Below are positions 1-64,000 of a stretch of 64,000 nt of DNA, one piece after another (the first letter of the stretch is position 1; each line of letters begins with the position of its first letter). The position numbers were made by a program, and so were the translations under genes. The notes beneath the pieces were generated by a model, which did no database searches, had not been told where the DNA came from, and saw nothing but the letters and a program-made list of their open reading frames with translations. The DNA comes from a virus: positions 23,970-87,969 of the IMG/VR virus record IMGVR_UViG_3300042557_001040; one strand, given 5' to 3'.

Positions 1-1
1 T

Positions 2-100
2 GAGAATACTTGTAAGTCTCCTAAAGGGATGTTTCCAACATTTGAAATTGTAAATGACCTTGCTTATGTAAGAGAGTCTATTTTGAATTACGAATCATAA
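2..100 (+). CDS. 3' end of probable phage AAA-family ATPase (truncated by window edge)
   Basis: Frame 2 reads ENTCKSPKGMFPTFEIVNDLAYVRESILNYES*. TCKSPxGMF is typical of the C-terminus of the AAA ATPase in crAss-like replication modules. Confidence 0.6.
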   Translation, partial: ENTCKSPKGMFPTFEIVNDLAYVRESILNYES

Positions 101-126
101 TCTATTAAAATTTAAATCTTAACAAC

Positions 127-735
127 ATGTTTAACACAAAAGGACAAGAAATTAAAACTGGTGGAGGAACACAAAAAAGTTTACAACCAGGTGTAGTGTA
201 TGCACACATTTATGATGCACAAGTTAGAACTGCTAAGAGTGGCAAAAAAGCTCTTGAGCTTACATTGGAAGGCCCTGCAATGGAAAACTTTGAAGGCTGG
301 GCTGTAGATAGAAACAACATTGAGGGTGAGAAGTTTAAAGGTCAGTCTGCCAAAGTTATGGCAACTATTTATACAGATGACTTTAACTCCCAAAGTCCTG
401 CTAAAAATGACATTCTTTATAAACTTTTGTTTATTGCCTCTGAGCTTGGTCTTAGAGATGATCTAGATGGTATCACAAGCAACACCATTGAAGAGTGGGT
501 TAAAGAAGCAATTAACATTCTTAAGAATAAGAATCTTTATTTCTTCTTGAAAGGCACTGAGGAAGAATATAATGGCAAAACCATTATTAAACTGTCCCTG
601 CCTAAGTTTAAGTTTGCCTCTTCTGAAAAGGATGGCTTGGATGCATTTGATAAGAACAATCAATATCATTATAAAGCTCTTCAAAATAAACCCATCTCTG
701 GTTTTGAACCAGCAGCAGATGACTTTGAAATGTAA
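127..735 (+). CDS. probable single-stranded DNA-binding protein
   Basis: 202 aa, beta-rich N-terminal half, acidic-aromatic C-terminal tail (AADDFEM), located between ATPase and primase. Confidence 0.55.
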   Translation: MFNTKGQEIKTGGGTQKSLQPGVVYAHIYDAQVRTAKSGKKALELTLEGPAMENFEGWAVDRNNIEGEKFKGQSAKVMATIYTDDFNSQSPAKNDILYKLLFIASELGLRDDLDGITSNTIEEWVKEAINILKNKNLYFFLKGTEEEYNGKTIIKLSLPKFKFASSEKDGLDAFDKNNQYHYKALQNKPISGFEPAADDFEM

Positions 736-760
736 GGGTTAGTGTTTTATCATTTTTTAT

Positions 761-788
761 GGGGAGTGTTTCTACACTCCCCTTTTTT
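761..788 (+). terminator. intrinsic terminator
   Basis: GGGGAGTGT-TTCT-ACACTCCCC perfect 9-bp stem followed by T6. Confidence 0.85.
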
Positions 789-800
789 ATTCTAAATTTG
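769..800 (+). promoter_or_regulatory. candidate Bacteroidota sigma70-type promoter for primase
   Basis: TAAATTTG (793-800) matches the -7 consensus TAnnTTTG. TTTC at 769-772 is a near match to -33 TTTG with a 20-nt spacer. Confidence 0.4.
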
Positions 801-805
801 TGTCC

Positions 806-1780
806 ATGTTTAAAACAAAGAACTTGGTACATAATGTAAAGGATGTACCAATAAAATGGATATTTGAACATTTCTGCAAGTTGAATGAGAAACTCAGCGG
901 GCAAGATGTAAAAATTAAGTCTTTATTTAATCCTGCAGAACGTACCCCTAGCATGTGCATTTTCTTTAATGATACACATGGTGGGTATAGATATAAAGAT
1001 TTCTCTACAGGGAAGGGTGGTTCTGCTATGGATTTGGTAAAAGAACTTTATTCTTTATCTTTTCATAAGGCTTGTGAGTTTATTGTAGAAAGTTATAATG
1101 ACTTTGTACTACATAACAATGGAGGCTATGATGTCCAAGAATTTGTAAAGCAAAGTAAATATAAGGTTACTAGTTATAAGGTGAGAAGCTGGTCTACACA
1201 AGATCAGTATTTTTGGACTCAGTTTAACATTGGTTCTAAGATTCTTGAAAAGCATCATGTCAAGCCTCTGGAAAACTACTTTATGACCAAAGATGAAAAA
1301 GAACTTTGTATAAAAGGACTCTACATCTATGGTTATTTTAAGGAGGACGGTTCTCTCTATAAGATATATCAGCCTAAAACCCTTGATAAAAAATTCATCA
1401 AGGTGGCTAGCTATGTCCAAGGATGGGAACAGCTAGAGAAACATGATCACCTGCTTATTACATCCAGTCTTAAAGATGTAATGGCCATTAAATCTCTTAA
1501 GCTTAAGATAGATGTTATAGCTCCTGATAGTGAAAATACAATATTAAAGGAAGACATAATACAATCTATTAAAAAGAGATTTAAGAAAGTGATTGTGATG
1601 TTTGACAATGATGAAGCAGGAATAAAAGCCATGCAGAGTTATAAAGAAAAACATCCATTTATAGAAATAACACTTCTTCCAATGAGTAAAGATGTTTCAG
1701 ATAGCATTAAAGATTTTGGAGCTAAGGAGGTTTTAAACAAATTAGTGCCTATCTTAGATAAAAAAATCAATAATGGCTAA
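806..1780 (+). CDS. dnaG: DNA primase (DnaG-like, TOPRIM)
   Basis: N-terminal SLFNPAERTPS..YKDFSTGKGG zinc-finger-derived region. TOPRIM motifs LITSSLKDVM and MFDNDEAG. Confidence 0.85.
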   Translation: MFKTKNLVHNVKDVPIKWIFEHFCKLNEKLSGQDVKIKSLFNPAERTPSMCIFFNDTHGGYRYKDFSTGKGGSAMDLVKELYSLSFHKACEFIVESYNDFVLHNNGGYDVQEFVKQSKYKVTSYKVRSWSTQDQYFWTQFNIGSKILEKHHVKPLENYFMTKDEKELCIKGLYIYGYFKEDGSLYKIYQPKTLDKKFIKVASYVQGWEQLEKHDHLLITSSLKDVMAIKSLKLKIDVIAPDSENTILKEDIIQSIKKRFKKVIVMFDNDEAGIKAMQSYKEKHPFIEITLLPMSKDVSDSIKDFGAKEVLNKLVPILDKKINNG

Positions 1781-2159
1781 GAAAAAACGCATTGTGACCC
1801 CCAAACCCAGAAATGCTGGCACCATGACGGAGTCAGCTTTCTGGTCTTTTATTAGGAGTGCTCTTAGGCAGAAGAGTAGATGGTGGAAGCCTATTACACA
1901 ATGCAAGATGAAGTCACGCAGACCTTATAAAGGACCAAATAAAAGACAAAAGTTTGAATACCAATGCAAACAATGCTCTAACTGGTTTCCTGATAAGAAG
2001 GTAAATGTGGACCACATCATACCTGCTGGTACATTAAGATGTGCTCAAGACCTTCCAGGGTTTGTAGAGAGGTTATTTTGTGAAGTGGGCAATCTACAGG
2101 TGCTCTGCACTACATGCCACGATAAAAAAACAAAAGATGAAAAGTCCAAAAACGTATGA
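1773..2159 (+). CDS. HNH endonuclease
   Basis: CKQC...VDHIIP...NLQVLCTTCHDKK is the HNH/Zn signature. Confidence 0.85.
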   Translation: MAKKKRIVTPKPRNAGTMTESAFWSFIRSALRQKSRWWKPITQCKMKSRRPYKGPNKRQKFEYQCKQCSNWFPDKKVNVDHIIPAGTLRCAQDLPGFVERLFCEVGNLQVLCTTCHDKKTKDEKSKNV

Positions 2160-2325
2160 GGATCTTATAGAAACTGTATTAAAACAAATTGAATTAGATG
2201 TACACTGTGGAGATGTGGAAGCTATAGAAGAACTGCTTGAGTTCTGCCCTATACAAAACCTTATAGCCTATTTACCAGAAGAAGATTGGAAAAAATTTAA
2301 ACATTTAGACAATGAAACTAACTAA
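2137..2325 (+). CDS. hypothetical protein
   Basis: ATG at 2137 overlapping the HNH end, 62 aa, tight operon packing. Confidence 0.6.
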   Translation: MKSPKTYEDLIETVLKQIELDVHCGDVEAIEELLEFCPIQNLIAYLPEEDWKKFKHLDNETN

Positions 2326-2470
2326 AGAAGAAGTGAAAGCTTTAAGGCTTTACTTGGATGAAACAACTATTAACATCACAAGTCTTATAAAGAAAATAGG
2401 GCTTGTTAATGTTAGACAATTTGAAAAAGTGATTGATAAAATTTACAAGGAAGATGGCACAATTGCATGA
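2312..2470 (+). CDS. small hypothetical protein (not in ORF track)
   Basis: 52-aa ORF MKLTKEEVKALRLYLDE...EDGTIA overlapping both neighbours and filling the gap. Confidence 0.55.
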   Translation: MKLTKEEVKALRLYLDETTINITSLIKKIGLVNVRQFEKVIDKIYKEDGTIA

Positions 2471-2657
2471 GACCCTAATGGGTAGAAAACTTATAGAAAG
2501 TACACTGCCTAGAATTGCTGATGCTTTAGAAGAAATCGCACGTCAGCTTAAACTAGCAAATAGAGAAAAAGAAGAACAATGGAAACAAGAAGCCTACTGG
2601 GAAGAAATGGAAAGAAAACTCAGTGAGCAAAGAGATGATTTAGTTATTCCCTTTTAA
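2454..2657 (+). CDS. hypothetical protein
   Basis: MAQLHETLMGRKLIESTLPRIADALE..., helical small phage protein, ATG at 2454. Confidence 0.6.
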   Translation: MAQLHETLMGRKLIESTLPRIADALEEIARQLKLANREKEEQWKQEAYWEEMERKLSEQRDDLVIPF

Positions 2658-2667
2658 ATTATACACT

Positions 2668-2820
2668 ATGCCAGAAGAATTAGTTTTGTTAGACCCCATC
2701 AATGTTCAATCACTTATAGAGTTTTTAGAGTATGAAGAAGGCTATACAAAAGACCCTGAGACAGCAAAAAGAATTAGAGAACTATTAATTAAATTAAACA
2801 TATGGAACTTGAACAGTTAA
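2668..2820 (+). CDS. small hypothetical protein (not in ORF track)
   Basis: 50-aa ORF MPEELVLLDP...IWNLNS filling the gap and overlapping the next start. Confidence 0.55.
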   Translation: MPEELVLLDPINVQSLIEFLEYEEGYTKDPETAKRIRELLIKLNIWNLNS

Positions 2821-3830
2821 TGGAAGACTCTGTGAAACTCATAGAGGAAGACTTTTATAAAAAGAAGTTTTATTTTTCTTACAGCAGCTTGAATAAACTG
2901 ATGTGGAACCCCACTGTGTTTTACCAGATGTATGTTCTGGGCCTCAAAGAAGAGAAGACAGACCAACATTTGGTGCATGGAAAGGTTATACATGCACTTC
3001 TTTTAGAAAAGGAGAAGTTTAATGAGAAATTTACCATTTCTCTCACTTCCCTTCCTACAGGAAACACAAAGACTGTTTTAGATATTGTCTATAAACATTC
3101 TCTGGAGCTTATAAAGAATGGAGACCAAAGAACAGAACTCAATGAGTACCAAAATGCAATTATAGATGTCCTTAGAGATATGAATTTGCATCAGAGTTTA
3201 AAGACAGACCAACAAAGAGTTGATAAGATAATCACACCTGAAGCTCTCACCTATTGGTCCTATCTTCAAACAAAGGGGGAAAAAACAGTTATAGACAAAG
3301 AAACATATGATTATTGTGAAAATGCTGTGGAAATGATTAAATTCAATAAAGACATCTGTGGTCTTATTGGATGTAATGTTTCTGAGTTTGACAATAAACA
3401 GGTGTTTAATGAGATTCCCTTACAGGTGGATATCCCCAACAATGTTTTTGGTCTTAAGGGAATTATAGACAATTTAGTATTTGACCATGATAAAAAAATT
3501 GTTTATATTAATGATATAAAGACAACCTCAAAAGATCTTAAGGATTTTTCTGAGACTGTTGAGTTTTATTCATATTGGATGCAAGCTGCAATCTACTGCA
3601 CTCTAATAAGTTTAAAACATCCAAACTTACTGGCATCAGGTTATCAGCTGAAGTTTCACTTTGTTGTAATAGATAAGATGTTGCAAGCTTATGCCTTCCC
3701 TGTAAGAGAAGCCACTCTTGTGGATTGGTTGGATAGATTTAAAGCAGTGCTAGACAAGGCAATGTGGCATTATGAAAAGAGAAGATATGATCTGCCTTAT
3801 GATTTTGCAGTGAATTCTGTCACTCTATAA
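2802..3830 (+). CDS. PD-(D/E)XK exonuclease (RecB/RecE-DUF3799-like)
   Basis: FSYSSL, HGKVIHALLLE, KGIIDNL...INDIKTT, YWMQAAIY motifs. Confidence 0.85.
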   Translation: MELEQLMEDSVKLIEEDFYKKKFYFSYSSLNKLMWNPTVFYQMYVLGLKEEKTDQHLVHGKVIHALLLEKEKFNEKFTISLTSLPTGNTKTVLDIVYKHSLELIKNGDQRTELNEYQNAIIDVLRDMNLHQSLKTDQQRVDKIITPEALTYWSYLQTKGEKTVIDKETYDYCENAVEMIKFNKDICGLIGCNVSEFDNKQVFNEIPLQVDIPNNVFGLKGIIDNLVFDHDKKIVYINDIKTTSKDLKDFSETVEFYSYWMQAAIYCTLISLKHPNLLASGYQLKFHFVVIDKMLQAYAFPVREATLVDWLDRFKAVLDKAMWHYEKRRYDLPYDFAVNSVTL

Positions 3831-3840
3831 AAAATGTATA

Positions 3841-4404
3841 ATGATCAAGAGTTTGTATGGAAAATATTTTCAAAAATCCAGGTCTTTTCTTTACCCAGCT
3901 CTTGGTATAAGGAAGAATAGCAAGTTTTCACCTTTAGGAACATACCTTTCTATAAAGAATGTTATAGGTCCTGAAGATGCAAAACTTATATGCACGTTTA
4001 AGAAAGAAGATGATAACAAAGAATTTGAACTTTTTGAAATGAATATGTTGTTAGAAAATCCCTTATTCTTGAAAAAGATAAGTTTAGATGAGTATAATAT
4101 TTACATATTTGATTTTGAAGCATATCAAGCTGATTGGTTCAACTTCATATTGGGAAAATACTCCAGGCTCTCCAATGTGTTAAAGAGAGCAATAAAGAAC
4201 TATTATGGTCAAAATAGCATGGAATATGAATACATGGACAGCTACTTACATCCAGTTGAATACTTTAATTTATATTCTAATCTGTTAGATATTGACACTG
4301 ATAGTTTAAAAAAAATAGGAGAACTTTGTGATGCGTGTGATATTAATAAAGAAACTTTAGAACTTTCAGAAAAAGATTTGGAAAGTTTAAAAGATCTCTT
4401 TTAA
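3841..4404 (+). CDS. hypothetical phage protein
   Basis: 187-aa ORF in the operon, no motif recognised. Confidence 0.7.
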   Translation: MIKSLYGKYFQKSRSFLYPALGIRKNSKFSPLGTYLSIKNVIGPEDAKLICTFKKEDDNKEFELFEMNMLLENPLFLKKISLDEYNIYIFDFEAYQADWFNFILGKYSRLSNVLKRAIKNYYGQNSMEYEYMDSYLHPVEYFNLYSNLLDIDTDSLKKIGELCDACDINKETLELSEKDLESLKDLF

Positions 4405-4425
4405 TTTGTGTAAAAATCAACTATT

Positions 4426-4842
4426 ATGAACAATTCAATGTTATTAGTTACATCTGCTTGGGGTAACTTCAAAACCTTCAAGCTGATTCCAATTTCAAAA
4501 GACTGCCCTTACAATGAGTGCATTTTTGATGTCAAGGCAAAAGTGCTGGCTGTAATTTCTAAAGAAAGCAAACAGTCTTTGCACATGCTCCCTAAGTTGA
4601 ACGATCAAGGTGACGTTCAATACCTTAAGATAGGTAAGAAGAGCAATGGTAAAGACTATGCAGAAGAAAGAAAGCTTCTTGACACCTTTTATGAGTATTA
4701 TATTGAAGAGACCCCTGAGGTGGAAAACTTTATAAAGATGTTTGCCATCAATGCTGAGTCCTTTGATTATACCAAGTATATAGATTTTGAAATGCCAAAA
4801 GAAGAAATCAAAGAAAATGCTATTGTAACTTCTTTGGTATAA
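4426..4842 (+). CDS. hypothetical phage protein
   Basis: 138-aa ORF followed by a terminator. Confidence 0.7.
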   Translation: MNNSMLLVTSAWGNFKTFKLIPISKDCPYNECIFDVKAKVLAVISKESKQSLHMLPKLNDQGDVQYLKIGKKSNGKDYAEERKLLDTFYEYYIEETPEVENFIKMFAINAESFDYTKYIDFEMPKEEIKENAIVTSLV

Positions 4843-4858
4843 TGGTTAGTTGAAATGG

Positions 4859-4893
4859 AAAAAAGGAAGTGTGTAATTGCACTTCCTTTTTTT
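4859..4893 (+). terminator. intrinsic terminator (potentially bidirectional)
   Basis: AAAAGGAAGTG-TGTAATTG-CACTTCCTTTT plus T run. Confidence 0.85.
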
Positions 4894-4926
4894 ATCACCA
4901 TCTTAAAGGGGAAACAGCTTAACTGA

Positions 4927-6870
4927 ATGCACACCACCATGAAGAAAACACACTGGGTGATGGATTATGAGACACTTGTAAACTGTTTCATAGGTGTATT
5001 TATAGATTATAAAGACAGTAATGTAAAACATCTTTTTGTATTACATGAAACTAGAAACGACTTTCAAAAACTTGTAGAGTTCTTACAAAGGAATGTAGTT
5101 CAAAAAGAAAGACACATTTCTTTTAACGGACTTGCATTTGATGCTCAGATTTCCCATTACATTCTTGAACACCATAAGAAGCTCGCTCTTCTTCCTGTAA
5201 ATGACATCATCTCTTCAATTTATAAGTTTGCACAAGAAACTATAAAGAAGAGTGATGAAAACAAGTTTCACACCTATTCTCCTAATCAAATGAAGATTAA
5301 GCAGATAGATGTGTTTAAGCTTAATCATTGGGATAATAAGGCAAAGATGAGTGGCTTGAAATGGATACAGTATTCCATGGACTGGGATAATGTAGAGGAA
5401 ATGCCACACCCCCACTATCAACCCGTGACAGATGATCACACTTTGAATTCTGTCATTAACTATTGCGTTAATGATGTTCTCTCAACCAAGGAAGTATTTA
5501 AGCATTCCAAGGAACAGATACAGCTAAGGAAAGATCTTACAGAAGAATATAGAATAGATCTCTTCTCTGCATCTGAGCCAAGGATATCTAAAGAATTGTT
5601 CCTGCACTTCTTGCATGAAAAACTTGGCTGGCAGAAATCAGAAATCAAACTCCTGCGTACACCTAGAACCCACATTGTTTTAGGTGATTGCATACTTCCT
5701 TATATTACATTTAAGACCCCTGAGTTCAACAAGATGTTGGACTACTTTCGTACAAAGGTAATCACCTCCACTAAAGATGGTTTTAAATATAGTATGCATT
5801 ACAAAGGTGTAAAAACAGATTATGGCTTGGGTGGCATCCATGGTGCAGCAAATAGTGGTGTTTATAAAGCAAAAGCAGGGTGGACAATTATGACAAGTGA
5901 TGTTGTAAGCTACTACCCCAACCTTGCTATTAAAAACAAATGGGCACCAGAGCATCTTCCTAAAGAAGAATTCTGCAGTCTTTATGAGTGGATATTTGAA
6001 GAAAGAAAGAAAATCCCCAAATCCAACCCTAAGAACTATGTTTACAAGATCATTTTAAATTCCACTTATGGTCTCACTGGCGATGAAAATAGCTTCCTGT
6101 ATGACCCTAAGATGACTATGCAAATCACTGTAAACGGTCAGCTCCTATTGTCAAAACTTTATGAAATGGTGAGTTTGGCTATTCCAGAGAGTGTTCCTCT
6201 TATGCAAAATACAGATGGTCTTGAGATGATCATTCCTGAAGATAAGAAAGATGTCTATATGCAGGTTTGTCAAGAATGGGAATATCTAACCAAGCTATCT
6301 CTTGAGCATGATGAGTATTCTAAAATGATTATTGGAGACGTAAATAACTACATTGCGGTTTACAAAAATGGTAAAACAAAATGTAAGGGCAGGTTTGAAT
6401 GGGAAGACCTTGAGAAAAAGAAAGTGGCCATGTTTCACAAGAACAAGTCTTTCCTTATTATTCCCAAGGCTATCTATGCATATTTTGTAGAGAACAAAAA
6501 TCCTGAAAAGTTTTTAGAAGAAAACCAAAATATATTTGATTATTGTGGTGCTGTAAAAGCTAAATCAGGATGGCACTTTGAAGAAAGAAGCATAGAAGAT
6601 GGCTGTTTAGAAGTCAAAAAATTACAGAAAATTGTAAGGTATTATGTATCCAACAATGGTGTCAAGCTTGTAAAATGCCACAATGATGGTAGAGAAATAC
6701 AGGCGGAAGCAGGTCAATGGTTACAAACACCTATTAACAAAATTGAAAAAGTGTCTGAATTTGACACGTATGACATTAACAAAAAGTTTTATTTGGAGAA
6801 TATTTACAAAGAAATAAACCAAATAGAACGTGTAAAAAGTAGGAAATCTGTTCAACTTTCATTATTTTAA
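4927..6870 (+). CDS. polB: family B DNA polymerase
   Basis: Exo motifs DYET, FNGLAFD, YCVNDV. Pol motifs SDVVSYYPN, KIILNSTYG, NTDG. No intein or intron seen. Confidence 0.93.
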   Translation: MHTTMKKTHWVMDYETLVNCFIGVFIDYKDSNVKHLFVLHETRNDFQKLVEFLQRNVVQKERHISFNGLAFDAQISHYILEHHKKLALLPVNDIISSIYKFAQETIKKSDENKFHTYSPNQMKIKQIDVFKLNHWDNKAKMSGLKWIQYSMDWDNVEEMPHPHYQPVTDDHTLNSVINYCVNDVLSTKEVFKHSKEQIQLRKDLTEEYRIDLFSASEPRISKELFLHFLHEKLGWQKSEIKLLRTPRTHIVLGDCILPYITFKTPEFNKMLDYFRTKVITSTKDGFKYSMHYKGVKTDYGLGGIHGAANSGVYKAKAGWTIMTSDVVSYYPNLAIKNKWAPEHLPKEEFCSLYEWIFEERKKIPKSNPKNYVYKIILNSTYGLTGDENSFLYDPKMTMQITVNGQLLLSKLYEMVSLAIPESVPLMQNTDGLEMIIPEDKKDVYMQVCQEWEYLTKLSLEHDEYSKMIIGDVNNYIAVYKNGKTKCKGRFEWEDLEKKKVAMFHKNKSFLIIPKAIYAYFVENKNPEKFLEENQNIFDYCGAVKAKSGWHFEERSIEDGCLEVKKLQKIVRYYVSNNGVKLVKCHNDGREIQAEAGQWLQTPINKIEKVSEFDTYDINKKFYLENIYKEINQIERVKSRKSVQLSLF

Positions 6871-6890
6871 CATTTCAAAAACCAACAAAA

Positions 6891-7718
6891 ATGCCAACTA
6901 AAGTTCCCTTCTGCACAGAAGTAAAACTAAAGAGTGTTCCCCTCCCTAATCATGGAGGACGTTATGCCGTTGTACCTCACGGCTACATTATAGATGAGGT
7001 GAAAAAAGAATTTGCAAGCTGTGGATTCAGTGTTCTCAAAGAAGAATATAGAAGCACAGAATCAGGAGATGTTGCACAAGGTGTATATCATTTGGATTAT
7101 GGCTCTGACCAAGACATGGGTCTTATGTTTGCATGGAGCAACTCTTACAACAAGACAATGCGTTTCAAATGCGCAGCTGGTGGTAGAGTGTTCATCTGCA
7201 TGAATGGTGTGGTTTCTGGAGACATGAACAACTATTCCAGAAAGCATAGCGGCACAGCTCTTCAAGATGTAACAGCAAAGATTAAACTTCACATTGCAGA
7301 AGCTAAGAACCACTATAACAACCTTGTTGCAGACAAGCAAATGTTAAAAGGTGTAATGCTCACTACTAAAGATAAGGGTAGAATTCTTGGAGAATTGTTT
7401 GCCAAGGATGAAATCCTCACTCTTACACAGGTGGGTATTGTAAAGCGTGAGATGGATAAACCCACTTATAATTACAACTGTGATGTTAATTCTGCTTGGG
7501 CGATGTACAACCACATCACTCTTTCTCTGAAAGAATCACACCCACGTTCCTATCTGCATGATCATGAGAGAGTGCACCAGTATTTCATAAATGAGTTTGG
7601 TCAACTTATCACTCCTCAGAACACTCCTGTAAATACAGGATCTGATTATGATGTTGACACAAATACAACTGTTTATGAGCCAGTGGAAGAGTCCTTTTCT
7701 CATGTAAATTTTCTATAA
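6891..7718 (+). CDS. DUF932-family protein
   Basis: NSYNKTM..AGGRVFICMNG and SAWAMYNHIT motifs. Confidence 0.75.
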   Translation: MPTKVPFCTEVKLKSVPLPNHGGRYAVVPHGYIIDEVKKEFASCGFSVLKEEYRSTESGDVAQGVYHLDYGSDQDMGLMFAWSNSYNKTMRFKCAAGGRVFICMNGVVSGDMNNYSRKHSGTALQDVTAKIKLHIAEAKNHYNNLVADKQMLKGVMLTTKDKGRILGELFAKDEILTLTQVGIVKREMDKPTYNYNCDVNSAWAMYNHITLSLKESHPRSYLHDHERVHQYFINEFGQLITPQNTPVNTGSDYDVDTNTTVYEPVEESFSHVNFL

Positions 7719-7734
7719 TACTGCTTGCTGTAAA

Positions 7735-7766
7735 AAAAGGGGGGATGCTTAATGTGTCCCCCTTTT
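7735..7766 (+). terminator. intrinsic terminator
   Basis: GGGGGA-TGCTTAATGTG-TCCCCC flanked by A and T runs. Confidence 0.75.
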
Positions 7767-7777
7767 AATTTTTTTCT

Positions 7778-7921
7778 ATGAGCAAATTTATAAGAAGTTA
7801 TTACGAACAAACCTATAAAAATTATGTTCGTAAAAACACCTTGATGGGTTGGATTAAGCACATATGGCTTGTGATTTTATCTTTAACAATCAAACCAAAT
7901 AAAAATGATAATCGGCGTTAA
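7778..7921 (+). CDS. small hypothetical protein (not in ORF track)
   Basis: 47-aa ORF MSKFIRSYYEQ...WLVILSLTIKPNKNDNRR overlapping the kinase start. Confidence 0.45.
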   Translation: MSKFIRSYYEQTYKNYVRKNTLMGWIKHIWLVILSLTIKPNKNDNRR

Positions 7922-8549
7922 TGGTTATGCGGGCTCAGGTAAGGACACCATAGGTTACATTATACAATACATCTTTGCTATTGATAAACAAGGTGTCAGT
8001 ATAGAAGAACTATGTGCAAACTATAAAGACAATGAGTGGTGGATAGAGGAACAATCAGGTTGGCAGGTGAGAAAGTTTGCAGGTAAGCTTAAAGATATAG
8101 CAGGGCATTTGTTAAATGTGGACGTGGAAAAACTTGAGGATCAGGAGTTTAAGAAAACAGACCTTGGTCCTGAATGGGGAATGACGGTAAGAGATTTTCT
8201 ACAAAAGCTTGGTACAGATGCTATGAGAAATGGTTTACATTCTGATGTATGGGTGAATGCTCTTATGGCTGACTATGAATGTACACCTGCTGATAGAGCT
8301 CCTAATGGATGGGATTGTGATGACTGGATAATCACTGACACTAGGTTTCCTAATGAAGCCAAAGCCATCAAAGATAAAGGAGGCATCATTATACGTGTAG
8401 ACAGACCTGGTATAAAACCTGTAAACCCACATCCTTCAGAGGTGGCCCTAGATGATTGGAACTTTGACTATAAAATAGTGAATATATCAGACATCTACTC
8501 TCTTAAGCAAACTGTAGAGCAAGTGTTAAAACATGCTAAAATACTATGA
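7905..8549 (+). CDS. deoxynucleoside monophosphate kinase (T4 gp1-like)
   Basis: P-loop GYAGSGKDT, FAGKLK, RDFLQKLGTD, ITDTRFPNE, HPSE. Confidence 0.9.
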   Translation: MIIGVNGYAGSGKDTIGYIIQYIFAIDKQGVSIEELCANYKDNEWWIEEQSGWQVRKFAGKLKDIAGHLLNVDVEKLEDQEFKKTDLGPEWGMTVRDFLQKLGTDAMRNGLHSDVWVNALMADYECTPADRAPNGWDCDDWIITDTRFPNEAKAIKDKGGIIIRVDRPGIKPVNPHPSEVALDDWNFDYKIVNISDIYSLKQTVEQVLKHAKIL

Positions 8550-9397
8550 AAATAATAAAACAGAAAACCAAGACACTGGTTACAAGAGATAATGGGAGAA
8601 GTGCTGATGCAATTTCTCCCAATTTTATCTATGGATGTCTTGGTGGTTGTATGAAGTCCTATTGTTATGTAGGAAGATACAACCATGATAAGGTATATAT
8701 AAATGAGAATATAGATGAGATAACTAATTCTATTAATGACTGGGTATTTAAACAAAAATGGCCTAAAACTCCTAATCAGTGTGATGCTACTTATTACACT
8801 ATAGATATAGGATGCAGCACAGATGTAGCTTTAATGTCCAAACATTATGATTGGAATCAAGTTTTTCAGTTTTTTAATACTTGGCCTAAGATAAAAAGCA
8901 CATTTGCCACTAAATATCCTACTATGTTTAATCCAGGTGACTACAATTTGTTGCCAACTAAACATAGAATAAGAGTGAGCTTAATGCCTCAAAAGTATTC
9001 AGACATACTAGAACCAGGTACAGATAAAATATCAGATAGAATAGACTGCATCCCCAAACTTCAAGAGAAGATGGAAGTGCACATTAATTTCTCTCCTATT
9101 ATATATACAGACGGTTGGTTGGATGAATATAAAAAGTTGTTTGAAGAGTTAAAATCTAAGGGAATAGATGTAAAGTGTGAGTGTATTTTCCTAACTTACA
9201 ACACTATTCAGCATGAGCGTAATGATCCTGCAGTAGACAGTTTGTTATGGAGACCTGAGATACAAGAAGCCAAGGACTCCCAGTATGCTCCAGATAACAT
9301 AAGGTATCAGTGGAAACTAAAAAGTAAGATGGTTACACAATTCACCGACCTTTACAGAGAGTATTTTAATCCTTTAAACATTAGATATATTTTTTAA
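8546..9397 (+). CDS. spore photoproduct lyase-like radical SAM protein
   Basis: GCLGGCMKSYCYV cluster motif, GCSTD (position of the SPL catalytic Cys), FATKY, RIRVSLMPQ, HINFSPII. Confidence 0.8.
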   Translation: MKIIKQKTKTLVTRDNGRSADAISPNFIYGCLGGCMKSYCYVGRYNHDKVYINENIDEITNSINDWVFKQKWPKTPNQCDATYYTIDIGCSTDVALMSKHYDWNQVFQFFNTWPKIKSTFATKYPTMFNPGDYNLLPTKHRIRVSLMPQKYSDILEPGTDKISDRIDCIPKLQEKMEVHINFSPIIYTDGWLDEYKKLFEELKSKGIDVKCECIFLTYNTIQHERNDPAVDSLLWRPEIQEAKDSQYAPDNIRYQWKLKSKMVTQFTDLYREYFNPLNIRYIF

Positions 9398-9399
9398 TC

Positions 9400-9801
9400 A
9401 TGAAACCATTAAGCAAAGAGTTCTTATTGAAGAGAGGATTTTGTTGCCACAATGGTTGTAAAAACTGTCCTTATATGACATTTAGAGACTATCAAGAAAA
9501 AGCTGTAGAGACAGCTGTTTATGGAAATGGAGACAAGATTATTTACCCAGCACTGGGACTGGCCAATGAGGCAGGAGAAGTGTTAGGGAAAATTAAAAAG
9601 GTTCTCAGAGACAATGAAGGAAGATTCACCACAGACAGGTGTGTTGCTATTGGTGATGAGATAGGAGATGTGCTTTGGTATATTGCAGCATTGGCTAAAG
9701 ATTTAGACCTATCTTTAGAAGACATTGCAAAAAACAATATTGAAAAACTATTAGACAGAAGAGCTAGGAATGTTATTCAAGGCTCAGGAGATAACCGTTA
9801 A
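9400..9801 (+). CDS. MazG-like NTP pyrophosphohydrolase with N-terminal Cys-rich (DUF5522-like) peptide
   Basis: RGFCCHNGCKNCPY followed by GLANEAGEV...DEIGDVLWY...NIEKL..R..GSGDNR. Confidence 0.85.
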   Translation: MKPLSKEFLLKRGFCCHNGCKNCPYMTFRDYQEKAVETAVYGNGDKIIYPALGLANEAGEVLGKIKKVLRDNEGRFTTDRCVAIGDEIGDVLWYIAALAKDLDLSLEDIAKNNIEKLLDRRARNVIQGSGDNR

Positions 9802-9811
9802 AAACAATTAT

Positions 9812-10009
9812 ATGATATGCATGCATTTTAAAAACTACATGTTAGGTATACAGTTTGAATTTTTAAGCCAATGGAGGTGTTTATTAGGAATTTTTTTTCA
9901 AAAAGGTTCAGAATTTATAAATAATGAAGAAAAACAATTTGCAGAAGTTTCAATAGGTATTATATTCTTTTATCTTCGAATTGCTAAATATGAAAAAGGG
10001 GGAAACTAA
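9812..10009 (+). CDS. hypothetical protein
   Basis: 65-aa aromatic-rich ORF ending in the terminator. Confidence 0.5.
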   Translation: MICMHFKNYMLGIQFEFLSQWRCLLGIFFQKGSEFINNEEKQFAEVSIGIIFFYLRIAKYEKGGN

Positions 10010-10022
10010 TCCCCCTTTTTTT
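9993..10022. terminator. bidirectional terminator between convergent modules
   Basis: AAAAAGGGGGA-AACTAA-TCCCCCTTTTT exactly at the strand switch. Confidence 0.9.
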
Positions 10023-13000
10023 ATTTAATATAGAATGATTTTACTTGATCATAACTATCCCATTTATTTAAAACATTTAAAGCTGGGATCACATCTTTCC
10101 ATTCTTTCCAAACTTTAAGATCACCTTTGTGTGTTCCTCTTTCATAATAATTTTTTTCATAAGGAGGTATTGGTAAACTTAAACTTTTTTCTACGGCTTG
10201 GCCAAAATCTTTTAAAGTTGTTAAAATAGCAAATGGAGATTTTGCAATCTGATATTGTTCTTCAATACCCACAAGCGGCATCATTGTAGAAATTTCTTTA
10301 ACTTGTCTACTTTGTTGATAAGCTAAGAAATTAAGCCATCTTTTTATAAATTTATCTTCTGGTGGAATACCATCTGCAATTCCACGAACAATCCCATACA
10401 ATGCAAAGCTTGCTGCAAGAAATGCAAGTTCAGCTAAGTTTTTATACATATTTTTTATTTGAACAGAATCCATGTCTTTCCATCCTGTTCTTAATTTTTC
10501 TATAAATGTGCCTTCTGCTTCTTTAACATACTTTAAAAAACTTAATACGGTTACGTACCTACCTTCAACTGTTCCTAAATTTTCATCTATATATCTTTCT
10601 TTAAATCTTGATTTGTAAGCAGGATAAATCCATTTATGAAATTGTGCAGCAAGTTGCCCTATCCAATGATCTTGTATAACCATTCGATCTTGAAAAGCAT
10701 AGTTACCGTGGATTTGTTTATTTACTTCTAAAATATAATTAATTAAATCATATCTTTCTTTATCTGACATTTCAAAACCATCTTTTAATTTTAACTCACC
10801 GGTATTTGGATTAAAATCAAAAGCATCATAGACACTTAAAGTTTCACCAGTTTTGGAATTTTTAAGTGTTCTTGTCATTGTTATAGCTACACCAGTCTTA
10901 CTTTGAACATTAAATTCACCACCTTCCTGTAAAAGATAAGCCCAACTCATAAAATCTACCTTACCCTGATCTTTTTGATAATGCCTCACCATTCTAAAAT
11001 ATTCAACTATAGCTTCATATTTACTTTTTGCTTTTTTTCCAATTTGATACCCATCACTGTGCTCACCCAATCCTCTAAATATATTTGGCAAATAATCTTT
11101 ATTATATTCCCCAACAGCTCTATTTGCAGCAGGTCTATCATAATATAAAGAACCCGCTGTTTCAATAGAATTGTTTATTCTACCCATTACATAGTTGTTT
11201 ATATTACCAAATATATTAAAACCTACACCTTTTAAAGATGTTAGATTTTGAATACGTTTAGAAATAAGAGCCATTGTTGTTCTGTTAAATTCCTCATTAT
11301 TATAATAAACCATTTTAAACCATTTATTAAGCCTTTTGATCGCAAATACATTTTCTTTTCTTTTTACAACAGCCTTTCCTTCACTTTCTTTATTTAATTT
11401 AGAACCTTTGCGTATAAGTTTATTACCTAATGAATCAATTTCATAATAGTCCCTGTCTTCCATTATTTTAGCAATAGCTTGTAAATCTGATTCTATATTG
11501 CTCATTATTTCAAAATTTTCAGCCATTGCTGCAAATTGAATAAGATTTTCTACCAAATCACCTTCAATTTCTTCCACCTTAATTTTACTTTCCTCTATCT
11601 TAATATACTCTTTAAGTTTATTTCTTTTTTCTAAAAATTCTTTTTGGGATATTTTACCTTCAAGTTTTTTTTGTTTAAAAGCTTCTAGCTCTTTTTTGAG
11701 ATATTCTACTCTTTTTTCATTTTGCAATTTACCAACATAAAGTATGGGAAGACCATTTTCAACTTGACCAAGTTCATCAACTATTCTTTGATTCGTGTAT
11801 ATTTCTGTACTAAAAAAATCTTTTAAAGATTTGGCTACAGCTTTAGTAAAACTACCTCCATTTTTTTTAAGTGTTTCCATAAACTTTCCTCTCACTCTTC
11901 CCACCTTTCCTCTTTGAGCAGAAGCTACATCCTGAGGAAGCTTTTCTAACTGATTCTGATACTCTTCCACCCAACCCTTATAAAAATTAGATTGAGCTTT
12001 TTCCTGTTCTGTAACAGGATTCATAAGTTTAACATATTTTGGATCTCTAAGATCAGTGCCATCTTCAGCAATATCTCTAATTTCAACAAATTCACTTTTT
12101 ACAAACCAATTTGTTTTAAGAGTAACTCTTCCTTGAAATGTTCCGTCAGATTCAAATTGAGGAGACCAATACGTTGCTTCATTAAAATACTTAAGTCTGA
12201 ATTGCTCATATTGTTCATCAGTTACGTCTTCTTTCTTTTCCCATTTATAAAACAGCTCACCATCTGGTTTACTATATGCAACTAAGTCTTGATACCTATC
12301 TCTTATTGTTTTAAAAAAGTCTGTATATTTATGATATTTTCCATCTTTAGCTCCTTGTGGACCTATTGTTTCAGCATTCATAAATTCTCTATATGCTGTT
12401 TTATCTCTAAAAAGAAGGATGTTAAATTGTAAATCTTCATCACTGGCTTTGGTGATATCTGTTATAGGAATGTATTGTTTTTTATCACCGTTTTTTTCTC
12501 GTAATGTATTTTTAATTTCATAATATTTATCATAATATTGACTACCCACTCTACTAACATACCTTCCCGTAAACTTGCCATTTTTAAAAACTTTCATAAA
12601 ATCATAAAAATCTTTAGTAGTTTTTTTAATACCAAAAGCCTTTAATAAATTATTACCAAGTTGAGCTATTTTAGAAGCCGTACTTTCTGAGTTATCTTTA
12701 GCTTTATTAACAGCTGCTTTATATATTTTATCTGCTATTGCAAGAAGAGTGTCTTTGCTTGTTGCAAGATCTCCAAGATAATAATCTTCAGCAGGAATAT
12801 CATAAACTTCCTTCATTATTTTATTAAGCTCGTCTTGTGTAAGATCTCTAGATGTATTGCTTTTTATAACATTTTTAACATAACTTTCTAAATTGTTATC
12901 AATGCTTTCTTTAACATCATCTAAAGTATCAATAAGTTTAACGAGCATAAGTTGTTGTTCTTTACTACCAACACCTTTAGCATTAATTATACCTCTATAT

Positions 13001-14589
13001 GATTCTATATACTTATCCACTTCAATAAGTAATGAGGCATAATTTGGTTTTTCCATATTTTTTGGATCAGATATTTCTTTATGATAATCAGTGATTTCTT
13101 GCATTGCATAATTTAAAAAAGCACCATAGGCAAGTGATGGTCTATCATTTCTAAGATCTGAACCCATCATTGCCATGAGTTCATTTATCTTATCAATCAT
13201 AACATCTTTTTCTATAAATGTTTTTCCTTTACGTATTTTTTCTAAATACTTTTTACGAGCTTCAAATGTGTTAATTACCTTTTTACTCTCATCATACATT
13301 TGAGTAAACTTATCATCCCCATATATTTCAATTTCTGGTTTACTATCTTCTTCACTTAAGAAATCAGGATCATTTACAGGATTATCGATTCCTAATTCTT
13401 TTTTGAGCTCATCAAGTCTATTTCTAGGTTCTAAATCTGTTGGTATAAGTTTATTTACATAAGTTTGATTCATACTAATAGAATGCTGTTCCTCACCCTC
13501 CCACTCAATATCTTTTATTTTTTTATCAACATCCAAATCTAACTTTAGATGTAAAGTGTGAAGTTCAACAACATCAAAACCTTTAAGCTCAATAAGTTTT
13601 TTATATGCCGCTAATTGAATACCATGTTGCTGTCTTGTAGATAAACTTTGCCCTTTAAAAACAGAACCTTCTGCATCATCTTTTATTAAATATTTTTTAT
13701 CATAATTTTCTGATTTAACACTATTTTTAGAAGCTTTTAAATCTACAATTTTTATTTTACCATCAGGTGTTATTACCAAAAGATCAAGTGAGCCAGCTAT
13801 TTTAGAATATTTATCACCAATTGCGGCCTGTGTTACTATAATAGAACCATCTTTAGTAAGCATATTTATATACACTTGAAATAGCCCATAAGCTGTTTTT
13901 AATTTATCATGAGGAATATTGTCAATGTCTTTTACAGCATCTTCAAATTTTTGACCAAGAATAACACCCTGTAAAAGTTTATCAAATGAAGTTCCATATT
14001 CTCTATTAATAGCAAACTCATCATTCATAAGCTTACCTTTGATACCGGTAGTAACAGAAGTGTAGGTTTCACCATCTTCATCTACATAAACATGTTCACT
14101 AGGTTCAAGAACTACAGGATTATCAGAATTTTCTATAAGATCGTTTACAATACGTTTTTGTAATGCGTTTCCTTTTTTACCAGCTTTATTAAGAAATTCT
14201 TTTCTTTCAGGGTCCAGTACAAATGCCACACTGGTACTAACAAACTTTTTTGTAGGATCATCTAACAAATCATTATTAAATATATTAGATTTGGGTTCAC
14301 CATTAGCATCAGCAAAACTGCCAAACATGCTATTTTTTTTAGTAAAGTATTCTTGATACTCTGAGCTATATGCAATACTCCATAAACCAACCGCTATTTC
14401 TTCTGGAGATTCATTAAGCAGTGTCCCATCATCAAGACGATTTTTTAAATAAGGAATTTGATCAAGGTATTTTTTTACACCTTTTTCTTTTACTTTATTA
14501 AGAAGTTCTTTATAAAGTATTGAATCTTCACCATTAGGGGCTAAAACCCTATCCACCTTACCATCTTTTCTATATAATTGACAGGCCAT
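10021..14589 (-). CDS. large virion cargo/ejection protein with PD-(D/E)XK nuclease domain
   Basis: 1522 aa downstream of the RNAP gene. SVTT, IAGSLDLL..IVDLK, QLAAY motifs, long helical body and a hydrophobic helix near the C-terminus. Confidence 0.75.
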   Translation of the reverse strand: MACQLYRKDGKVDRVLAPNGEDSILYKELLNKVKEKGVKKYLDQIPYLKNRLDDGTLLNESPEEIAVGLWSIAYSSEYQEYFTKKNSMFGSFADANGEPKSNIFNNDLLDDPTKKFVSTSVAFVLDPERKEFLNKAGKKGNALQKRIVNDLIENSDNPVVLEPSEHVYVDEDGETYTSVTTGIKGKLMNDEFAINREYGTSFDKLLQGVILGQKFEDAVKDIDNIPHDKLKTAYGLFQVYINMLTKDGSIIVTQAAIGDKYSKIAGSLDLLVITPDGKIKIVDLKASKNSVKSENYDKKYLIKDDAEGSVFKGQSLSTRQQHGIQLAAYKKLIELKGFDVVELHTLHLKLDLDVDKKIKDIEWEGEEQHSISMNQTYVNKLIPTDLEPRNRLDELKKELGIDNPVNDPDFLSEEDSKPEIEIYGDDKFTQMYDESKKVINTFEARKKYLEKIRKGKTFIEKDVMIDKINELMAMMGSDLRNDRPSLAYGAFLNYAMQEITDYHKEISDPKNMEKPNYASLLIEVDKYIESYRGIINAKGVGSKEQQLMLVKLIDTLDDVKESIDNNLESYVKNVIKSNTSRDLTQDELNKIMKEVYDIPAEDYYLGDLATSKDTLLAIADKIYKAAVNKAKDNSESTASKIAQLGNNLLKAFGIKKTTKDFYDFMKVFKNGKFTGRYVSRVGSQYYDKYYEIKNTLREKNGDKKQYIPITDITKASDEDLQFNILLFRDKTAYREFMNAETIGPQGAKDGKYHKYTDFFKTIRDRYQDLVAYSKPDGELFYKWEKKEDVTDEQYEQFRLKYFNEATYWSPQFESDGTFQGRVTLKTNWFVKSEFVEIRDIAEDGTDLRDPKYVKLMNPVTEQEKAQSNFYKGWVEEYQNQLEKLPQDVASAQRGKVGRVRGKFMETLKKNGGSFTKAVAKSLKDFFSTEIYTNQRIVDELGQVENGLPILYVGKLQNEKRVEYLKKELEAFKQKKLEGKISQKEFLEKRNKLKEYIKIEESKIKVEEIEGDLVENLIQFAAMAENFEIMSNIESDLQAIAKIMEDRDYYEIDSLGNKLIRKGSKLNKESEGKAVVKRKENVFAIKRLNKWFKMVYYNNEEFNRTTMALISKRIQNLTSLKGVGFNIFGNINNYVMGRINNSIETAGSLYYDRPAANRAVGEYNKDYLPNIFRGLGEHSDGYQIGKKAKSKYEAIVEYFRMVRHYQKDQGKVDFMSWAYLLQEGGEFNVQSKTGVAITMTRTLKNSKTGETLSVYDAFDFNPNTGELKLKDGFEMSDKERYDLINYILEVNKQIHGNYAFQDRMVIQDHWIGQLAAQFHKWIYPAYKSRFKERYIDENLGTVEGRYVTVLSFLKYVKEAEGTFIEKLRTGWKDMDSVQIKNMYKNLAELAFLAASFALYGIVRGIADGIPPEDKFIKRWLNFLAYQQSRQVKEISTMMPLVGIEEQYQIAKSPFAILTTLKDFGQAVEKSLSLPIPPYEKNYYERGTHKGDLKVWKEWKDVIPALNVLNKWDSYDQVKSFYIK

Positions 14590-14611
14590 TATTTATATTG
14601 ATTTAAAATTT

Positions 14612-17600
14612 TTAGGGTTGTGCGCATCTATCATTTAAAGGATTATCATCATCTAATTTTGTATCATCTGATTTGATACTACCAAATCCCATCAATCTTT
14701 CAAACTCTTTTCTTTTTTCCATATCCGTTATGCCAAGTTTTTCTTCTTTTGACCCAACTGCTGGTACATTTTTACTAGCTTGAGATGGTTTTTCATTATC
14801 ACCCATTCCTAATGCTGCAAGAAATCTATTTCTTAAAGCGGTATCCGTAACACCTAATTCTTTAGCTTTTTCTTCAGTAAGGTTTTCATCAACAATAGGC
14901 GTTTCTCCTAATGTTTCATTTCCTTTTATTTGAGGAGCTGATGATGTAATGTCATATCCTAACATATAAACTAATTGTCCTGGGGTTTTTACAGTTTTTT
15001 TCGCATCATCTGGTATAGCATCCCAGACATCACCTACAAATTTAAAGGATTTACTAGCGGTATCAAAAGTAAAAGTAATGCCTTCTCTAGCGAGTATTTC
15101 TTTTGGCGTACCAGTCACATTTTTAGTAGCAGCGGTTGCTATTTCTTTTTTTTGTGTAACAGATGTTTCTCCTGGTTTAACAAATCCTCTGTTAATCATC
15201 CACATCTCCTCTTTTTCAGGATCGCTAAAAGCTCTTTCATAATAAGGATTATAAGAAGAAGGATTGGTTGTAAGCTTTCTATATCTAGGAAGTTTAGCAG
15301 TATCAGGAATTGGGTCAAAAACCTCTCCTGCCTTAAAAGTTTTTGAAGAACCCTTTCTTTCTATTTTTTGGTATACAGCTTTTACACCAGAAGCAACAGT
15401 TTCCCCAGGTTGAATCATTCTTTTAGGGGAACCTTTAGGTTGTTTTTGTGCTTTAGTAACCGATTTAAGAACAAAGAAAGTGTTTTCAAAATATTTTTTT
15501 CCTTCTGGTTTTATACTTTGTTTTATAATATATGGAAAAACAACCTCACCTTTTTTATTAGTATAAAAACCTTTAGCCCTTAAAGAATCCATATTTTTAG
15601 CAAATCTTTTCTTTTCATCAGGTGAATACTTAAAACTATCTGCCTTGGCTTTAGCTGCCTCTTCTTCTTTTTTAATCCATTCTTTTTTTCCTTCTTCATC
15701 TAATTGAGAAAACTTTTCAGTTTCTTCAGCCAACATGGTATAATAATCAGCATCATCCATCCATGTTATTTCAGATTCTTCTTCTTCAGTGAAAGCCTTT
15801 TGTTTTTCTTTTATACGAGCACCATTGAAAATATCAATTTTTATTTTATCACCGTCTATTACAACAGATTTGGGTTCAAAGCCATCTACATTTTTATTTC
15901 CTACATCTTTGAACTTAGGTTCAGCAAATAGAGTCATACTTCTAACATAATATCCATTTCCAACATGCCTTGTATATATATGCATAAATTCATTAAACAA
16001 ATCATTAGCTGTTAACCCAAATACTTTTTTATACTCTTCATCTATATTTTTTGTTGTGACCATGTTTAATTTCAAAACATCATTAGCTATTCCTGTACTT
16101 TGCATCAAATCTGTAAACATAAAGTTAGGAATAAACTTAATAAAACTATTACTTCTAAACTGACCACCATCTTTTACCAACAGATAATTAAAAAGAGCAT
16201 TAGCCATGTCTCTACCGTTTCTACCATTGCCATCAAAATCAATATCAGATTGATAGATTTCTATAAAACTATCTCTTAATTTTTCTATTTGATATTCATT
16301 AAGTTTAGCCCAAGTGTTAGATTCTAGTTTATTAAATCCATCTTTATTTTTAGGATTGAGTCCAGCCTCTCCTTTAGCATTAACTATGGTGGTAGATATT
16401 ACATTTAAAAATCTTTTGGCAATATAGTTATTTGGAAGTTTTTGTCTAATCGTTCTAATAACATCCACTATATCAGAAAACTTGTCTCCTTTTGCTATAG
16501 CACCTTCATCATATATAAGGGCATTGGTCATTGTAGATAAAGTTCCTGCTCGCCCTCTATCAGCAAGAAATTTTCTATATGCTTTTATAGAAAGATAAGA
16601 AATCAAATCTCTTTTCAAATCTACATTAAATTTATCTTTAAGAGATGCTCTTACACTCAAGTTATCTTTTACAATATTTTCAATACGCTTAAACACACTT
16701 GTTCTTTCCAAGAACATGCTTTTGCTGAGATCATTAATTTGATCAGCTATTTTAATCCATTTAGAAATATAGTGAGATTGTTTAGATTCATCATAACCCA
16801 TGAATACTTGACGTAAATCAAATGGTGGAGGAGTTTTTCTACCTTCAGGTATAAATTTCTCAAAAGCATCATCATTTTGATTTCTTAAACCCAGTTTTTC
16901 TATTTTGTTATTAATACCATCATAGTCTTCCCAAGATGTACCAAGTCCTTTAACAAGCTTAAGTACTTGAGCAACATCAGAAAAGTATTTAGTTTGATTT
17001 GATATCCCTATAAAATCTTCTAATACAGAAGCCTGATATATAGCACTACTCCCATTATTTTTAATATTGGATACCATTATATCATCTGTAAGATCTTCTT
17101 TTACATAGTCATCTCCAGCTAATTTCTTATATTTTTCAAAAAGTTTTTTAGCCACTTGAGACTTGTATATTTTACTTTCCTCATTTGTTTTAATATTATT
17201 TGAAGCTATTTTGGTTAGTTCAAAATACTCTCTTACAGCAGGTTGTAACATTAAAAGAATAGAAGATTTTAAAGGAACACCTTGAGCTACCATATTAGAA
17301 ACATAACCAAGAGCCTCCATGTTAAGACCAAGTCTAGCAGCCAAACGTTCTTTAGCATTATCTGTCATAGCTGATACTAAAGTAGATATAATGTTTGTTA
17401 TACGATCTTCACCATCATATTTACCAGTGGCTGCATTATAACTATTAGAATGTGAATAACTATCAAATGTGTGACCATTTATTTTAATCTTATACATTTT
17501 AACCTTCTTGCCCTTAGCATCTTTAAAAGTGTCTCTAAGGTTAATCTTAAAGTTATTCAGTATGGCATAAGTAAGCATTGAGTTAACAGCCGCACCAATG

Positions 17601-20600
17601 TTTCTAGAACCTTCTTTATTATTTTTAAAAGCTTTGTATTTACCTATAATAGAATCAACATCAACTCCTCCTTCTGTAAGAATATTTTCTATTTCTGTTG
17701 GTAATACTTTTTGTCCATTTTCATTTTCTGTAGATAATAAATCAATAAGATTACCAGCTACATTTGGATCTAATAAATTGGTAAGAGCAGTTAAGGACGC
17801 AACTTCAAATGCTATAGATCTGCTTCCACCTGAAATAACATGTTCATTAGTAAGCATCAATAACTTCTGCTCTAAAATTCTATTATTAAGAACACCATTA
17901 TTAAGTTCTTTTTTACTTTTGGCATAATCTAAAACATTAGATGGAAGTTTTAAAGACCCAAGGGCCTGAGCTATAAGTTTTTGTTCTACACCGTCTAACT
18001 TTTTTACTAAATCTTTAAATTCATTTACCCATTTTTTACCCATATCAATAATAGCTTGACGTTCGTCCGCTGTTATTTTTCCACCAAGTTCTTCACTAAA
18101 ATAAACACTTTCAAATATTCTAAACTCATCTAAATCTTTTGTAAGTTTTTTATACTCTTTATATTTTTTAGATAGTTCTTGATATATAGGATTTGTTTCT
18201 TTTAATTCTTGAAGAACATCTCTAAATGCCTTGTTATTATTTGCATTCCAGCGTACATATTCTTCAAATTTTCCTTCTTTAGAAGTTTCTGTTCCATAAG
18301 GAAAACGTTGACCATCTTTTACATATGTATCATATATGTGCATATACAGTTTATCAATATCAAAGTCAGCACCAGATATTTCTATGAGTTCATGGGGAAA
18401 GATAGCAGTGGAACCATAATATGCTGGCATAAATCCAACAAGTCTAAGGGCTACAAAGCTATGTTTTGCCTGTGATGGGATACGTACACCAAACATTTTA
18501 GCTATGTGATCAGGAATAGGTTCACCTGGCTTTAAGTTAAAGTACTCAGCATAGTGAGCTGGCATAATAAACTCTGTATATCTACCTATAATTTTACCAT
18601 TCTTATCATATTCTGGTACGTTATGTCTAAGATCATCTACATAGATGTCTCCTTTTTTCATTTGCTCAAACTTGCGATCAATACTATTATTCCATCTTTT
18701 AGCATTCTTTATATATCTATTTGGATTTTGTTTAATAACTCTTTCATCTACCACTGTTCCAATAGGATTACCCTCTTCATCATAACGTCCAGTAAATATT
18801 TTAACTACTTGTTTACCGTAATTGGACATCAAGGCAACAGAGTGACCTGGAGTTTTTTCACTCATAACTCCTTTAGAAAAATAAGCTAAAAATAATTGAG
18901 TGTATTTGTCAAGAGTGATATTGTTGTTAAGATTATATTTAGGTTTTCCATCTTCTCCTAAAGAAAAGAAATCAATAAGTTGACTATCTGCTCCTGTAGA
19001 ACGTAATGTTTCTACAGCTCTTTTTTGAAACTTTTGAAGCTGTGGACTTATTTTACCTTGGTCCATAGACTTTCCTAGCTCTGAATAAGCACTGTCTATA
19101 TTAAAGATTTCATCTCTACTTCTTGTATAGTTATTTGTAACACGTTGGTCAACATCACTAAGATACATTTTTTTAATATCTCCAATTGTTAACTGACTAC
19201 CATCTTCTTTAGTGCTTCTACCCATAAAAGTAACAGGAGTAGAATCTTCTTGTTCAGAAAGTATAATCTGTTTGGCCTGACTGGGATCTGTAATTTGTAT
19301 TTTATTAGAAGGGTTAACCAACTGAAGTCTCCAATAATTTGTATCTTGCTTTACAAAATTTTCATCTTTAGCATTTTGAAATCCTAAACTATGATCAAAT
19401 ATATTTCTCTTAATACCCTTACTAGATTCTCTATCTCCAGCAAATACTACAGTATTATTATCTTTTTCAAACTTTTCCATTCTTTCCCTAAGTTCATGTA
19501 ACTCTTCAGAACCAGGAATAGCTACCCACTTACCATTTACTTTCATAGAAGTAAACTCTTTAGTAAGCATTACAGTGGATGTTTTAATATATTGAAGACC
19601 ATCAAAATAAACAAGCTTTTTAGAGTTAAACATTGCTTCCATATCTTTTAACCCACCTGAACCAAAAATTTCTTTTTCAGTGAGTTCTTGACCAGCTTCT
19701 AACTTATCAAGAATTTTAGCAATTGCCGGTGTAAGTTGACCTAAACCATGAAGAGTATATCTCATACTCTTTACAGTTTGATAAGATTGGGCATCTGCTT
19801 TATTTTTTAAACCACCAGCATAGTTAGCTTTAAATTTAGGACTTGTAAAAGTAAGCATGTAACTTTTAGTAAATGCTTCTGTAATACCAAGTTCAGGAGA
19901 TGTTACAACAGAATATAAACTGGGCCCACTACCATTAGCACCTCTAGCACGTTTAATAATATCAATTTCATCTTTAAATGCTTTAGCCTCATCACCATAC
20001 AGTATTTGATTAATAGATAATGTATTAATATAATCATTTATTAATATCTGACCAAGATTATGTCTGAGATTTCCTGGTTTAATGTTTAACAAATCATTTC
20101 TTCTTTCATCTATAACATCCTTACCATTTTCTTTTTTAGTAAAGCCTATCCTTAAAAAATCATCAACAAGATTATTTTGAATTTCTTCTTCATTACCTTC
20201 TTCAGATTTACTTACTGTAACAACACCAAGGTCATTGGCAAGTTTAACAAAATCTTCAATTTGTTTTTCCCAATATTCTTTAATTCTACTATTTATCTTA
20301 GTATTTTTAGAAGCAATATCAAAAGCATCATCTAAACTATCTTGTTCTAATTCATCAGCTAATTCTGTTCCTAGCATATTAGCCATCTTATAGAACTTTA
20401 AACCTCTTGGTTTTTTCTTATCTGTTCTTCTACCATCACCATCTACAGCATAATGATAACCTTGTATTTCACCATCTGGATATATGCCTGATTTTATTTC
20501 AGCTCTTACTTTCTTAATACGATTAAACTCTCTAACTACTTCTTTATTAATAATATTAATAGCCTCTTGACTTAAACTAACCTTCCCACTTGTTGTAGAA

Positions 20601-23600
20601 GTAACCACCTTATTGACCGGTAAAGCAATTGTATCACCTGTATTAGAAGCTTCTATCACTCTAATAAGATGATTGCTAGTCATAAATCTATTTCCATTTT
20701 CACCCCTATGTTCCTTATTATATTGATACAATTCTAATAAAGATATTAAAAACTCACGATCAGAAAAACTACCATAGGTGATACCTTCATTTTGATTAGC
20801 TTGAATTGTTTTATCTTCTATTAGTTCACCAGTCTCATTTTCTTTAAGAATTGAACTCTTCATTCCTTCAATTCTTTGCACTCTAAGATTTCCAAGAAGA
20901 GATTTAAAATCTTCTGAACTTAATAAATGATTTTGCTCAAGAAAATCATCAAGCTTAATTTTATTTAATTCATCTATATCATTAAGAGAATTAATCTTGA
21001 CTAAATGGAATGTAGGAAGCTGATGCGCATACACTAATTCACCTTCAGCATTTCTATAGGATGTACCACTAACCGTTTCATCAAAAACAGCATTACCTTT
21101 AGCTAACTCATTAAGACGAGATATATTACCACCCTCTCCTAAACTGTCTGCTTCTTCTTCACCATCTTCTTCTCCCGTAATGGGCATGTTTTCATCATTA
21201 AGGCTGTCTATATTTTTAGCAAAAGGATTTTCCAAAGCTTGTATAGACTTAACAATAGCTTTTAAACCATTTAAATCCATTGGTCCAACTTCACTATATG
21301 ATTCAGCAAGTCTTCTTTGATTTTCAGTTCTGAGATCAGGTTGCTTAGATGCAGCTATAGAGAATTTAATATAAAGTGGAGATAAGGAAATACCCAAGTC
21401 TTCTTTAAGCCTATTGCTTAAATCTTGAGAAAGATCATCTAATCTTTCATCAGAAAAATATACACCAGGATCATGTGCGCTCAATAGTTCTTGAAATGAT
21501 AAACTTTTTTCCTTAGCAAACTCTCTTCTTTCTTCTTCAGATTTAAGTGCTAAAACAGGAGTTTCAAACTGATGTATATAAGCATTCTGCCATTGTGTAA
21601 ACTGAGTTTTAGCAGCACCCATTCTATTAGCCAACATTAATCTTGTAACCCTACCTTTATTACGAATATCTTTATTCATAAAAATATAATCCACGGTGTA
21701 TTGTTGAAATCCTTTAACCACCATTTGAAAAAGAGTAGCTTGTTTAGGATTTGTAATATCAAAATCACCGGTATTTGGATCTATGACAAGACCAACTTCA
21801 TCAAAGAATTTATTTAAAAACTTACCAGTTTCTGTATTATTGTCTCTTAAATAAAGCAGCCTATTTATAAATTTCTTTTGATCTGTAATATTAGCAACAG
21901 CCTTGAGAATACCACCATAAACCAAATTAGCATTTACAGATTGTATTAGTGGTTCCCCATTTACCATTTCTGTATTTCCAAACTCATCCCTATCTATTAC
22001 ATAAGATGTAGATGCTATGTACTGACGTAAGAATTTAGAAAGACTACCAAATCCTCCAATAGAATGAGTTTCTTTCCAATTATCTGTAGTAACTCTAGTA
22101 CCAAATTCTTCTTCTGTAGTAGTAAACTCATCATCTTCAAGCTCCTGTTGATATCCCATTATATTTAAATGAACATCTACAGCCTCCATCAAAGTTTCCC
22201 TATTCTCTTTACGATAGAATATATTAAACTTTTGATCTAATTTATTCATATAGGCTTTAGCTTGGGCAGGATCTATATCCATCAGCTTTGTCTGTTCATC
22301 ATAATAAAACTCTTTTCTAGAACCTCTAGGGTTATATAATTCTAAAAAGTCATCTATAATACCATTAAGAATTTCTTTTTTATTATACTTTCCAGTTTCA
22401 GTATTAAGTGCTCTAACATGAAACATTGAAGCTATCGTACTAGCTATCTGATCTCCTTCTTGCTGAGGAAGGTATTTGTCTATTGGTATAATATCTCCAT
22501 TTTCATCATCTACATAATCTTCACCTATTTTAATAGCTTTTAATGCAGGTTCATTAATACTAAGAGCATCTGGCTTGGTAAACCTATTATCTTTGATATT
22601 AGAATTTTTATACTTACCTCTGTCTATCTCACGGAATAAACCAGTAAGTTCATTACTTGTAAATTTTCCAAACAGTCCCTTTATGAAATCCCAAATCTTT
22701 TGAAATAAACCACGAATACCTGGAAGAATTTTTTTAGAGTCTTGATTCATTTTCCATTCATCAAACTTATCAGCCATATATTCCTCATAGTATCTATTTT
22801 CTAGCTCAGCATCTGTCATGTCCGCATAAATAGTATGAAGCTCTCGCATTGCTTTAATTTCTGAAGCAAGTGTTTTACCTTCTTTGGCAAGTTCTTTTTT
22901 CACTTCAAGTTTTGCATATGCCAAAAACTTATTTATTTCTTTATCAGTGAGCATTAAACGAAAAACAGCATGAAAAGCCTCATGGTATTTAAATGGACTA
23001 TTCTCACCAACTTCAATACGTCCTCTCACTTGAGTTTTACCATTCTGAAGTTTTTGTAAGTAAGTTAAGAATCTACCTACAGTGATATTACCATTTTTAA
23101 GATTAGTAGCAAGTAAGTCCATATCTTCTACAGATACAATATCACCAAGGATACGACCTACATACTTTTTAAACTGATCAATATTAACCACACTAGTGGC
23201 ATCAAAGGTTGGCTTATTTACCACCTTGGGAGCCATGTTTCTATTTGAATTTCTAAGTTCATTTAGTTTAGCTTTTTCAGCGTTAATTCTATCTTTAAAT
23301 AAATCAACAGCTTCATCATTAGATAATCTTAAAGCTTCACCGGATCTCATTCCAGCCTTTACTTTTTCTTCCAGTATTTTTTGAGCCTCTATTTCTCTTT
23401 CAGCCTCAAGCTTTTTTATATTATCTCTTATTTGTTGAGCAGGGGATAATCCTGTTTCTTCAAGTTTAGTTTTTTCAACAGGAGTTTCTTCTTTTTCTTG
23501 TACAGAGGGGCTTGCCCCAATTCCCATTTCTTTTAAAAACCTAGCTCTTAAATTTTCATCTATTGGTACCCCAGCATTATTTTGCATAGACTGAGCAGGT

Positions 23601-26600
23601 GCTGGCGCCACACCTTTCGTTTGTACACCTGTTTTAATATCAGGTGCAGGAAGACTAAAACTTGCTTTAACAGAAAGAGGTATATTCTTAACCATCTTTT
23701 CTGATAAATTAGTTTTTAATTTTTTAATATCATCATATCCACTAACATCTGGAGTACCTTGTCTAAAGTTTTCTCTAGTTAATTTAAACCCTATAGCGTC
23801 TCTTTGATCAATAACAGCTTTATCATGCTCTTCTATACGTGAATTTATTTTAGATATCAAATCATCAATATCTTTTATGTTTACAGGATCAGTGAGTTTA
23901 CTGCCATATAAACGTATTTTTCTACGTTTAATTTCTTTACCCTCAAACATATTGTAAAAAGTCAATTCCAAATTGCCAGTATCACTTACACTAAAATCAA
24001 TATACATACCTTTCTTTTCGATTGGTACAGATATAAATAAATTAGCAGCTAATTCAGAGTTAAGCTTTTCATTAAAATCTACCTTTTTACGCTGATAAAC
24101 TATTTCTTTTTTATCAGTGAGAGTTTCTTGTAAGTTCTTTTCTTTTGTCTCTTTGGCACGCTCATTAATTTGTTTAATAAAATCATTAAATTTTTCTTCT
24201 TCTAAAACATCTGTATTAAGTTCTACAAATCTAATTCTACCATTATCCATTTTAATAACGGCTACATATCTACCAAGTTGCTGAGTGGCATCTCTTTCAT
24301 TTTTAACTTGTTTTACTTCTTCTTCTATTTTTCTTCTATCAGCACCAAAGGCGTTTGTTATAACATTTTCAGTGTTACTAAATGTATATCCAGACCCATA
24401 GCGTTTAGCGCGATCTAAAATATAATAAAAACCATTAATTGTTTTATTGGGAAGATCTTCAAAAGAAACACCTGTTCCTTTAGGTACAAAATCAAATTCA
24501 CCTGCACCAATTTCAAATGAAAGTATTTTATCCAGTTGTTCTTTAGAAATTTCAATCTCTTGGCCTGGTTTTGCTAAAGAACTTAAAGCAACATATACTT
24601 TTTTAGAATTTTCAAATGAATTTTTAAAATCAAGCATTTGTTTTTCAATACCTCTACCTTTCAAATCAAATATACTTCTAAATTGATTTTTTGTAAGATC
24701 ACTCATTGGTACGTTTACACCACCATTAGTGATATATCTAAGAGTATCATAATTTCTTAAATATCCAATAGGTTCTCCTTTGTATACTATTTGAATTTGA
24801 TATTTTTCAGAGTACTGTATAAGATTTGGATTGGTTTTTTTATCTTTTCCTCCTGCTTCCTTTGAAGAAGCTATAGTTGTATTTTGTTTTATTCTAATAG
24901 TAGTGTTTGCTTTAATATCATTAGCATTAGTTTTCTTTAAGAAGTCGTCCATTCTTGCTTGAGCTTCTGCTTCTGTTTCCCCTTGTTTTCTATGAGGATA
25001 AATTCCACTGAGTTCATTGGTTCTATAAAGTCTAAACACATCTTTATCCACTGGTTCACCAGTGTCATATTTTTCTACTTTTTCTTTTATGGTGTAATTA
25101 CTAAAATCTTTTTGACTTACAATTACAGCATCACCATACTGTCTTACTCTATTTCTAAGAAGAAGTAATTTAATAAGAGGATTATTTTTTTCTTCATCAG
25201 CTTTGGCATAAAAAGGTCCACCTTTTGTATCAACTACAAATTGTTTTCCTGTTCTATTATCTACTAATATAAGACCGGCTCTTATTTCTGTACCTGCAAA
25301 AGGATAGTAAGAGCGATCTTTTTTAAAGTCAGCAGTATCTTTAGCAATAATGGCATCTCTAGCAGCCAAGGCTTGTTCTTTAGTAGAGTAGGTTAAAGCA
25401 ACTGTTTCTTCATTTCTTTCAGACTTTGCTACTTCATATTCTCCATTACTACTAATAATAAATAATCCATCTTTACCACTGTCTACTAACACTTCTCCTT
25501 TTTTCAATGTAGGAGGGGTAAGTTTTCTTTTTTTAGAAGGCAATTCTAATATGTCATGATTATCTTTTCCCGTAGGAGTTTTTTCTTTTTTTAAAGCAGC
25601 TAGTTCTGTTTCAATTTCTCTTGCAATTTTATCCTGAGCATCTAATACTTCACCTGCAGGTAATTTAGAAGCATCTGTCCATTTATTTATTAAACTTAAT
25701 AAATTTTTAGGAACATATTTATCAACTAAGTCCTGAACATCTTTTTCACTTGGATATTCTAATGTGGGTTTATATGTACCATCTGGTTGTTTTTCTCCCC
25801 ATAATGTAGGTTTGTTTGAGTTTCTACTCCAAGTTAAAAGAAAGTCTTTTTTCTCTCCCCTCACCTCAATGTAAAATTGAGTTTCTTGTTCTGCAAACTT
25901 TGCCTCAATTATTCTATCAGTTTTAGCAGCATCTGTAGGCTTAGCTCCTTCTAAAGCTGTTAGTTCTGCGTCAACATTTTTAGAATCAATTTCTCTTTGA
26001 ATTTTATCAGAAAGTATTTGACTATAAGATTTGCTCTTACCATCTATAATTTCATCTTTACCATAAGATGATTCTAATATTTTATCACCATAAAAAAATT
26101 TAGCCACCTGTAAAGCAAGTTTAGCATCAGCTTCTGAATATCCATGCATTACAACTTGATCACTTAATGCAGGACCTTGAACTTCAAGATCTTGAAAAAT
26201 TTTAACTCCTCCGTTATATCCTCTTTTTTGAAGCTCAATCATAAAATCTTTAAACATTTCTGGAGAAAAGTCATTAAGATTTTTTAAAGAGAAATAACTT
26301 TTATGTGTTACAGATTCTTTATCATTTGTTCCATTATTAATAGAAAAAAATAACCAAGAATTAGAATCTTTAGTTCCTGATAAAAGTCTAACATTCTTTG
26401 CAAGATATCTTTCTATTTGCGGCTTATTTACAAGAGATAACATTGCATTATAAAAACTTTCAAATGCATCTTTTGCAGTTTGTGATAAAGACGCTCTATC
26501 AGCTTTAACCATATCTAGTACTTCTTGTACAGATGTTGCATTTCTATGTTTAGGATTTGCTCTTAATTGAGAATCATCTATTTTTAAATAGTTTTTAATA

Positions 26601-29600
26601 GCATAGTCAGCATACTCTTCTCTAGACATTTTAGATAAATCTACACCTTCTGCTTTGGCAATTTTAGCTAACTCATAAGATGCACTCCAACCGAATAGTT
26701 TTTTTCTTCTTTCTATATCAGCTTTAGCATCTGTAACAACAGGAGCTACATCAGGTTTTAATCTACCTTCTTTTATGTATTCATTAAACTGTTCTTTACT
26801 CCATACTCCTTTAGACTTATTTTTTGTATTTTCAAACTGGATATCTCCTTTCTCACTAAATCCTCTAATTACATAGTTTTGTCCAGAGTCAGAGGTAAAT
26901 GTATCACCAACTTTTGGAGTTGTAGAAACAGGAGCTCCTTCTGTTGGGGTTACTGTAGGTTTTTCTGCAGTCTCATCTAATTTATCAGCAACAACTTTGG
27001 CCTCTTCTTCTGTAGCATACCCTTTGGCTACAGTGGCCCCCGTAGGACTAACCACCGTAAATGTTTCATCTTCTTTTACTACAACATGCTTTTTTTCTTC
27101 CTTATCTACATCAGCAGCTTTATAAACTTCATCAATATGATCTTTTTTAAATAATTCACTAACTTCTTTATGAGCAGAAATCATTGAATTAATTACCAAG
27201 TTCATATTATAAGGATCAGCAAGTAAATTTACAGCATCTACATATGCTTTATTATCTTTATTAAGACGAATGTAATCTATGATGTTTATAAAGTTTGCAT
27301 CTACATCTTCTTTAGATACAACAGCCTTATTCTTAGACCTTTCATTATAAAGATTTATAAGATCAGCATAGCTCTCATAAGCTCTTTTTTCAGCAGCAGG
27401 AGAATAAGACTCATCAGAATTATCAACTATATCCTGGTAAGAGCTTTCCCATTTTTTTGCTAAGGCAAGTTCTTTTTTCTTTTGTTTTAATATTTCTTTT
27501 AAATCAGGAGTGAGCGTGTCCGTAGATTCATAGTTTTTAATCTCTGCTTCAAGATTCTTTACATGATCATTAAGTGCTTCTTCACTGCCCATTTTAGTGA
27601 GCACTTCTAAACTTGAAGCACCAATATTTTTATTTTTAGAAATCTCTGTTTGTAAAGAAGCAGCCCTTATAACAGCTTGTTTTGCTTTATGAACATTAGT
27701 AGCAAGTATCTCTATAGCATCTTCTAGTGCTTTCTTTGATATCTTTGCTTGCGCATATTCTTCAGGGGTATTATATTTATATAACTCAGGAAGCACCTTA
27801 TCACCATACTTATCTTTTAAATTTTCATAAGTGGTGTAATATTCATCCATTTGATTTGCAATGTTTTCCATAAAGGATTTTACATTGCCTCTATTTTTTT
27901 CTGTAGCATCAATTCCATATGCATCTTTAAATTCCTCATCTGTCATGTTAGAACCAGCTCTTTTAATAGTGTCTCTAACAGTTTCAAACATGTTTAATTT
28001 AATAGCACTACTTACAGTTTTTGCAAAAGCAGAATCCTTTGCATTATAAAAAACATATTTATTATGATTTTTAGCTGCCTCATCCATTGTCTCAGCAGCT
28101 TTATTATTTATCTTAACATTTGCAATCCACTCTTTTTTAAATTGTGTGGGATCTGCATATAGAGAATTAACAAGAGCAATGCTTTCCTTTGCTCTTTCTT
28201 TTCTTGTTAAATAATCAGGATCTTCTTTTTTCTTTCTACTCTCTTCTATAGACTGATTAACCTTACTAATAATTTTAGTGCCAGGAGATATTAATGCACC
28301 AGTTAACGCGCCCATTAAGAATGTTCGCATACCTTCAGAGCTGGTAATAGGATTTTCTATACTGTCTATAATGCGTTGCATCTTTCCACTATGCCCCTGT
28401 TTACCATGATAAAGATCATAGTAATAGCCGCTTAAACCTTTATTTGAAGCATCCTGTATAAGTTCTTGAACACCTTCCAATCCTTCTATTCTGGTGAGCC
28501 CCTTTCCTAACATTTTAGTAGCTTCCCAACCTGCTTTTGTTTTTCCAAAATCTTGAGCAATACTTCTTACAGCACCTAATTCTCCAAAGAACCAGCTTTT
28601 TGAATATGCTTTAGTCAAATCTTTTCCTGCTACCTTACCTGTCACTTGGAATGCTTCCTCTGCAAGGGGTGCCGCTGCTTCATTAAAAATGTTTCTAGTG
28701 CGACTAAAACTTTTGAACATGTTATTAAACTGTAATCTATTCATTACAGAAATAACACCTACGTTTGTCCAAAAATTGTCATGAGAGGCATCTTCTGCCT
28801 TTTTATTTATTTTTTCAAGGTCGTCTCCATCTGGATTTTTTCCATTGGCTTCTATATATTCATTTACAAGTTTATCTCTTAATTCTTTAAATGTACTAGC
28901 CGCTTCAAATATTGATTCAGAACGTGCCATGTTAAATTCACTAAGTGCACGTTTTACCCCACCTAGAGTAGTCATTGCTAATTGTCCATACCCTGCGCCA
29001 GCTTTACCAAGCTTATAAAGATCTTGAAATCCACTATATAAAGGAACAATAGTTCTAGCAGCATTATTGAATGCATTAGTGACTCTTGCAGAACTAGTTA
29101 CAATTTCTGTAGCTTTGTTAACATCATTAACAATTTCACCTAATGTTGTAGCAGTTTTTACACCTCTTGCAATATTTAATCCTTTTAAACCTGCACCAAC
29201 TATATTTCCAAGACCTGCTGTAAGATATGTTTCTAAAGCAAATTGTGCCATGGCACCTACAGTAAATCCAGCTTGCTGAAACATATTACCAAAGAACTGA
29301 CGATTAAAATATCCATCTTTAGACTCCGCTGTATCAAATATTGCATATTTATTAAAGATGTCTTCCTGTTCTTTAGCTATATCATATCTCTCTTCAGGGG
29401 TTCCCATTAGTTTGGTAGAATCCCATGTAGACAAAGCTTGAGCCATTCTTGCCCATCCTTTCCATCCTTCAGCAAACGTGTTTACAGCAATTTCACCAAA
29501 TCCACCAAGTGCTTTTCCAATAGTATCTCCCCAAGTCATAGCTCTGCCATATCTATATTCTTGTTCAGCACCTAAACTAGGAATATATCCAAATGTTTTA

Positions 29601-30001
29601 AAATCATCTGATTGAACATATCTTTCAAAATCCTCTCCTTTACCAACACTTAATGGTTGGCTTATTGCAGAATAAGTTGGAGCACCATTGATTGCTTCAG
29701 AAAGCTTTTGTGTATTTTTCTGAGGATCAAAATAAAAAGGAGAAACATTCCCCCCACTTCCTTCCAGTCCAGAAGGGTAGTTATTTAAAAGATTTTTTGT
29801 AGCATCTAAGTAAGCATTTGTTTCATTGATCAAATCAGTGATGCTTTTTCCACCTACTGTTTTATAGGGAAAACGTGACTCTATAGATGCTTCATCCATT
29901 AAGTCTTTATTTACAGTATCTGCCTTTCTCTCGTAGTAAGAAAAACCTAAAGGAATGTCAGGCAAACCTATCCCTAACTTTGCTGGTTCTGGAGGATTCA
30001 T
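14612..30001 (-). CDS. giant virion protein containing crAss-type two-barrel RNA polymerase and zincin domain
   Basis: 5129 aa. GADFDIDK at 18350-18373 (DFDID catalytic loop as in phi14:2 gp66) preceded by RIPSQAKHS. HEAFH at 22970-22984 with downstream EEYMAD. Hydrophobic Gly/Ala helices in the N-terminal part. Confidence 0.9.
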   Translation of the reverse strand: MNPPEPAKLGIGLPDIPLGFSYYERKADTVNKDLMDEASIESRFPYKTVGGKSITDLINETNAYLDATKNLLNNYPSGLEGSGGNVSPFYFDPQKNTQKLSEAINGAPTYSAISQPLSVGKGEDFERYVQSDDFKTFGYIPSLGAEQEYRYGRAMTWGDTIGKALGGFGEIAVNTFAEGWKGWARMAQALSTWDSTKLMGTPEERYDIAKEQEDIFNKYAIFDTAESKDGYFNRQFFGNMFQQAGFTVGAMAQFALETYLTAGLGNIVGAGLKGLNIARGVKTATTLGEIVNDVNKATEIVTSSARVTNAFNNAARTIVPLYSGFQDLYKLGKAGAGYGQLAMTTLGGVKRALSEFNMARSESIFEAASTFKELRDKLVNEYIEANGKNPDGDDLEKINKKAEDASHDNFWTNVGVISVMNRLQFNNMFKSFSRTRNIFNEAAAPLAEEAFQVTGKVAGKDLTKAYSKSWFFGELGAVRSIAQDFGKTKAGWEATKMLGKGLTRIEGLEGVQELIQDASNKGLSGYYYDLYHGKQGHSGKMQRIIDSIENPITSSEGMRTFLMGALTGALISPGTKIISKVNQSIEESRKKKEDPDYLTRKERAKESIALVNSLYADPTQFKKEWIANVKINNKAAETMDEAAKNHNKYVFYNAKDSAFAKTVSSAIKLNMFETVRDTIKRAGSNMTDEEFKDAYGIDATEKNRGNVKSFMENIANQMDEYYTTYENLKDKYGDKVLPELYKYNTPEEYAQAKISKKALEDAIEILATNVHKAKQAVIRAASLQTEISKNKNIGASSLEVLTKMGSEEALNDHVKNLEAEIKNYESTDTLTPDLKEILKQKKKELALAKKWESSYQDIVDNSDESYSPAAEKRAYESYADLINLYNERSKNKAVVSKEDVDANFINIIDYIRLNKDNKAYVDAVNLLADPYNMNLVINSMISAHKEVSELFKKDHIDEVYKAADVDKEEKKHVVVKEDETFTVVSPTGATVAKGYATEEEAKVVADKLDETAEKPTVTPTEGAPVSTTPKVGDTFTSDSGQNYVIRGFSEKGDIQFENTKNKSKGVWSKEQFNEYIKEGRLKPDVAPVVTDAKADIERRKKLFGWSASYELAKIAKAEGVDLSKMSREEYADYAIKNYLKIDDSQLRANPKHRNATSVQEVLDMVKADRASLSQTAKDAFESFYNAMLSLVNKPQIERYLAKNVRLLSGTKDSNSWLFFSINNGTNDKESVTHKSYFSLKNLNDFSPEMFKDFMIELQKRGYNGGVKIFQDLEVQGPALSDQVVMHGYSEADAKLALQVAKFFYGDKILESSYGKDEIIDGKSKSYSQILSDKIQREIDSKNVDAELTALEGAKPTDAAKTDRIIEAKFAEQETQFYIEVRGEKKDFLLTWSRNSNKPTLWGEKQPDGTYKPTLEYPSEKDVQDLVDKYVPKNLLSLINKWTDASKLPAGEVLDAQDKIAREIETELAALKKEKTPTGKDNHDILELPSKKRKLTPPTLKKGEVLVDSGKDGLFIISSNGEYEVAKSERNEETVALTYSTKEQALAARDAIIAKDTADFKKDRSYYPFAGTEIRAGLILVDNRTGKQFVVDTKGGPFYAKADEEKNNPLIKLLLLRNRVRQYGDAVIVSQKDFSNYTIKEKVEKYDTGEPVDKDVFRLYRTNELSGIYPHRKQGETEAEAQARMDDFLKKTNANDIKANTTIRIKQNTTIASSKEAGGKDKKTNPNLIQYSEKYQIQIVYKGEPIGYLRNYDTLRYITNGGVNVPMSDLTKNQFRSIFDLKGRGIEKQMLDFKNSFENSKKVYVALSSLAKPGQEIEISKEQLDKILSFEIGAGEFDFVPKGTGVSFEDLPNKTINGFYYILDRAKRYGSGYTFSNTENVITNAFGADRRKIEEEVKQVKNERDATQQLGRYVAVIKMDNGRIRFVELNTDVLEEEKFNDFIKQINERAKETKEKNLQETLTDKKEIVYQRKKVDFNEKLNSELAANLFISVPIEKKGMYIDFSVSDTGNLELTFYNMFEGKEIKRRKIRLYGSKLTDPVNIKDIDDLISKINSRIEEHDKAVIDQRDAIGFKLTRENFRQGTPDVSGYDDIKKLKTNLSEKMVKNIPLSVKASFSLPAPDIKTGVQTKGVAPAPAQSMQNNAGVPIDENLRARFLKEMGIGASPSVQEKEETPVEKTKLEETGLSPAQQIRDNIKKLEAEREIEAQKILEEKVKAGMRSGEALRLSNDEAVDLFKDRINAEKAKLNELRNSNRNMAPKVVNKPTFDATSVVNIDQFKKYVGRILGDIVSVEDMDLLATNLKNGNITVGRFLTYLQKLQNGKTQVRGRIEVGENSPFKYHEAFHAVFRLMLTDKEINKFLAYAKLEVKKELAKEGKTLASEIKAMRELHTIYADMTDAELENRYYEEYMADKFDEWKMNQDSKKILPGIRGLFQKIWDFIKGLFGKFTSNELTGLFREIDRGKYKNSNIKDNRFTKPDALSINEPALKAIKIGEDYVDDENGDIIPIDKYLPQQEGDQIASTIASMFHVRALNTETGKYNKKEILNGIIDDFLELYNPRGSRKEFYYDEQTKLMDIDPAQAKAYMNKLDQKFNIFYRKENRETLMEAVDVHLNIMGYQQELEDDEFTTTEEEFGTRVTTDNWKETHSIGGFGSLSKFLRQYIASTSYVIDRDEFGNTEMVNGEPLIQSVNANLVYGGILKAVANITDQKKFINRLLYLRDNNTETGKFLNKFFDEVGLVIDPNTGDFDITNPKQATLFQMVVKGFQQYTVDYIFMNKDIRNKGRVTRLMLANRMGAAKTQFTQWQNAYIHQFETPVLALKSEEERREFAKEKSLSFQELLSAHDPGVYFSDERLDDLSQDLSNRLKEDLGISLSPLYIKFSIAASKQPDLRTENQRRLAESYSEVGPMDLNGLKAIVKSIQALENPFAKNIDSLNDENMPITGEEDGEEEADSLGEGGNISRLNELAKGNAVFDETVSGTSYRNAEGELVYAHQLPTFHLVKINSLNDIDELNKIKLDDFLEQNHLLSSEDFKSLLGNLRVQRIEGMKSSILKENETGELIEDKTIQANQNEGITYGSFSDREFLISLLELYQYNKEHRGENGNRFMTSNHLIRVIEASNTGDTIALPVNKVVTSTTSGKVSLSQEAINIINKEVVREFNRIKKVRAEIKSGIYPDGEIQGYHYAVDGDGRRTDKKKPRGLKFYKMANMLGTELADELEQDSLDDAFDIASKNTKINSRIKEYWEKQIEDFVKLANDLGVVTVSKSEEGNEEEIQNNLVDDFLRIGFTKKENGKDVIDERRNDLLNIKPGNLRHNLGQILINDYINTLSINQILYGDEAKAFKDEIDIIKRARGANGSGPSLYSVVTSPELGITEAFTKSYMLTFTSPKFKANYAGGLKNKADAQSYQTVKSMRYTLHGLGQLTPAIAKILDKLEAGQELTEKEIFGSGGLKDMEAMFNSKKLVYFDGLQYIKTSTVMLTKEFTSMKVNGKWVAIPGSEELHELRERMEKFEKDNNTVVFAGDRESSKGIKRNIFDHSLGFQNAKDENFVKQDTNYWRLQLVNPSNKIQITDPSQAKQIILSEQEDSTPVTFMGRSTKEDGSQLTIGDIKKMYLSDVDQRVTNNYTRSRDEIFNIDSAYSELGKSMDQGKISPQLQKFQKRAVETLRSTGADSQLIDFFSLGEDGKPKYNLNNNITLDKYTQLFLAYFSKGVMSEKTPGHSVALMSNYGKQVVKIFTGRYDEEGNPIGTVVDERVIKQNPNRYIKNAKRWNNSIDRKFEQMKKGDIYVDDLRHNVPEYDKNGKIIGRYTEFIMPAHYAEYFNLKPGEPIPDHIAKMFGVRIPSQAKHSFVALRLVGFMPAYYGSTAIFPHELIEISGADFDIDKLYMHIYDTYVKDGQRFPYGTETSKEGKFEEYVRWNANNNKAFRDVLQELKETNPIYQELSKKYKEYKKLTKDLDEFRIFESVYFSEELGGKITADERQAIIDMGKKWVNEFKDLVKKLDGVEQKLIAQALGSLKLPSNVLDYAKSKKELNNGVLNNRILEQKLLMLTNEHVISGGSRSIAFEVASLTALTNLLDPNVAGNLIDLLSTENENGQKVLPTEIENILTEGGVDVDSIIGKYKAFKNNKEGSRNIGAAVNSMLTYAILNNFKINLRDTFKDAKGKKVKMYKIKINGHTFDSYSHSNSYNAATGKYDGEDRITNIISTLVSAMTDNAKERLAARLGLNMEALGYVSNMVAQGVPLKSSILLMLQPAVREYFELTKIASNNIKTNEESKIYKSQVAKKLFEKYKKLAGDDYVKEDLTDDIMVSNIKNNGSSAIYQASVLEDFIGISNQTKYFSDVAQVLKLVKGLGTSWEDYDGINNKIEKLGLRNQNDDAFEKFIPEGRKTPPPFDLRQVFMGYDESKQSHYISKWIKIADQINDLSKSMFLERTSVFKRIENIVKDNLSVRASLKDKFNVDLKRDLISYLSIKAYRKFLADRGRAGTLSTMTNALIYDEGAIAKGDKFSDIVDVIRTIRQKLPNNYIAKRFLNVISTTIVNAKGEAGLNPKNKDGFNKLESNTWAKLNEYQIEKLRDSFIEIYQSDIDFDGNGRNGRDMANALFNYLLVKDGGQFRSNSFIKFIPNFMFTDLMQSTGIANDVLKLNMVTTKNIDEEYKKVFGLTANDLFNEFMHIYTRHVGNGYYVRSMTLFAEPKFKDVGNKNVDGFEPKSVVIDGDKIKIDIFNGARIKEKQKAFTEEEESEITWMDDADYYTMLAEETEKFSQLDEEGKKEWIKKEEEAAKAKADSFKYSPDEKKRFAKNMDSLRAKGFYTNKKGEVVFPYIIKQSIKPEGKKYFENTFFVLKSVTKAQKQPKGSPKRMIQPGETVASGVKAVYQKIERKGSSKTFKAGEVFDPIPDTAKLPRYRKLTTNPSSYNPYYERAFSDPEKEEMWMINRGFVKPGETSVTQKKEIATAATKNVTGTPKEILAREGITFTFDTASKSFKFVGDVWDAIPDDAKKTVKTPGQLVYMLGYDITSSAPQIKGNETLGETPIVDENLTEEKAKELGVTDTALRNRFLAALGMGDNEKPSQASKNVPAVGSKEEKLGITDMEKRKEFERLMGFGSIKSDDTKLDDDNPLNDRCAQP
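25592..26734 (-). repeat. short imperfect repeats bounding domains in the giant protein
   Basis: taaagcagctagttctg (25592-25608) vs taaagctgttagttctg (25952-25968), encoding TELAAL/AELTAL. TDAAK (25922-25936) vs TDAKADIERR (26705-26734). Confidence 0.55.
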
Positions 30002-30006
30002 TATAG

Positions 30007-33000
30007 TTATTGTATTTTAATTGAACTCAAAATATTATTAAGTTGACCCATATCAGTTGTAGATAGCCCAGCTGGACTTCTTTGTTTTTGCTGGTTATAA
30101 TTCATTCTTGAGCTAAGATACGGAACTAAGTAGTTCATACGTATAACATTTTTTAATTCTGGATAAGTCATTGTGGACATATTGTAAGGCAACTCAGTAG
30201 TAATATTGTCATTTAAATAGGCTCCTGTAGTAGGATCTTGTTTCTGTGCTGTAATATAAATCTTTCCGTCATCACTTTGAGTGCTGTTTGGCAGTATTTC
30301 CACTTTGATTCCAAGATTTGTAAAATCATACATTGTATGAACAGCCCCCGCATTTCTTATTTTAAGATATTCATTTTGATCATTGATCACTGCAAAGTTT
30401 TGAAGTATCTCTGGAATACCCCTTCCTGCTCCCAAATTAATTGGAAAAGTGTATGTTCCTCCCCAATGAGTTTCTTCTGCTTTAGTTTCATCCTTCTTAG
30501 CATCTCGTAAAGTTACTTCAAGAGCAAGTCCCTGATTATTAAGAGAAGAACTTGAATGCACCTTTAATGATGTGACATTTTTAGGATCTTTTAAAGCAGT
30601 TCTAATCCTGTCTATTTCTTCAGGTTTATCTAACACTGTTGCTGTCGTTCCTGATCCAGAAAATACAATTCCCGTATGTTGATAGGGACCATCAATTGTT
30701 TTTACCAAGTTATCTTTTACATCACCTGTAACATCCCAAATAGGATTTGCTTTAAAATCACTATCTGCAGATACGTTTTGATCAATGGGTATTTGTGTGT
30801 AAAGTTTTGTCAATTTTGCTTGAAAATCAGAACTGTTCATTGGGAAAGCAGCTTTTTCATAATCTGTATTAAGCGTATAATAGTAGCTATTATTTCCCAT
30901 TTTCATTGTAACCTTTCCAGGAAGCCATGTTCCTGTTTTACCCTGATATGTACCAGGCTGAATTGTAACAACAGTTTTTCCATTTAAATAACCTTCAGCA
31001 ATTAAATTTTTTAATTCAGGAGTAAGGGCTACAACATCATCACTAAAAAATCTAGAACCTGTAACTTTAACCTGAGGAATCCTATCTAAACTTTTTAAAA
31101 TATTTTCTTTTGTTATAACCTGCCCATTTTCTATCAATCCCCTATATTCAGGATTATTAGCAGCTATTTTCATCACCACATCTTTGGCTTTTTTTAACAT
31201 ACCAGCTTGTTGCTGCATACTTTGCAAGTCATTTTTATGATCTTGCCATTGCATCAGTTGTTGTAAATTTTCTGGCTTTTGTAAAGCATTCCAACCAACT
31301 CCTGAAAGTGATAAGTCTAAAAGTTCATGAAAATCTATTTTACCAGGATCAACACCATGTAGCTGACGAAGCTTATTTAGTGCAGCTTCATTTCCAGTTT
31401 GTTTAGAGAATGCAAATAGTGAAGAATAAACATCTCTTAAAGCAGCTTTTTCTTTTTCTGTAGGAGTGTATTTTTGCTCGTTAGCAGTGGCTTGCTCATA
31501 ATTTCTAAAATAATCTCTAATAACAGGCATATAATTTCTGTCAACGCCCATATTTTCTAATATGCCAACAGCTCCTCCATTGGTACCAATAAGATTGTTT
31601 AAAGCATCTGCTCTTTTTAAAGCAAGTTTAGATTGAAGCGTGCTAATATAATTTAAAGGACGAGATATGTCGCTAGCACTCATACCACTAAATGTTAGTG
31701 GACTCTTTTTTGCCCGTGTTGTAGTAGTACCATCAGCATTAGTTACTGTTTCTGTTCCTTCTAATTTACCTGTAATAGGTTGGTCTGCTTTTTTCCAATC
31801 AAATATATCTTCTTTAAGATCCTGCCCTCTTTCTGATATATCTGTTTTTCTCATTGCATTTAATATTGATGCAAATGTTTTTTGTATTTCAATATCAGAA
31901 TTTAGTGCTGAGAAATAAGCATCATTTTTCTTAATGGTTATTTTTTCAGAAGCAGACTTTATATTAGAAAAACTAGTTATATCCTGTTCTCTATACTGAG
32001 AAGAAAAGATTTCTTTTGGATTTTCTGTAAAAGATTTTATATATTTTAATCTTTTTTCCTCACTGCTCTTTTTATCTCCACCAAACTCATTATCATAATC
32101 TTGTTTAAGAGAGTTATACTGACCAAGATTTTGTTTTAAAGCCATTGCTCTACTAGTAAGTTCTGCATTTTTTTGTTGACCATCTGGTGTAGAAAGATCA
32201 ATCACACTTTTTTCAGCTTGTATTTCTTTAAGTTCTTTTTCTAAATCACCTTGTATTTGTGAAATATATTCTTTCCTTCTATTTTTATATTTATCATAGC
32301 TGGTTGTAGCATATTCTAAAATTGTTTGTTTTTCATCTTTTTCCTGGGCTTTACCCTGATCTAAAAGTTGTTCATAAGTGGCTTCACCTAATATATTAGA
32401 TTGTTGTGTATATAATGGATCACTAAGCAATACTTCTTGTGCAAATTGCCTATAGTTTTTCTTGAATTTAACACCGTCTTTTACACCTGTAATATATGTA
32501 CCACCATCAATATCTTGGAATGTTTCAAACCCATAATCTTTTACAGCCTTAGTTAGTATTTCTTGAGGATTAATATACGCCCAAGATTTTCTACCCATCA
32601 CTTTATAATTTGAAACATTTCCATTTCCTGTTTTTAAACTATCCAAATCTCTTTTAAGCCAGTCATATATTTGAGGATTAAATTTACGTCTTGTTTCTAA
32701 ATCGTCAGAGTTTCTCCAAGATTCCATTTTTTCAAGCTCTTTTTTATTTTGAGCAGTATAATAAGCATCGTATATAAATGCTTTATCTGTAATCATTGGC
32801 TCAAACAAACTATTTGCAGCGTTAACGTTTTCTTGTAAAGAAAAATCAGAACCAGCTAATTTTTGTAGCTGCACATCTGCATTTTTAAAATACTGATTTC
32901 TGCGTTCTATATTAGTTGGATCTGTAAGTTGTTTCCTAAGAGCACTATAAGAACTTGAAACTGAGCTTAAACCTTTTTCGTATCTCTCAGTTTTTTTATC

Positions 33001-33087
33001 TATGACATATTTTAAAAAAGTAAAGTCTGGTGTAAATAACACCGGACTAAAACTTTGATCTATGGATGTTTGAAATTGAAGAGGCAT
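30007..33087 (-). CDS. virion cargo/structural protein
   Basis: 1026-aa helical/coiled-coil protein directly upstream of the RNAP gene, in the usual crAss cargo position. Confidence 0.7.
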   Translation of the reverse strand: MPLQFQTSIDQSFSPVLFTPDFTFLKYVIDKKTERYEKGLSSVSSSYSALRKQLTDPTNIERRNQYFKNADVQLQKLAGSDFSLQENVNAANSLFEPMITDKAFIYDAYYTAQNKKELEKMESWRNSDDLETRRKFNPQIYDWLKRDLDSLKTGNGNVSNYKVMGRKSWAYINPQEILTKAVKDYGFETFQDIDGGTYITGVKDGVKFKKNYRQFAQEVLLSDPLYTQQSNILGEATYEQLLDQGKAQEKDEKQTILEYATTSYDKYKNRRKEYISQIQGDLEKELKEIQAEKSVIDLSTPDGQQKNAELTSRAMALKQNLGQYNSLKQDYDNEFGGDKKSSEEKRLKYIKSFTENPKEIFSSQYREQDITSFSNIKSASEKITIKKNDAYFSALNSDIEIQKTFASILNAMRKTDISERGQDLKEDIFDWKKADQPITGKLEGTETVTNADGTTTTRAKKSPLTFSGMSASDISRPLNYISTLQSKLALKRADALNNLIGTNGGAVGILENMGVDRNYMPVIRDYFRNYEQATANEQKYTPTEKEKAALRDVYSSLFAFSKQTGNEAALNKLRQLHGVDPGKIDFHELLDLSLSGVGWNALQKPENLQQLMQWQDHKNDLQSMQQQAGMLKKAKDVVMKIAANNPEYRGLIENGQVITKENILKSLDRIPQVKVTGSRFFSDDVVALTPELKNLIAEGYLNGKTVVTIQPGTYQGKTGTWLPGKVTMKMGNNSYYYTLNTDYEKAAFPMNSSDFQAKLTKLYTQIPIDQNVSADSDFKANPIWDVTGDVKDNLVKTIDGPYQHTGIVFSGSGTTATVLDKPEEIDRIRTALKDPKNVTSLKVHSSSSLNNQGLALEVTLRDAKKDETKAEETHWGGTYTFPINLGAGRGIPEILQNFAVINDQNEYLKIRNAGAVHTMYDFTNLGIKVEILPNSTQSDDGKIYITAQKQDPTTGAYLNDNITTELPYNMSTMTYPELKNVIRMNYLVPYLSSRMNYNQQKQRSPAGLSTTDMGQLNNILSSIKIQ

Positions 33088-33134
33088 ATAATAGAATTTA
33101 AGAAAAAATCTAGAAAGTTTAAAATTAAACTTTA
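33088..33134 (-). promoter_or_regulatory. candidate phage late promoter/operator
   Basis: Minus strand AAAGTTTAA...TAAATTCTATTATA, with inverted repeat AAAGTTT-N6-AAACTTT. Similar elements occur at 38935-38990 and 49335-49382. Confidence 0.45.
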
Positions 33135-33139
33135 GAAGT

Positions 33140-36100
33140 TTATCTTAGAAAAGGATTGTGATAAGCATAGCCCCCATATGCATATGATAGTTGTTGATCT
33201 GCATCTGCAACAGGGATTCTTGTGTTATTTTTTGAAGGATTGTAAGGATAAGTAGTGGCATAACCAGATCTTCTTCCTATCATATTATTCAGTATTGTTT
33301 GAGCGGCTCTATGCTTTTCTTCAGGAGTTCCTTCTATATTCTGAAGAATTTGATTATAGTTGTCTATATAAGCTTTTGCATTTTCAGGAGTGCTGCCACT
33401 AAGTTCTTGTCTTTTCATGGCTTCAAAAGCTGCTCTTCCACCATACGGATTAAACGTTAAAAGACCTGTTTTAGGATTAATAAAATAATAAGGACTTTCA
33501 GTGATGTTCATATTGTACAGTTTTGCAGCATTTGTCATACCTGTACCAAGGGCTTGTGTAAGAGCAGTATCTGCCAATCTTTTTTCTCTTCTGTACTTGT
33601 CATTAATATTCCACCTATTTTCCCTATTTGTATTAACTACATTTGCATTATAAGCTGCCGCATTATTCATAATGTTAGCTAAGTTTTCTTGATACCTGTT
33701 ATATACACCAAGATTTCTTGTGTTAACTCCATTAATAATATTAGCTACATTTTCTCCAGTTTGTCCTTGTAAATAAGAAAGATTTGCAGCTAAACTTTGA
33801 CCAGGAAGAGATTCTTGCAATGCTCTTGCTGCAGTATTAACACCCTGATAGACATTTTGAACTGCTCCTTTCCAATCTTCCAAAGTAACATCTGGAACAT
33901 ATGGAGTGGCTTTTACATAGTCAAATGGTTCTTTTTTAATACCACTTCTATTAAGTAGTGCGTTTAAAGCTGATAGCTTATCTTCAGGAAGCCACCCATA
34001 GGGAGGATTCATAAAAGGAACATTTGTTTGTACAGGAGATACTTTAGGGGCTTCTTCTTTTTTATCAGAAGGTTTTTCTTCGATTTTACCAGTTCCACCA
34101 CCTGTAGGTGTAGTGCTAGGCTCATCTCCTGTATATACATATTCAGGTTCTGTTCCAGGGGTTGTTACAACTTTTCCTTTAGGATCATATAAATCCGTTG
34201 TATATGTTTTTCCATTCCAAACAAAAGTACCAAGACCTTGATTTCTAGCATTAGCAAAAGCTCTATTAAAACTTGAGCTCCCTCTGCTAGGCGCAGCACC
34301 TGCAGCAATTGTTTGAGATGTGCCAGCTACCCCTGGTTTTTCATAAAGATCTTTTATAGGAGTGGGATTGTAACCACCAGGGACACCAGATGCTCTAGGA
34401 AAAAACTTAGCTCTAATTTTTCTTTTATTGTAATCAAATTCTTTTTCAGGAGGAAACTGACTATTCTGAGTGCCTTGATATTTAGGAAGACCACCATATC
34501 TCATTTCTTCTTGTGGCATTTCTTCTTGAGACTGTTGTTGAGGTTGAGGAGATTCTTGACTCATGCCTCCTCCCATAATATTTTCAGCAACTTTGGGAAT
34601 ACCCTGAGGAAATCCTTTCATAGATTCTTGTACAACAGAAAGATAGGCAAGCTTTTCCTCATAGTTGTCTATCATTTTTTTAGCCGTGTTCTTACTTATA
34701 TTGTCAGAATAAGGATCTTGAAGAACAGCTTTATATTTATTTACATCATACTTTTTAGCTATTTCAGCTGGAGTGTAACCTTTCTTAGAAGGAGACATTC
34801 CAAACATCTTGAGAACATTAGGATCTTTAATTATCATCTTCTTTGTATCAGAATAAATAAAGGTTCCTTCTGGTACATTAAGTGGTGTGCCACCTTGAGT
34901 GTGACGTTTGCCTCCAATCTTCATGTGCTCATTCATACCATCTCCATCCATATCTCCATAAGCAGTTTCTCCTTTCTCAGCTTCTATGTTAGCTTCTTCT
35001 CTAGGAACTTCTTGTATTGTATTTGAAGCATTTTCATAAGTGTTGTCTGTCATCTTAGAGTAGGTGTTTCTTTGACCAAGGTCAAAACCATATCCAGATT
35101 GACCACCATATGCCATTTCTTGATTTGGAGTGCCAACAATTCTCACTCTACTCATAGACGGTGTTTCTTCAGAATCAGGTGTTTCAAGGATGCGTATTTT
35201 CATATCTTCATCTGTTTCTCCCCCCTCTTCAGAAGCAGGAAGGTTGTTTTTTATTCTAAAATATTTATCTTGAGCTTTCTTAAGATATCCTCCCCAAGTT
35301 ATTTCATTTCCATAATCCTCTCTTGGAATCTTATTTAGAACTCCAGTTTTACCCTTTAAGAAGTTATTTGTAAAAGTGGGATCATACCAAGCTCCAAATA
35401 TTAAAGAACCATATTTAGGAAGCAAGTCATTAACTAATGATTTAGCAACCTGTCTTTCAAAATTTGGGTCAGTATTATAAGCATTTTCAAACTCATTCCA
35501 ACTCATGGATTGTTTAAAGTGCTTATTAAATAAACCTTTACGAGTACCTTCTACAATACCCCATCTTCCCATAGCAGTGGCTCTTTGACCTTCAGGACCA
35601 ACAAGTTGGGTTCTTCCACCAGTTTTTGATTTTTCTGTAGCAGCTAATGTATCTAATACAGCATCTGCATCCATTTGATTGGCATCTAATACAGTGATTT
35701 CAGAAGGATCAATTATAGTATTTCTATTATACTTTCTTCCTTTAGGGGCAAACTTGTGAGAACTTGCTTCAGAAGATACTGGACCAGAAGAATAAGACTG
35801 AGGAACAGGTGCTTTTTGTTGAACAACAGGCACATTAAAAAAATCAGCAGGAAGAGAAATAGGTGTACTTGGTAAATAAAGATCCCCTGTTTGACGAGGA
35901 ACCTGAAGACCATCTTCTGCATAACTTATTCTAGGATGGAATTGGTTAGTCATCTGACCTTGATTCACTGTATACTGAAGATCAGGATTTTGCCAACCCT
36001 CATTTACAGTCCACATCCCCTTGTTTCTTTTTTCAACAAGTTGATTATCGGGAAGCATGTCTCTTCTATACTTTAAATCAAATTGCCTATCAACGTCTTT

Positions 36101-37141
36101 ATTATTAAAGAAATTAGAAGCAGTTTCTGCTAAATTAAGTCCTGCATTTAAAGCATAATTATATGCTCCTAACTTTTGAACAAATGTTTTATTTTTAAAA
36201 GGAGAAGTTGTGTCAAAATTTATATTTGAAATCGGTTCAGGCATTCCATAAGTCCCTGTTATAGGATTTCTAATAAAACCTTCTCCTAAATCAGTTTTTA
36301 CTTGAGGAGACGCAGGAATATTTGCTGAAGAAATCGGTTCACATTTTCCTGTAAAAGGATTTTTTTGTTGACCATCTGGACAAGTTTTTCCTAAAGATTG
36401 TGAAACACCTTGCTGAAAAGCAGAATTCATACCTTTAAAAGTAGGAGACATTTCAGTATTAAATGTGGGTTTTCCTGCTATACCAACAATACTATTTTGA
36501 TATTGTGCTTTTGGCAACCCCTTTCCTGTTATGCGCACTCTAACAGCTTCAGGTTCACCACCATATGCTTTTTGTTCAGATTTTCCTGGAGACACCCAAT
36601 CAAGAAAAGGAACAACATTATTGTATCCTGCTTCATATAATCTTTGACCTCTATTATATTGACCAAAAGGATTTAAAAAAAGTCCTGGGGTATGCAAACC
36701 AACTTTTTCTATACCTTTATTTAAAACTTTAGAAGGATAACGACCTGTTTTATCAACTGCCTGAAATACTTTTTTTCCAGCCAAATAAGGTACATCAATT
36801 AACTTAGCCCCCAAACCTTTAACACCTCCAATAACTTTTGGAGATTTTCCAATTTTTGTAATTTTTCCATAAATAGGAATTGAACCAAGAACATTCCAAG
36901 CAAGACCTAAAGTGTTTAATGCCTTATTTTTCCAACCAGGTTCATTTATTAATTTTCTAGCAGAAGAAGTTACATAAGGAAGATTTGATAAACCGGTGGG
37001 ATCAAAAAAAGAAATTAAATCATCTACATCATCTGGTTCATGCATAGCAAATTTTGTTATAGGCAAACCTAGGATAGGACCTGTGCCATAAAGTCCTTTT
37101 TGAGCTTTGGGAAGATCTTTACCTGTAATGCGTATCTTCAT
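33140..37141 (-). CDS. modular virion protein with lysozyme-like domain and xxYGG motifs
   Basis: 1333 aa. ANIEAEKGE...GGKRHTQGG...FIYSD block, LAATE...AMGRWGI lysozyme-like motif, FNRAFANAR..F.WNGKTYTT mini-domain, repeated AYGG and LPKAQ. Confidence 0.7.
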   Translation of the reverse strand: MKIRITGKDLPKAQKGLYGTGPILGLPITKFAMHEPDDVDDLISFFDPTGLSNLPYVTSSARKLINEPGWKNKALNTLGLAWNVLGSIPIYGKITKIGKSPKVIGGVKGLGAKLIDVPYLAGKKVFQAVDKTGRYPSKVLNKGIEKVGLHTPGLFLNPFGQYNRGQRLYEAGYNNVVPFLDWVSPGKSEQKAYGGEPEAVRVRITGKGLPKAQYQNSIVGIAGKPTFNTEMSPTFKGMNSAFQQGVSQSLGKTCPDGQQKNPFTGKCEPISSANIPASPQVKTDLGEGFIRNPITGTYGMPEPISNINFDTTSPFKNKTFVQKLGAYNYALNAGLNLAETASNFFNNKDVDRQFDLKYRRDMLPDNQLVEKRNKGMWTVNEGWQNPDLQYTVNQGQMTNQFHPRISYAEDGLQVPRQTGDLYLPSTPISLPADFFNVPVVQQKAPVPQSYSSGPVSSEASSHKFAPKGRKYNRNTIIDPSEITVLDANQMDADAVLDTLAATEKSKTGGRTQLVGPEGQRATAMGRWGIVEGTRKGLFNKHFKQSMSWNEFENAYNTDPNFERQVAKSLVNDLLPKYGSLIFGAWYDPTFTNNFLKGKTGVLNKIPREDYGNEITWGGYLKKAQDKYFRIKNNLPASEEGGETDEDMKIRILETPDSEETPSMSRVRIVGTPNQEMAYGGQSGYGFDLGQRNTYSKMTDNTYENASNTIQEVPREEANIEAEKGETAYGDMDGDGMNEHMKIGGKRHTQGGTPLNVPEGTFIYSDTKKMIIKDPNVLKMFGMSPSKKGYTPAEIAKKYDVNKYKAVLQDPYSDNISKNTAKKMIDNYEEKLAYLSVVQESMKGFPQGIPKVAENIMGGGMSQESPQPQQQSQEEMPQEEMRYGGLPKYQGTQNSQFPPEKEFDYNKRKIRAKFFPRASGVPGGYNPTPIKDLYEKPGVAGTSQTIAAGAAPSRGSSSFNRAFANARNQGLGTFVWNGKTYTTDLYDPKGKVVTTPGTEPEYVYTGDEPSTTPTGGGTGKIEEKPSDKKEEAPKVSPVQTNVPFMNPPYGWLPEDKLSALNALLNRSGIKKEPFDYVKATPYVPDVTLEDWKGAVQNVYQGVNTAARALQESLPGQSLAANLSYLQGQTGENVANIINGVNTRNLGVYNRYQENLANIMNNAAAYNANVVNTNRENRWNINDKYRREKRLADTALTQALGTGMTNAAKLYNMNITESPYYFINPKTGLLTFNPYGGRAAFEAMKRQELSGSTPENAKAYIDNYNQILQNIEGTPEEKHRAAQTILNNMIGRRSGYATTYPYNPSKNNTRIPVADADQQLSYAYGGYAYHNPFLR

Positions 37142-37148
37142 AAGTTTA

Positions 37149-38894
37149 TTAGATTACTTCAATTTTATAACCCATTTGCTTAAGTCTTTCCACTTCAGCT
37201 CTAGAAAGATCTCCTTCCCATCCCACTTCATAATCTTCAACTCCACCTCCTTCAGCATATCCATACTGTGACATCATGTCTTCATTACCAGCAGCCTTAA
37301 ACCTGCGCTCAGCTAACCACTGAGGCATTTGACCACCTTGCGCCATACCCATACCATACATTGCTTTATTGGGTCTATCTACAGGTTGATTAAACAGTCT
37401 TGGTATTTCAGAATGATAACCACCATATGCAAATTGACCATATTCAGGAATATATGTTCCTCCCCATTGACCACCATCATCAAACCTTAGTTTACTAAAA
37501 AGTTTTGCTGCTTTTCCTAATCCTTTAAGTTTTCCCAATTGTTGAAGAAGCTCACTTCCTTTAAAAGCTTCTTTTATTCTAGAGCCAAGGCCCAAAGCCT
37601 CTGCAGCTTCTGCAGCTTGAACAGGAATAGTAGAAGGAGCAATGGGCAGTGGTTTTCCCCAACGGGCAGCTGCCGCTCTTTGAGCATTAATAGATCTCAT
37701 AGCTGCTTTTTCTTCTTCTACAGCTTGCAAAGCTGCCCTCGCATCTCTATCAGCAGATAAAGATTGTGCAAGACGTTCTTCTCCTGCAGCTTCTTGGAGC
37801 ATTCTATTTGTTCTTACAACATTTTCAGCAGTGCCTGGTTTTGTAAAAGCCAATGCATTTGGAATCTCAGCTTGATCTAAAGCTTTTAATATATCTTTCT
37901 GACGTTTTGGTAATTTTTTATACCACTCTGAAGTAGTTTTAAGATCTTCAAGACTTTTACCCTGCACTTCTTTCAGTAACTCTTTAAAACCTTTACTGTC
38001 TAAACCCATTTTTGTTGCCATTTCCAACATCCTATTATAGTTTAAACGAGAGCTGCCAGGCATCATCATACTTTTTAATCTTGCTAATTCTTGAGGACTT
38101 GTATTTTTTAAATATCTTTTTCCTAAAGCATAAGCTGCCCCTAAACCCCCTATTCCTGTACCTGTTAACACTAAAGCAGAAGGATTTATTCCTCCTGAAG
38201 GACCTGTTTTTTTAGGGGTGGGTTTATTAGGAGAAGGTTTGGGAGTAGAAACAACATTACCACTACTGTCTATAGAAACTGTAGGAATTGAATCAGGAGA
38301 AGAAACAATAGGTGAAGGTGTCACAACAGGAGGAACAGAAACAGGGGCAACAGAAGATGAGTCTGAAGAAACAACTGTTGGGGGAATTATAGCTCCAGAT
38401 GTAGTTGAAACACTACTTTTATATTCTGATAAAAGATTTGGATTATTAGCAATACTGTTTATTAATTTTTTATTTTGTTGTGCAGTGCCTCTATAGTTAC
38501 TAATACCTGCCGCTTGTGCAAGTTTTTTTCTAAAACTATATCCTGATTGTTTTCCTTGAGCACCTAAAAAATCAACAACACTAACTCCTTCATATGGATT
38601 TATACTAAAATTAGGAGGAGGAGGTGGTGGCGCAACAGTATATGATGCTTGTGTGTAAGGAGCAGCTGCCATTTGTTGTGCGGCTGCTTGTTGATAAGGA
38701 TTAGATTGAGTGACTGGTAACTGACTTAACCAATAATCCATTGCTTCTTGCCAACTTTCATAGTCGGGGTAGTCTTGTTCTTGGGGAGCACCATAACCAC
38801 CACCATTTTGATACCAAAGTGGGCCTGAGTTTGTAGAACCTTGATAGTTGCCGCCATGTGCCATATAAGGCATGTAATCATAAAAACTGTACAT
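37149..38894 (-). CDS. modular virion protein with DUF3597-like cell-wall-binding domain
   Basis: SVVDFL..QG..SGYSFRKKLA...GISNYRGTAQQNKKLI, Pro/Ser linker, hydrophobic helix and six xxxGG motifs. Confidence 0.7.
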   Translation of the reverse strand: MYSFYDYMPYMAHGGNYQGSTNSGPLWYQNGGGYGAPQEQDYPDYESWQEAMDYWLSQLPVTQSNPYQQAAAQQMAAAPYTQASYTVAPPPPPPNFSINPYEGVSVVDFLGAQGKQSGYSFRKKLAQAAGISNYRGTAQQNKKLINSIANNPNLLSEYKSSVSTTSGAIIPPTVVSSDSSSVAPVSVPPVVTPSPIVSSPDSIPTVSIDSSGNVVSTPKPSPNKPTPKKTGPSGGINPSALVLTGTGIGGLGAAYALGKRYLKNTSPQELARLKSMMMPGSSRLNYNRMLEMATKMGLDSKGFKELLKEVQGKSLEDLKTTSEWYKKLPKRQKDILKALDQAEIPNALAFTKPGTAENVVRTNRMLQEAAGEERLAQSLSADRDARAALQAVEEEKAAMRSINAQRAAAARWGKPLPIAPSTIPVQAAEAAEALGLGSRIKEAFKGSELLQQLGKLKGLGKAAKLFSKLRFDDGGQWGGTYIPEYGQFAYGGYHSEIPRLFNQPVDRPNKAMYGMGMAQGGQMPQWLAERRFKAAGNEDMMSQYGYAEGGGVEDYEVGWEGDLSRAEVERLKQMGYKIEVI

Positions 38895-38934
38895 AAGAAT
38901 TAGTTTTATGTGCTTTTAGAGAAGCACTATTTGT

Positions 38935-38990
38935 AATATAATTTAAGCTTTTTTGTTAACATTTTAAAATTTATTATTCATTTAAACTTT
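38935..38990 (-). promoter_or_regulatory. candidate phage late promoter
   Basis: Minus strand AAAGTTTAA...TAAATTATATTA upstream of the 581-aa gene. Confidence 0.4.
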
Positions 38991-41900
38991 TAACGTTTAA
39001 CTCCTCCTTTCTTATAATAATATTGTAAGAGTGGTCCTCCTTTTTCAGGAAGTTGTGGTATGGATATATCTCCACCATTTCTTTTTTGTGGTTTAAATTT
39101 TGGGTTATTTGGATTAAAATCGTTAAAATCATTTGTGTTCCATATTCTACCATACCAGGTATCATAATAATCACTATTAGGAACTCCGGGAGCAGGATTA
39201 TTTATATTTTGATAATACCAATCTCTTCCTCTATTTAAAAATTGTCTACGAGTATTAGCAGGTAATTTATTTATTTCTGGAGAATATTGATTCCAAATTG
39301 CATCTAATTCTGGTTTTTTCTTTGCCCACTTTCCTGGCTCTTTATTCATATCTATATTAAAAGACCCTCTATTAGGAATACCCTCTTGCCCTTTAGACTT
39401 TAAATACTGATCTAACATGTAGATTCTAGGATCACGTCCAGAATTGAATATAAAATCCATTGCTTCTGCTGATTCCATTGCACTAGCATTAGGCATAATT
39501 TTTTTAACTTCTGGATATATTTTATTCATTAACATATTCATATACTTAGAATCAGCATACTCAGGAAGAGGTGCTCCACCTGGCCCTCCTCTTAGCTGTT
39601 CATAACTAAGTATTTTACCTGCTTGATGTCTTACACTATCTTGTGTAGTTAAATCCTTACCTGTTTGTGCTTTTGGTAATTTTAATGTAGATATATCTCC
39701 ACCATTATTAAATGTAGGAACACCATATCCTTTGTTGTAATAGTATCTATTAGCTTGACCACCTTCAGCAAACTTAGATATACCACCACTGTATGAATTG
39801 CTATCTCTATCTCTTCTATTCTGTCTAATTACAGCATCTAAGCTTAAAGGTTGTCTTGGGTTCACTGAACCACCATTTTTAAAATGATAGTTCAAACCTG
39901 CACTAAAAGAAGGTTGAAATTGATTTATCCCTGCAATAGGAACTCTAACATTTGTAATATTAGCTCCACCTGTAAAACCAAATCTATTGTTAAGTCTTAA
40001 ATTTCCTTGTGCACCTGCTCCTAAAATGTTTGTATAAAAATCAGGTTGCATTGCATATAGATATGGATTTATTCTGTTTTCATTTGGTTTTTTAATAATA
40101 GGGAGATTTAAAGAAACTGCATTAGAACCTCCAACTTGAAATATTTCTCCATGATTCATCTTACCAGCATAGTAATCTGCTAAAGGCCCACCATATGCTT
40201 TATTTAAAGGATATTCTGTAAACTTTGTTGCTCCAGGAAATGTATGATTACCTGTGTTTGGATTAATCACTCTTGATTCTCCCACATCAGGAACTACATA
40301 TAAAGGAATGTCTCCATATCCATGAGTAGCCATTGTATTCCCTTGTATCTCTGTTATCTTACCAGGATGGGCCCATTGTCCTCTGTTATCTTTTATTACA
40401 CCACCTTGCTTCTTTTTTTGTGCATTATAACCAGCTGATAATAAACCTGTTCCAATTCCTACGCCTGCTGCTGTTTTCCCTACTTTAGACCAATCTATTT
40501 TTCTTGGTCCTTCCACCCATTTATCAGCTTGAATTATTCCTTGTTCAGGATTAAAAAAACTAAACTTAGGTCTGTATTGTGGGATAGCGGTTTGTTGTAT
40601 ATATCCACCTAAAGGATTTCCAGGAACAGGGTTTTCATAAGTCATCTTGCCCTTAAAGAAATATTCTGGATAATTAGTAGCGTGATAAAGTTCTTCTCCA
40701 TAAGGAACATTCTGCGGTATTCTTGGATCAGTACCTGACATATGAGGATATTGATCTTCCAATAATGTAGAAAGTTTATACTGTTGCTCTGTACCTTTTC
40801 CATATCTAGGATCTATTTCAGGATATATTTCATAACTACGAGCTTCCCCTGGAGCATTGCCTTTTATAAACCAACCTCCCATATCTTGACCTTCATAAGG
40901 ATACCAAGCACCTTTACTTTTTCCAGAGTTAGTACCAGAACTTTTATAAAAGTGTTGAAACTCTCCTTTATCATTTACTAAGTTCATAATATCTCTGGGC
41001 TTACGACCTTCTTTTCCTGCTGTAAATTTATTTACTATGTGCCAGTTTTCATCTCCAGTATTTAAACTACCATATGTATTAATTTTATTTCCTTTAAATT
41101 CAATATGACTTGTTGAACCGTCTGCGTTTTTTACAACTTGAAACTTATTAGAGTATTGAGTGCCACCAGGAACAAATCTAGATTCTCCAGGTTTAGTAAA
41201 ATATTGTTTAGGATCAGTAAACATTTGTTTTACATCACCTAAAAATCCTGCTTGTTTAGGAACAACTTTATTTGCAGAAGGACTTCCAAGTGTAGGTCTA
41301 TTTAAATCTTGCCAATAATCTCTAGAATGTTTTCTAAGACCACTTGTATATTTTCCATACTCTTCTTTAGACATGTCCCTTATGATTTTGGGCTCTAATT
41401 CTTTAGGAAGTTCTTTATATGAAGCTTTTCCAAATTTCCCAACATCATTTAAATATGTTTTAACAAGATCATCTATTTTTCTTCCAGGAAATGATTCGGT
41501 TATTTTTTTAACAAAATTTGGCTCATCCTGCCAGTTAATAGGTCCTCTTGTAATAGATATGCTTGATGAAGGTTTAGGAAGAGCCGCTGATTTCATAGAA
41601 TTAACGAAAGGAACTTTTAAACCTCTAAATTCACCTAACATAGGTAACACTGAAGCAGCATTTAATCCTGCTTGTAAAAATTCTCCTTTAGCTACATTAC
41701 CAGGTATAGACACTGCAGCATTTATATATCCAAAAGGATTAATCATGTTTACAGCATGTTCGTATGGGTTAATCTCACCTCTTTCAAAATTTTCTGGAAT
41801 ATCTTGTCCTTTAAGTTTATATTTTAAAGCAGTCATAGGATTAGCTGCAATAGCCAATGCTCTAGAAGCTGTAGATTGTTTTGGACCAGCAGCTCTAATT

Positions 41901-42130
41901 TCCCCTTGCTTTTCTCTTCTAGCATTTAGTTCTTTTTGTCTATTAGCCTCAGCAACTTTTAATAGGTCCGCAGGTTTTTGTGTATAAGAATCAGAAGTTC
42001 TTTGTTGAGCACTTTTAAGACCAGCCATCTGCTCATCAAGAGATTTTCTTTGTATAGGAACTTGTCCCGCACCCTGATATTTAGGAAGCTTCTTATAATA
42101 ATATTGCTGAAGGATGGAATCTTTTCTCAT
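38990..42130 (-). CDS. modular virion protein with GG-delimited domains
   Basis: 1046 aa. GQWAHPG..TEYP domain, OMP-like beta segment, GH108-like module and about nine xxxGG motifs. Confidence 0.7.
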   Translation of the reverse strand: MRKDSILQQYYYKKLPKYQGAGQVPIQRKSLDEQMAGLKSAQQRTSDSYTQKPADLLKVAEANRQKELNARREKQGEIRAAGPKQSTASRALAIAANPMTALKYKLKGQDIPENFERGEINPYEHAVNMINPFGYINAAVSIPGNVAKGEFLQAGLNAASVLPMLGEFRGLKVPFVNSMKSAALPKPSSSISITRGPINWQDEPNFVKKITESFPGRKIDDLVKTYLNDVGKFGKASYKELPKELEPKIIRDMSKEEYGKYTSGLRKHSRDYWQDLNRPTLGSPSANKVVPKQAGFLGDVKQMFTDPKQYFTKPGESRFVPGGTQYSNKFQVVKNADGSTSHIEFKGNKINTYGSLNTGDENWHIVNKFTAGKEGRKPRDIMNLVNDKGEFQHFYKSSGTNSGKSKGAWYPYEGQDMGGWFIKGNAPGEARSYEIYPEIDPRYGKGTEQQYKLSTLLEDQYPHMSGTDPRIPQNVPYGEELYHATNYPEYFFKGKMTYENPVPGNPLGGYIQQTAIPQYRPKFSFFNPEQGIIQADKWVEGPRKIDWSKVGKTAAGVGIGTGLLSAGYNAQKKKQGGVIKDNRGQWAHPGKITEIQGNTMATHGYGDIPLYVVPDVGESRVINPNTGNHTFPGATKFTEYPLNKAYGGPLADYYAGKMNHGEIFQVGGSNAVSLNLPIIKKPNENRINPYLYAMQPDFYTNILGAGAQGNLRLNNRFGFTGGANITNVRVPIAGINQFQPSFSAGLNYHFKNGGSVNPRQPLSLDAVIRQNRRDRDSNSYSGGISKFAEGGQANRYYYNKGYGVPTFNNGGDISTLKLPKAQTGKDLTTQDSVRHQAGKILSYEQLRGGPGGAPLPEYADSKYMNMLMNKIYPEVKKIMPNASAMESAEAMDFIFNSGRDPRIYMLDQYLKSKGQEGIPNRGSFNIDMNKEPGKWAKKKPELDAIWNQYSPEINKLPANTRRQFLNRGRDWYYQNINNPAPGVPNSDYYDTWYGRIWNTNDFNDFNPNNPKFKPQKRNGGDISIPQLPEKGGPLLQYYYKKGGVKR
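39063..39706. repeat. 17-bp exact direct repeat flanking an in-frame module
   Basis: gatatatctccaccatt at 39063-39079 and 39690-39706 (encodes NGGDIS). Confidence 0.85.
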
Positions 42131-45100
42131 CTGAAGGACTGTTGTATTTTCTGATTAGAAAATTTAAATAAATACTTTATGTTTCCATTTATCTTGGCTC
42201 TTAGAAACACATGATTAACATGATGTCTAAACTTTTTACGCTCTAATGGTGACTTATCATAATTGATATAGTCAGGGTTGATATTAAACTTATATCCATT
42301 GGCTTCTGTAATAAACATTGGAATATTTGCAGGGTCTGGAAGATTTGGAGGATTAAACTCACTTCTATCTTTTGTAATGTCCCAAAACTGATTAAACCTG
42401 TATTTGTTTTCTTCTTTTGCGTAAAGAATATCTATATAGTCTGTTTTTACAGAAGGATAGTTTAAAAGAGCTAAAGGATTGTTCTTTGGTTTAATATTAA
42501 GTTGTAAAGTTCCAGATATTTGTTCTGAATTATATATTACAGCCTCATCAAAGTTTCTGTCTAATACATGAAACTTATCTCTACAGTCATTGTAAAACTT
42601 ATACGCTTCCAATACATATTCAATGCTTCTTGTTGTTGTCACTGTCTGCCCTGTAGAAGAAACAAATTCAATTTCCCAAGGATGACTCACGCCATAAAAA
42701 TTACAGTAGTCATCACACCTCACATTATGCTTCCATATAGAATCAACATTTACAGACATAAAGTGATTCTTGCTAGGAATTAAAAATGTAGGAATCCAGT
42801 CATGGAAACTAATCCATGCTTTTGATTTAGGGTCATAGCTTATTGTAAAACTTGCATCTTCAAAAGCCCGTTCATCTCCAAGATTATAATATTCGTTTTT
42901 AACATTGTCATAAAATGTATTGCTTGCTTCTTGATAAACTAAAGATATTTTAGGCTTATAATCTTTTTTTGTAATGTATATGATTTCATTTGTGTTATCA
43001 TATATCATATGAACTCCAATGCCAACAACAGAATTATCAAAGTATTTATATTCAGGAAACACTTTAAGAAGTTGAGACGGAAGATATTTAGCAAACCACC
43101 ATTTCATCCCTCCATTTGAGATTTCAATTAACCCTCCACCGCCATATTGGAAAACTTTTCCTTGGTTTTGACTCACCCAGAAAATTCCGTGGTTAGTACC
43201 AAGTTGAGCATATCTATTCTGGCAAGAACCATATTCATAATATTCATCTGCATTAACTATTGCTTGAAGCTGTTTTGCATCACTAAATAATTTACCATCA
43301 CCAATTGTTATTCTTGCTCCAGTGCCATCTAACTTAAGTTCTTCTGTACCAATAAATTGATAAGGACTTTGAGACCTTAGCATAAATAAAGAACCTGTTT
43401 TATTTAAATTTTTAACAGCGGTTATTGGTGAAGGAAAATCATAATAGTTATTTGCCAAGAAAACTCGCCAGTTATCTTTTTTAGATATATCACTTTGACT
43501 TAAGGAATAAATTATTCTACTTGGGTTATACGCATAACAAGTGCTAGCCACTGCAGGATCATAGTCTCTAGGAAGAACATTGCCCCAACTTATATTGCTG
43601 CTAAATAAGTTGTTAACGCTTAGAGATTGTTCATATTTATAATAATTGCCACTCTTAATGATATCACTTCTAAACATGATTCCCAAGTCAGTAAATCTAT
43701 ATGGGTCATAATGACGTTTTTCTGTTGCGTCTTCCCAATCTCTATAAGCAAGGTTGATTTCTGATTCTACAAAAAAGTCTCTAACGCCAGAGTTAAATAA
43801 ATAAAAGTAACCACGATCTATATAAAACCCTTTTGCTTGCTCTCCATCTAAAGATTTATATTTAGAAGCAACAGCTATAAACTCTGAATGAGATTCATTT
43901 GTGTTCACCCAATATCTAGGATAGGGTACATTTATATGTAAAGTGTAATCATATTCATAGTTGTCAACTTCATTAAACAACCAATCTGTAAAGAAGAACA
44001 TGCTGTTTTTTTCTGTAAACCTGTTAACATAAACATCCCCACCAAAGTAGACTGGAGATCTAAATTTCATATTTGCAACAGGCATTGTTTCTTCAGTACA
44101 ATTAGAAATAACTAATTGCTTAATGGAATCAATTTGACCATACTGGGAAGGCAAAGAAACTTTTAAAGCCCCGTAGTATGATGATATATTTCTTGTTACA
44201 TTTGTATTCAATGTATACCCAACATCACTCATCCTCACTCTACTATTATCAACATTAAGTGGTTTATCAAGTGTACCATCTATTTCAAAAGCTAAAAAAC
44301 TACTTCTGTTAAGATTGTTAATTTGGTAGGAAGGATTAAATGCCTGTACATGAGAACCAACATATGTAGAAGTTACTATTTTTCTTCTTCTATTACCTTC
44401 TTTATTTAATACAGATTCATCGTATAATCCATGAGAGTTATACTGAGCAGCATATTGTCTCTTTGGTATAAAACCCACTATAATGTTATATAACTGCTGT
44501 TGTTGTGCCGATAACTTTAAAGCAGACATTGCTACTGTTAATGTTATATTTGTAGCTTTAATTATATTATTTTCAACAGTTCTAGTAGTAGCTGCTGCAT
44601 TACCAAGTGTTGCTCCAGTTGTAGAATCTACTATTCCTGGAGTAGACCCAAATCCTCCTCCAAGTGTACCAGTACCAGGAAGGATTACACCATAAAAAGC
44701 ATCTGGTTTACGTTTAGTTAACAAATCTGTTGTAAGAGGAATATCACTCGTAGCTCCCAAAATAATAGAAGAATCTGCACCAAGCCCCACCGCAACAGAA
44801 TTTGCTATTACATTAAGTGAGGCAACAATTGTAGAAATAACAGTAACTTTTTTACTTGGTATTTTAAATTTAGGATGTTTGTAAGGAGTTGTAAAGTATC
44901 CTGTAGATTTACCATAAACTTCCTGATACACCTTTACCTCCACCGCATTTAAATACGGATTACTAAATGTTACATCAGGACCATGAAAAGAAAAAATATT
45001 GTCTTTATATGTTGTAAGAGGAGGACTTGTTACAGGACTTTTACCATTGTTTCCTAATTGAGCAGCTGCTGTTAAATACAAATCATTTCCCAAATCATTA

Positions 45101-46806
45101 TAAGGGTAGTTTTGGTAAAGACCCTTTACATCTGCATTCTCTGGTATATCATATTGTCTCATGTTATTTATGAGACCTTTTGATACAATAGTTTTATTTC
45201 CTTGACGAGAACCTCTTAAAATTTCATAACCAACAATAGATTCTATTGGATTGCCATTAAGATCTACTGGTGCTTTTATATTTAAAAACTGAACACCTAA
45301 AATGGTTATTGTATTATCATCTTTAGAATAAATCTTTAAAGAATCATCAACTGTTTCATCTGGAAATTTATGATGACGAATAGATTTACCACACAGCGCA
45401 TCCCAAATATCAGGCTTATTATCAGGGTATTTTTCTGTTGATTCCCAATACGCCATTTTACCCGTAGCTATAAGCTTTCCTCCATCAGGTAAATTAGATG
45501 ATGTAGATGTAAGAATACCTGCTGTATTTTCAACTTGCCATTTTTTTACATTAACCCCATCTTTTAGCTCATACGCATCATCTCCAGAAACATTTGCTAT
45601 TTCTGAAGCAAGAGGAGCTCTTCCAGGAATATGATAAGAATCAGATTTATCACCTGTATTATACACCCATCTTATAAAAAAAGAGTACACTTCATCTCTC
45701 ATGTATCCTACATTATTTCCACCTTTATGGTAATAGTCTGCAGGATATTTAGCAGCCACCCAACGCGTTTCAATTTTATTAGCTAAGGGTTGGTAGTTAA
45801 ATTTAAACTTAGTATAGGGACCTACACGCAATAAATAACTTCCTATTGGATACATTGCGTCAGACTTTTCTACAGGCTCTGTTCTAACAACAATATCGGA
45901 AATTGGAACAATTGCTTGTTCATTTGTAAACCTGTCTATATAAATGGTAGAAACATTTGTAGAGTAGAAACCTAAAAGTTTAACTGTTGTCTGTGATGCA
46001 ATATTAGCTATCAAAACCAATTCAAATTCATCAAATGTTTTATCAACATCTAAAACTCTTAGTTCAAGAGACCCCATCATGTTATCATGATTAAATATAG
46101 ATTGAACTTCTGTAAGTCCTAAATAATCTGTAACACGAACTTGATCTATAGTATATGCAATTGCAACTTGATAAGAACCATTTAAAAGACTCCCTGCACC
46201 CTTTCCTTTTTCAAGAGAAAGACAAGGTTGTTTAATTAATGGTGCAATTCTTAATGCTTCACAATTTAAAACCGATGACTTTTTTTCTACAACACAATCA
46301 TTAACAATGGTTTTAGTTGTTAAATATGGAACATCATTAATGTTTAATATTCTTGTAGGATTTAATCCATCATCCCAATAGATTAATCTTTCACAATCAT
46401 ATCTTTCGCGAGAAGTGCCCGCAATAAGATTTGTCCTCTTAAAGTTTAAGCAAGAATCATTAACAATTTTTGTGTATGTGCAATCTGATTCATCAAATAT
46501 ACCAATCTCAGAATCTATGTCATTTGTTGAAAAGATTGCCCATCTATCATCTGAAAGATGCACATATCCAATTACAGTGTAAGGAATAGTTACACAATGT
46601 AAATTAGAGGGTTCATTCCCTATAACTCCCACTTCACCAAGATGAGAATTGTTAACAGCATTGCGTGCGTGTACCCACATACCTTCCCCTTCGTAACTTG
46701 CGTTATAATCTCTATTCATTCCTTTACTAAAGGAATTTGTTACGATTGGTTCTCTACTTCCTCCTCCACTTTGAGGCGATGGGCTAGTATCTTTATCCTC
46801 TGCCAT
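42127..46806 (-). CDS. tail stabilisation/muzzle protein (crAss-like)
   Basis: 1559 aa beta-rich. Begins NSFSKGMNRD, contains IYWDDGLNPTR, FGGDVYV and WISFHDWIP. Synteny with IHF-like and ring genes. Confidence 0.8.
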   Translation of the reverse strand: MAEDKDTSPSPQSGGGSREPIVTNSFSKGMNRDYNASYEGEGMWVHARNAVNNSHLGEVGVIGNEPSNLHCVTIPYTVIGYVHLSDDRWAIFSTNDIDSEIGIFDESDCTYTKIVNDSCLNFKRTNLIAGTSRERYDCERLIYWDDGLNPTRILNINDVPYLTTKTIVNDCVVEKKSSVLNCEALRIAPLIKQPCLSLEKGKGAGSLLNGSYQVAIAYTIDQVRVTDYLGLTEVQSIFNHDNMMGSLELRVLDVDKTFDEFELVLIANIASQTTVKLLGFYSTNVSTIYIDRFTNEQAIVPISDIVVRTEPVEKSDAMYPIGSYLLRVGPYTKFKFNYQPLANKIETRWVAAKYPADYYHKGGNNVGYMRDEVYSFFIRWVYNTGDKSDSYHIPGRAPLASEIANVSGDDAYELKDGVNVKKWQVENTAGILTSTSSNLPDGGKLIATGKMAYWESTEKYPDNKPDIWDALCGKSIRHHKFPDETVDDSLKIYSKDDNTITILGVQFLNIKAPVDLNGNPIESIVGYEILRGSRQGNKTIVSKGLINNMRQYDIPENADVKGLYQNYPYNDLGNDLYLTAAAQLGNNGKSPVTSPPLTTYKDNIFSFHGPDVTFSNPYLNAVEVKVYQEVYGKSTGYFTTPYKHPKFKIPSKKVTVISTIVASLNVIANSVAVGLGADSSIILGATSDIPLTTDLLTKRKPDAFYGVILPGTGTLGGGFGSTPGIVDSTTGATLGNAAATTRTVENNIIKATNITLTVAMSALKLSAQQQQLYNIIVGFIPKRQYAAQYNSHGLYDESVLNKEGNRRRKIVTSTYVGSHVQAFNPSYQINNLNRSSFLAFEIDGTLDKPLNVDNSRVRMSDVGYTLNTNVTRNISSYYGALKVSLPSQYGQIDSIKQLVISNCTEETMPVANMKFRSPVYFGGDVYVNRFTEKNSMFFFTDWLFNEVDNYEYDYTLHINVPYPRYWVNTNESHSEFIAVASKYKSLDGEQAKGFYIDRGYFYLFNSGVRDFFVESEINLAYRDWEDATEKRHYDPYRFTDLGIMFRSDIIKSGNYYKYEQSLSVNNLFSSNISWGNVLPRDYDPAVASTCYAYNPSRIIYSLSQSDISKKDNWRVFLANNYYDFPSPITAVKNLNKTGSLFMLRSQSPYQFIGTEELKLDGTGARITIGDGKLFSDAKQLQAIVNADEYYEYGSCQNRYAQLGTNHGIFWVSQNQGKVFQYGGGGLIEISNGGMKWWFAKYLPSQLLKVFPEYKYFDNSVVGIGVHMIYDNTNEIIYITKKDYKPKISLVYQEASNTFYDNVKNEYYNLGDERAFEDASFTISYDPKSKAWISFHDWIPTFLIPSKNHFMSVNVDSIWKHNVRCDDYCNFYGVSHPWEIEFVSSTGQTVTTTRSIEYVLEAYKFYNDCRDKFHVLDRNFDEAVIYNSEQISGTLQLNIKPKNNPLALLNYPSVKTDYIDILYAKEENKYRFNQFWDITKDRSEFNPPNLPDPANIPMFITEANGYKFNINPDYINYDKSPLERKKFRHHVNHVFLRAKINGNIKYLFKFSNQKIQQSFR

Positions 46807-47158
46807 GTTTTATAGGTAGATTCTTTTTTTGTAAAAATTTATAAATCTCTCCAGTTATGTACCCAGCCAACCATGCTTGTGCTTCCTCATCTGTAACATC
46901 CCTATCTTCTGACACCCTTACAGCAGCATGATAAACCTCATGGGCTATTGTATCATGAGTGAGGTATTGAGAGCTTATAATTAAATAATAATTGTCCATA
47001 TCAAATGACAGCACCACTCCCTCCACAACATCTGAAAACGTATCATTCAGTTTAGATTTTTTATAGATGCTGTTTACTTTTTCTATTACATCATCTGTCA
47101 CCATAAAGGTCACACTACAGGAATAGGTGGACAGTTTAATTTTTTTTAAAACCTTCAT
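46793..47158 (-). CDS. small zincin-like metallopeptidase
   Basis: TIAHEVYHAA...DEEAQAWL (HExxH plus downstream E). ATG at 47158. Confidence 0.7.
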   Translation of the reverse strand: MKVLKKIKLSTYSCSVTFMVTDDVIEKVNSIYKKSKLNDTFSDVVEGVVLSFDMDNYYLIISSQYLTHDTIAHEVYHAAVRVSEDRDVTDEEAQAWLAGYITGEIYKFLQKKNLPIKHGRG

Positions 47159-47165
47159 ATAAGGA

Positions 47166-48053
47166 TTATTTAATGGGTGCAATCCATGTTGTGAACTCCT
47201 GAGCCTTGAACATGTCATAATACTTAACATATTGAGCTCTTCTGTTCATCTCCCATAGTTGTTTCATCTCTCCATAGTCTGGAGTGTTCACTATTGTCAA
47301 GGCATAGTTTCTGGCAGCTCTAAGACGTTGCTCTACAAGTTGTATTCTTTGAGAAACATCCTCACCATTCATATAAAGATTTTCAAGAATACGCTGCTTT
47401 ACAGCATACTCATAATACTCATTTATCATTGGGTGATCAAGCACCAATAGCTCTCCCTCAGAGTTTTCCAAAGCACCCTGATACGATATAAACAATTGAG
47501 CCTGAGGTACATTTGTATAAATAAAACCATTTTTAATTTGACCAGATGGTAGGGTGTCATCCAACGCATCCACTGTACCTGTGCTATTAGAGATTCTTAT
47601 CTTTTGAAACTGATCATACACTCTTACATCGTTCACTCTTTTTTCAATAACCTGAACATTAATCTTCTCTCCCCACTGACACTCAACTGTATATGTTGTT
47701 TCACAATCACAGGTTAAATCTTTACATCCACATTTAGGACAATCTGATCTTCCTAAAATGATGTTTTCAGTTTGCCTTCCCATCATTCTGGGTTGAACCA
47801 CCTCATATTTACCACACAGATAAGCATAGTTCAAAACATAAAAATCATCAGGTAATTTAGTCTTACTATGGGATAATTCTAATACTTTTTCTTTTGTACC
47901 ATGGATTCTCAATCCAAGATCATATGTAACGCGCTGGGCCACCTTAATGAGCTGTGCAGGATCAATCAGCTTTTCAGTGTTATACATTGTAAAGTCAACA
48001 GCTACATCACTTAGCAGCTGTGTAAGAGTTTTATATTTAAGTTCTGTTTTCAT
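47166..48053 (-). CDS. tail ring/adaptor protein
   Basis: 295 aa with KLPDDF and GFIYTN...LFISYQG motifs, in the crAss tail block. Confidence 0.7.
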   Translation of the reverse strand: MKTELKYKTLTQLLSDVAVDFTMYNTEKLIDPAQLIKVAQRVTYDLGLRIHGTKEKVLELSHSKTKLPDDFYVLNYAYLCGKYEVVQPRMMGRQTENIILGRSDCPKCGCKDLTCDCETTYTVECQWGEKINVQVIEKRVNDVRVYDQFQKIRISNSTGTVDALDDTLPSGQIKNGFIYTNVPQAQLFISYQGALENSEGELLVLDHPMINEYYEYAVKQRILENLYMNGEDVSQRIQLVEQRLRAARNYALTIVNTPDYGEMKQLWEMNRRAQYVKYYDMFKAQEFTTWIAPIK

Positions 48054-48064
48054 AGGAGGATGTA

Positions 48065-48739
48065 TTATCTAACGTTACTTTGTTTGTCACCAGCTAAATC
48101 TGAAGGAAGCTGATACATTGCGTAGAGGTCTTTGAGAGCAGCTGCTTCCATTTCACCATGAAGATAATCTGGGACATTAAAAGGCTGACTTTGACGAAGA
48201 TTGCAGCAATCATCCTCACAAGTGAAGTTACAGATGTCATCTTCAAATATGCCTTCTACTCTTACACTATCCCAGTCTAAATCAGGAAAGTAGAGATAGT
48301 CATTCAAATACCAGTAGTATTTTGTTTTATTATATTTGAAGCTGGTGGCATTAGAAAGTTTTACATATCCACTAGGAAGCGTGGGCTGTAATTCTTGTGA
48401 GCCATCCACTGAGGTGATGTTTCTTATAAGAGGACCATAATATCCCTGCATAAATACAGGAAGCTTCTTCTTTGATCTCTTAATTGTACAATTAGATTTT
48501 AAACCACTGCAAGCAGCCTCTATCTTGTCAACCTCCACAAGCTCAACATCATCTATAGATTGTATTACACTTGAAAAGGAAAGAAGCTTAAACTTACCAT
48601 CTTCTCTTTTCATAAGCCATTTGGCATGCTTAATGAGAAGACTGTATAAAAAACGATCAGTCAAGAAGGCATCCTGCTTGACTGCTTTAATTTGGTTTCT
48701 CACCCTAGAGACGGCATCTCCTATAGTATATCTAGACAT
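48065..48739 (-). CDS. tail ring protein
   Basis: 224 aa with YYWYLNDYLY...VRVEGIFED, in the crAss tail block. Confidence 0.7.
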   Translation of the reverse strand: MSRYTIGDAVSRVRNQIKAVKQDAFLTDRFLYSLLIKHAKWLMKREDGKFKLLSFSSVIQSIDDVELVEVDKIEAACSGLKSNCTIKRSKKKLPVFMQGYYGPLIRNITSVDGSQELQPTLPSGYVKLSNATSFKYNKTKYYWYLNDYLYFPDLDWDSVRVEGIFEDDICNFTCEDDCCNLRQSQPFNVPDYLHGEMEAAALKDLYAMYQLPSDLAGDKQSNVR

Positions 48740-48741
48740 TT

Positions 48742-49326
48742 TTATAACATATTAAATTCATCATAATCATTTAGAAGATCTTCAGTTTCATCTTTTTTAA
48801 ACTGTTTAAACTTTTCTTTTCTAAACAATCTAGACACCTTCACTAAGTTGTCTACCATTATATATTTCTTCCATTGCAAAGGGTAGGTTTTTCCTACCGT
48901 TCTTGTAAACCCTCTGATTCCCTTAAATGCCCAAAGCTCATGATTTTTAAATCTATACTTAGTTTCATAGTTAGTATAGAATATCTTAGCTATGTAATTA
49001 TCTGATTCCCAATTTTGATTTTGAAGCTTCACACCATATATTGCGCTTTTATTAAAATCAATATTGTCTTTTTTTCTAGGGCAAGTTCCTATAAAAATGT
49101 ATCCCAGCTGTTCAGGAAGCTCCACCCCATCTCTGCATTCAACCACTTCTTCCCAAATTCTTTGGTTAAAAGTGTTGATGATTTCCTTAAACTGCTCTAT
49201 TGTAATATGGGCATGTTTAGGATTTTCTTCAATAAACTTTTTATAAAAAGTTACATTAGTTAAATTAAGCTTCTTTGGCCTATATCTAGGTGCATTAAGA
49301 TCTGGCTTCTTGTATTTTTTTAACAT
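48742..49326 (-). CDS. IHF/HU-like protein (crAss-type)
   Basis: Basic 194-aa protein, IINTFNQRIWEEVV...GVELPEQLGYIFI, conserved position before the ring genes. Confidence 0.65.
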   Translation of the reverse strand: MLKKYKKPDLNAPRYRPKKLNLTNVTFYKKFIEENPKHAHITIEQFKEIINTFNQRIWEEVVECRDGVELPEQLGYIFIGTCPRKKDNIDFNKSAIYGVKLQNQNWESDNYIAKIFYTNYETKYRFKNHELWAFKGIRGFTRTVGKTYPLQWKKYIMVDNLVKVSRLFRKEKFKQFKKDETEDLLNDYDEFNML

Positions 49327-49334
49327 GCACTTTA

Positions 49335-49382
49335 TATATTATAATTTACAAAAAATTACTGAAGTTTCCTACTTAAACTTTT
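49335..49382 (-). promoter_or_regulatory. candidate phage late promoter/operator
   Basis: Minus strand AAAGTTTAA...TAAATTATAATATA, with inverted repeat AAGTTT-N7-AAACTT. Confidence 0.45.
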
Positions 49383-49387
49383 AATGT

Positions 49388-50587
49388 TTAAGCTGTATGT
49401 ATAAACTCTGAAACCTTGCCATGGTCTTTACTATGACACTCTAAAATGGCTTGTCTCTTAGCCCCAGTATATTTATTATGGTAGTGCCAATAGTCTGTCT
49501 TAGAAAGACTGGGAAGATGCTTTATAGAGAAACCATGATGCTCATTATCAGTGACAAACTCTGTAGTCTTTTTACTATGGAAGTGTCCTGTGTAGCAGGT
49601 TCTATATTTGGTGTCCCCCCAGAGTTCAGGATATTCTGTTGCATAAACCAACGGGGTGTTTTTCTTAGAAACATCCCCGTGTTCAAATGCAAAGAAATTT
49701 GCACCATATGTAATCACTTTTCTCTCTGAGTAGTCTGCATGGAAAGTGATGGCTTTCTCATCTTTAAAGCACTTACTTAAAGCATGTGCAATATGATAAG
49801 AACTCAGTCTATCATGATTACCTGGAACGTACACAACGTCCAACTCAAGACAAAACTGTTTAATATAGTTAATAGACCAATAGAGAGCATCAAAGGCATC
49901 CTTATAGGCATCATAGCATCTTTGACTATTATCTACAGGCGTGCCTGAGGTGGTGGTACCAGAAAAGCTGTCCATGTTAAGAAGATCTCCTCCTACAACA
50001 TACACCATCTTTGCAAGGACATGTGCCATATAAGCCCTTGGTACTAAGTTAGTTATAGCATTCTCAAAGTCTTTTACAATAGTCTCATTATTCTCTTTTC
50101 CAAAATGAAGGTCCTGAATTGACAGGACCCCACATACATCATATTCAAACCTATCGTTTATAAAAGGCTTTTTTATAGGAGTGTAGCTAGGGGAGAAGTC
50201 TTCCAACACTCTTGCAAGAACATCTTTCTCTTCTTGCTTTACTGCTGTAACTAGAGCTGAGATATGCCACCCGTCATGTCTTTCCTTATTCCAATAACTG
50301 GAAAGTTTCCATTTTGCAGTGTCAATTTTAAGAAGTGCAATAATCTCTTCTGCACTTTTAGGCTCACTGACAGAAACCCCTTTTATTTCAGCTGTACCAT
50401 TGTCCAAATCTTCTTTAAACTCAACCACCCTGTTAGGTCTAGGATGCTCAATAATTTCACCAAATTGGAAGTTAATTTGTTTCTTCAACTGTTTGTATTT
50501 CTCAACAGAAATACCTAGTTTTGCAGCCACTTCTTTATTTGACTTTTTCCATTTAAGTGAGTTCTTCACTTGATCAAGTAATGTCAT
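49388..50587 (-). CDS. calcineurin-like metallophosphoesterase with N-terminal HTH
   Basis: DLHFGK, GDLLN, GNHD, HGD and GHFH motifs. N-terminal KEVAAKLGIS HTH. Confidence 0.88.
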   Translation of the reverse strand: MTLLDQVKNSLKWKKSNKEVAAKLGISVEKYKQLKKQINFQFGEIIEHPRPNRVVEFKEDLDNGTAEIKGVSVSEPKSAEEIIALLKIDTAKWKLSSYWNKERHDGWHISALVTAVKQEEKDVLARVLEDFSPSYTPIKKPFINDRFEYDVCGVLSIQDLHFGKENNETIVKDFENAITNLVPRAYMAHVLAKMVYVVGGDLLNMDSFSGTTTSGTPVDNSQRCYDAYKDAFDALYWSINYIKQFCLELDVVYVPGNHDRLSSYHIAHALSKCFKDEKAITFHADYSERKVITYGANFFAFEHGDVSKKNTPLVYATEYPELWGDTKYRTCYTGHFHSKKTTEFVTDNEHHGFSIKHLPSLSKTDYWHYHNKYTGAKRQAILECHSKDHGKVSEFIHTA

Positions 50588-50607
50588 ATGTTATAGTATT
50601 AGTTTCA

Positions 50608-50637
50608 TAAAGATAAGCATTATTATTAAATATCAAA
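50608..50637 (-). promoter_or_regulatory. candidate Bacteroidota sigma70-type promoter
   Basis: Minus strand TTTG-N18-TATCTTTA, near consensus TTTG...TAnnTTTG. Confidence 0.5.
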
Positions 50638-50668
50638 AAATAAGTCCCCAGTATAGAAATACCGGGGA
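50635..50668 (-). terminator. intrinsic terminator after the glycosyltransferase genes
   Basis: Minus strand TCCCCGGTAT-TTCT-ATACTGGGGA (one G-U pair) followed by CTTATTTTTT. Confidence 0.75.
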
Positions 50669-50708
50669 TCTTGTTATTGGAGGAACCAACAAACCTCCTT
50701 TTTATCTT

Positions 50709-52391
50709 TTATTGCTTTATTGTTAAACAATATTCAATTAATTTTTTAATTCTTTGATTGTGATCAGGGCTTTTCCAACCTCTAGAAAACCAAGAGTGGT
50801 ATGCAAAATCAACACCTGAATGATTTTTTAAAACTGTTGCATACTCATCATCTTTAAAATCATATGCATTTAGGTATAATGGTATCATACCTTTTCTTAA
50901 ACATAAGAAGAAAATTGCATAATATGGTTCAAAATTATCATAGGATATTTTAAAATCTTTTTTAAGCAAGTGATAAGGTGTAAACTTTTCTAAATCTTTA
51001 GAATACAAATTAAATCCTTTAGTATTTAAAAACTCTTCTCTTAATCTTTTAAGATTGATTATACTAAAAAATAAATTTATCCCAACTGGATTATGAAATC
51101 TATGACTTATTACTCCACCGTCTGGCATACCTGAGAAACCTATGTTATTTCTAATTTGATAAAATAACAAATCTAACATTGCAGTTTTGTTTGTTATAAA
51201 ACAATCTTCATCTATATAGATCATCCAATCTATATCTGTAAGAGTTTTAATAGCATCCTCAAGAAACTGTAAACCATATCTACCACCTTTACCTGAAATG
51301 TTTATACATTCAAAAGGAAGATCAGAATAAAAACTTTTTGAAATTTCAAACAAGTCATCATGCTGAGAATTTGTAACAATTTTTATTCTACTAAAATCTG
51401 GTTCTTTTGATAAATGGGTAAATCCTATTCTATTTGCAATAGTTACAAAATTATTTTTACCATAGTCATTATCATAAATACTTACGTTGTTTCCATAGTT
51501 ATTACCTCCAGTAAAAGAATCAGAATGATAAAGATGAATCATTTGAGCATTAAGTCTTTTAGAACTTAATCTAAATTCCATACATTTATTATGAAATGCA
51601 TCATCTTCTACACCCCAACCTTTAAAACGCTCATCAAATCCGCCCACCCTATAATAATTATTAGAACTGAGTATTCCAATACCACCTGATGCACTTTTCA
51701 AGGAATCTACTTTTCTATTAGAGTTATCTCCTGTATTATCTTCATTATTTAAAATAAACTGTTCTGTTTCTTGTTTAGATAAATAATAAACAGGATTACC
51801 ATAAGGTATTACAAAAAAACTATCAAAATCTGCATAATATGTGTGAATACTATTTAGAAATGCTACATCCAATAAACAATCAGCATCAGCTAAAATTACG
51901 TAATCACTATTACTAACATTAAATCCTTGATTAAATCCTAATGATCTAGAATAAAAATCACCATTTGTATTTAAATGAACATACTTATCTATCTTATCAT
52001 ATATTACACTTAAGTCAGCTCTAGTATCTTGTTCAACAATTATTATTTTAGCATCAGGAAGATGTTTCTTATAATACTGAACTGTATAAATAAGATTTCT
52101 AAGTCTATCTGGTGTAGCATCTCTAAATCCTATTATAACAGAAAAAGTTTTCTTTGATGAGTTTATATTTATGGTTGATTCTTCTGGCCAAGAATTTTCA
52201 CTATCCTTACCAAACTCTTTATATTTTAGATATAAAGATTTAAAATGCCCAGGACAAGGATCTCCAAAAATTGCATTAGAAACATACAGATTTAAACTAT
52301 CATCTTTAATATATGATTTTACAATATCTGTTACATCTGTAGAACCATTTCTTAAACTACCATAAACCGCACTAATAATTTCCAAACTCAT
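50709..52391 (-). CDS. multidomain glycosyltransferase (lectin-like N-domain + GT2/GT7-like + second GT-A domain)
   Basis: IISAVYG..DVT..FGDPCPG N-domain. RSLGFNQG, DADC and GGFDERFKGWGVEDD. Second DxD motif (IDEDC). Likely ATG at 52391. Confidence 0.85.
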   Translation of the reverse strand: MSLEIISAVYGSLRNGSTDVTDIVKSYIKDDSLNLYVSNAIFGDPCPGHFKSLYLKYKEFGKDSENSWPEESTININSSKKTFSVIIGFRDATPDRLRNLIYTVQYYKKHLPDAKIIIVEQDTRADLSVIYDKIDKYVHLNTNGDFYSRSLGFNQGFNVSNSDYVILADADCLLDVAFLNSIHTYYADFDSFFVIPYGNPVYYLSKQETEQFILNNEDNTGDNSNRKVDSLKSASGGIGILSSNNYYRVGGFDERFKGWGVEDDAFHNKCMEFRLSSKRLNAQMIHLYHSDSFTGGNNYGNNVSIYDNDYGKNNFVTIANRIGFTHLSKEPDFSRIKIVTNSQHDDLFEISKSFYSDLPFECINISGKGGRYGLQFLEDAIKTLTDIDWMIYIDEDCFITNKTAMLDLLFYQIRNNIGFSGMPDGGVISHRFHNPVGINLFFSIINLKRLREEFLNTKGFNLYSKDLEKFTPYHLLKKDFKISYDNFEPYYAIFFLCLRKGMIPLYLNAYDFKDDEYATVLKNHSGVDFAYHSWFSRGWKSPDHNQRIKKLIEYCLTIKQ

Positions 52392-52392
52392 A

Positions 52393-53307
52393 CTACAAAT
52401 GTTTTTTAGAAGTTTCAATAATTTCTTTTACATAATTGTATGAGCAGTATTCTTTGCTATATTTATTTAAATCAATGTTGGTATATGGATCTGTATTTAT
52501 AAACTCCCCTTTAAAAAATAATTCTTTTCTTTCAGGAGTTACACCAGCATTGTGAAATATTGGAGCTTCATCCCATCTTTGTATATTATCTGTTGCCCAG
52601 CAAAAGTCCAATCTTTTATCCACCTTGGTTTCATTTCCAAATAACCAAGCATTCCATAAAAGAGACCACATACCTGCTGTCCATTTCTGTATAGAATGAC
52701 CTTGTCCTTTCCAATGTGGTTCAATATCATTAAAGTATTTATACAACTTTATTGAATCTTTCTCCACCTTATCCCAATATTCATAACTACTGTTTTTTAC
52801 AATGTACTGTGCTCCTCCAGAATTACTGTTTAAAAGCTTAGGAATTAAAGGATCCATCCCAATAACATTACACATTCCAAGATAAACATCATCACCCTTA
52901 GTTAAAATATACTGTGTACCTATATAACCAACAGTATCACTCATGTACCAAATTTTATCATGCTCCATGCTTTTAAAGTCCACGGGCTTTGTAAAAATTA
53001 TGTCTGAATCATGAAGAAATAAAGTGGTTTCTTCAAGTTGAGGGTGGGCTTTAAGATGTTGCTTTAGAAGGTTAAAGTAAACAGAAGGTATGTATGAATA
53101 CTCTTCGCGTGTGTCTGTGTAGAAATAAAATCCTACATCACTATATGTTTTTTGTAAAGTTTTCCAATTTTCTGGAACATTCTGGTCATATGAACAAAGT
53201 ATATGAATATCACCAGGGTTTATTCCGTTCTTTACAAAGTTGTTAATCATTACTTCCACCTGCCAAGTGTAATACTCTATAGCAGGTTGTGCACAGATAA
53301 ATTTCAT
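52393..53307 (-). CDS. GT-A fold glycosyltransferase (peptide O-glycosyltransferase-like)
   Basis: YYTWQVEVM, YSYIPS, FLHDSDIIF, GGAQY, WTAGMW and HNAG motifs. Confidence 0.75.
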   Translation of the reverse strand: MKFICAQPAIEYYTWQVEVMINNFVKNGINPGDIHILCSYDQNVPENWKTLQKTYSDVGFYFYTDTREEYSYIPSVYFNLLKQHLKAHPQLEETTLFLHDSDIIFTKPVDFKSMEHDKIWYMSDTVGYIGTQYILTKGDDVYLGMCNVIGMDPLIPKLLNSNSGGAQYIVKNSSYEYWDKVEKDSIKLYKYFNDIEPHWKGQGHSIQKWTAGMWSLLWNAWLFGNETKVDKRLDFCWATDNIQRWDEAPIFHNAGVTPERKELFFKGEFINTDPYTNIDLNKYSKEYCSYNYVKEIIETSKKHL

Positions 53308-53334
53308 TAGTATGTTGGTTTTTTGGTTACACTA

Positions 53335-56300
53335 TTATGGTGGTGTAGTGGTTGTAGTTGTACACCATAGATTTGTAGTTACTACACCTCCAGATTTTTC
53401 ATAAATTAATATAGCATTTGTAAAATCAAATGCAGGCTGAAATGATGATGTTGATAAAATTGCTCCACTTAAATTCAAGTTTGAGTATACTTGGTAGTTA
53501 TCGTCAACATCCGCAGGAATAGTTGCACTAGTTATTATTCTAATTGCACTATATATTAAAGTTATTCTACCATCATTAAAAAGTCTAGTCCATCCTGAAC
53601 CAGCCCCTACTGCAGAAGTAAAGTATTTATTTACTACAGAATAGTTTTTATAAACAGACGTTCCACTATTAAACGGTGCATTAATATATTGATTTGTAAT
53701 CAAAAATGCGTCAAATAATTGAAACCTTGGGAACCAATCTACTTGAGTTCCGTTGTTTGTTGCTCTTATTAGTTTATGACTACGAACAGCATCAATATTA
53801 ATATTATTTGTAACAAAAGATGTTGATGTTGCAGAAACATTTGTTCCAATATAAGCTGCAAGTTGATTTATTTTAACTAAATAGTTATTGTGTATAGCTG
53901 CGCAATTTGTGCAAGTGCCCATCACAGTAGATGTCAGCGTTTGATATTGTATAGTAATTTTATTTAAACCAGCATCAAAAATAATTGGTGTAGTATAATG
54001 TACCCAAACACCATCACTAAAAGCATTTCCACTTGTTCCAAGAATAACAAAAGTTTCTGAAACGTCTCCACAATTTCCATTTAAGAACTTTGTAATATTA
54101 AAGTAAAGATATTGATAATATTCCGGAACTGTATTGCTAGGATTAAATATTGGAGCAACAGTATTCATCCAATTTATTCCAGCATCATAATCATTTTTAT
54201 ATTTATTAAAATCAGTAGAACTAGAAAACTGAAGATATACTTCATTGTTATTTCTTGTTATTGTTATTGATCCAGAAGCTGTTTGACAACTAATAGAATT
54301 TTTAAACTGAGTGCTATAATTACAATCTACAAGTCCAAGAGGTATATCTGTACTCCAAGGACCCAAACTAGTAGAATTAGAAACTTTTAAATATTTACCA
54401 ACAAAACTACTATCATTAAATGCTGCAGATGTTGTTTGATATAATTGAAATCTAGTTTGACAAAGTGGAGATGCATATGAAATAACAGTTGCTGGGTCAT
54501 CTAATTTACAAGCATCTATGGATGGTCTTGCAACAGTAGTACTAAAATTAGCAACTGTTTCGCACTTCATATAAAGTTTCCAAGATGTGTTTGCATTTGG
54601 TGTTGGTGTAATACCGCTTTGGTAAGCCCAGTTTGCAGTGACTGTAATTCTTAAGTAATCTCCAGCAGCATATGTAAAAGATGTTAATTCTAAAACATCA
54701 TAATATATACCAGAATTATATAATACAGGATTTTGATTTGACCAAGTTGAAGTTATAGCTCCTAAATCACCACCAGTTGCCAAGTTCAATATAGTGGTAG
54801 ATGTACTATTAGTTGGAGAAACATACTCAACCAACAACTTATCAGAAATACTACCAGGCGCAAAATAATACGGGAAGTATTTTGTTGTAGGATCTAATAT
54901 AAAACCAATTGTTTTATCAGCATCAGTTGGAATATTTATTGAAGGATTGTAAGTTAATCTGTGTGTATAATTAGCAAGTTGTCCTGTATCAGTATTACTT
55001 AAAGGACTTCCTACTGGTGGAGTAGCACATGTTAAGTTTTCTACACTTATTGTATTTAAACAAGATTGATTTGCTAAGTCTGGTGCATATTGTGTAACAC
55101 CAGGTATGTAGTCAGCAATATCTGAAACATATTTTATTGTATCTAATATAACATATCTTATAACAGGAATCCATGTTCCCCCTTGAACAGGTCGTGCATT
55201 TGCTCCTGTAAACGGATGAAGTTGAAGAGCACCACTACCAGCATTTCCTGATGTAAACTGATCAACAGGACTAGATGTACTATCTAAATACCAATCAATA
55301 AAATAATCAGTAAGACTACACGAGGCAGCTTCCAAAACACCAACAGACAAGAAACCAATACTGCCTGAATCAATTGTACCTGTTCCAAAATCTAAACCAC
55401 AATCAGCACATCTTCCAGCTATAACAGCAATAGTGGTAGTTGTAGTGGTACTTGTAGATGTTGTAGTGCTGGTACTAGTGGTAGAAGTTGTAGTTGTAGG
55501 CTCTTCGGTCGTAGTGGTAGTAGTTGGCGCAACTGTTGTAGTGGTTGTTGTCGTACTCGTACTTGTGGTAGACGTAGTGCTAGTAGTAGACGTAGTAGTC
55601 CACCCCTCAGGAAGAACACTTGTAGTAAGCCTTATTCTAATATTATCTGAATATAAGAATGATATTGGGTTTGAGGTGTATGTACCTGTACCTGTTAAAA
55701 TACTACTGCCACTAGATGTCCAAAGAACATTGTTTTTAAATATAGTAATTACACCACCATCTGTACTATTGATAAAGTAGTCAACAACAACTTGATAACT
55801 ATTTCTTGTTGCATCTACAGTGCCTGTTTCTAAAATAGTTACAGGATAGCCACCAGAAGTTAAAGAATACCAGCCATCATTTGTAACATCATTTATAGAA
55901 GAACCACCTGGACCCTGAACCTCCACTCTAAATATTCCATTAGGTTCGGTAGGACAAGATGTAGAAGATTGAACAGTAGATACCACTCCATTATTTAAAA
56001 CATAATAACAATTTGTTCCATCACTATAATATCCTGTTTGAACATTTCCATAAGGACTAGGAGCAGCTGGAGCAGTTGTTAAAAAGAACAAATTACAATC
56101 AACTCCAAAACTCAAAGGATCACAGTTTGTATAATATACAAGTGACGAAGAGCAATTACACGCAGACTGACAAGAAGAACCAAAACAAAGTTCAATACCA
56201 TTTAATTCAGCGGGTGGAGTTGTTGTAGTGGTAGTTGTAGGTTCAATAGTCGTAGTGGTACTTGTAGTGCTAGTGCTTGTAGTGCTAGTAGTGGTGGCTA

Positions 56301-57195
56301 CAGGGCAACCATCTGCACAAAGACCAATTAATTGTGTAAAGTTACCTCCTCTATATTCAATACTATCTGTTCTAGCACATTGATATTTTTGTAATCCTGC
56401 ACCTACACTACTAATTAAAGTGTTTCCTGTTTCACAATCAGAATAAGAATAACTAAGAGCTGCTGGAGTTTCATTCTCAAGCAAGTAACAGAGGCACTCA
56501 ATAACTGGGGGAACAGTGGTTGTAGTTGTTGTAGAGCTAGTGGTAGTTATTATACTAGAAGGAGGGCAACTAATGTTTTGAAGATATTTGTCACAATTAT
56601 TAAGACTAGTTAAGAAAGAAGTTCCTGAAGCCAATAAAACCAAATTTGTTGGTGTAGGAACATACAAGGAAGTTGGCCCACTATACCCCAAAGACTCAAT
56701 ATTTGCAAATGTTGCAACAATCCAAATATAAGTTGTAGTGGGACTTAGAACATCTGCATAAACTTCTCCAATTGTAAAGCAAGGAGTAGTTGGGTTAACT
56801 ATAATAGGCAACCCTGTCTGGTATGACTTGCAGCAAACTAAATAGTAAGGTGGACAAGTAGTTGTGGTGGTTGTACTTGTCGTAGTTGTAGGAGGAAGAG
56901 TGGTGGTGGTTGTTGTACTAGTGCTTGTAGTGGTACTAGTTGTAGTTGTTGAAGTGGTGGTAGTTGTAGGCAGAGGAATGCAGCATTGCTGAATGCCCTG
57001 TAACAACTTGATAATCACCTCATTAAAATCATCACCATTTTTAATATCAGCACAGGGATGGTCTACACCATTATATATAATACAATGACTTTTTTCGTAT
57101 TGTCCTTCACAAATATCTACAGAAGGACACAACGGGTTTATCGTTGTAGTTGTCGTTGTAGACGTTGTTGTTACACAATTTATTTCTAAAGCCAT
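53335..57195 (-). CDS. Cys-rich, poly-Thr (mucin-like) virion appendage protein
   Basis: 1286 aa with six Thr/Ser tracts separating Cys-rich and beta-rich domains. Confidence 0.75.
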   Translation of the reverse strand: MALEINCVTTTSTTTTTTINPLCPSVDICEGQYEKSHCIIYNGVDHPCADIKNGDDFNEVIIKLLQGIQQCCIPLPTTTTTSTTTTSTTTSTSTTTTTTLPPTTTTSTTTTTTCPPYYLVCCKSYQTGLPIIVNPTTPCFTIGEVYADVLSPTTTYIWIVATFANIESLGYSGPTSLYVPTPTNLVLLASGTSFLTSLNNCDKYLQNISCPPSSIITTTSSTTTTTTVPPVIECLCYLLENETPAALSYSYSDCETGNTLISSVGAGLQKYQCARTDSIEYRGGNFTQLIGLCADGCPVATTTSTTSTSTTSTTTTIEPTTTTTTTPPAELNGIELCFGSSCQSACNCSSSLVYYTNCDPLSFGVDCNLFFLTTAPAAPSPYGNVQTGYYSDGTNCYYVLNNGVVSTVQSSTSCPTEPNGIFRVEVQGPGGSSINDVTNDGWYSLTSGGYPVTILETGTVDATRNSYQVVVDYFINSTDGGVITIFKNNVLWTSSGSSILTGTGTYTSNPISFLYSDNIRIRLTTSVLPEGWTTTSTTSTTSTTSTSTTTTTTTVAPTTTTTTEEPTTTTSTTSTSTTTSTSTTTTTTIAVIAGRCADCGLDFGTGTIDSGSIGFLSVGVLEAASCSLTDYFIDWYLDSTSSPVDQFTSGNAGSGALQLHPFTGANARPVQGGTWIPVIRYVILDTIKYVSDIADYIPGVTQYAPDLANQSCLNTISVENLTCATPPVGSPLSNTDTGQLANYTHRLTYNPSINIPTDADKTIGFILDPTTKYFPYYFAPGSISDKLLVEYVSPTNSTSTTILNLATGGDLGAITSTWSNQNPVLYNSGIYYDVLELTSFTYAAGDYLRITVTANWAYQSGITPTPNANTSWKLYMKCETVANFSTTVARPSIDACKLDDPATVISYASPLCQTRFQLYQTTSAAFNDSSFVGKYLKVSNSTSLGPWSTDIPLGLVDCNYSTQFKNSISCQTASGSITITRNNNEVYLQFSSSTDFNKYKNDYDAGINWMNTVAPIFNPSNTVPEYYQYLYFNITKFLNGNCGDVSETFVILGTSGNAFSDGVWVHYTTPIIFDAGLNKITIQYQTLTSTVMGTCTNCAAIHNNYLVKINQLAAYIGTNVSATSTSFVTNNINIDAVRSHKLIRATNNGTQVDWFPRFQLFDAFLITNQYINAPFNSGTSVYKNYSVVNKYFTSAVGAGSGWTRLFNDGRITLIYSAIRIITSATIPADVDDNYQVYSNLNLSGAILSTSSFQPAFDFTNAILIYEKSGGVVTTNLWCTTTTTTPP

Positions 57196-57210
57196 TATTA
57201 TATTAATTTA

Positions 57211-58830
57211 TTATATTGAACATGGTGCTAGAGTTCCAGGTCCATATAAAACATAAATGGTATATATTTCTCCACTAAGAACATTTAAAGAAATGCTTGT
57301 GCTACCACCACCAGGAACTGTCGGACCAAATGTAGCATATGTGGTTGTTAATGCCCCAATACTCTTACAAACTAAATATTGCATTATAGTGCCACTTCCA
57401 GTCCAACTTAATTGAACAAGATAGTCACCATTACCAGTTGTACTTCCACTGGTTGGTCCAGTAGCATTTTCTATAGAAGTGCTAGGTAGTAACTTATCAA
57501 TAACTGTTGAATATGTTCCACCACTTCCACTAACACTCCATGATACCACCCCTGCACCAAGCGGTGCTGCTGTAGTGGTTGTTGTCGTACTTGTTGTTGA
57601 TGTAGTAGATGTGGTTGTACTTGTTGTACTAGTAGATGTTGTTGATGTTGTAGTTCCACCTGCAGGAAGAACTTGCCATCTAACATCATCATTAAGGTTT
57701 ATTGCAACTCCTGGTATAACAAAACCTGATCCAGGATCATTTGCAGGAATGGTTGGAGATGTATATACTAAAATATTGTTAACGTATAAGTATACAATAC
57801 AAGCAATTGGTCCAGTATTTATATCAAATTGAACACGATTTGGATCATCTACACCTGTAAATGAACCCATCAAAGTACTTGAATAAGATGTGTTCTCTGT
57901 AAAACTTTGAAATCCACCTAACCAATAAGAAGAATTTCCAATAGGTGCAGAAGCATACAAAGAATAACTCGTATTAAAATAAAATAAAGGAGATGATCCA
58001 ACACTACCGATATTTACTTGAAATGCACCATTTTCACAATCTGTCAATGGATCATTACAAGAAGCAAGTTTTGTAATTTCTAAATCAACATCTCCCGTAA
58101 CTTGAGATCTGCTACATCTTAAAATACTTTGAACAGCATTTAATTGATATGTAACAGGGGCTCCTGTTACACAATCCGTAATTGTATAGTCTAAGTTATC
58201 AATATCTGTAAGATTGTCTATTCTATAACAATCACAAGGTGGAATAGTAGTAGTAGTTGTGCTTGTACTAGTACTTGTAGTAGTACTTGTAGTAGTGCCA
58301 GGAACACAAGGTGTTATTGCTATAATCTTACCATCTATGTTTGTTTCATAACAATCTACCCCATTACTATAAAATCCTGCTTGTACATCTCTTGATGTAT
58401 TTGTATATATAACACAATCTGTCTGAAGATCCGTGCAGCAAGAATAGTAATTACCAGCACTATCTGTAAAGTTTGAACATGCTTTAACGCAACTACTATT
58501 ATCATATCCCAATGTGTAATCAAACAAACTACAAAGAGCTTGTGTTGTAGTGGTAGTAGTTGAACTTGTTGACGTAGTAGAAGTGGTAGTGGACGTTGTA
58601 CTTGTTGTGGATGTTGTCGTTGTACTAGTTGTGGTGGGAGGAGGAAATAAACAGTTATTAACAGAAATCACCACCTTCTCAATTGTTTCTGTTAATGTCT
58701 CACAGTTCTTTATCCCAAAACAATCTACATTACATCCTGTATATGTAACACAATCTGTATTGTACACAGCAGAATACCCTATTGCATCTGGGCAAGTAGT
58801 AGTCGTAGTGGTGCTGGTTGTACCCACCAC
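57211..58830 (-). CDS. Cys-rich, poly-Thr virion appendage protein (5' end uncertain)
   Basis: 539 aa with four Thr tracts. No ATG start, and the frame stays open upstream (HHYCNTDCVDQVV) inside the next gene. Confidence 0.7.
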   Translation of the reverse strand: MVGTTSTTTTTTCPDAIGYSAVYNTDCVTYTGCNVDCFGIKNCETLTETIEKVVISVNNCLFPPPTTTSTTTTSTTSTTSTTTSTTSTSSTTTTTTQALCSLFDYTLGYDNSSCVKACSNFTDSAGNYYSCCTDLQTDCVIYTNTSRDVQAGFYSNGVDCYETNIDGKIIAITPCVPGTTTSTTTSTSTSTTTTTIPPCDCYRIDNLTDIDNLDYTITDCVTGAPVTYQLNAVQSILRCSRSQVTGDVDLEITKLASCNDPLTDCENGAFQVNIGSVGSSPLFYFNTSYSLYASAPIGNSSYWLGGFQSFTENTSYSSTLMGSFTGVDDPNRVQFDINTGPIACIVYLYVNNILVYTSPTIPANDPGSGFVIPGVAINLNDDVRWQVLPAGGTTTSTTSTSTTSTTTSTTSTTSTTTTTTAAPLGAGVVSWSVSGSGGTYSTVIDKLLPSTSIENATGPTSGSTTGNGDYLVQLSWTGSGTIMQYLVCKSIGALTTTYATFGPTVPGGGSTSISLNVLSGEIYTIYVLYGPGTLAPCSI

Positions 58831-59441
58831 TTGATCAACACAATCAGTATTACAATAATGGTGTCAACCAATTCATCATCACCAACTAATGTTCTGATGG
58901 TTAAAGTATCTTCATCAGTTCTTTCAATTGCAATACTGGTATAGGAAGCTGTTGTTCCACCAATATAAAATGTCTTTTGACTTTCAAATTGACCAATAGC
59001 AGTAGCCGTATAAACACCAGATGATACATATGCCCAAGTAATAGGGAGCAATTCATTTTGTAAAACAGTAGCAATTGGATCCCCACCTGCCGTTTGATTT
59101 AACAAAGCAGAATAAACTGCATAGGGACGTTTTGCGTCTACATATGTCTTTATAGCCTTCTGAGAAGGAAACAAACTATCACTAGGAGTGGCTCCACCAA
59201 GTGTATCATCTGTAGACTTTGCAGAATCTACATAAGCTTTAATAGCCTTTTGAGATGCCACTAGATCATCAGAGTCAGCAGTGAGAGTACCGTCTACATC
59301 AATTTTATCATTGTTAATCTTACTGTCAATAATGTCATTAAGCATGTCTCCCACGCGCGTAGCTGTGTTTGCATTAGCAACTGTTTCATTCTTAATAACA
59401 TCTGCCGATACAATTAATTGACTATCATTTTGTTGTGCCAT
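58779..59441 (-). CDS. virion fibre-like protein, C-terminus possibly frameshifted
   Basis: ETVANANTATRVG N-terminus, two SD.L..SQKAIK.YVD repeats, YAVYSALLNQ beta domain, aberrant last ~25 aa. Confidence 0.7.
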   Translation of the reverse strand: MAQQNDSQLIVSADVIKNETVANANTATRVGDMLNDIIDSKINNDKIDVDGTLTADSDDLVASQKAIKAYVDSAKSTDDTLGGATPSDSLFPSQKAIKTYVDAKRPYAVYSALLNQTAGGDPIATVLQNELLPITWAYVSSGVYTATAIGQFESQKTFYIGGTTASYTSIAIERTDEDTLTIRTLVGDDELVDTIIVILIVLIKWWVQPAPLRLLLAQMQ

Positions 59442-59446
59442 ATTAT

Positions 59447-59716
59447 TTAGTTAAATGTATTATCAAATGTGTCATCAAATACTCCAAAACAATTTGGGTA
59501 TAATAAAGCTACAAGTTTATTTACAATAGTTGTAAGACTATCTTCAGGTTGTATGTTATAGTTTAGAAGATCAGATTTCATATATAACACCTGATCTGAT
59601 GTTAATATTTGCACACAAGTTTGTTCTCCACTACATTCACTACTAGGACAAGGGTCTACATAAGTAGGTTCAAACGGGCAGTATTCTGGACAATATGGTG
59701 TACAAACATGTTGCAT
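59447..59716 (-). CDS. small Cys-rich structural protein
   Basis: ATG at 59716 in a TAATG overlap with the upstream stop. Ends GVFDDTFDNTFN. Confidence 0.7.
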   Translation of the reverse strand: MQHVCTPYCPEYCPFEPTYVDPCPSSECSGEQTCVQILTSDQVLYMKSDLLNYNIQPEDSLTTIVNKLVALLYPNCFGVFDDTFDNTFN

Positions 59717-60324
59717 TATAAAGGCGGTGCAGTGGTTGTTGTTGTAGTTGGTAATGTTGAATAACAAGGTTCAACAGATGTGTAAGTAATAGGAAGTACA
59801 CAAGATGTTGTTTCTCCATTAATATTTAAAGTAACAGTATTGTCATTACTTTTTATTATAATTACTGGAACGTCTTCACCTAAAACTTTTAGTATATAAG
59901 AATTAGATATTTGAAACTCTGAACTTCCAATTCCAAAACCTTCTAATTTATAACCAATTACTTTTAATTCATCTATTTGTAAATCATTGATTGCATCAAC
60001 TAAACTTTTTCCACTATTTGGAAAAGATACATTTGAAATACTATATGTAGTTTCACCAAGTACAATATTTGCAATTCTAAAGTTTATTGTAGATATTTCT
60101 TTCCAATTAACTTTATAACATGTGGCAGGCAATTCAGTTATGGTTAAACAACCTGATGATGCTATTAAATCACCAGAAAGTGTTGTATATGTTACATCTG
60201 TTGCTGTGTCATCAATATAAAAACTTCCAATAGATGTTTCAATACTATAGGGAACACTGCTTATTTTATAATCTATTTTAATTACACCATTTGTACCAGT
60301 AATAGTGATTAAACAAGCTGCCAT
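59716..60324 (-). CDS. beta-rich structural protein with C-terminal Thr tract
   Basis: 202 aa ending PTTTTTTAPPL. Confidence 0.7.
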   Translation of the reverse strand: MAACLITITGTNGVIKIDYKISSVPYSIETSIGSFYIDDTATDVTYTTLSGDLIASSGCLTITELPATCYKVNWKEISTINFRIANIVLGETTYSISNVSFPNSGKSLVDAINDLQIDELKVIGYKLEGFGIGSSEFQISNSYILKVLGEDVPVIIIKSNDNTVTLNINGETTSCVLPITYTSVEPCYSTLPTTTTTTAPPL

Positions 60325-60341
60325 ATTATTTTATTTTTTAA

Positions 60342-60917
60342 TTATTCTAAACAATTACAAACTCCAGAATTTCCTTCAGCAATTATATCTTCTCTAGTTT
60401 TACAAGGTATTCTAAATTCAACTTGTGGAATACCACTAGAACTATTGGGAGCATCTGTTTGAGCTTTTAAAATTAAATTATCACCAATAGAAGGAATAGT
60501 ATTAAAAATAATATACGTTTTATAGGAGTTTCTAAAACTATCATCTGAACTAGAAGAACAAACATTTGTAATCAAATTTCCAAAAGGCAGAGAAGCTAGT
60601 GCATCTTCAGGTGATGGCCCTGAACCCCAATATAATGTACCTGCTGGAAAAGGATAAAATACATTATTTAAATAAACACCATCATAATAAAGATCATCTC
60701 CTTCACCATCATAAGGTTGGGATCTTCCTGAATTCCAATCTTGTCTTGCTACTAAAATAAATCCATAACAAACAGGAATTTCTAAATTATCCAAATTAAC
60801 ACAATCAGATGTGATTAAAGAAGGATCTGTGGCAGATACTATTTCTGCACCTGAAGGAAGAACAAATTTCTCACCATTCTGTAAAGTAACTGTTTTATAA
60901 ACGCAAGTACTTGCCAT
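60342..60917 (-). CDS. hypothetical structural protein
   Basis: 191 aa, Cys-containing, beta-rich, within the appendage operon. Confidence 0.65.
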   Translation of the reverse strand: MASTCVYKTVTLQNGEKFVLPSGAEIVSATDPSLITSDCVNLDNLEIPVCYGFILVARQDWNSGRSQPYDGEGDDLYYDGVYLNNVFYPFPAGTLYWGSGPSPEDALASLPFGNLITNVCSSSSDDSFRNSYKTYIIFNTIPSIGDNLILKAQTDAPNSSSGIPQVEFRIPCKTREDIIAEGNSGVCNCLE

Positions 60918-60933
60918 ATTATAAGTATTTTAA

Positions 60934-62280
60934 TTATAAGGGAACAGTGGTTGTTGTGGTTGTTGTAATTGTTGAACAAACCTTATATGTAATTGTCACT
61001 TCACCTGTTGCTGTAATCTCACAGCATCCTACACTTGTATAAGGAACTTCTTTGTTAAGACACTTAACACAATTTGTGCTACCATCCGTCACACAGATAT
61101 TAGATTCTATAGTGAGAGGGAGAGAGGGATCAATTGGGCTAGCTCCAAGATTAATTTCATAACCAGCATTAAAATAATCAGGATCCATTAGAATTCCTGT
61201 ATTCAATGTTTGAGAACGAAGTTGGATGTATACGGTAGCTATATGCCCTTCACTATCTGTAATTGTAAGCTTATTTCCTTGGTAACCATATGGTTGTGCA
61301 GGATTTACTGTTTGATCACAATCATACCATGTACCAGGAAGAAGAGTTTTAGGATTGAAGAAAAGAAGAAGAACGAGTTCTCCATCTTCATTTGTAGAAC
61401 GCTTAACATCAAAATCAACAATAATATCATCACAACTAACCTTGCAACAAGTGTCTTGAATAAGTTTTACAGCAGTTCTAATATCGCAAACAGTTATCCA
61501 AAGATTCTGCAAACTCTCAGCCAGATTGGTAGGACTCATCACCCATGTAGGATATTGACTAGGCATCAATAAACCACTAACCAAAGAAGGTGAACTGCTC
61601 AAGTTTTGGCACTGATTTCCTCTCACTTTAGTGATGTCTGAAACTGTACCAACGGCATCACTTAATTGACAAAATTGATTCTCTAGCTCATCCACTACAA
61701 GATTAATAGCGGTTGGTATAGAGGGCAATACACAATTTGGAGTGACAGTGGGGATTGTAGCAGCAGGTGTACTAATCAAAGTGTTTACCTGTTGTTGTAA
61801 AACTGTAATTTGACTAGTATGTGTAGCTACTGTACTTGCAATAGAACAAAGCTTTATACCAATTTGATATACATATTCACTTACTGGAAGCTTTGTTAAA
61901 GGAACACCAAAAGGATTAAGAATGTTAAAACAACTAGCTAAAACCACCTCAATTTCTGCACCAACACTTGTATCTATAGCAGCAACAATATCACTTAAAC
62001 AACAAACCTTATTAATAACAAGATTTAGAATATTAGTTAAAGTTTTTTGGGGTTCAGGAGTAGTTTGGCATATATCCAAAAGACATGTAAGATCAACATC
62101 TGTAAAACCAAAACTGTCTTTAATATCACAAAGTTCTTCTGCTATTTTATATATAACATCTGATACAGTATCTCCTGTACACAGCCCTATACAAGGGAGG
62201 TCTTGTCCTTGCCACATCACACAATTAGATGATGTAGGGGTACAGTTTTCTTTATTTAAGTTGGACTTAATAGGAGTCAT
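60934..62280 (-). CDS. Cys-rich structural protein with C-terminal Thr tract
   Basis: 448 aa. CTPTSSNCVMWQG.DLPC..LCTGDTVSDVI N-domain, coiled segment, ends TTTTTTTVPL. Confidence 0.75.
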   Translation of the reverse strand: MTPIKSNLNKENCTPTSSNCVMWQGQDLPCIGLCTGDTVSDVIYKIAEELCDIKDSFGFTDVDLTCLLDICQTTPEPQKTLTNILNLVINKVCCLSDIVAAIDTSVGAEIEVVLASCFNILNPFGVPLTKLPVSEYVYQIGIKLCSIASTVATHTSQITVLQQQVNTLISTPAATIPTVTPNCVLPSIPTAINLVVDELENQFCQLSDAVGTVSDITKVRGNQCQNLSSSPSLVSGLLMPSQYPTWVMSPTNLAESLQNLWITVCDIRTAVKLIQDTCCKVSCDDIIVDFDVKRSTNEDGELVLLLFFNPKTLLPGTWYDCDQTVNPAQPYGYQGNKLTITDSEGHIATVYIQLRSQTLNTGILMDPDYFNAGYEINLGASPIDPSLPLTIESNICVTDGSTNCVKCLNKEVPYTSVGCCEITATGEVTITYKVCSTITTTTTTTVPL

Positions 62281-62337
62281 ACTCTTACATATTAAAATGT
62301 TTCTTCATATTATTTTTTGCTTCTTTACCCTAGAGCC

Positions 62338-62376
62338 ACAATATAATATACTGAATTTATAAAAGACTACCAAAAA
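62338..62376 (-). promoter_or_regulatory. candidate late promoter
   Basis: Minus strand TTTGG...TATATTATATTG upstream of the appendage operon, similar to the other TAWATTATA elements. Confidence 0.35.
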
Positions 62377-62658
62377 TTAATAGCCTATATACACCCCTCT
62401 AGCTGCCTGTTCTTTAGTGGTGTTAGCAGATATTTCTGAGGGTCTCACTATAAGAGTGAGAATAAAGAACAGGATGCACAGCCCCATCACTAAGATTCTC
62501 TTTCCAGCACCCCATCCTGTACCATCATTAAGCACTGTTCTAATCACTACAAAACCAGCAATTAACACTAAAAACCCAATTACTAGCCAAACTACATAAC
62601 TTGTAGTAGTGAGGCAATAAAGAAAAGCTTCCCAGGTGGATATGTATTCTTGTCCCAT
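62377..62658 (-). CDS. small membrane protein (2 TM)
   Basis: 93 aa with two hydrophobic helices. Confidence 0.7.
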   Translation of the reverse strand: MGQEYISTWEAFLYCLTTTSYVVWLVIGFLVLIAGFVVIRTVLNDGTGWGAGKRILVMGLCILFFILTLIVRPSEISANTTKEQAARGVYIGY

Positions 62659-63077
62659 TATAAAAAGATTTTAAGGATTATAGATAAGATTAAAAGACCA
62701 AACATTAAATACCACTTTGTACTCCCTAACTTCTTGTCTATCATTCCTGTAGTTCCATTATAAAAAACAGGCATTTGTAAAGCAATTACATTAATTCCTA
62801 TTTCAAATAGAAGGATGTTAATAGAACCTGCCAGTAGATAATCCTTCCAGTCTGATTGAAAAAATTGAACAAGAAAACAAGACACAAAAAATAAAACCCT
62901 CATAGAAGCACCATATTTCTTCCATTCATAAGTTTTCCTATCTACAGCATGCTTAAATTGATACTTACTATAAAAAATAAAAAGAAGCGTAAATATTATA
63001 GATGTTATGTATATCACGGTTAGTATTAATATATTATGAGGTTTGTAACGTTGCACCAAACTGCCTAATGACATCAT
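62658..63077 (-). CDS. multi-pass membrane protein (start uncertain)
   Basis: About four hydrophobic segments. Stop overlaps the next ATG. Confidence 0.6.
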   Translation of the reverse strand: MMSLGSLVQRYKPHNILILTVIYITSIIFTLLFIFYSKYQFKHAVDRKTYEWKKYGASMRVLFFVSCFLVQFFQSDWKDYLLAGSINILLFEIGINVIALQMPVFYNGTTGMIDKKLGSTKWYLMFGLLILSIILKIFL

Positions 63078-63486
63078 GTATCTTTATAGATACATTTTCT
63101 CCAATATTGTTAAAGAAATCATATTGCCCTATCCAGGGAATAGTACTTGGTGTAACTATCTCCTCTCCTGTTATGGGGTCAATTGTAATTGTTGGTTGAA
63201 TGTCCTCTTTGTTAATAGGAACACCTGTAACGGGATTGACAGGAACTTCATTTGTTGCTATCTGTTCTCTTGTATAATTTGGAATAATTAATGAAAGACT
63301 ATCTCCATAAGAACCGTCTGAGTTCTTTGAGTAGTGAATAATTGTCCAAGAAATGCTCACCTGTTTTGAGTTCATGTTATAGATGAGGGTGAACAATTTT
63401 GCCTTACGCTTTATTACAGTGGTGTCTATAACAATGTCAGGAATATCGAGAATGATGTCTACAGGATTTGTTGTGAGTTGTGGCAT
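63034..63486 (-). CDS. hypothetical protein
   Basis: ATG at 63486 (MPQLTTNP...), 150 aa, internal NPVTG/DPITG repeat. Confidence 0.65.
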   Translation of the reverse strand: MPQLTTNPVDIILDIPDIVIDTTVIKRKAKLFTLIYNMNSKQVSISWTIIHYSKNSDGSYGDSLSLIIPNYTREQIATNEVPVNPVTGVPINKEDIQPTITIDPITGEEIVTPSTIPWIGQYDFFNNIGENVSIKIHDVIRQFGATLQTS

Positions 63487-63487
63487 T

Positions 63488-64000
63488 TTAGTATAAATAA
63501 AGTGACAAATAAAATTGACTTGCATTCCATGTGCTCATTGCTTGTGTTGATGGTGGTGCAATAATTCCGCCTGTTATTCCTCCAAAAATTTTTCTTGAAT
63601 TCGATAAAATAGTAAATGTTCCAATCATTCCTGAAATTGATGGCAATATTCCCAAAGATGGAGCGGTTCCACTTGAACTATTATATAAGGCCATTAAATA
63701 ATATACACCAGGTTGCAATATTTGAGTACCTCCTGCAAATGCCCTTTGATTCCATGTAGTTGTTGCTGCTTTCCATATATTCCCATCGTTTGTTGTTGAA
63801 TCAACCAACGTAACTGTACCTGATGATTCACTATACAAAGCAATCCCATTATAATTTGTCGCAGTATAAACGCCTTGATTTGCTTGAAACCATGTTGCAC
63901 CTGTTATTGTAATTTCCTTATTTACATAAATTGCATTGAAATAACTTCTACCTGAAAGCATAGCGCCTCCAGTTGATGGCAATAAAGGAACACCAATCGG
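63488..64000 (-). CDS. 3' part of beta-rich fibre/receptor-binding-like protein (truncated by window edge)
   Basis: Frame open to the window end, Gly/Thr/Ser-rich beta-sandwich pattern (GIALYS...LQPGVYYL). Confidence 0.55.
   Translation of the reverse strand, partial: PIGVPLLPSTGGAMLSGRSYFNAIYVNKEITITGATWFQANQGVYTATNYNGIALYSESSGTVTLVDSTTNDGNIWKAATTTWNQRAFAGGTQILQPGVYYLMALYNSSSGTAPSLGILPSISGMIGTFTILSNSRKIFGGITGGIIAPPSTQAMSTWNASQFYLSLYLY

Follow-up and report, generated by a model that had tools for sequence, protein, structure and literature searches.

Three Putative Cargo Genes Follow the Ring and Muzzle Genes

We have studied a window of 64,000 nucleotides taken from the contig of an uncultured lake / freshwater phage (87,969 bases, 72% complete). 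All of the features for which coordinates are given below lie on the minus strand, and are numbered as in the window. The three genes of interest are consecutive, encoding P0001 (33140..37141; 1333 aa), P0002 (37149..38894; 581 aa) and P0003 (38990..42130; 1046 aa). They come directly after genes for the tail ring proteins R1 and R2 (47166..48739; Pfam CrAss_Ring_1, 2.9e-8, and CrAss_Ring_2, 1.9e-16) and for a muzzle-like protein of 1559 aa (42127..46806). The last of these is untagged and serves as context here; it matches virion structural families in PHROG, with tblastn identities of 25-28% to crAss-like, Cellulophaga and Flavobacterium phages, and along its whole length it shares 56% identity with its counterpart in a complete relative, G001.

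The cargo genes of phage crAss001 occupy the same place, and the gene order at this block agrees with that of both crAss001 and G001, the latter also having the Crass_capsid family. A portal gene is absent from the 72%-complete contig, and Pfam gave no family in P0001, P0002 or P0003. The glycine content of the three proteins is 9.5-10.5%, compared with ~3-8% in most other ORFs. Most likely they are cargo proteins, i.e., internal proteins that are packed in the particle and injected. An earlier, sequence-only reading had taken them for three consecutive virion proteins, and their cargo position in a crAss-like virion module bears this out.

A Peptide Motif Is Concentrated in the Putative Cargo Proteins

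That reading had described the proteins as punctuated by [MFYK]xxGG and LPKAQ or LPKYQ elements. All 17 of the pentapeptides it listed, and both LPK forms, are found in P0001-P0003. The motif is fuller than first read, comprising an amphipathic strand (KIRITG) followed by LPKAQ and/or hydrophobic-x-aromatic-GG. In P0001 the tags are KAYGG 191, MAYGG 676, MRYGG 880 and YAYGG 1320, with LPKAQ at 10 and 209 and LPKYQ at 885. P0002 contains MAHGG 11, YQNGG 28, FDDGG 471, FAYGG 488, MAQGG 517 and YAEGG 546. The eight listed GG tags of P0003 are KKQGG 573, KAYGG 644, FQVGG 664, FKNGG 750, FAEGG 787, FNNGG 807, KRNGG 1016 and YKKGG 1039, together with two LPK forms (LPKYQ 15 and LPKAQ 818). The pattern [MFYK]xxGG has 21 matches overall (six in P0001, six in P0002 and nine in P0003), including three that had not been listed, namely KVIGG 102, MKIGG 740 and FVPGG 319. 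MKIGG 740 lies within a confidently folded domain, and is thus a pattern match but no seam.

Enrichment was measured over 71 non-overlapping ORFs of at least 60 aa, comparing the three cargo ORFs with the other 68. The pattern occurs 21 times in 2,960 aa of cargo and 26 times in the remaining 25,333 aa. Plain GG is enriched only 2.9-fold (43 versus 127), and 8 of 2,000 shuffles reach 43. LPK[AY]Q is found five times in the cargo ORFs and never in the other 68, and the core form [MFYK][AR][YHQE]GG, which was set post hoc with the data already seen, is found ten times in the cargo ORFs and in none of the others. The flanking ORFs contain few matches to [MFYK]xxGG (three in the muzzle-like protein, none in a 1026-aa ORF and four in a 5129-aa ORF). 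In a six-frame scan of all 87,969 bases the strong forms were confined to P0001-P0003, apart from a single KVKVLG read from an antisense frame of 36 aa. The observation of the earlier reading holds.

Could the pattern be a functionless by-product of a composition rich in Gly, Tyr and Asn? The proteins are indeed rich in glycine, and the loose pattern also matches sites that are not seams, such as MKIGG 740. However, when each protein was shuffled with its composition preserved the mean count was 5.7 and the maximum 14, so that none of 2,000 shuffles reached 21. Moreover, hundreds of relatives have the tags at matching positions, whether at either terminus or at the joints between modules. We also counted tags in 50 related IMG/VR loci, where the cargo block was defined as the C1 ORF plus its two upstream ORFs and the remainder as all other ORFs of at least 100 aa. 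There were 533 tags in 148,968 aa of cargo block (3.58 per 1,000) compared with 57 in 123,766 aa elsewhere (0.46 per 1,000), an 8-fold enrichment. We therefore regard an origin in composition as extremely improbable. The pattern is confirmed as real and widespread.

The Tags of P0001 Lie at the Edges of Its Modules

P0001, a C1-like cargo protein, has four clusters of tags, one compact domain (module A) and one helical domain (module B), with 286 homologues at E ≤ 1e-3. The AF2 model of residues 600-1333 was compared with BFVD using Foldseek, and matched crAss-like proteins with E values of 3e-11 to 1e-3, several of them annotated as 'Cargo protein 1 compact domain-containing protein' (9.8e-4 and weaker).

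The N-terminal leader MKIRITGKDLPKAQKG (37094..37141) begins most of the homologues listed. The strand is present within the first 25 aa of 143 of 241 family proteins, and an exact LPKAQ within the first 35 aa of 82. The leader MKIRITGKGLPKAQ recurs across the C1 family. A second copy of the leader is found at the internal seam KAYGG-EPEA-VRVRITGKGLPKAQ (36500..36571; residues 191-214), where it marks a fused N-terminal module; MKIRITGKGLPKAQYQNS, identical to this internal copy, begins many homologues, and ten HSPs start at residues 181-200.

A composite junction, MKIRILE..RVRIVG..MAYGG (35102..35203; residues 647-680; pLDDT <50), precedes module A and is found again in 77 homologues. In the 78-sequence alignment A1 the GG before module A consists of G80, kept in ≥90% of the sequences, and an invariant G81; both glycines of the GG behind it (G284 and G285) are invariant. 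The core of module A, a C1-type compact domain (34577..35044; residues 700-855; pLDDT >90), is conserved in 119 HSPs. The hallmark of module A is present in 217 family proteins, and every one of these has a GG located 25-75 aa upstream, at exactly 40 aa in 131 of them. Ahead of this GG the residues are Y (170 proteins), A (128), and M (157) or F (37). Behind module A lies the seam MRYGG-LPKYQG (34472..34504; residues 880-890; pLDDT <50), and 43 HSPs end at residues 881-900. Module B is a long-helix domain (33275..34012; residues 1044-1289; pLDDT >90) with a helix of ~100 residues, covered by ~105 HSPs. The C-terminal tag read from the sequence, YAYGGYAYHNPFLR (33143..33184), has related forms at the C-termini of homologues, e.g., KYGGYVMNNPYLK and AYGGQQAAYGYTYNNPFLI, and a GG tag lies within the last 40 aa of 104 of the 241 family proteins.

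The tags of P0001 are thus predicted to lie in disordered linkers (pLDDT <50) beside domains with pLDDT >90, monomer models telling us just that the tags belong to no fold.

The Tags Are Independent of the Modules That They Flank

P0003 is a mosaic cargo protein. It has 15 homologues, each sharing just 6-30% of its sequence, and these carry SLT, YkuD, SET, DUF5872 and DUF6782 modules. Its N-terminal leader MRKDSILQQYYYKKLPKYQG (42071..42130) is also found on P0005, P0006, P0014, P0015, P0017 and P0018, and the form MRKDSIL..YYYKKLPK[AY]Q is present on proteins with no other similarity. Between P0003 and its positional counterpart in G001 the similarity is limited to residues 1-24 (62.5% identity). 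At the level of sequence comparison, the putative address is shown to be independent of the cargo module that it flanks, since P0003 and its G001 counterpart share residues 1-24 while the adjoining muzzle proteins are 56% identical.

The sole confident part of the P0003 model (pLDDT 69-91 in 10-residue blocks) is the 'GQWAHPG' beta module (40199..40405; residues 576-644), for which the fold search gave no clear known fold (best Z 5.7). It is bracketed by KKQGG 573-577 and KAYGG 644-648, the tags flanking it to within 3 residues, and it is found in 13 of the 15 homologues, each time between GG tags. At the C-terminal tags KRNGGDISIPQLPEKGGPLLQYYYKKGGVKR (38993..39085) the LLQYYYKK part repeats the N-terminal leader, and P0006 has the same tail.

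P0002 begins with the N-terminal tags MAHGG and YQNGG, and its tags are invariant in its four homologues. A peptidoglycan-binding-like stretch follows (38424..38672; residues 75-157), to which the PHROG matches of this protein are confined (phrog_2307, 4.8e-11; phrog_5182 endolysin, 1.7e-4); Pfam gave no match there. The protein also has a Gly-zipper hydrophobic segment, and ends in a cluster of four tags, FDDGG, FAYGG, MAQGG and YAEGG (37245..37484; residues 471-550), in which G479, G516, G549 and G550 are invariant together with adjoining residues. The placement of the motif at termini and between unrelated domains, noted from the sequence alone, is supported, the tags marking both termini and the boundaries of modules.

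Such an arrangement might be explained if the tags had no reader at all, being flexible Gly-Gly hinges with a hydrophobic cap that insulate folds and give recombination safe swap sites. The mosaic architecture would fit, both in the homologues of P0003 and in those of P0001, where M23 or GH24 may occupy the same slot, as would the predicted disorder of the tags. HSP endpoints are also modestly enriched within 15 aa of tags (45% versus 25% expected in P0003, and 27% versus 16% in P0001). Yet a hinge of this kind would call neither for an unvarying GG between fixed flanks (M-A-Y ahead of it and LPKYQ behind it) across diverged families nor for terminal leaders of 14-24 residues, and it would be superfluous at the free termini where tags are kept. 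Furthermore, the codons of the tags vary synonymously, which points to selection on the peptide and not to upkeep of identical DNA for recombination. We consider this explanation unlikely.

We also looked at 26 cluster representatives, picked by hand, in which the match begins late in the profile. Fifteen are stand-alone ORFs opening with MK(K)YKVRITK..MAYGG, and in a further two the first residue is the M of M[AK]YGG. The tag goes with the module rather than with the joint, and a cut at the start of a stand-alone ORF would free nothing.

Are the Tags Cleavage Sites?

The sequence-only reading had proposed processed cargo polyproteins. In the fuller form considered here, a protease of the phage or its host would cut at or near the Gly-Gly, during head maturation or after ejection, freeing the modules, and the leaders, like those of T4 or adenovirus, would be targeting peptides that are removed. 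With a hydrophobic residue at -3 and then Gly-Gly, the consensus resembles in shape the site of adenain, and the tags lie at termini and between domains, with short leaders and tails beyond the GG. G001 encodes a Lys-rich protein of 100 aa with three M-K-x-GG sites (YMKKGG, KMKKGG and KMKMGG) that recalls adenovirus core proteins, and the N-terminal leader of 14-24 residues recalls the capsid targeting sequence of T4. HExxH modules are present in some P0003 homologues, and one such module matched DUF6782 (E 7e-5, below the cut-off), a family of putative metallopeptidases.

Against this, no maturation protease family was found in the sequences searched, where the recognisable peptidases were cell-wall enzymes. 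The only peptidase-type match of all Pfam-A in 58 ORFs or ORF pieces of the contig was an M15 endolysin-like domain, and in 80 of the 121 ORFs of the 100%-complete G001 it was a CHAP match below the cut-off; the 41 left out were short ORFs, replication genes and two giant ORFs. Peptidase_S78, the HK97-type prohead protease, was found in none of five near-complete relatives, S77 or another prohead protease family in neither the contig nor the 80 G001 ORFs, and a clan-CE cysteine protease domain in none of the ORFs scanned. Family searches are blind to novel or host proteases, and 28% of the genome is missing from the contig. P0001-P0003 contain no HExxH, and the sole example in the virion block (residue 2340 of the 5129-aa ORF) is HEAFE in G001. 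Proline follows GG directly in 10 of 274 distinct tag contexts, compared with 17.7 expected, and forms a recurrent class (AYGGPL) that is also present in crAss001; it would place Pro at P1'. Stand-alone ORFs also keep tags at their very beginning, a position at which cleavage would take off only 5-20 residues.

Cargo protein C1 (gp45) of crAss001 provides a further comparison. Its tags are IFDTGG 20, FSAYGGPLEF 209, AFAEGGG 263, KAFGGS 332, NAFGGWL 427 and MFAYGGD 562. Two stretches of it, 214-245 and 425-552, were resolved in the cryo-EM study (Bayfield et al., 2023; PMC10172136), and both fall between tags. The published model of 425-552 is continuous across GG 427/428, 434/435 and 447/448, including AFGG-WL. 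One tag is intact in this model, although it has N at -3 rather than M, F, Y or K, and the canonical gp45 tags are all in unmodelled stretches. The continuous chain is the authors' own inference and was not demonstrated, and the pieces bound at the tail barrel and the portal could equally be separate cleavage products. The mass spectrometry in that study gives no sizes because it came from one excised band, and the word stems 'cleav' and 'proteoly' occur 0 times in the paper; the tags go unmentioned in the portion considered. A gel study from 2018 does not name gp45; a search of the 2018 MALDI peak lists for six gp45 masses gave no matches.

Taken with the absence of a protease from the searches above, the proline after GG and the uncut tag of gp45 argue against processed polyproteins, and we judge cleavage at the tags to be unlikely.

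Tags as Uncut Addresses, Docks and Hinges

The explanation that we prefer, to which we would give about an even chance, is that the tags act uncut as address, dock and hinge. It starts from the motif with its enrichment and conservation, its place between domains, its independence of the modules, the context of the cargo genes and the tags of gp45. Each cargo protein would be a string of independently exchangeable modules, whose edges bear a peptide code consisting of a hydrophobic-K-I-R-I-T-G strand, then LPK[AY]Q and/or hydrophobic-x-aromatic-Gly-Gly. The tags would be disordered in the free protein, and may bind repeated interior sites in the particle, at the portal wing and tail barrel, so that any flanked module could be loaded. 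The Gly-Gly hinge would allow the modules to be stored apart and threaded serially through portal and tail at ejection. Binding to interior virion sites, a part in threading and the lack of any cut are inferences. The suggestion made from the sequence alone that a tag lets arbitrary effector domains be loaded into the virion fits the presence of the motif on unrelated modules in P0003 and G001, while its description of the proteins as processed polyproteins is unsupported.

More broadly, and more doubtfully, the tags might amount to a portable code for loading that crass-like phages use in general: any module bracketed by the leader and the hydrophobic-x-aromatic-Gly-Gly tag would be brought to fixed sites inside the particle, kept there unfolded-ready and injected in a set order. 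In a bolder variant, an unrecognised Gly-Gly-specific protease would mature both the cargo and the Lys-rich, DNA-associated micro-protein in the manner of adenovirus. If the loading code is real, phages would re-arm by swapping cassettes between tags, and either variant would be a mechanism undescribed for any Bacteroidota tailed phage.

Comparison with Known Systems

The capsid targeting sequence of T4 is an N-terminal leader on internal proteins that is removed by the prohead protease gp21. The proteins described here similarly share, by sequence, a short conserved N-terminal leader among otherwise unrelated and putatively internal, injected proteins. However, the T4 leader is only N-terminal and is cut off, whereas the cargo tag is also C-terminal and internal, and T4 has gp21 while no S77 or other prohead protease family was found in our searches.

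In adenovirus, adenain cuts precursors, including core proteins, at (M/I/L)XGG-X. The consensus has the same shape here, is common to several putatively internal proteins and leaves short terminal peptides beyond the GG, and G001 has a Lys-rich micro-protein with such sites. As in a protease-processed polyprotein of the adenain, T4 gp21 or phiKZ type, a shared site motif lies at the domain boundaries of several putative virion proteins; a virus-encoded cognate maturation protease was not found in the contig or in 80 G001 ORFs. Unlike adenain sites, P4 is often Tyr, Phe or Lys, and Pro occurs at P1'. The scanned ORFs gave no clan-CE protease, and the host and virus realm are unrelated.

Podovirus core proteins (T7 gp14-16, P22 gp7/16/20) are packed in the head and ejected before the DNA, and are thought to form a trans-envelope channel and open the cell wall (PMC10172136). 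The peptidoglycan-binding-like stretch of P0002 and its Gly-zipper segment recall these ejection proteins, but the cargo proteins gave no match to them in sequence or fold. To our knowledge no peptide code is shared and repeated among the podovirus ejection proteins.

The polyvalent proteins of phages and conjugative elements (Iyer et al., 2017; PMC5512222) are large mosaic proteins delivered with the DNA that contain cell-wall enzymes and other effectors, and the cargo homologues likewise carry SLT, YkuD, M23, GH24, SET and putative metallopeptidase modules in shuffled combinations. In P0001-P0003 themselves Pfam gave no effector domain of this type, and PHROGs just the peptidoglycan-binding-like stretch of P0002. 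Iyer et al. propose that MPTase autoproteolysis brings about release; the portion of their paper covered describes no conserved peptide at junctions or as a leader, and 'linker' occurs 0 times in its main text.

On predicted structures, P0001 is the counterpart, and a fold-level relative, of cargo protein C1 of crAss001 (PDB 7QOG and related entries). Its gene is located downstream of the ring and muzzle genes, P0001-P0003 following the muzzle gene as in crAss001, and the predicted fold of residues 600-1333 is that of the crAss-like 'Cargo protein 1 compact domain' proteins, i.e., a compact C1 fold in predicted models. In sequence there is no match to gp45, BLASTP giving E 0.3 or worse and profile A1 finding nothing among PDB sequences, and in structure module A gave a weak Foldseek row with the gp45 chain 7qog_M (E 2.0, 97 columns). 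The crAss001 protein lacks clear KIRITG and LPKAQ elements. The tags of gp45 are of the hydrophobic-x-aromatic-GG type found here, and its basic N-terminal leader, which runs into GGQS, is also similar. In the present phage the functions of C1 seem to be split over three ORFs with many more tags.

Locus and protein identity

The three tagged ORFs lie on the minus strand in the cargo positions of the virion block: P0003 (window 38990-42130, 1046 aa), P0002 (37149-38894, 581 aa) and P0001 (33140-37141, 1333 aa), the last beginning only 7 bases downstream of P0002. Upstream of P0003 in the order of transcription are the tail ring genes R2 (CrAss_Ring_2, 1.9e-16) and R1 (CrAss_Ring_1, 2.9e-8; both Pfam), as well as a protein of 1559 aa; this has matches among PHROG virion structural families and is 25-28% identical to large structural proteins from a crAss-like gut phage, Cellulophaga phages phi17:2 and phi4:1 and Flavobacterium phage Fpv1. 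ORFs of 1026, 5129 and 1522 aa follow downstream of P0001. This gene order is that of crAss001, where, according to the cryo-EM study (Bayfield et al., 2023; PMC10172136), the muzzle gp44 is followed by cargo proteins gp45 and gp46 and then by giant RNA-polymerase proteins. The 5129-aa ORF (window 14612-30001, minus strand; 5424 aa in G001, a complete relative) occupies the position of the crAss001 virion RNA-polymerase proteins. It has no Pfam or PDB-sequence match, and a scan of the giant ORFs found no RNA-polymerase DxD[GAST]D motif, so we call it RNA-polymerase-like by position only.

The window covers bases 23,970-87,969 of a viral contig of 87,969 bases, which is estimated to be 72% complete (CheckV) and lacks portal, capsid and terminase genes; in the syntenic G001 (128,065 bases) these lie at 3209-11292 (Crass_capsid, P22_portal-like). 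The sequences of P0001, P0002 and P0003 were found again on a 124,942-base contig, and DNA of the window occurs in lake and freshwater metagenomes. SprB repeats in a 1653-aa fibre-like ORF of the contig, outside the window, point to a Bacteroidota host.

Several neighboring genes were recorded in passing. A metallophosphoesterase/SbcD-like gene (PHROG 704, 1.8e-54) and a 569-aa glycosyltransferase (Glyco_transf_7C, GT2) sit within the tail/structural block at 49388-52418 (minus strand), with the ring genes on one side and a 1286-aa ORF on the other; glycosyltransferases occur at the equivalent place in G001. A 163-aa ORF (63034-63525, minus strand) has relatives of 61-70% identity in three metagenome contigs. 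ORF scans of two of these found siphovirus-like tail-tube and tape-measure families in one (L007), and fibre and structural families only in the other (L008). Since the former is clearly a different kind of phage, the 163-aa ORF is probably a mobile accessory gene. G001 also encodes a beta-carbonic-anhydrase-like LCIB_C_CA protein (9.3e-40; L087:285-1223) adjoining the capsid gene, and a 567-aa protein with a C-terminal type IX secretion sorting domain (Por_Secre_tail; L089:5945-7648).

An AlphaFold2 model of P0001 residues 600-1333, built with 78 sequences, matched predicted structures of crAss-like phage proteins with E values of 3e-11 to 1e-3. Entries named 'Cargo protein 1 compact domain-containing protein' are among these predicted folds, as are proteins of Cellulophaga phi4:1 and phi14:2, Flavobacterium Fpv3 and crAss002. 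Against solved structures the only row was a weak one, crAss001 gp45 (7qog_M, E 2.0), and no sequence-level match between P0001 and gp45 was found. A tblastn search of P0001 against 50,697 phage records gave no match, and the compact domain alone reached only E values around 0.7-0.8 in cultured phages. P0001 belongs to a large family: 286 homologues reach E ≤ 1e-3, and a profile built from 78 of these recovered 2,146 representatives of 50%-identity clusters, 1,467 at E ≤ 1e-30. Some homologues carry PF26571 as a precomputed annotation. No related loci were found in viral contigs for P0003 alone.

The homologues are mosaics. P0001 homologues have M23 peptidase or GH24 lysozyme modules after the leader and ahead of the compact domain, and P0003 homologues have SLT, YkuD, SET or putative metallopeptidase modules; in P0002 itself there are a peptidoglycan-binding-like stretch and a hydrophobic Gly-zipper segment. 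Taken together, the three proteins resemble an ejectosome for opening the cell wall and spanning the envelope. In the cultured Cellulophaga phage phi4:1, gp041 (L005) follows the muzzle homologue, is annotated as virion-associated by proteomics and has two HExxH motifs (HEFTHAM and HELNHAM); it is a possible cultured test case for the metallopeptidase modules of some P0003 homologues.

The tags are enriched in the putative cargo proteins

The sequence-only reading had listed a set of [MFYK]xxGG pentapeptides by eye, and all of them are present in P0001-P0003. The pattern occurs 21 times in these 2,960 aa, compared with 26 matches among the other 68 ORFs (25,333 aa). In 2,000 composition-preserving shuffles of the three proteins the mean was 5.7 and the maximum 14, so that none reached 21; it is scarcely credible that the pattern arose by chance. 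LPK[AY]Q occurs five times in P0001-P0003 and never in the other ORFs. Plain GG is enriched only 2.9-fold, and the signal thus lies in the context of the glycines rather than in glycine content. The impression that neighboring genes lack such clustering was borne out, the flanking giant genes having 0-4 pattern matches each, and a six-frame scan of the contig found no strong form of the motif elsewhere, bar one chance strand-like hexamer.

Lining up the sites and their homologues revealed a motif bigger than that originally described. It has three linked elements: an amphipathic strand (hydrophobic-K-I-R-I-T-G), LPK[AY]Q, and hydrophobic-x-aromatic-G-G. The N terminus of P0001 is MKIRITGKDLPKAQ, and VRVRITGKGLPKAQ recurs at 201-213, directly after KAYGG. 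The compact domain is preceded by MKIRILE...RVRIVG...MAYGG and followed by MRYGG-LPKYQG, and the protein ends in YAYGGYAYHNPFLR. P0003 starts ...ILQQYYYKKLPKYQG and ends ...LLQYYYKKGGVKR.

A small strand-helix-strand unit (P0002 551-581; window 37152-37244) closes P0002 and its homologues. The last strand of such tails (GYKIEVI, GYKFKITG, GYDFEII) resembles the KIRITG strand that opens P0001. A predicted complex of P0002 455-581 with P0001 1-45, made to ask whether GYKIEVI pairs with KIRITG, scored 0.19 (mark 0.32), which speaks neither for nor against such pairing.

The tags are conserved across the family and largely confined to the cargo block

Among 241 family proteins, a KIRITG-type strand lies within the first 25 residues in 143 and exact LPKAQ within the first 35 in 82. 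In each of the 217 sequences with the hallmark of the compact domain, a GG lies 25-75 residues upstream of it, at exactly 40 residues in 131; the residues before this GG are predominantly Y (170), A (128) and M (157) or F (37). The strand occurs no more than 22 residues upstream of the GG in 165 of the 217, and a further tag 110-210 residues downstream in 185. In the 78-sequence alignment the GG behind the compact domain is invariant; of the GG ahead of it, one glycine never varies and the second is kept in at least 90% of sequences. The tags of P0002 are invariant in its four homologues.

Copies of the tag differ by synonymous codons, indicating selection on the peptide. On the same grounds we rejected a repeat or recombination signal at the level of DNA. 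We also rejected the idea that the M of MAYGG or MKIRI is a remnant start codon, as 37 of 217 sequences have F there and 6 have L, and the strand also opens with I or L in several junctions.

A search of IMG/VR gave 330 related stretches; 78 loci were retained from these, and tags were counted on the 50 loci of at least 15 kb with a C1-like ORF. The C1-like ORF and the two ORFs upstream contain 3.58 tags per 1,000 aa (533 in 148,968 aa), compared with 0.46 (57 in 123,766 aa) in all other ORFs of these loci. By position, the densities are 3.0, 5.6 and 2.6 in the three cargo positions, 0.93 in the muzzle and 0.2 downstream. Tags are therefore largely confined to the cargo block in these 50 loci. 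In G001 they occur in the three cargo ORFs, a Gly-rich fibre, where they are probably there by chance, and a 100-aa Lys-rich ORF. Flavobacterium phage Fpv1 has the same gene order with no enrichment of tags, so not all muzzle-bearing phages share the code; gp040 of Cellulophaga phi4:1 has a variant tag, [FY]Q.GG.

Comparison with G001 separates leader from cargo. The muzzle proteins of the two phages are 56% identical over their full length, whereas P0003 shares only residues 1-24 (62.5% identity) with its positional counterpart. P0002 and its counterpart have 44 residues in common, and P0001 and its counterpart the two core domains. The P0003 leader is found on 6 of 15 homologues, whose overlap with P0003 falls to 6-7% of the protein. 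Judged from these alignments, the putative address is independent of the cargo. Retention of the leader while the cargo differs is as predicted for a loading tag.

Position of the tags relative to domains

The model of P0001 600-1333 contains two confidently predicted domains, at 700-855 and 1044-1289, each with pLDDT above 90, and every tag in a predicted linker of low confidence (647-680, 880-890 and 1320-1333). Beyond these, the pattern match MKIGG at 740 falls inside the predicted fold, indicating that some matches are not seams. The model of P0003 is poor overall (mean pLDDT 42.9); its single confident module (576-644) is predicted to be flanked by KKQGG (573-577) and KAYGG (644-648). The predicted linkers of P0001 and the edges of the P0003 module are in keeping with the proposal that tags mark domain boundaries. 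The 1044-1289 domain gave only generic helical matches in fold searches (best Z 7.9), and the P0003 module, which contains GQWAHPG, only generic small-beta matches (best Z 5.7).

Such positions might also be expected if the tags were hinges without a reader or seams of recombination. BLAST alignments to P0001 have 99 starts at 621-680, with 43 ends at 881-900 and 51 at 1221-1240. Endpoints within 15 residues of a tag make up 27% for P0001 (16% expected) and 45% for P0003 (25% expected), a modest excess. We consider it quite unlikely that the tags are only hinges or seams of this kind. The region is near-identical in four lake/freshwater runs; the loose ends of related contigs lie inside conserved cores (the 700-855 domain and the start of the GQWAHPG module), not at tags, and the five population joints are all single-contig and short-sided, so that these data carry no information about seams.

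A 60-base island (window 40359-40418), encoding QGGVIKDNRGQWAHPG, is the sole part matched by otherwise unlike contigs from two lake/freshwater runs, and the matches have loose ends at either edge. The island is the best-conserved piece of the GQWAHPG module, leading GG tag included.

Are the tags cut?

The tags had been read as sites at which polyproteins may be processed, or as packaging tags. The tag consensus resembles the site of adenain, and there is a similar likeness between the terminal leaders and the T4 targeting sequence; by analogy, these likenesses would favor cleavage. G001 moreover encodes a Lys-rich micro-protein with three M-K-x-GG sites.

Against this, Pfam-A recognized no maturation protease in 58 ORFs or pieces of our contig or in 80 of the 121 ORFs of G001. 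The only peptidase-type matches in these scans were an M15 endolysin-like domain and, below threshold, a CHAP domain, and Peptidase_S78 was found in none of five near-complete relatives. The only HExxH of the virion block is not conserved; a conserved zincin active site in the 5129-aa ORF was rejected, HEAFH at 2340 being HEAFE in G001 and having no Pfam or PDB-sequence match. Of 274 distinct tag contexts, 10 have proline after the GG (17.7 expected), and these form a conserved class, AYGGPL. The tag is also retained at the very start of stand-alone ORFs: among 26 hand-picked late-starting cluster representatives, 15 open with a tag and two more begin at the M of M[AK]YGG.

The same tags are present in crAss001 gp45, which also argues against cleavage. 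In PMC10172136, cryo-EM resolves two pieces of gp45, residues 214-245 at the tail barrel and residues 425-552 at the portal wing. Both pieces fall between tags, and the latter is modeled uninterrupted through AFGG-WL and two more GG. However, the canonical gp45 tags are in unmodeled regions, and the continuous chain is an inference of that paper's authors. The text and supplements of the 2018 crAss001 paper give no gp45 band, and none of six gp45 tryptic masses is in the searched portion of its MALDI lists; these gel and mass data weigh on neither side. Taking both sides together, we think cleavage at the tags unlikely.

The Lys-rich ORF (100 aa; L093:13752-14054, minus strand; YMKKGG, KMKKGG and KMKMGG) stands at the start of the structural operon of G001 and, if the record is taken as circular, directly beyond the capsid region. 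One of four other near-complete relatives has a homologue (L094; G004:C1:123731-123997), and our 72%-complete contig has none. By analogy, it recalls basic DNA-condensing core proteins.

Discussion

The reading that we prefer, which we judge to have an even chance of being correct, is that the tags are address, dock and hinge peptides. Each would act in loading, docking and flexing of a cargo module, with the peptide staying uncut. Of the original interpretation, the packaging tag for arbitrary domains has gained indirect support from leader-only conservation; its other half, the processed polyproteins, is not supported.

The literature searched, including passages of PMC10172136 and of a paper on polyvalent proteins (PMC5512222), yielded no description of the motif and nothing on proteolysis of Crassvirales cargo proteins. 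New here are the KIRITG/LPKAQ leader with its family-wide statistics, the mapping of tags onto the gp45 structure, the finding that the leader alone is conserved between syntenic cargo genes, the tag count over 50 loci and the survey of a complete relative for proteases, with its negative outcome.

Tags that serve as addresses would explain the free swapping of cargo and could become a means of putting chosen proteins into phage particles. Tags that are cut would mean that crassviruses possess a maturation protease not yet recognized. The 2023 structure of crAss001 raised the question of how several megadaltons of particle protein are loaded and injected. A peptide code on every cargo module would open this question to experiment, and it is found in crAss001 gp45 itself.
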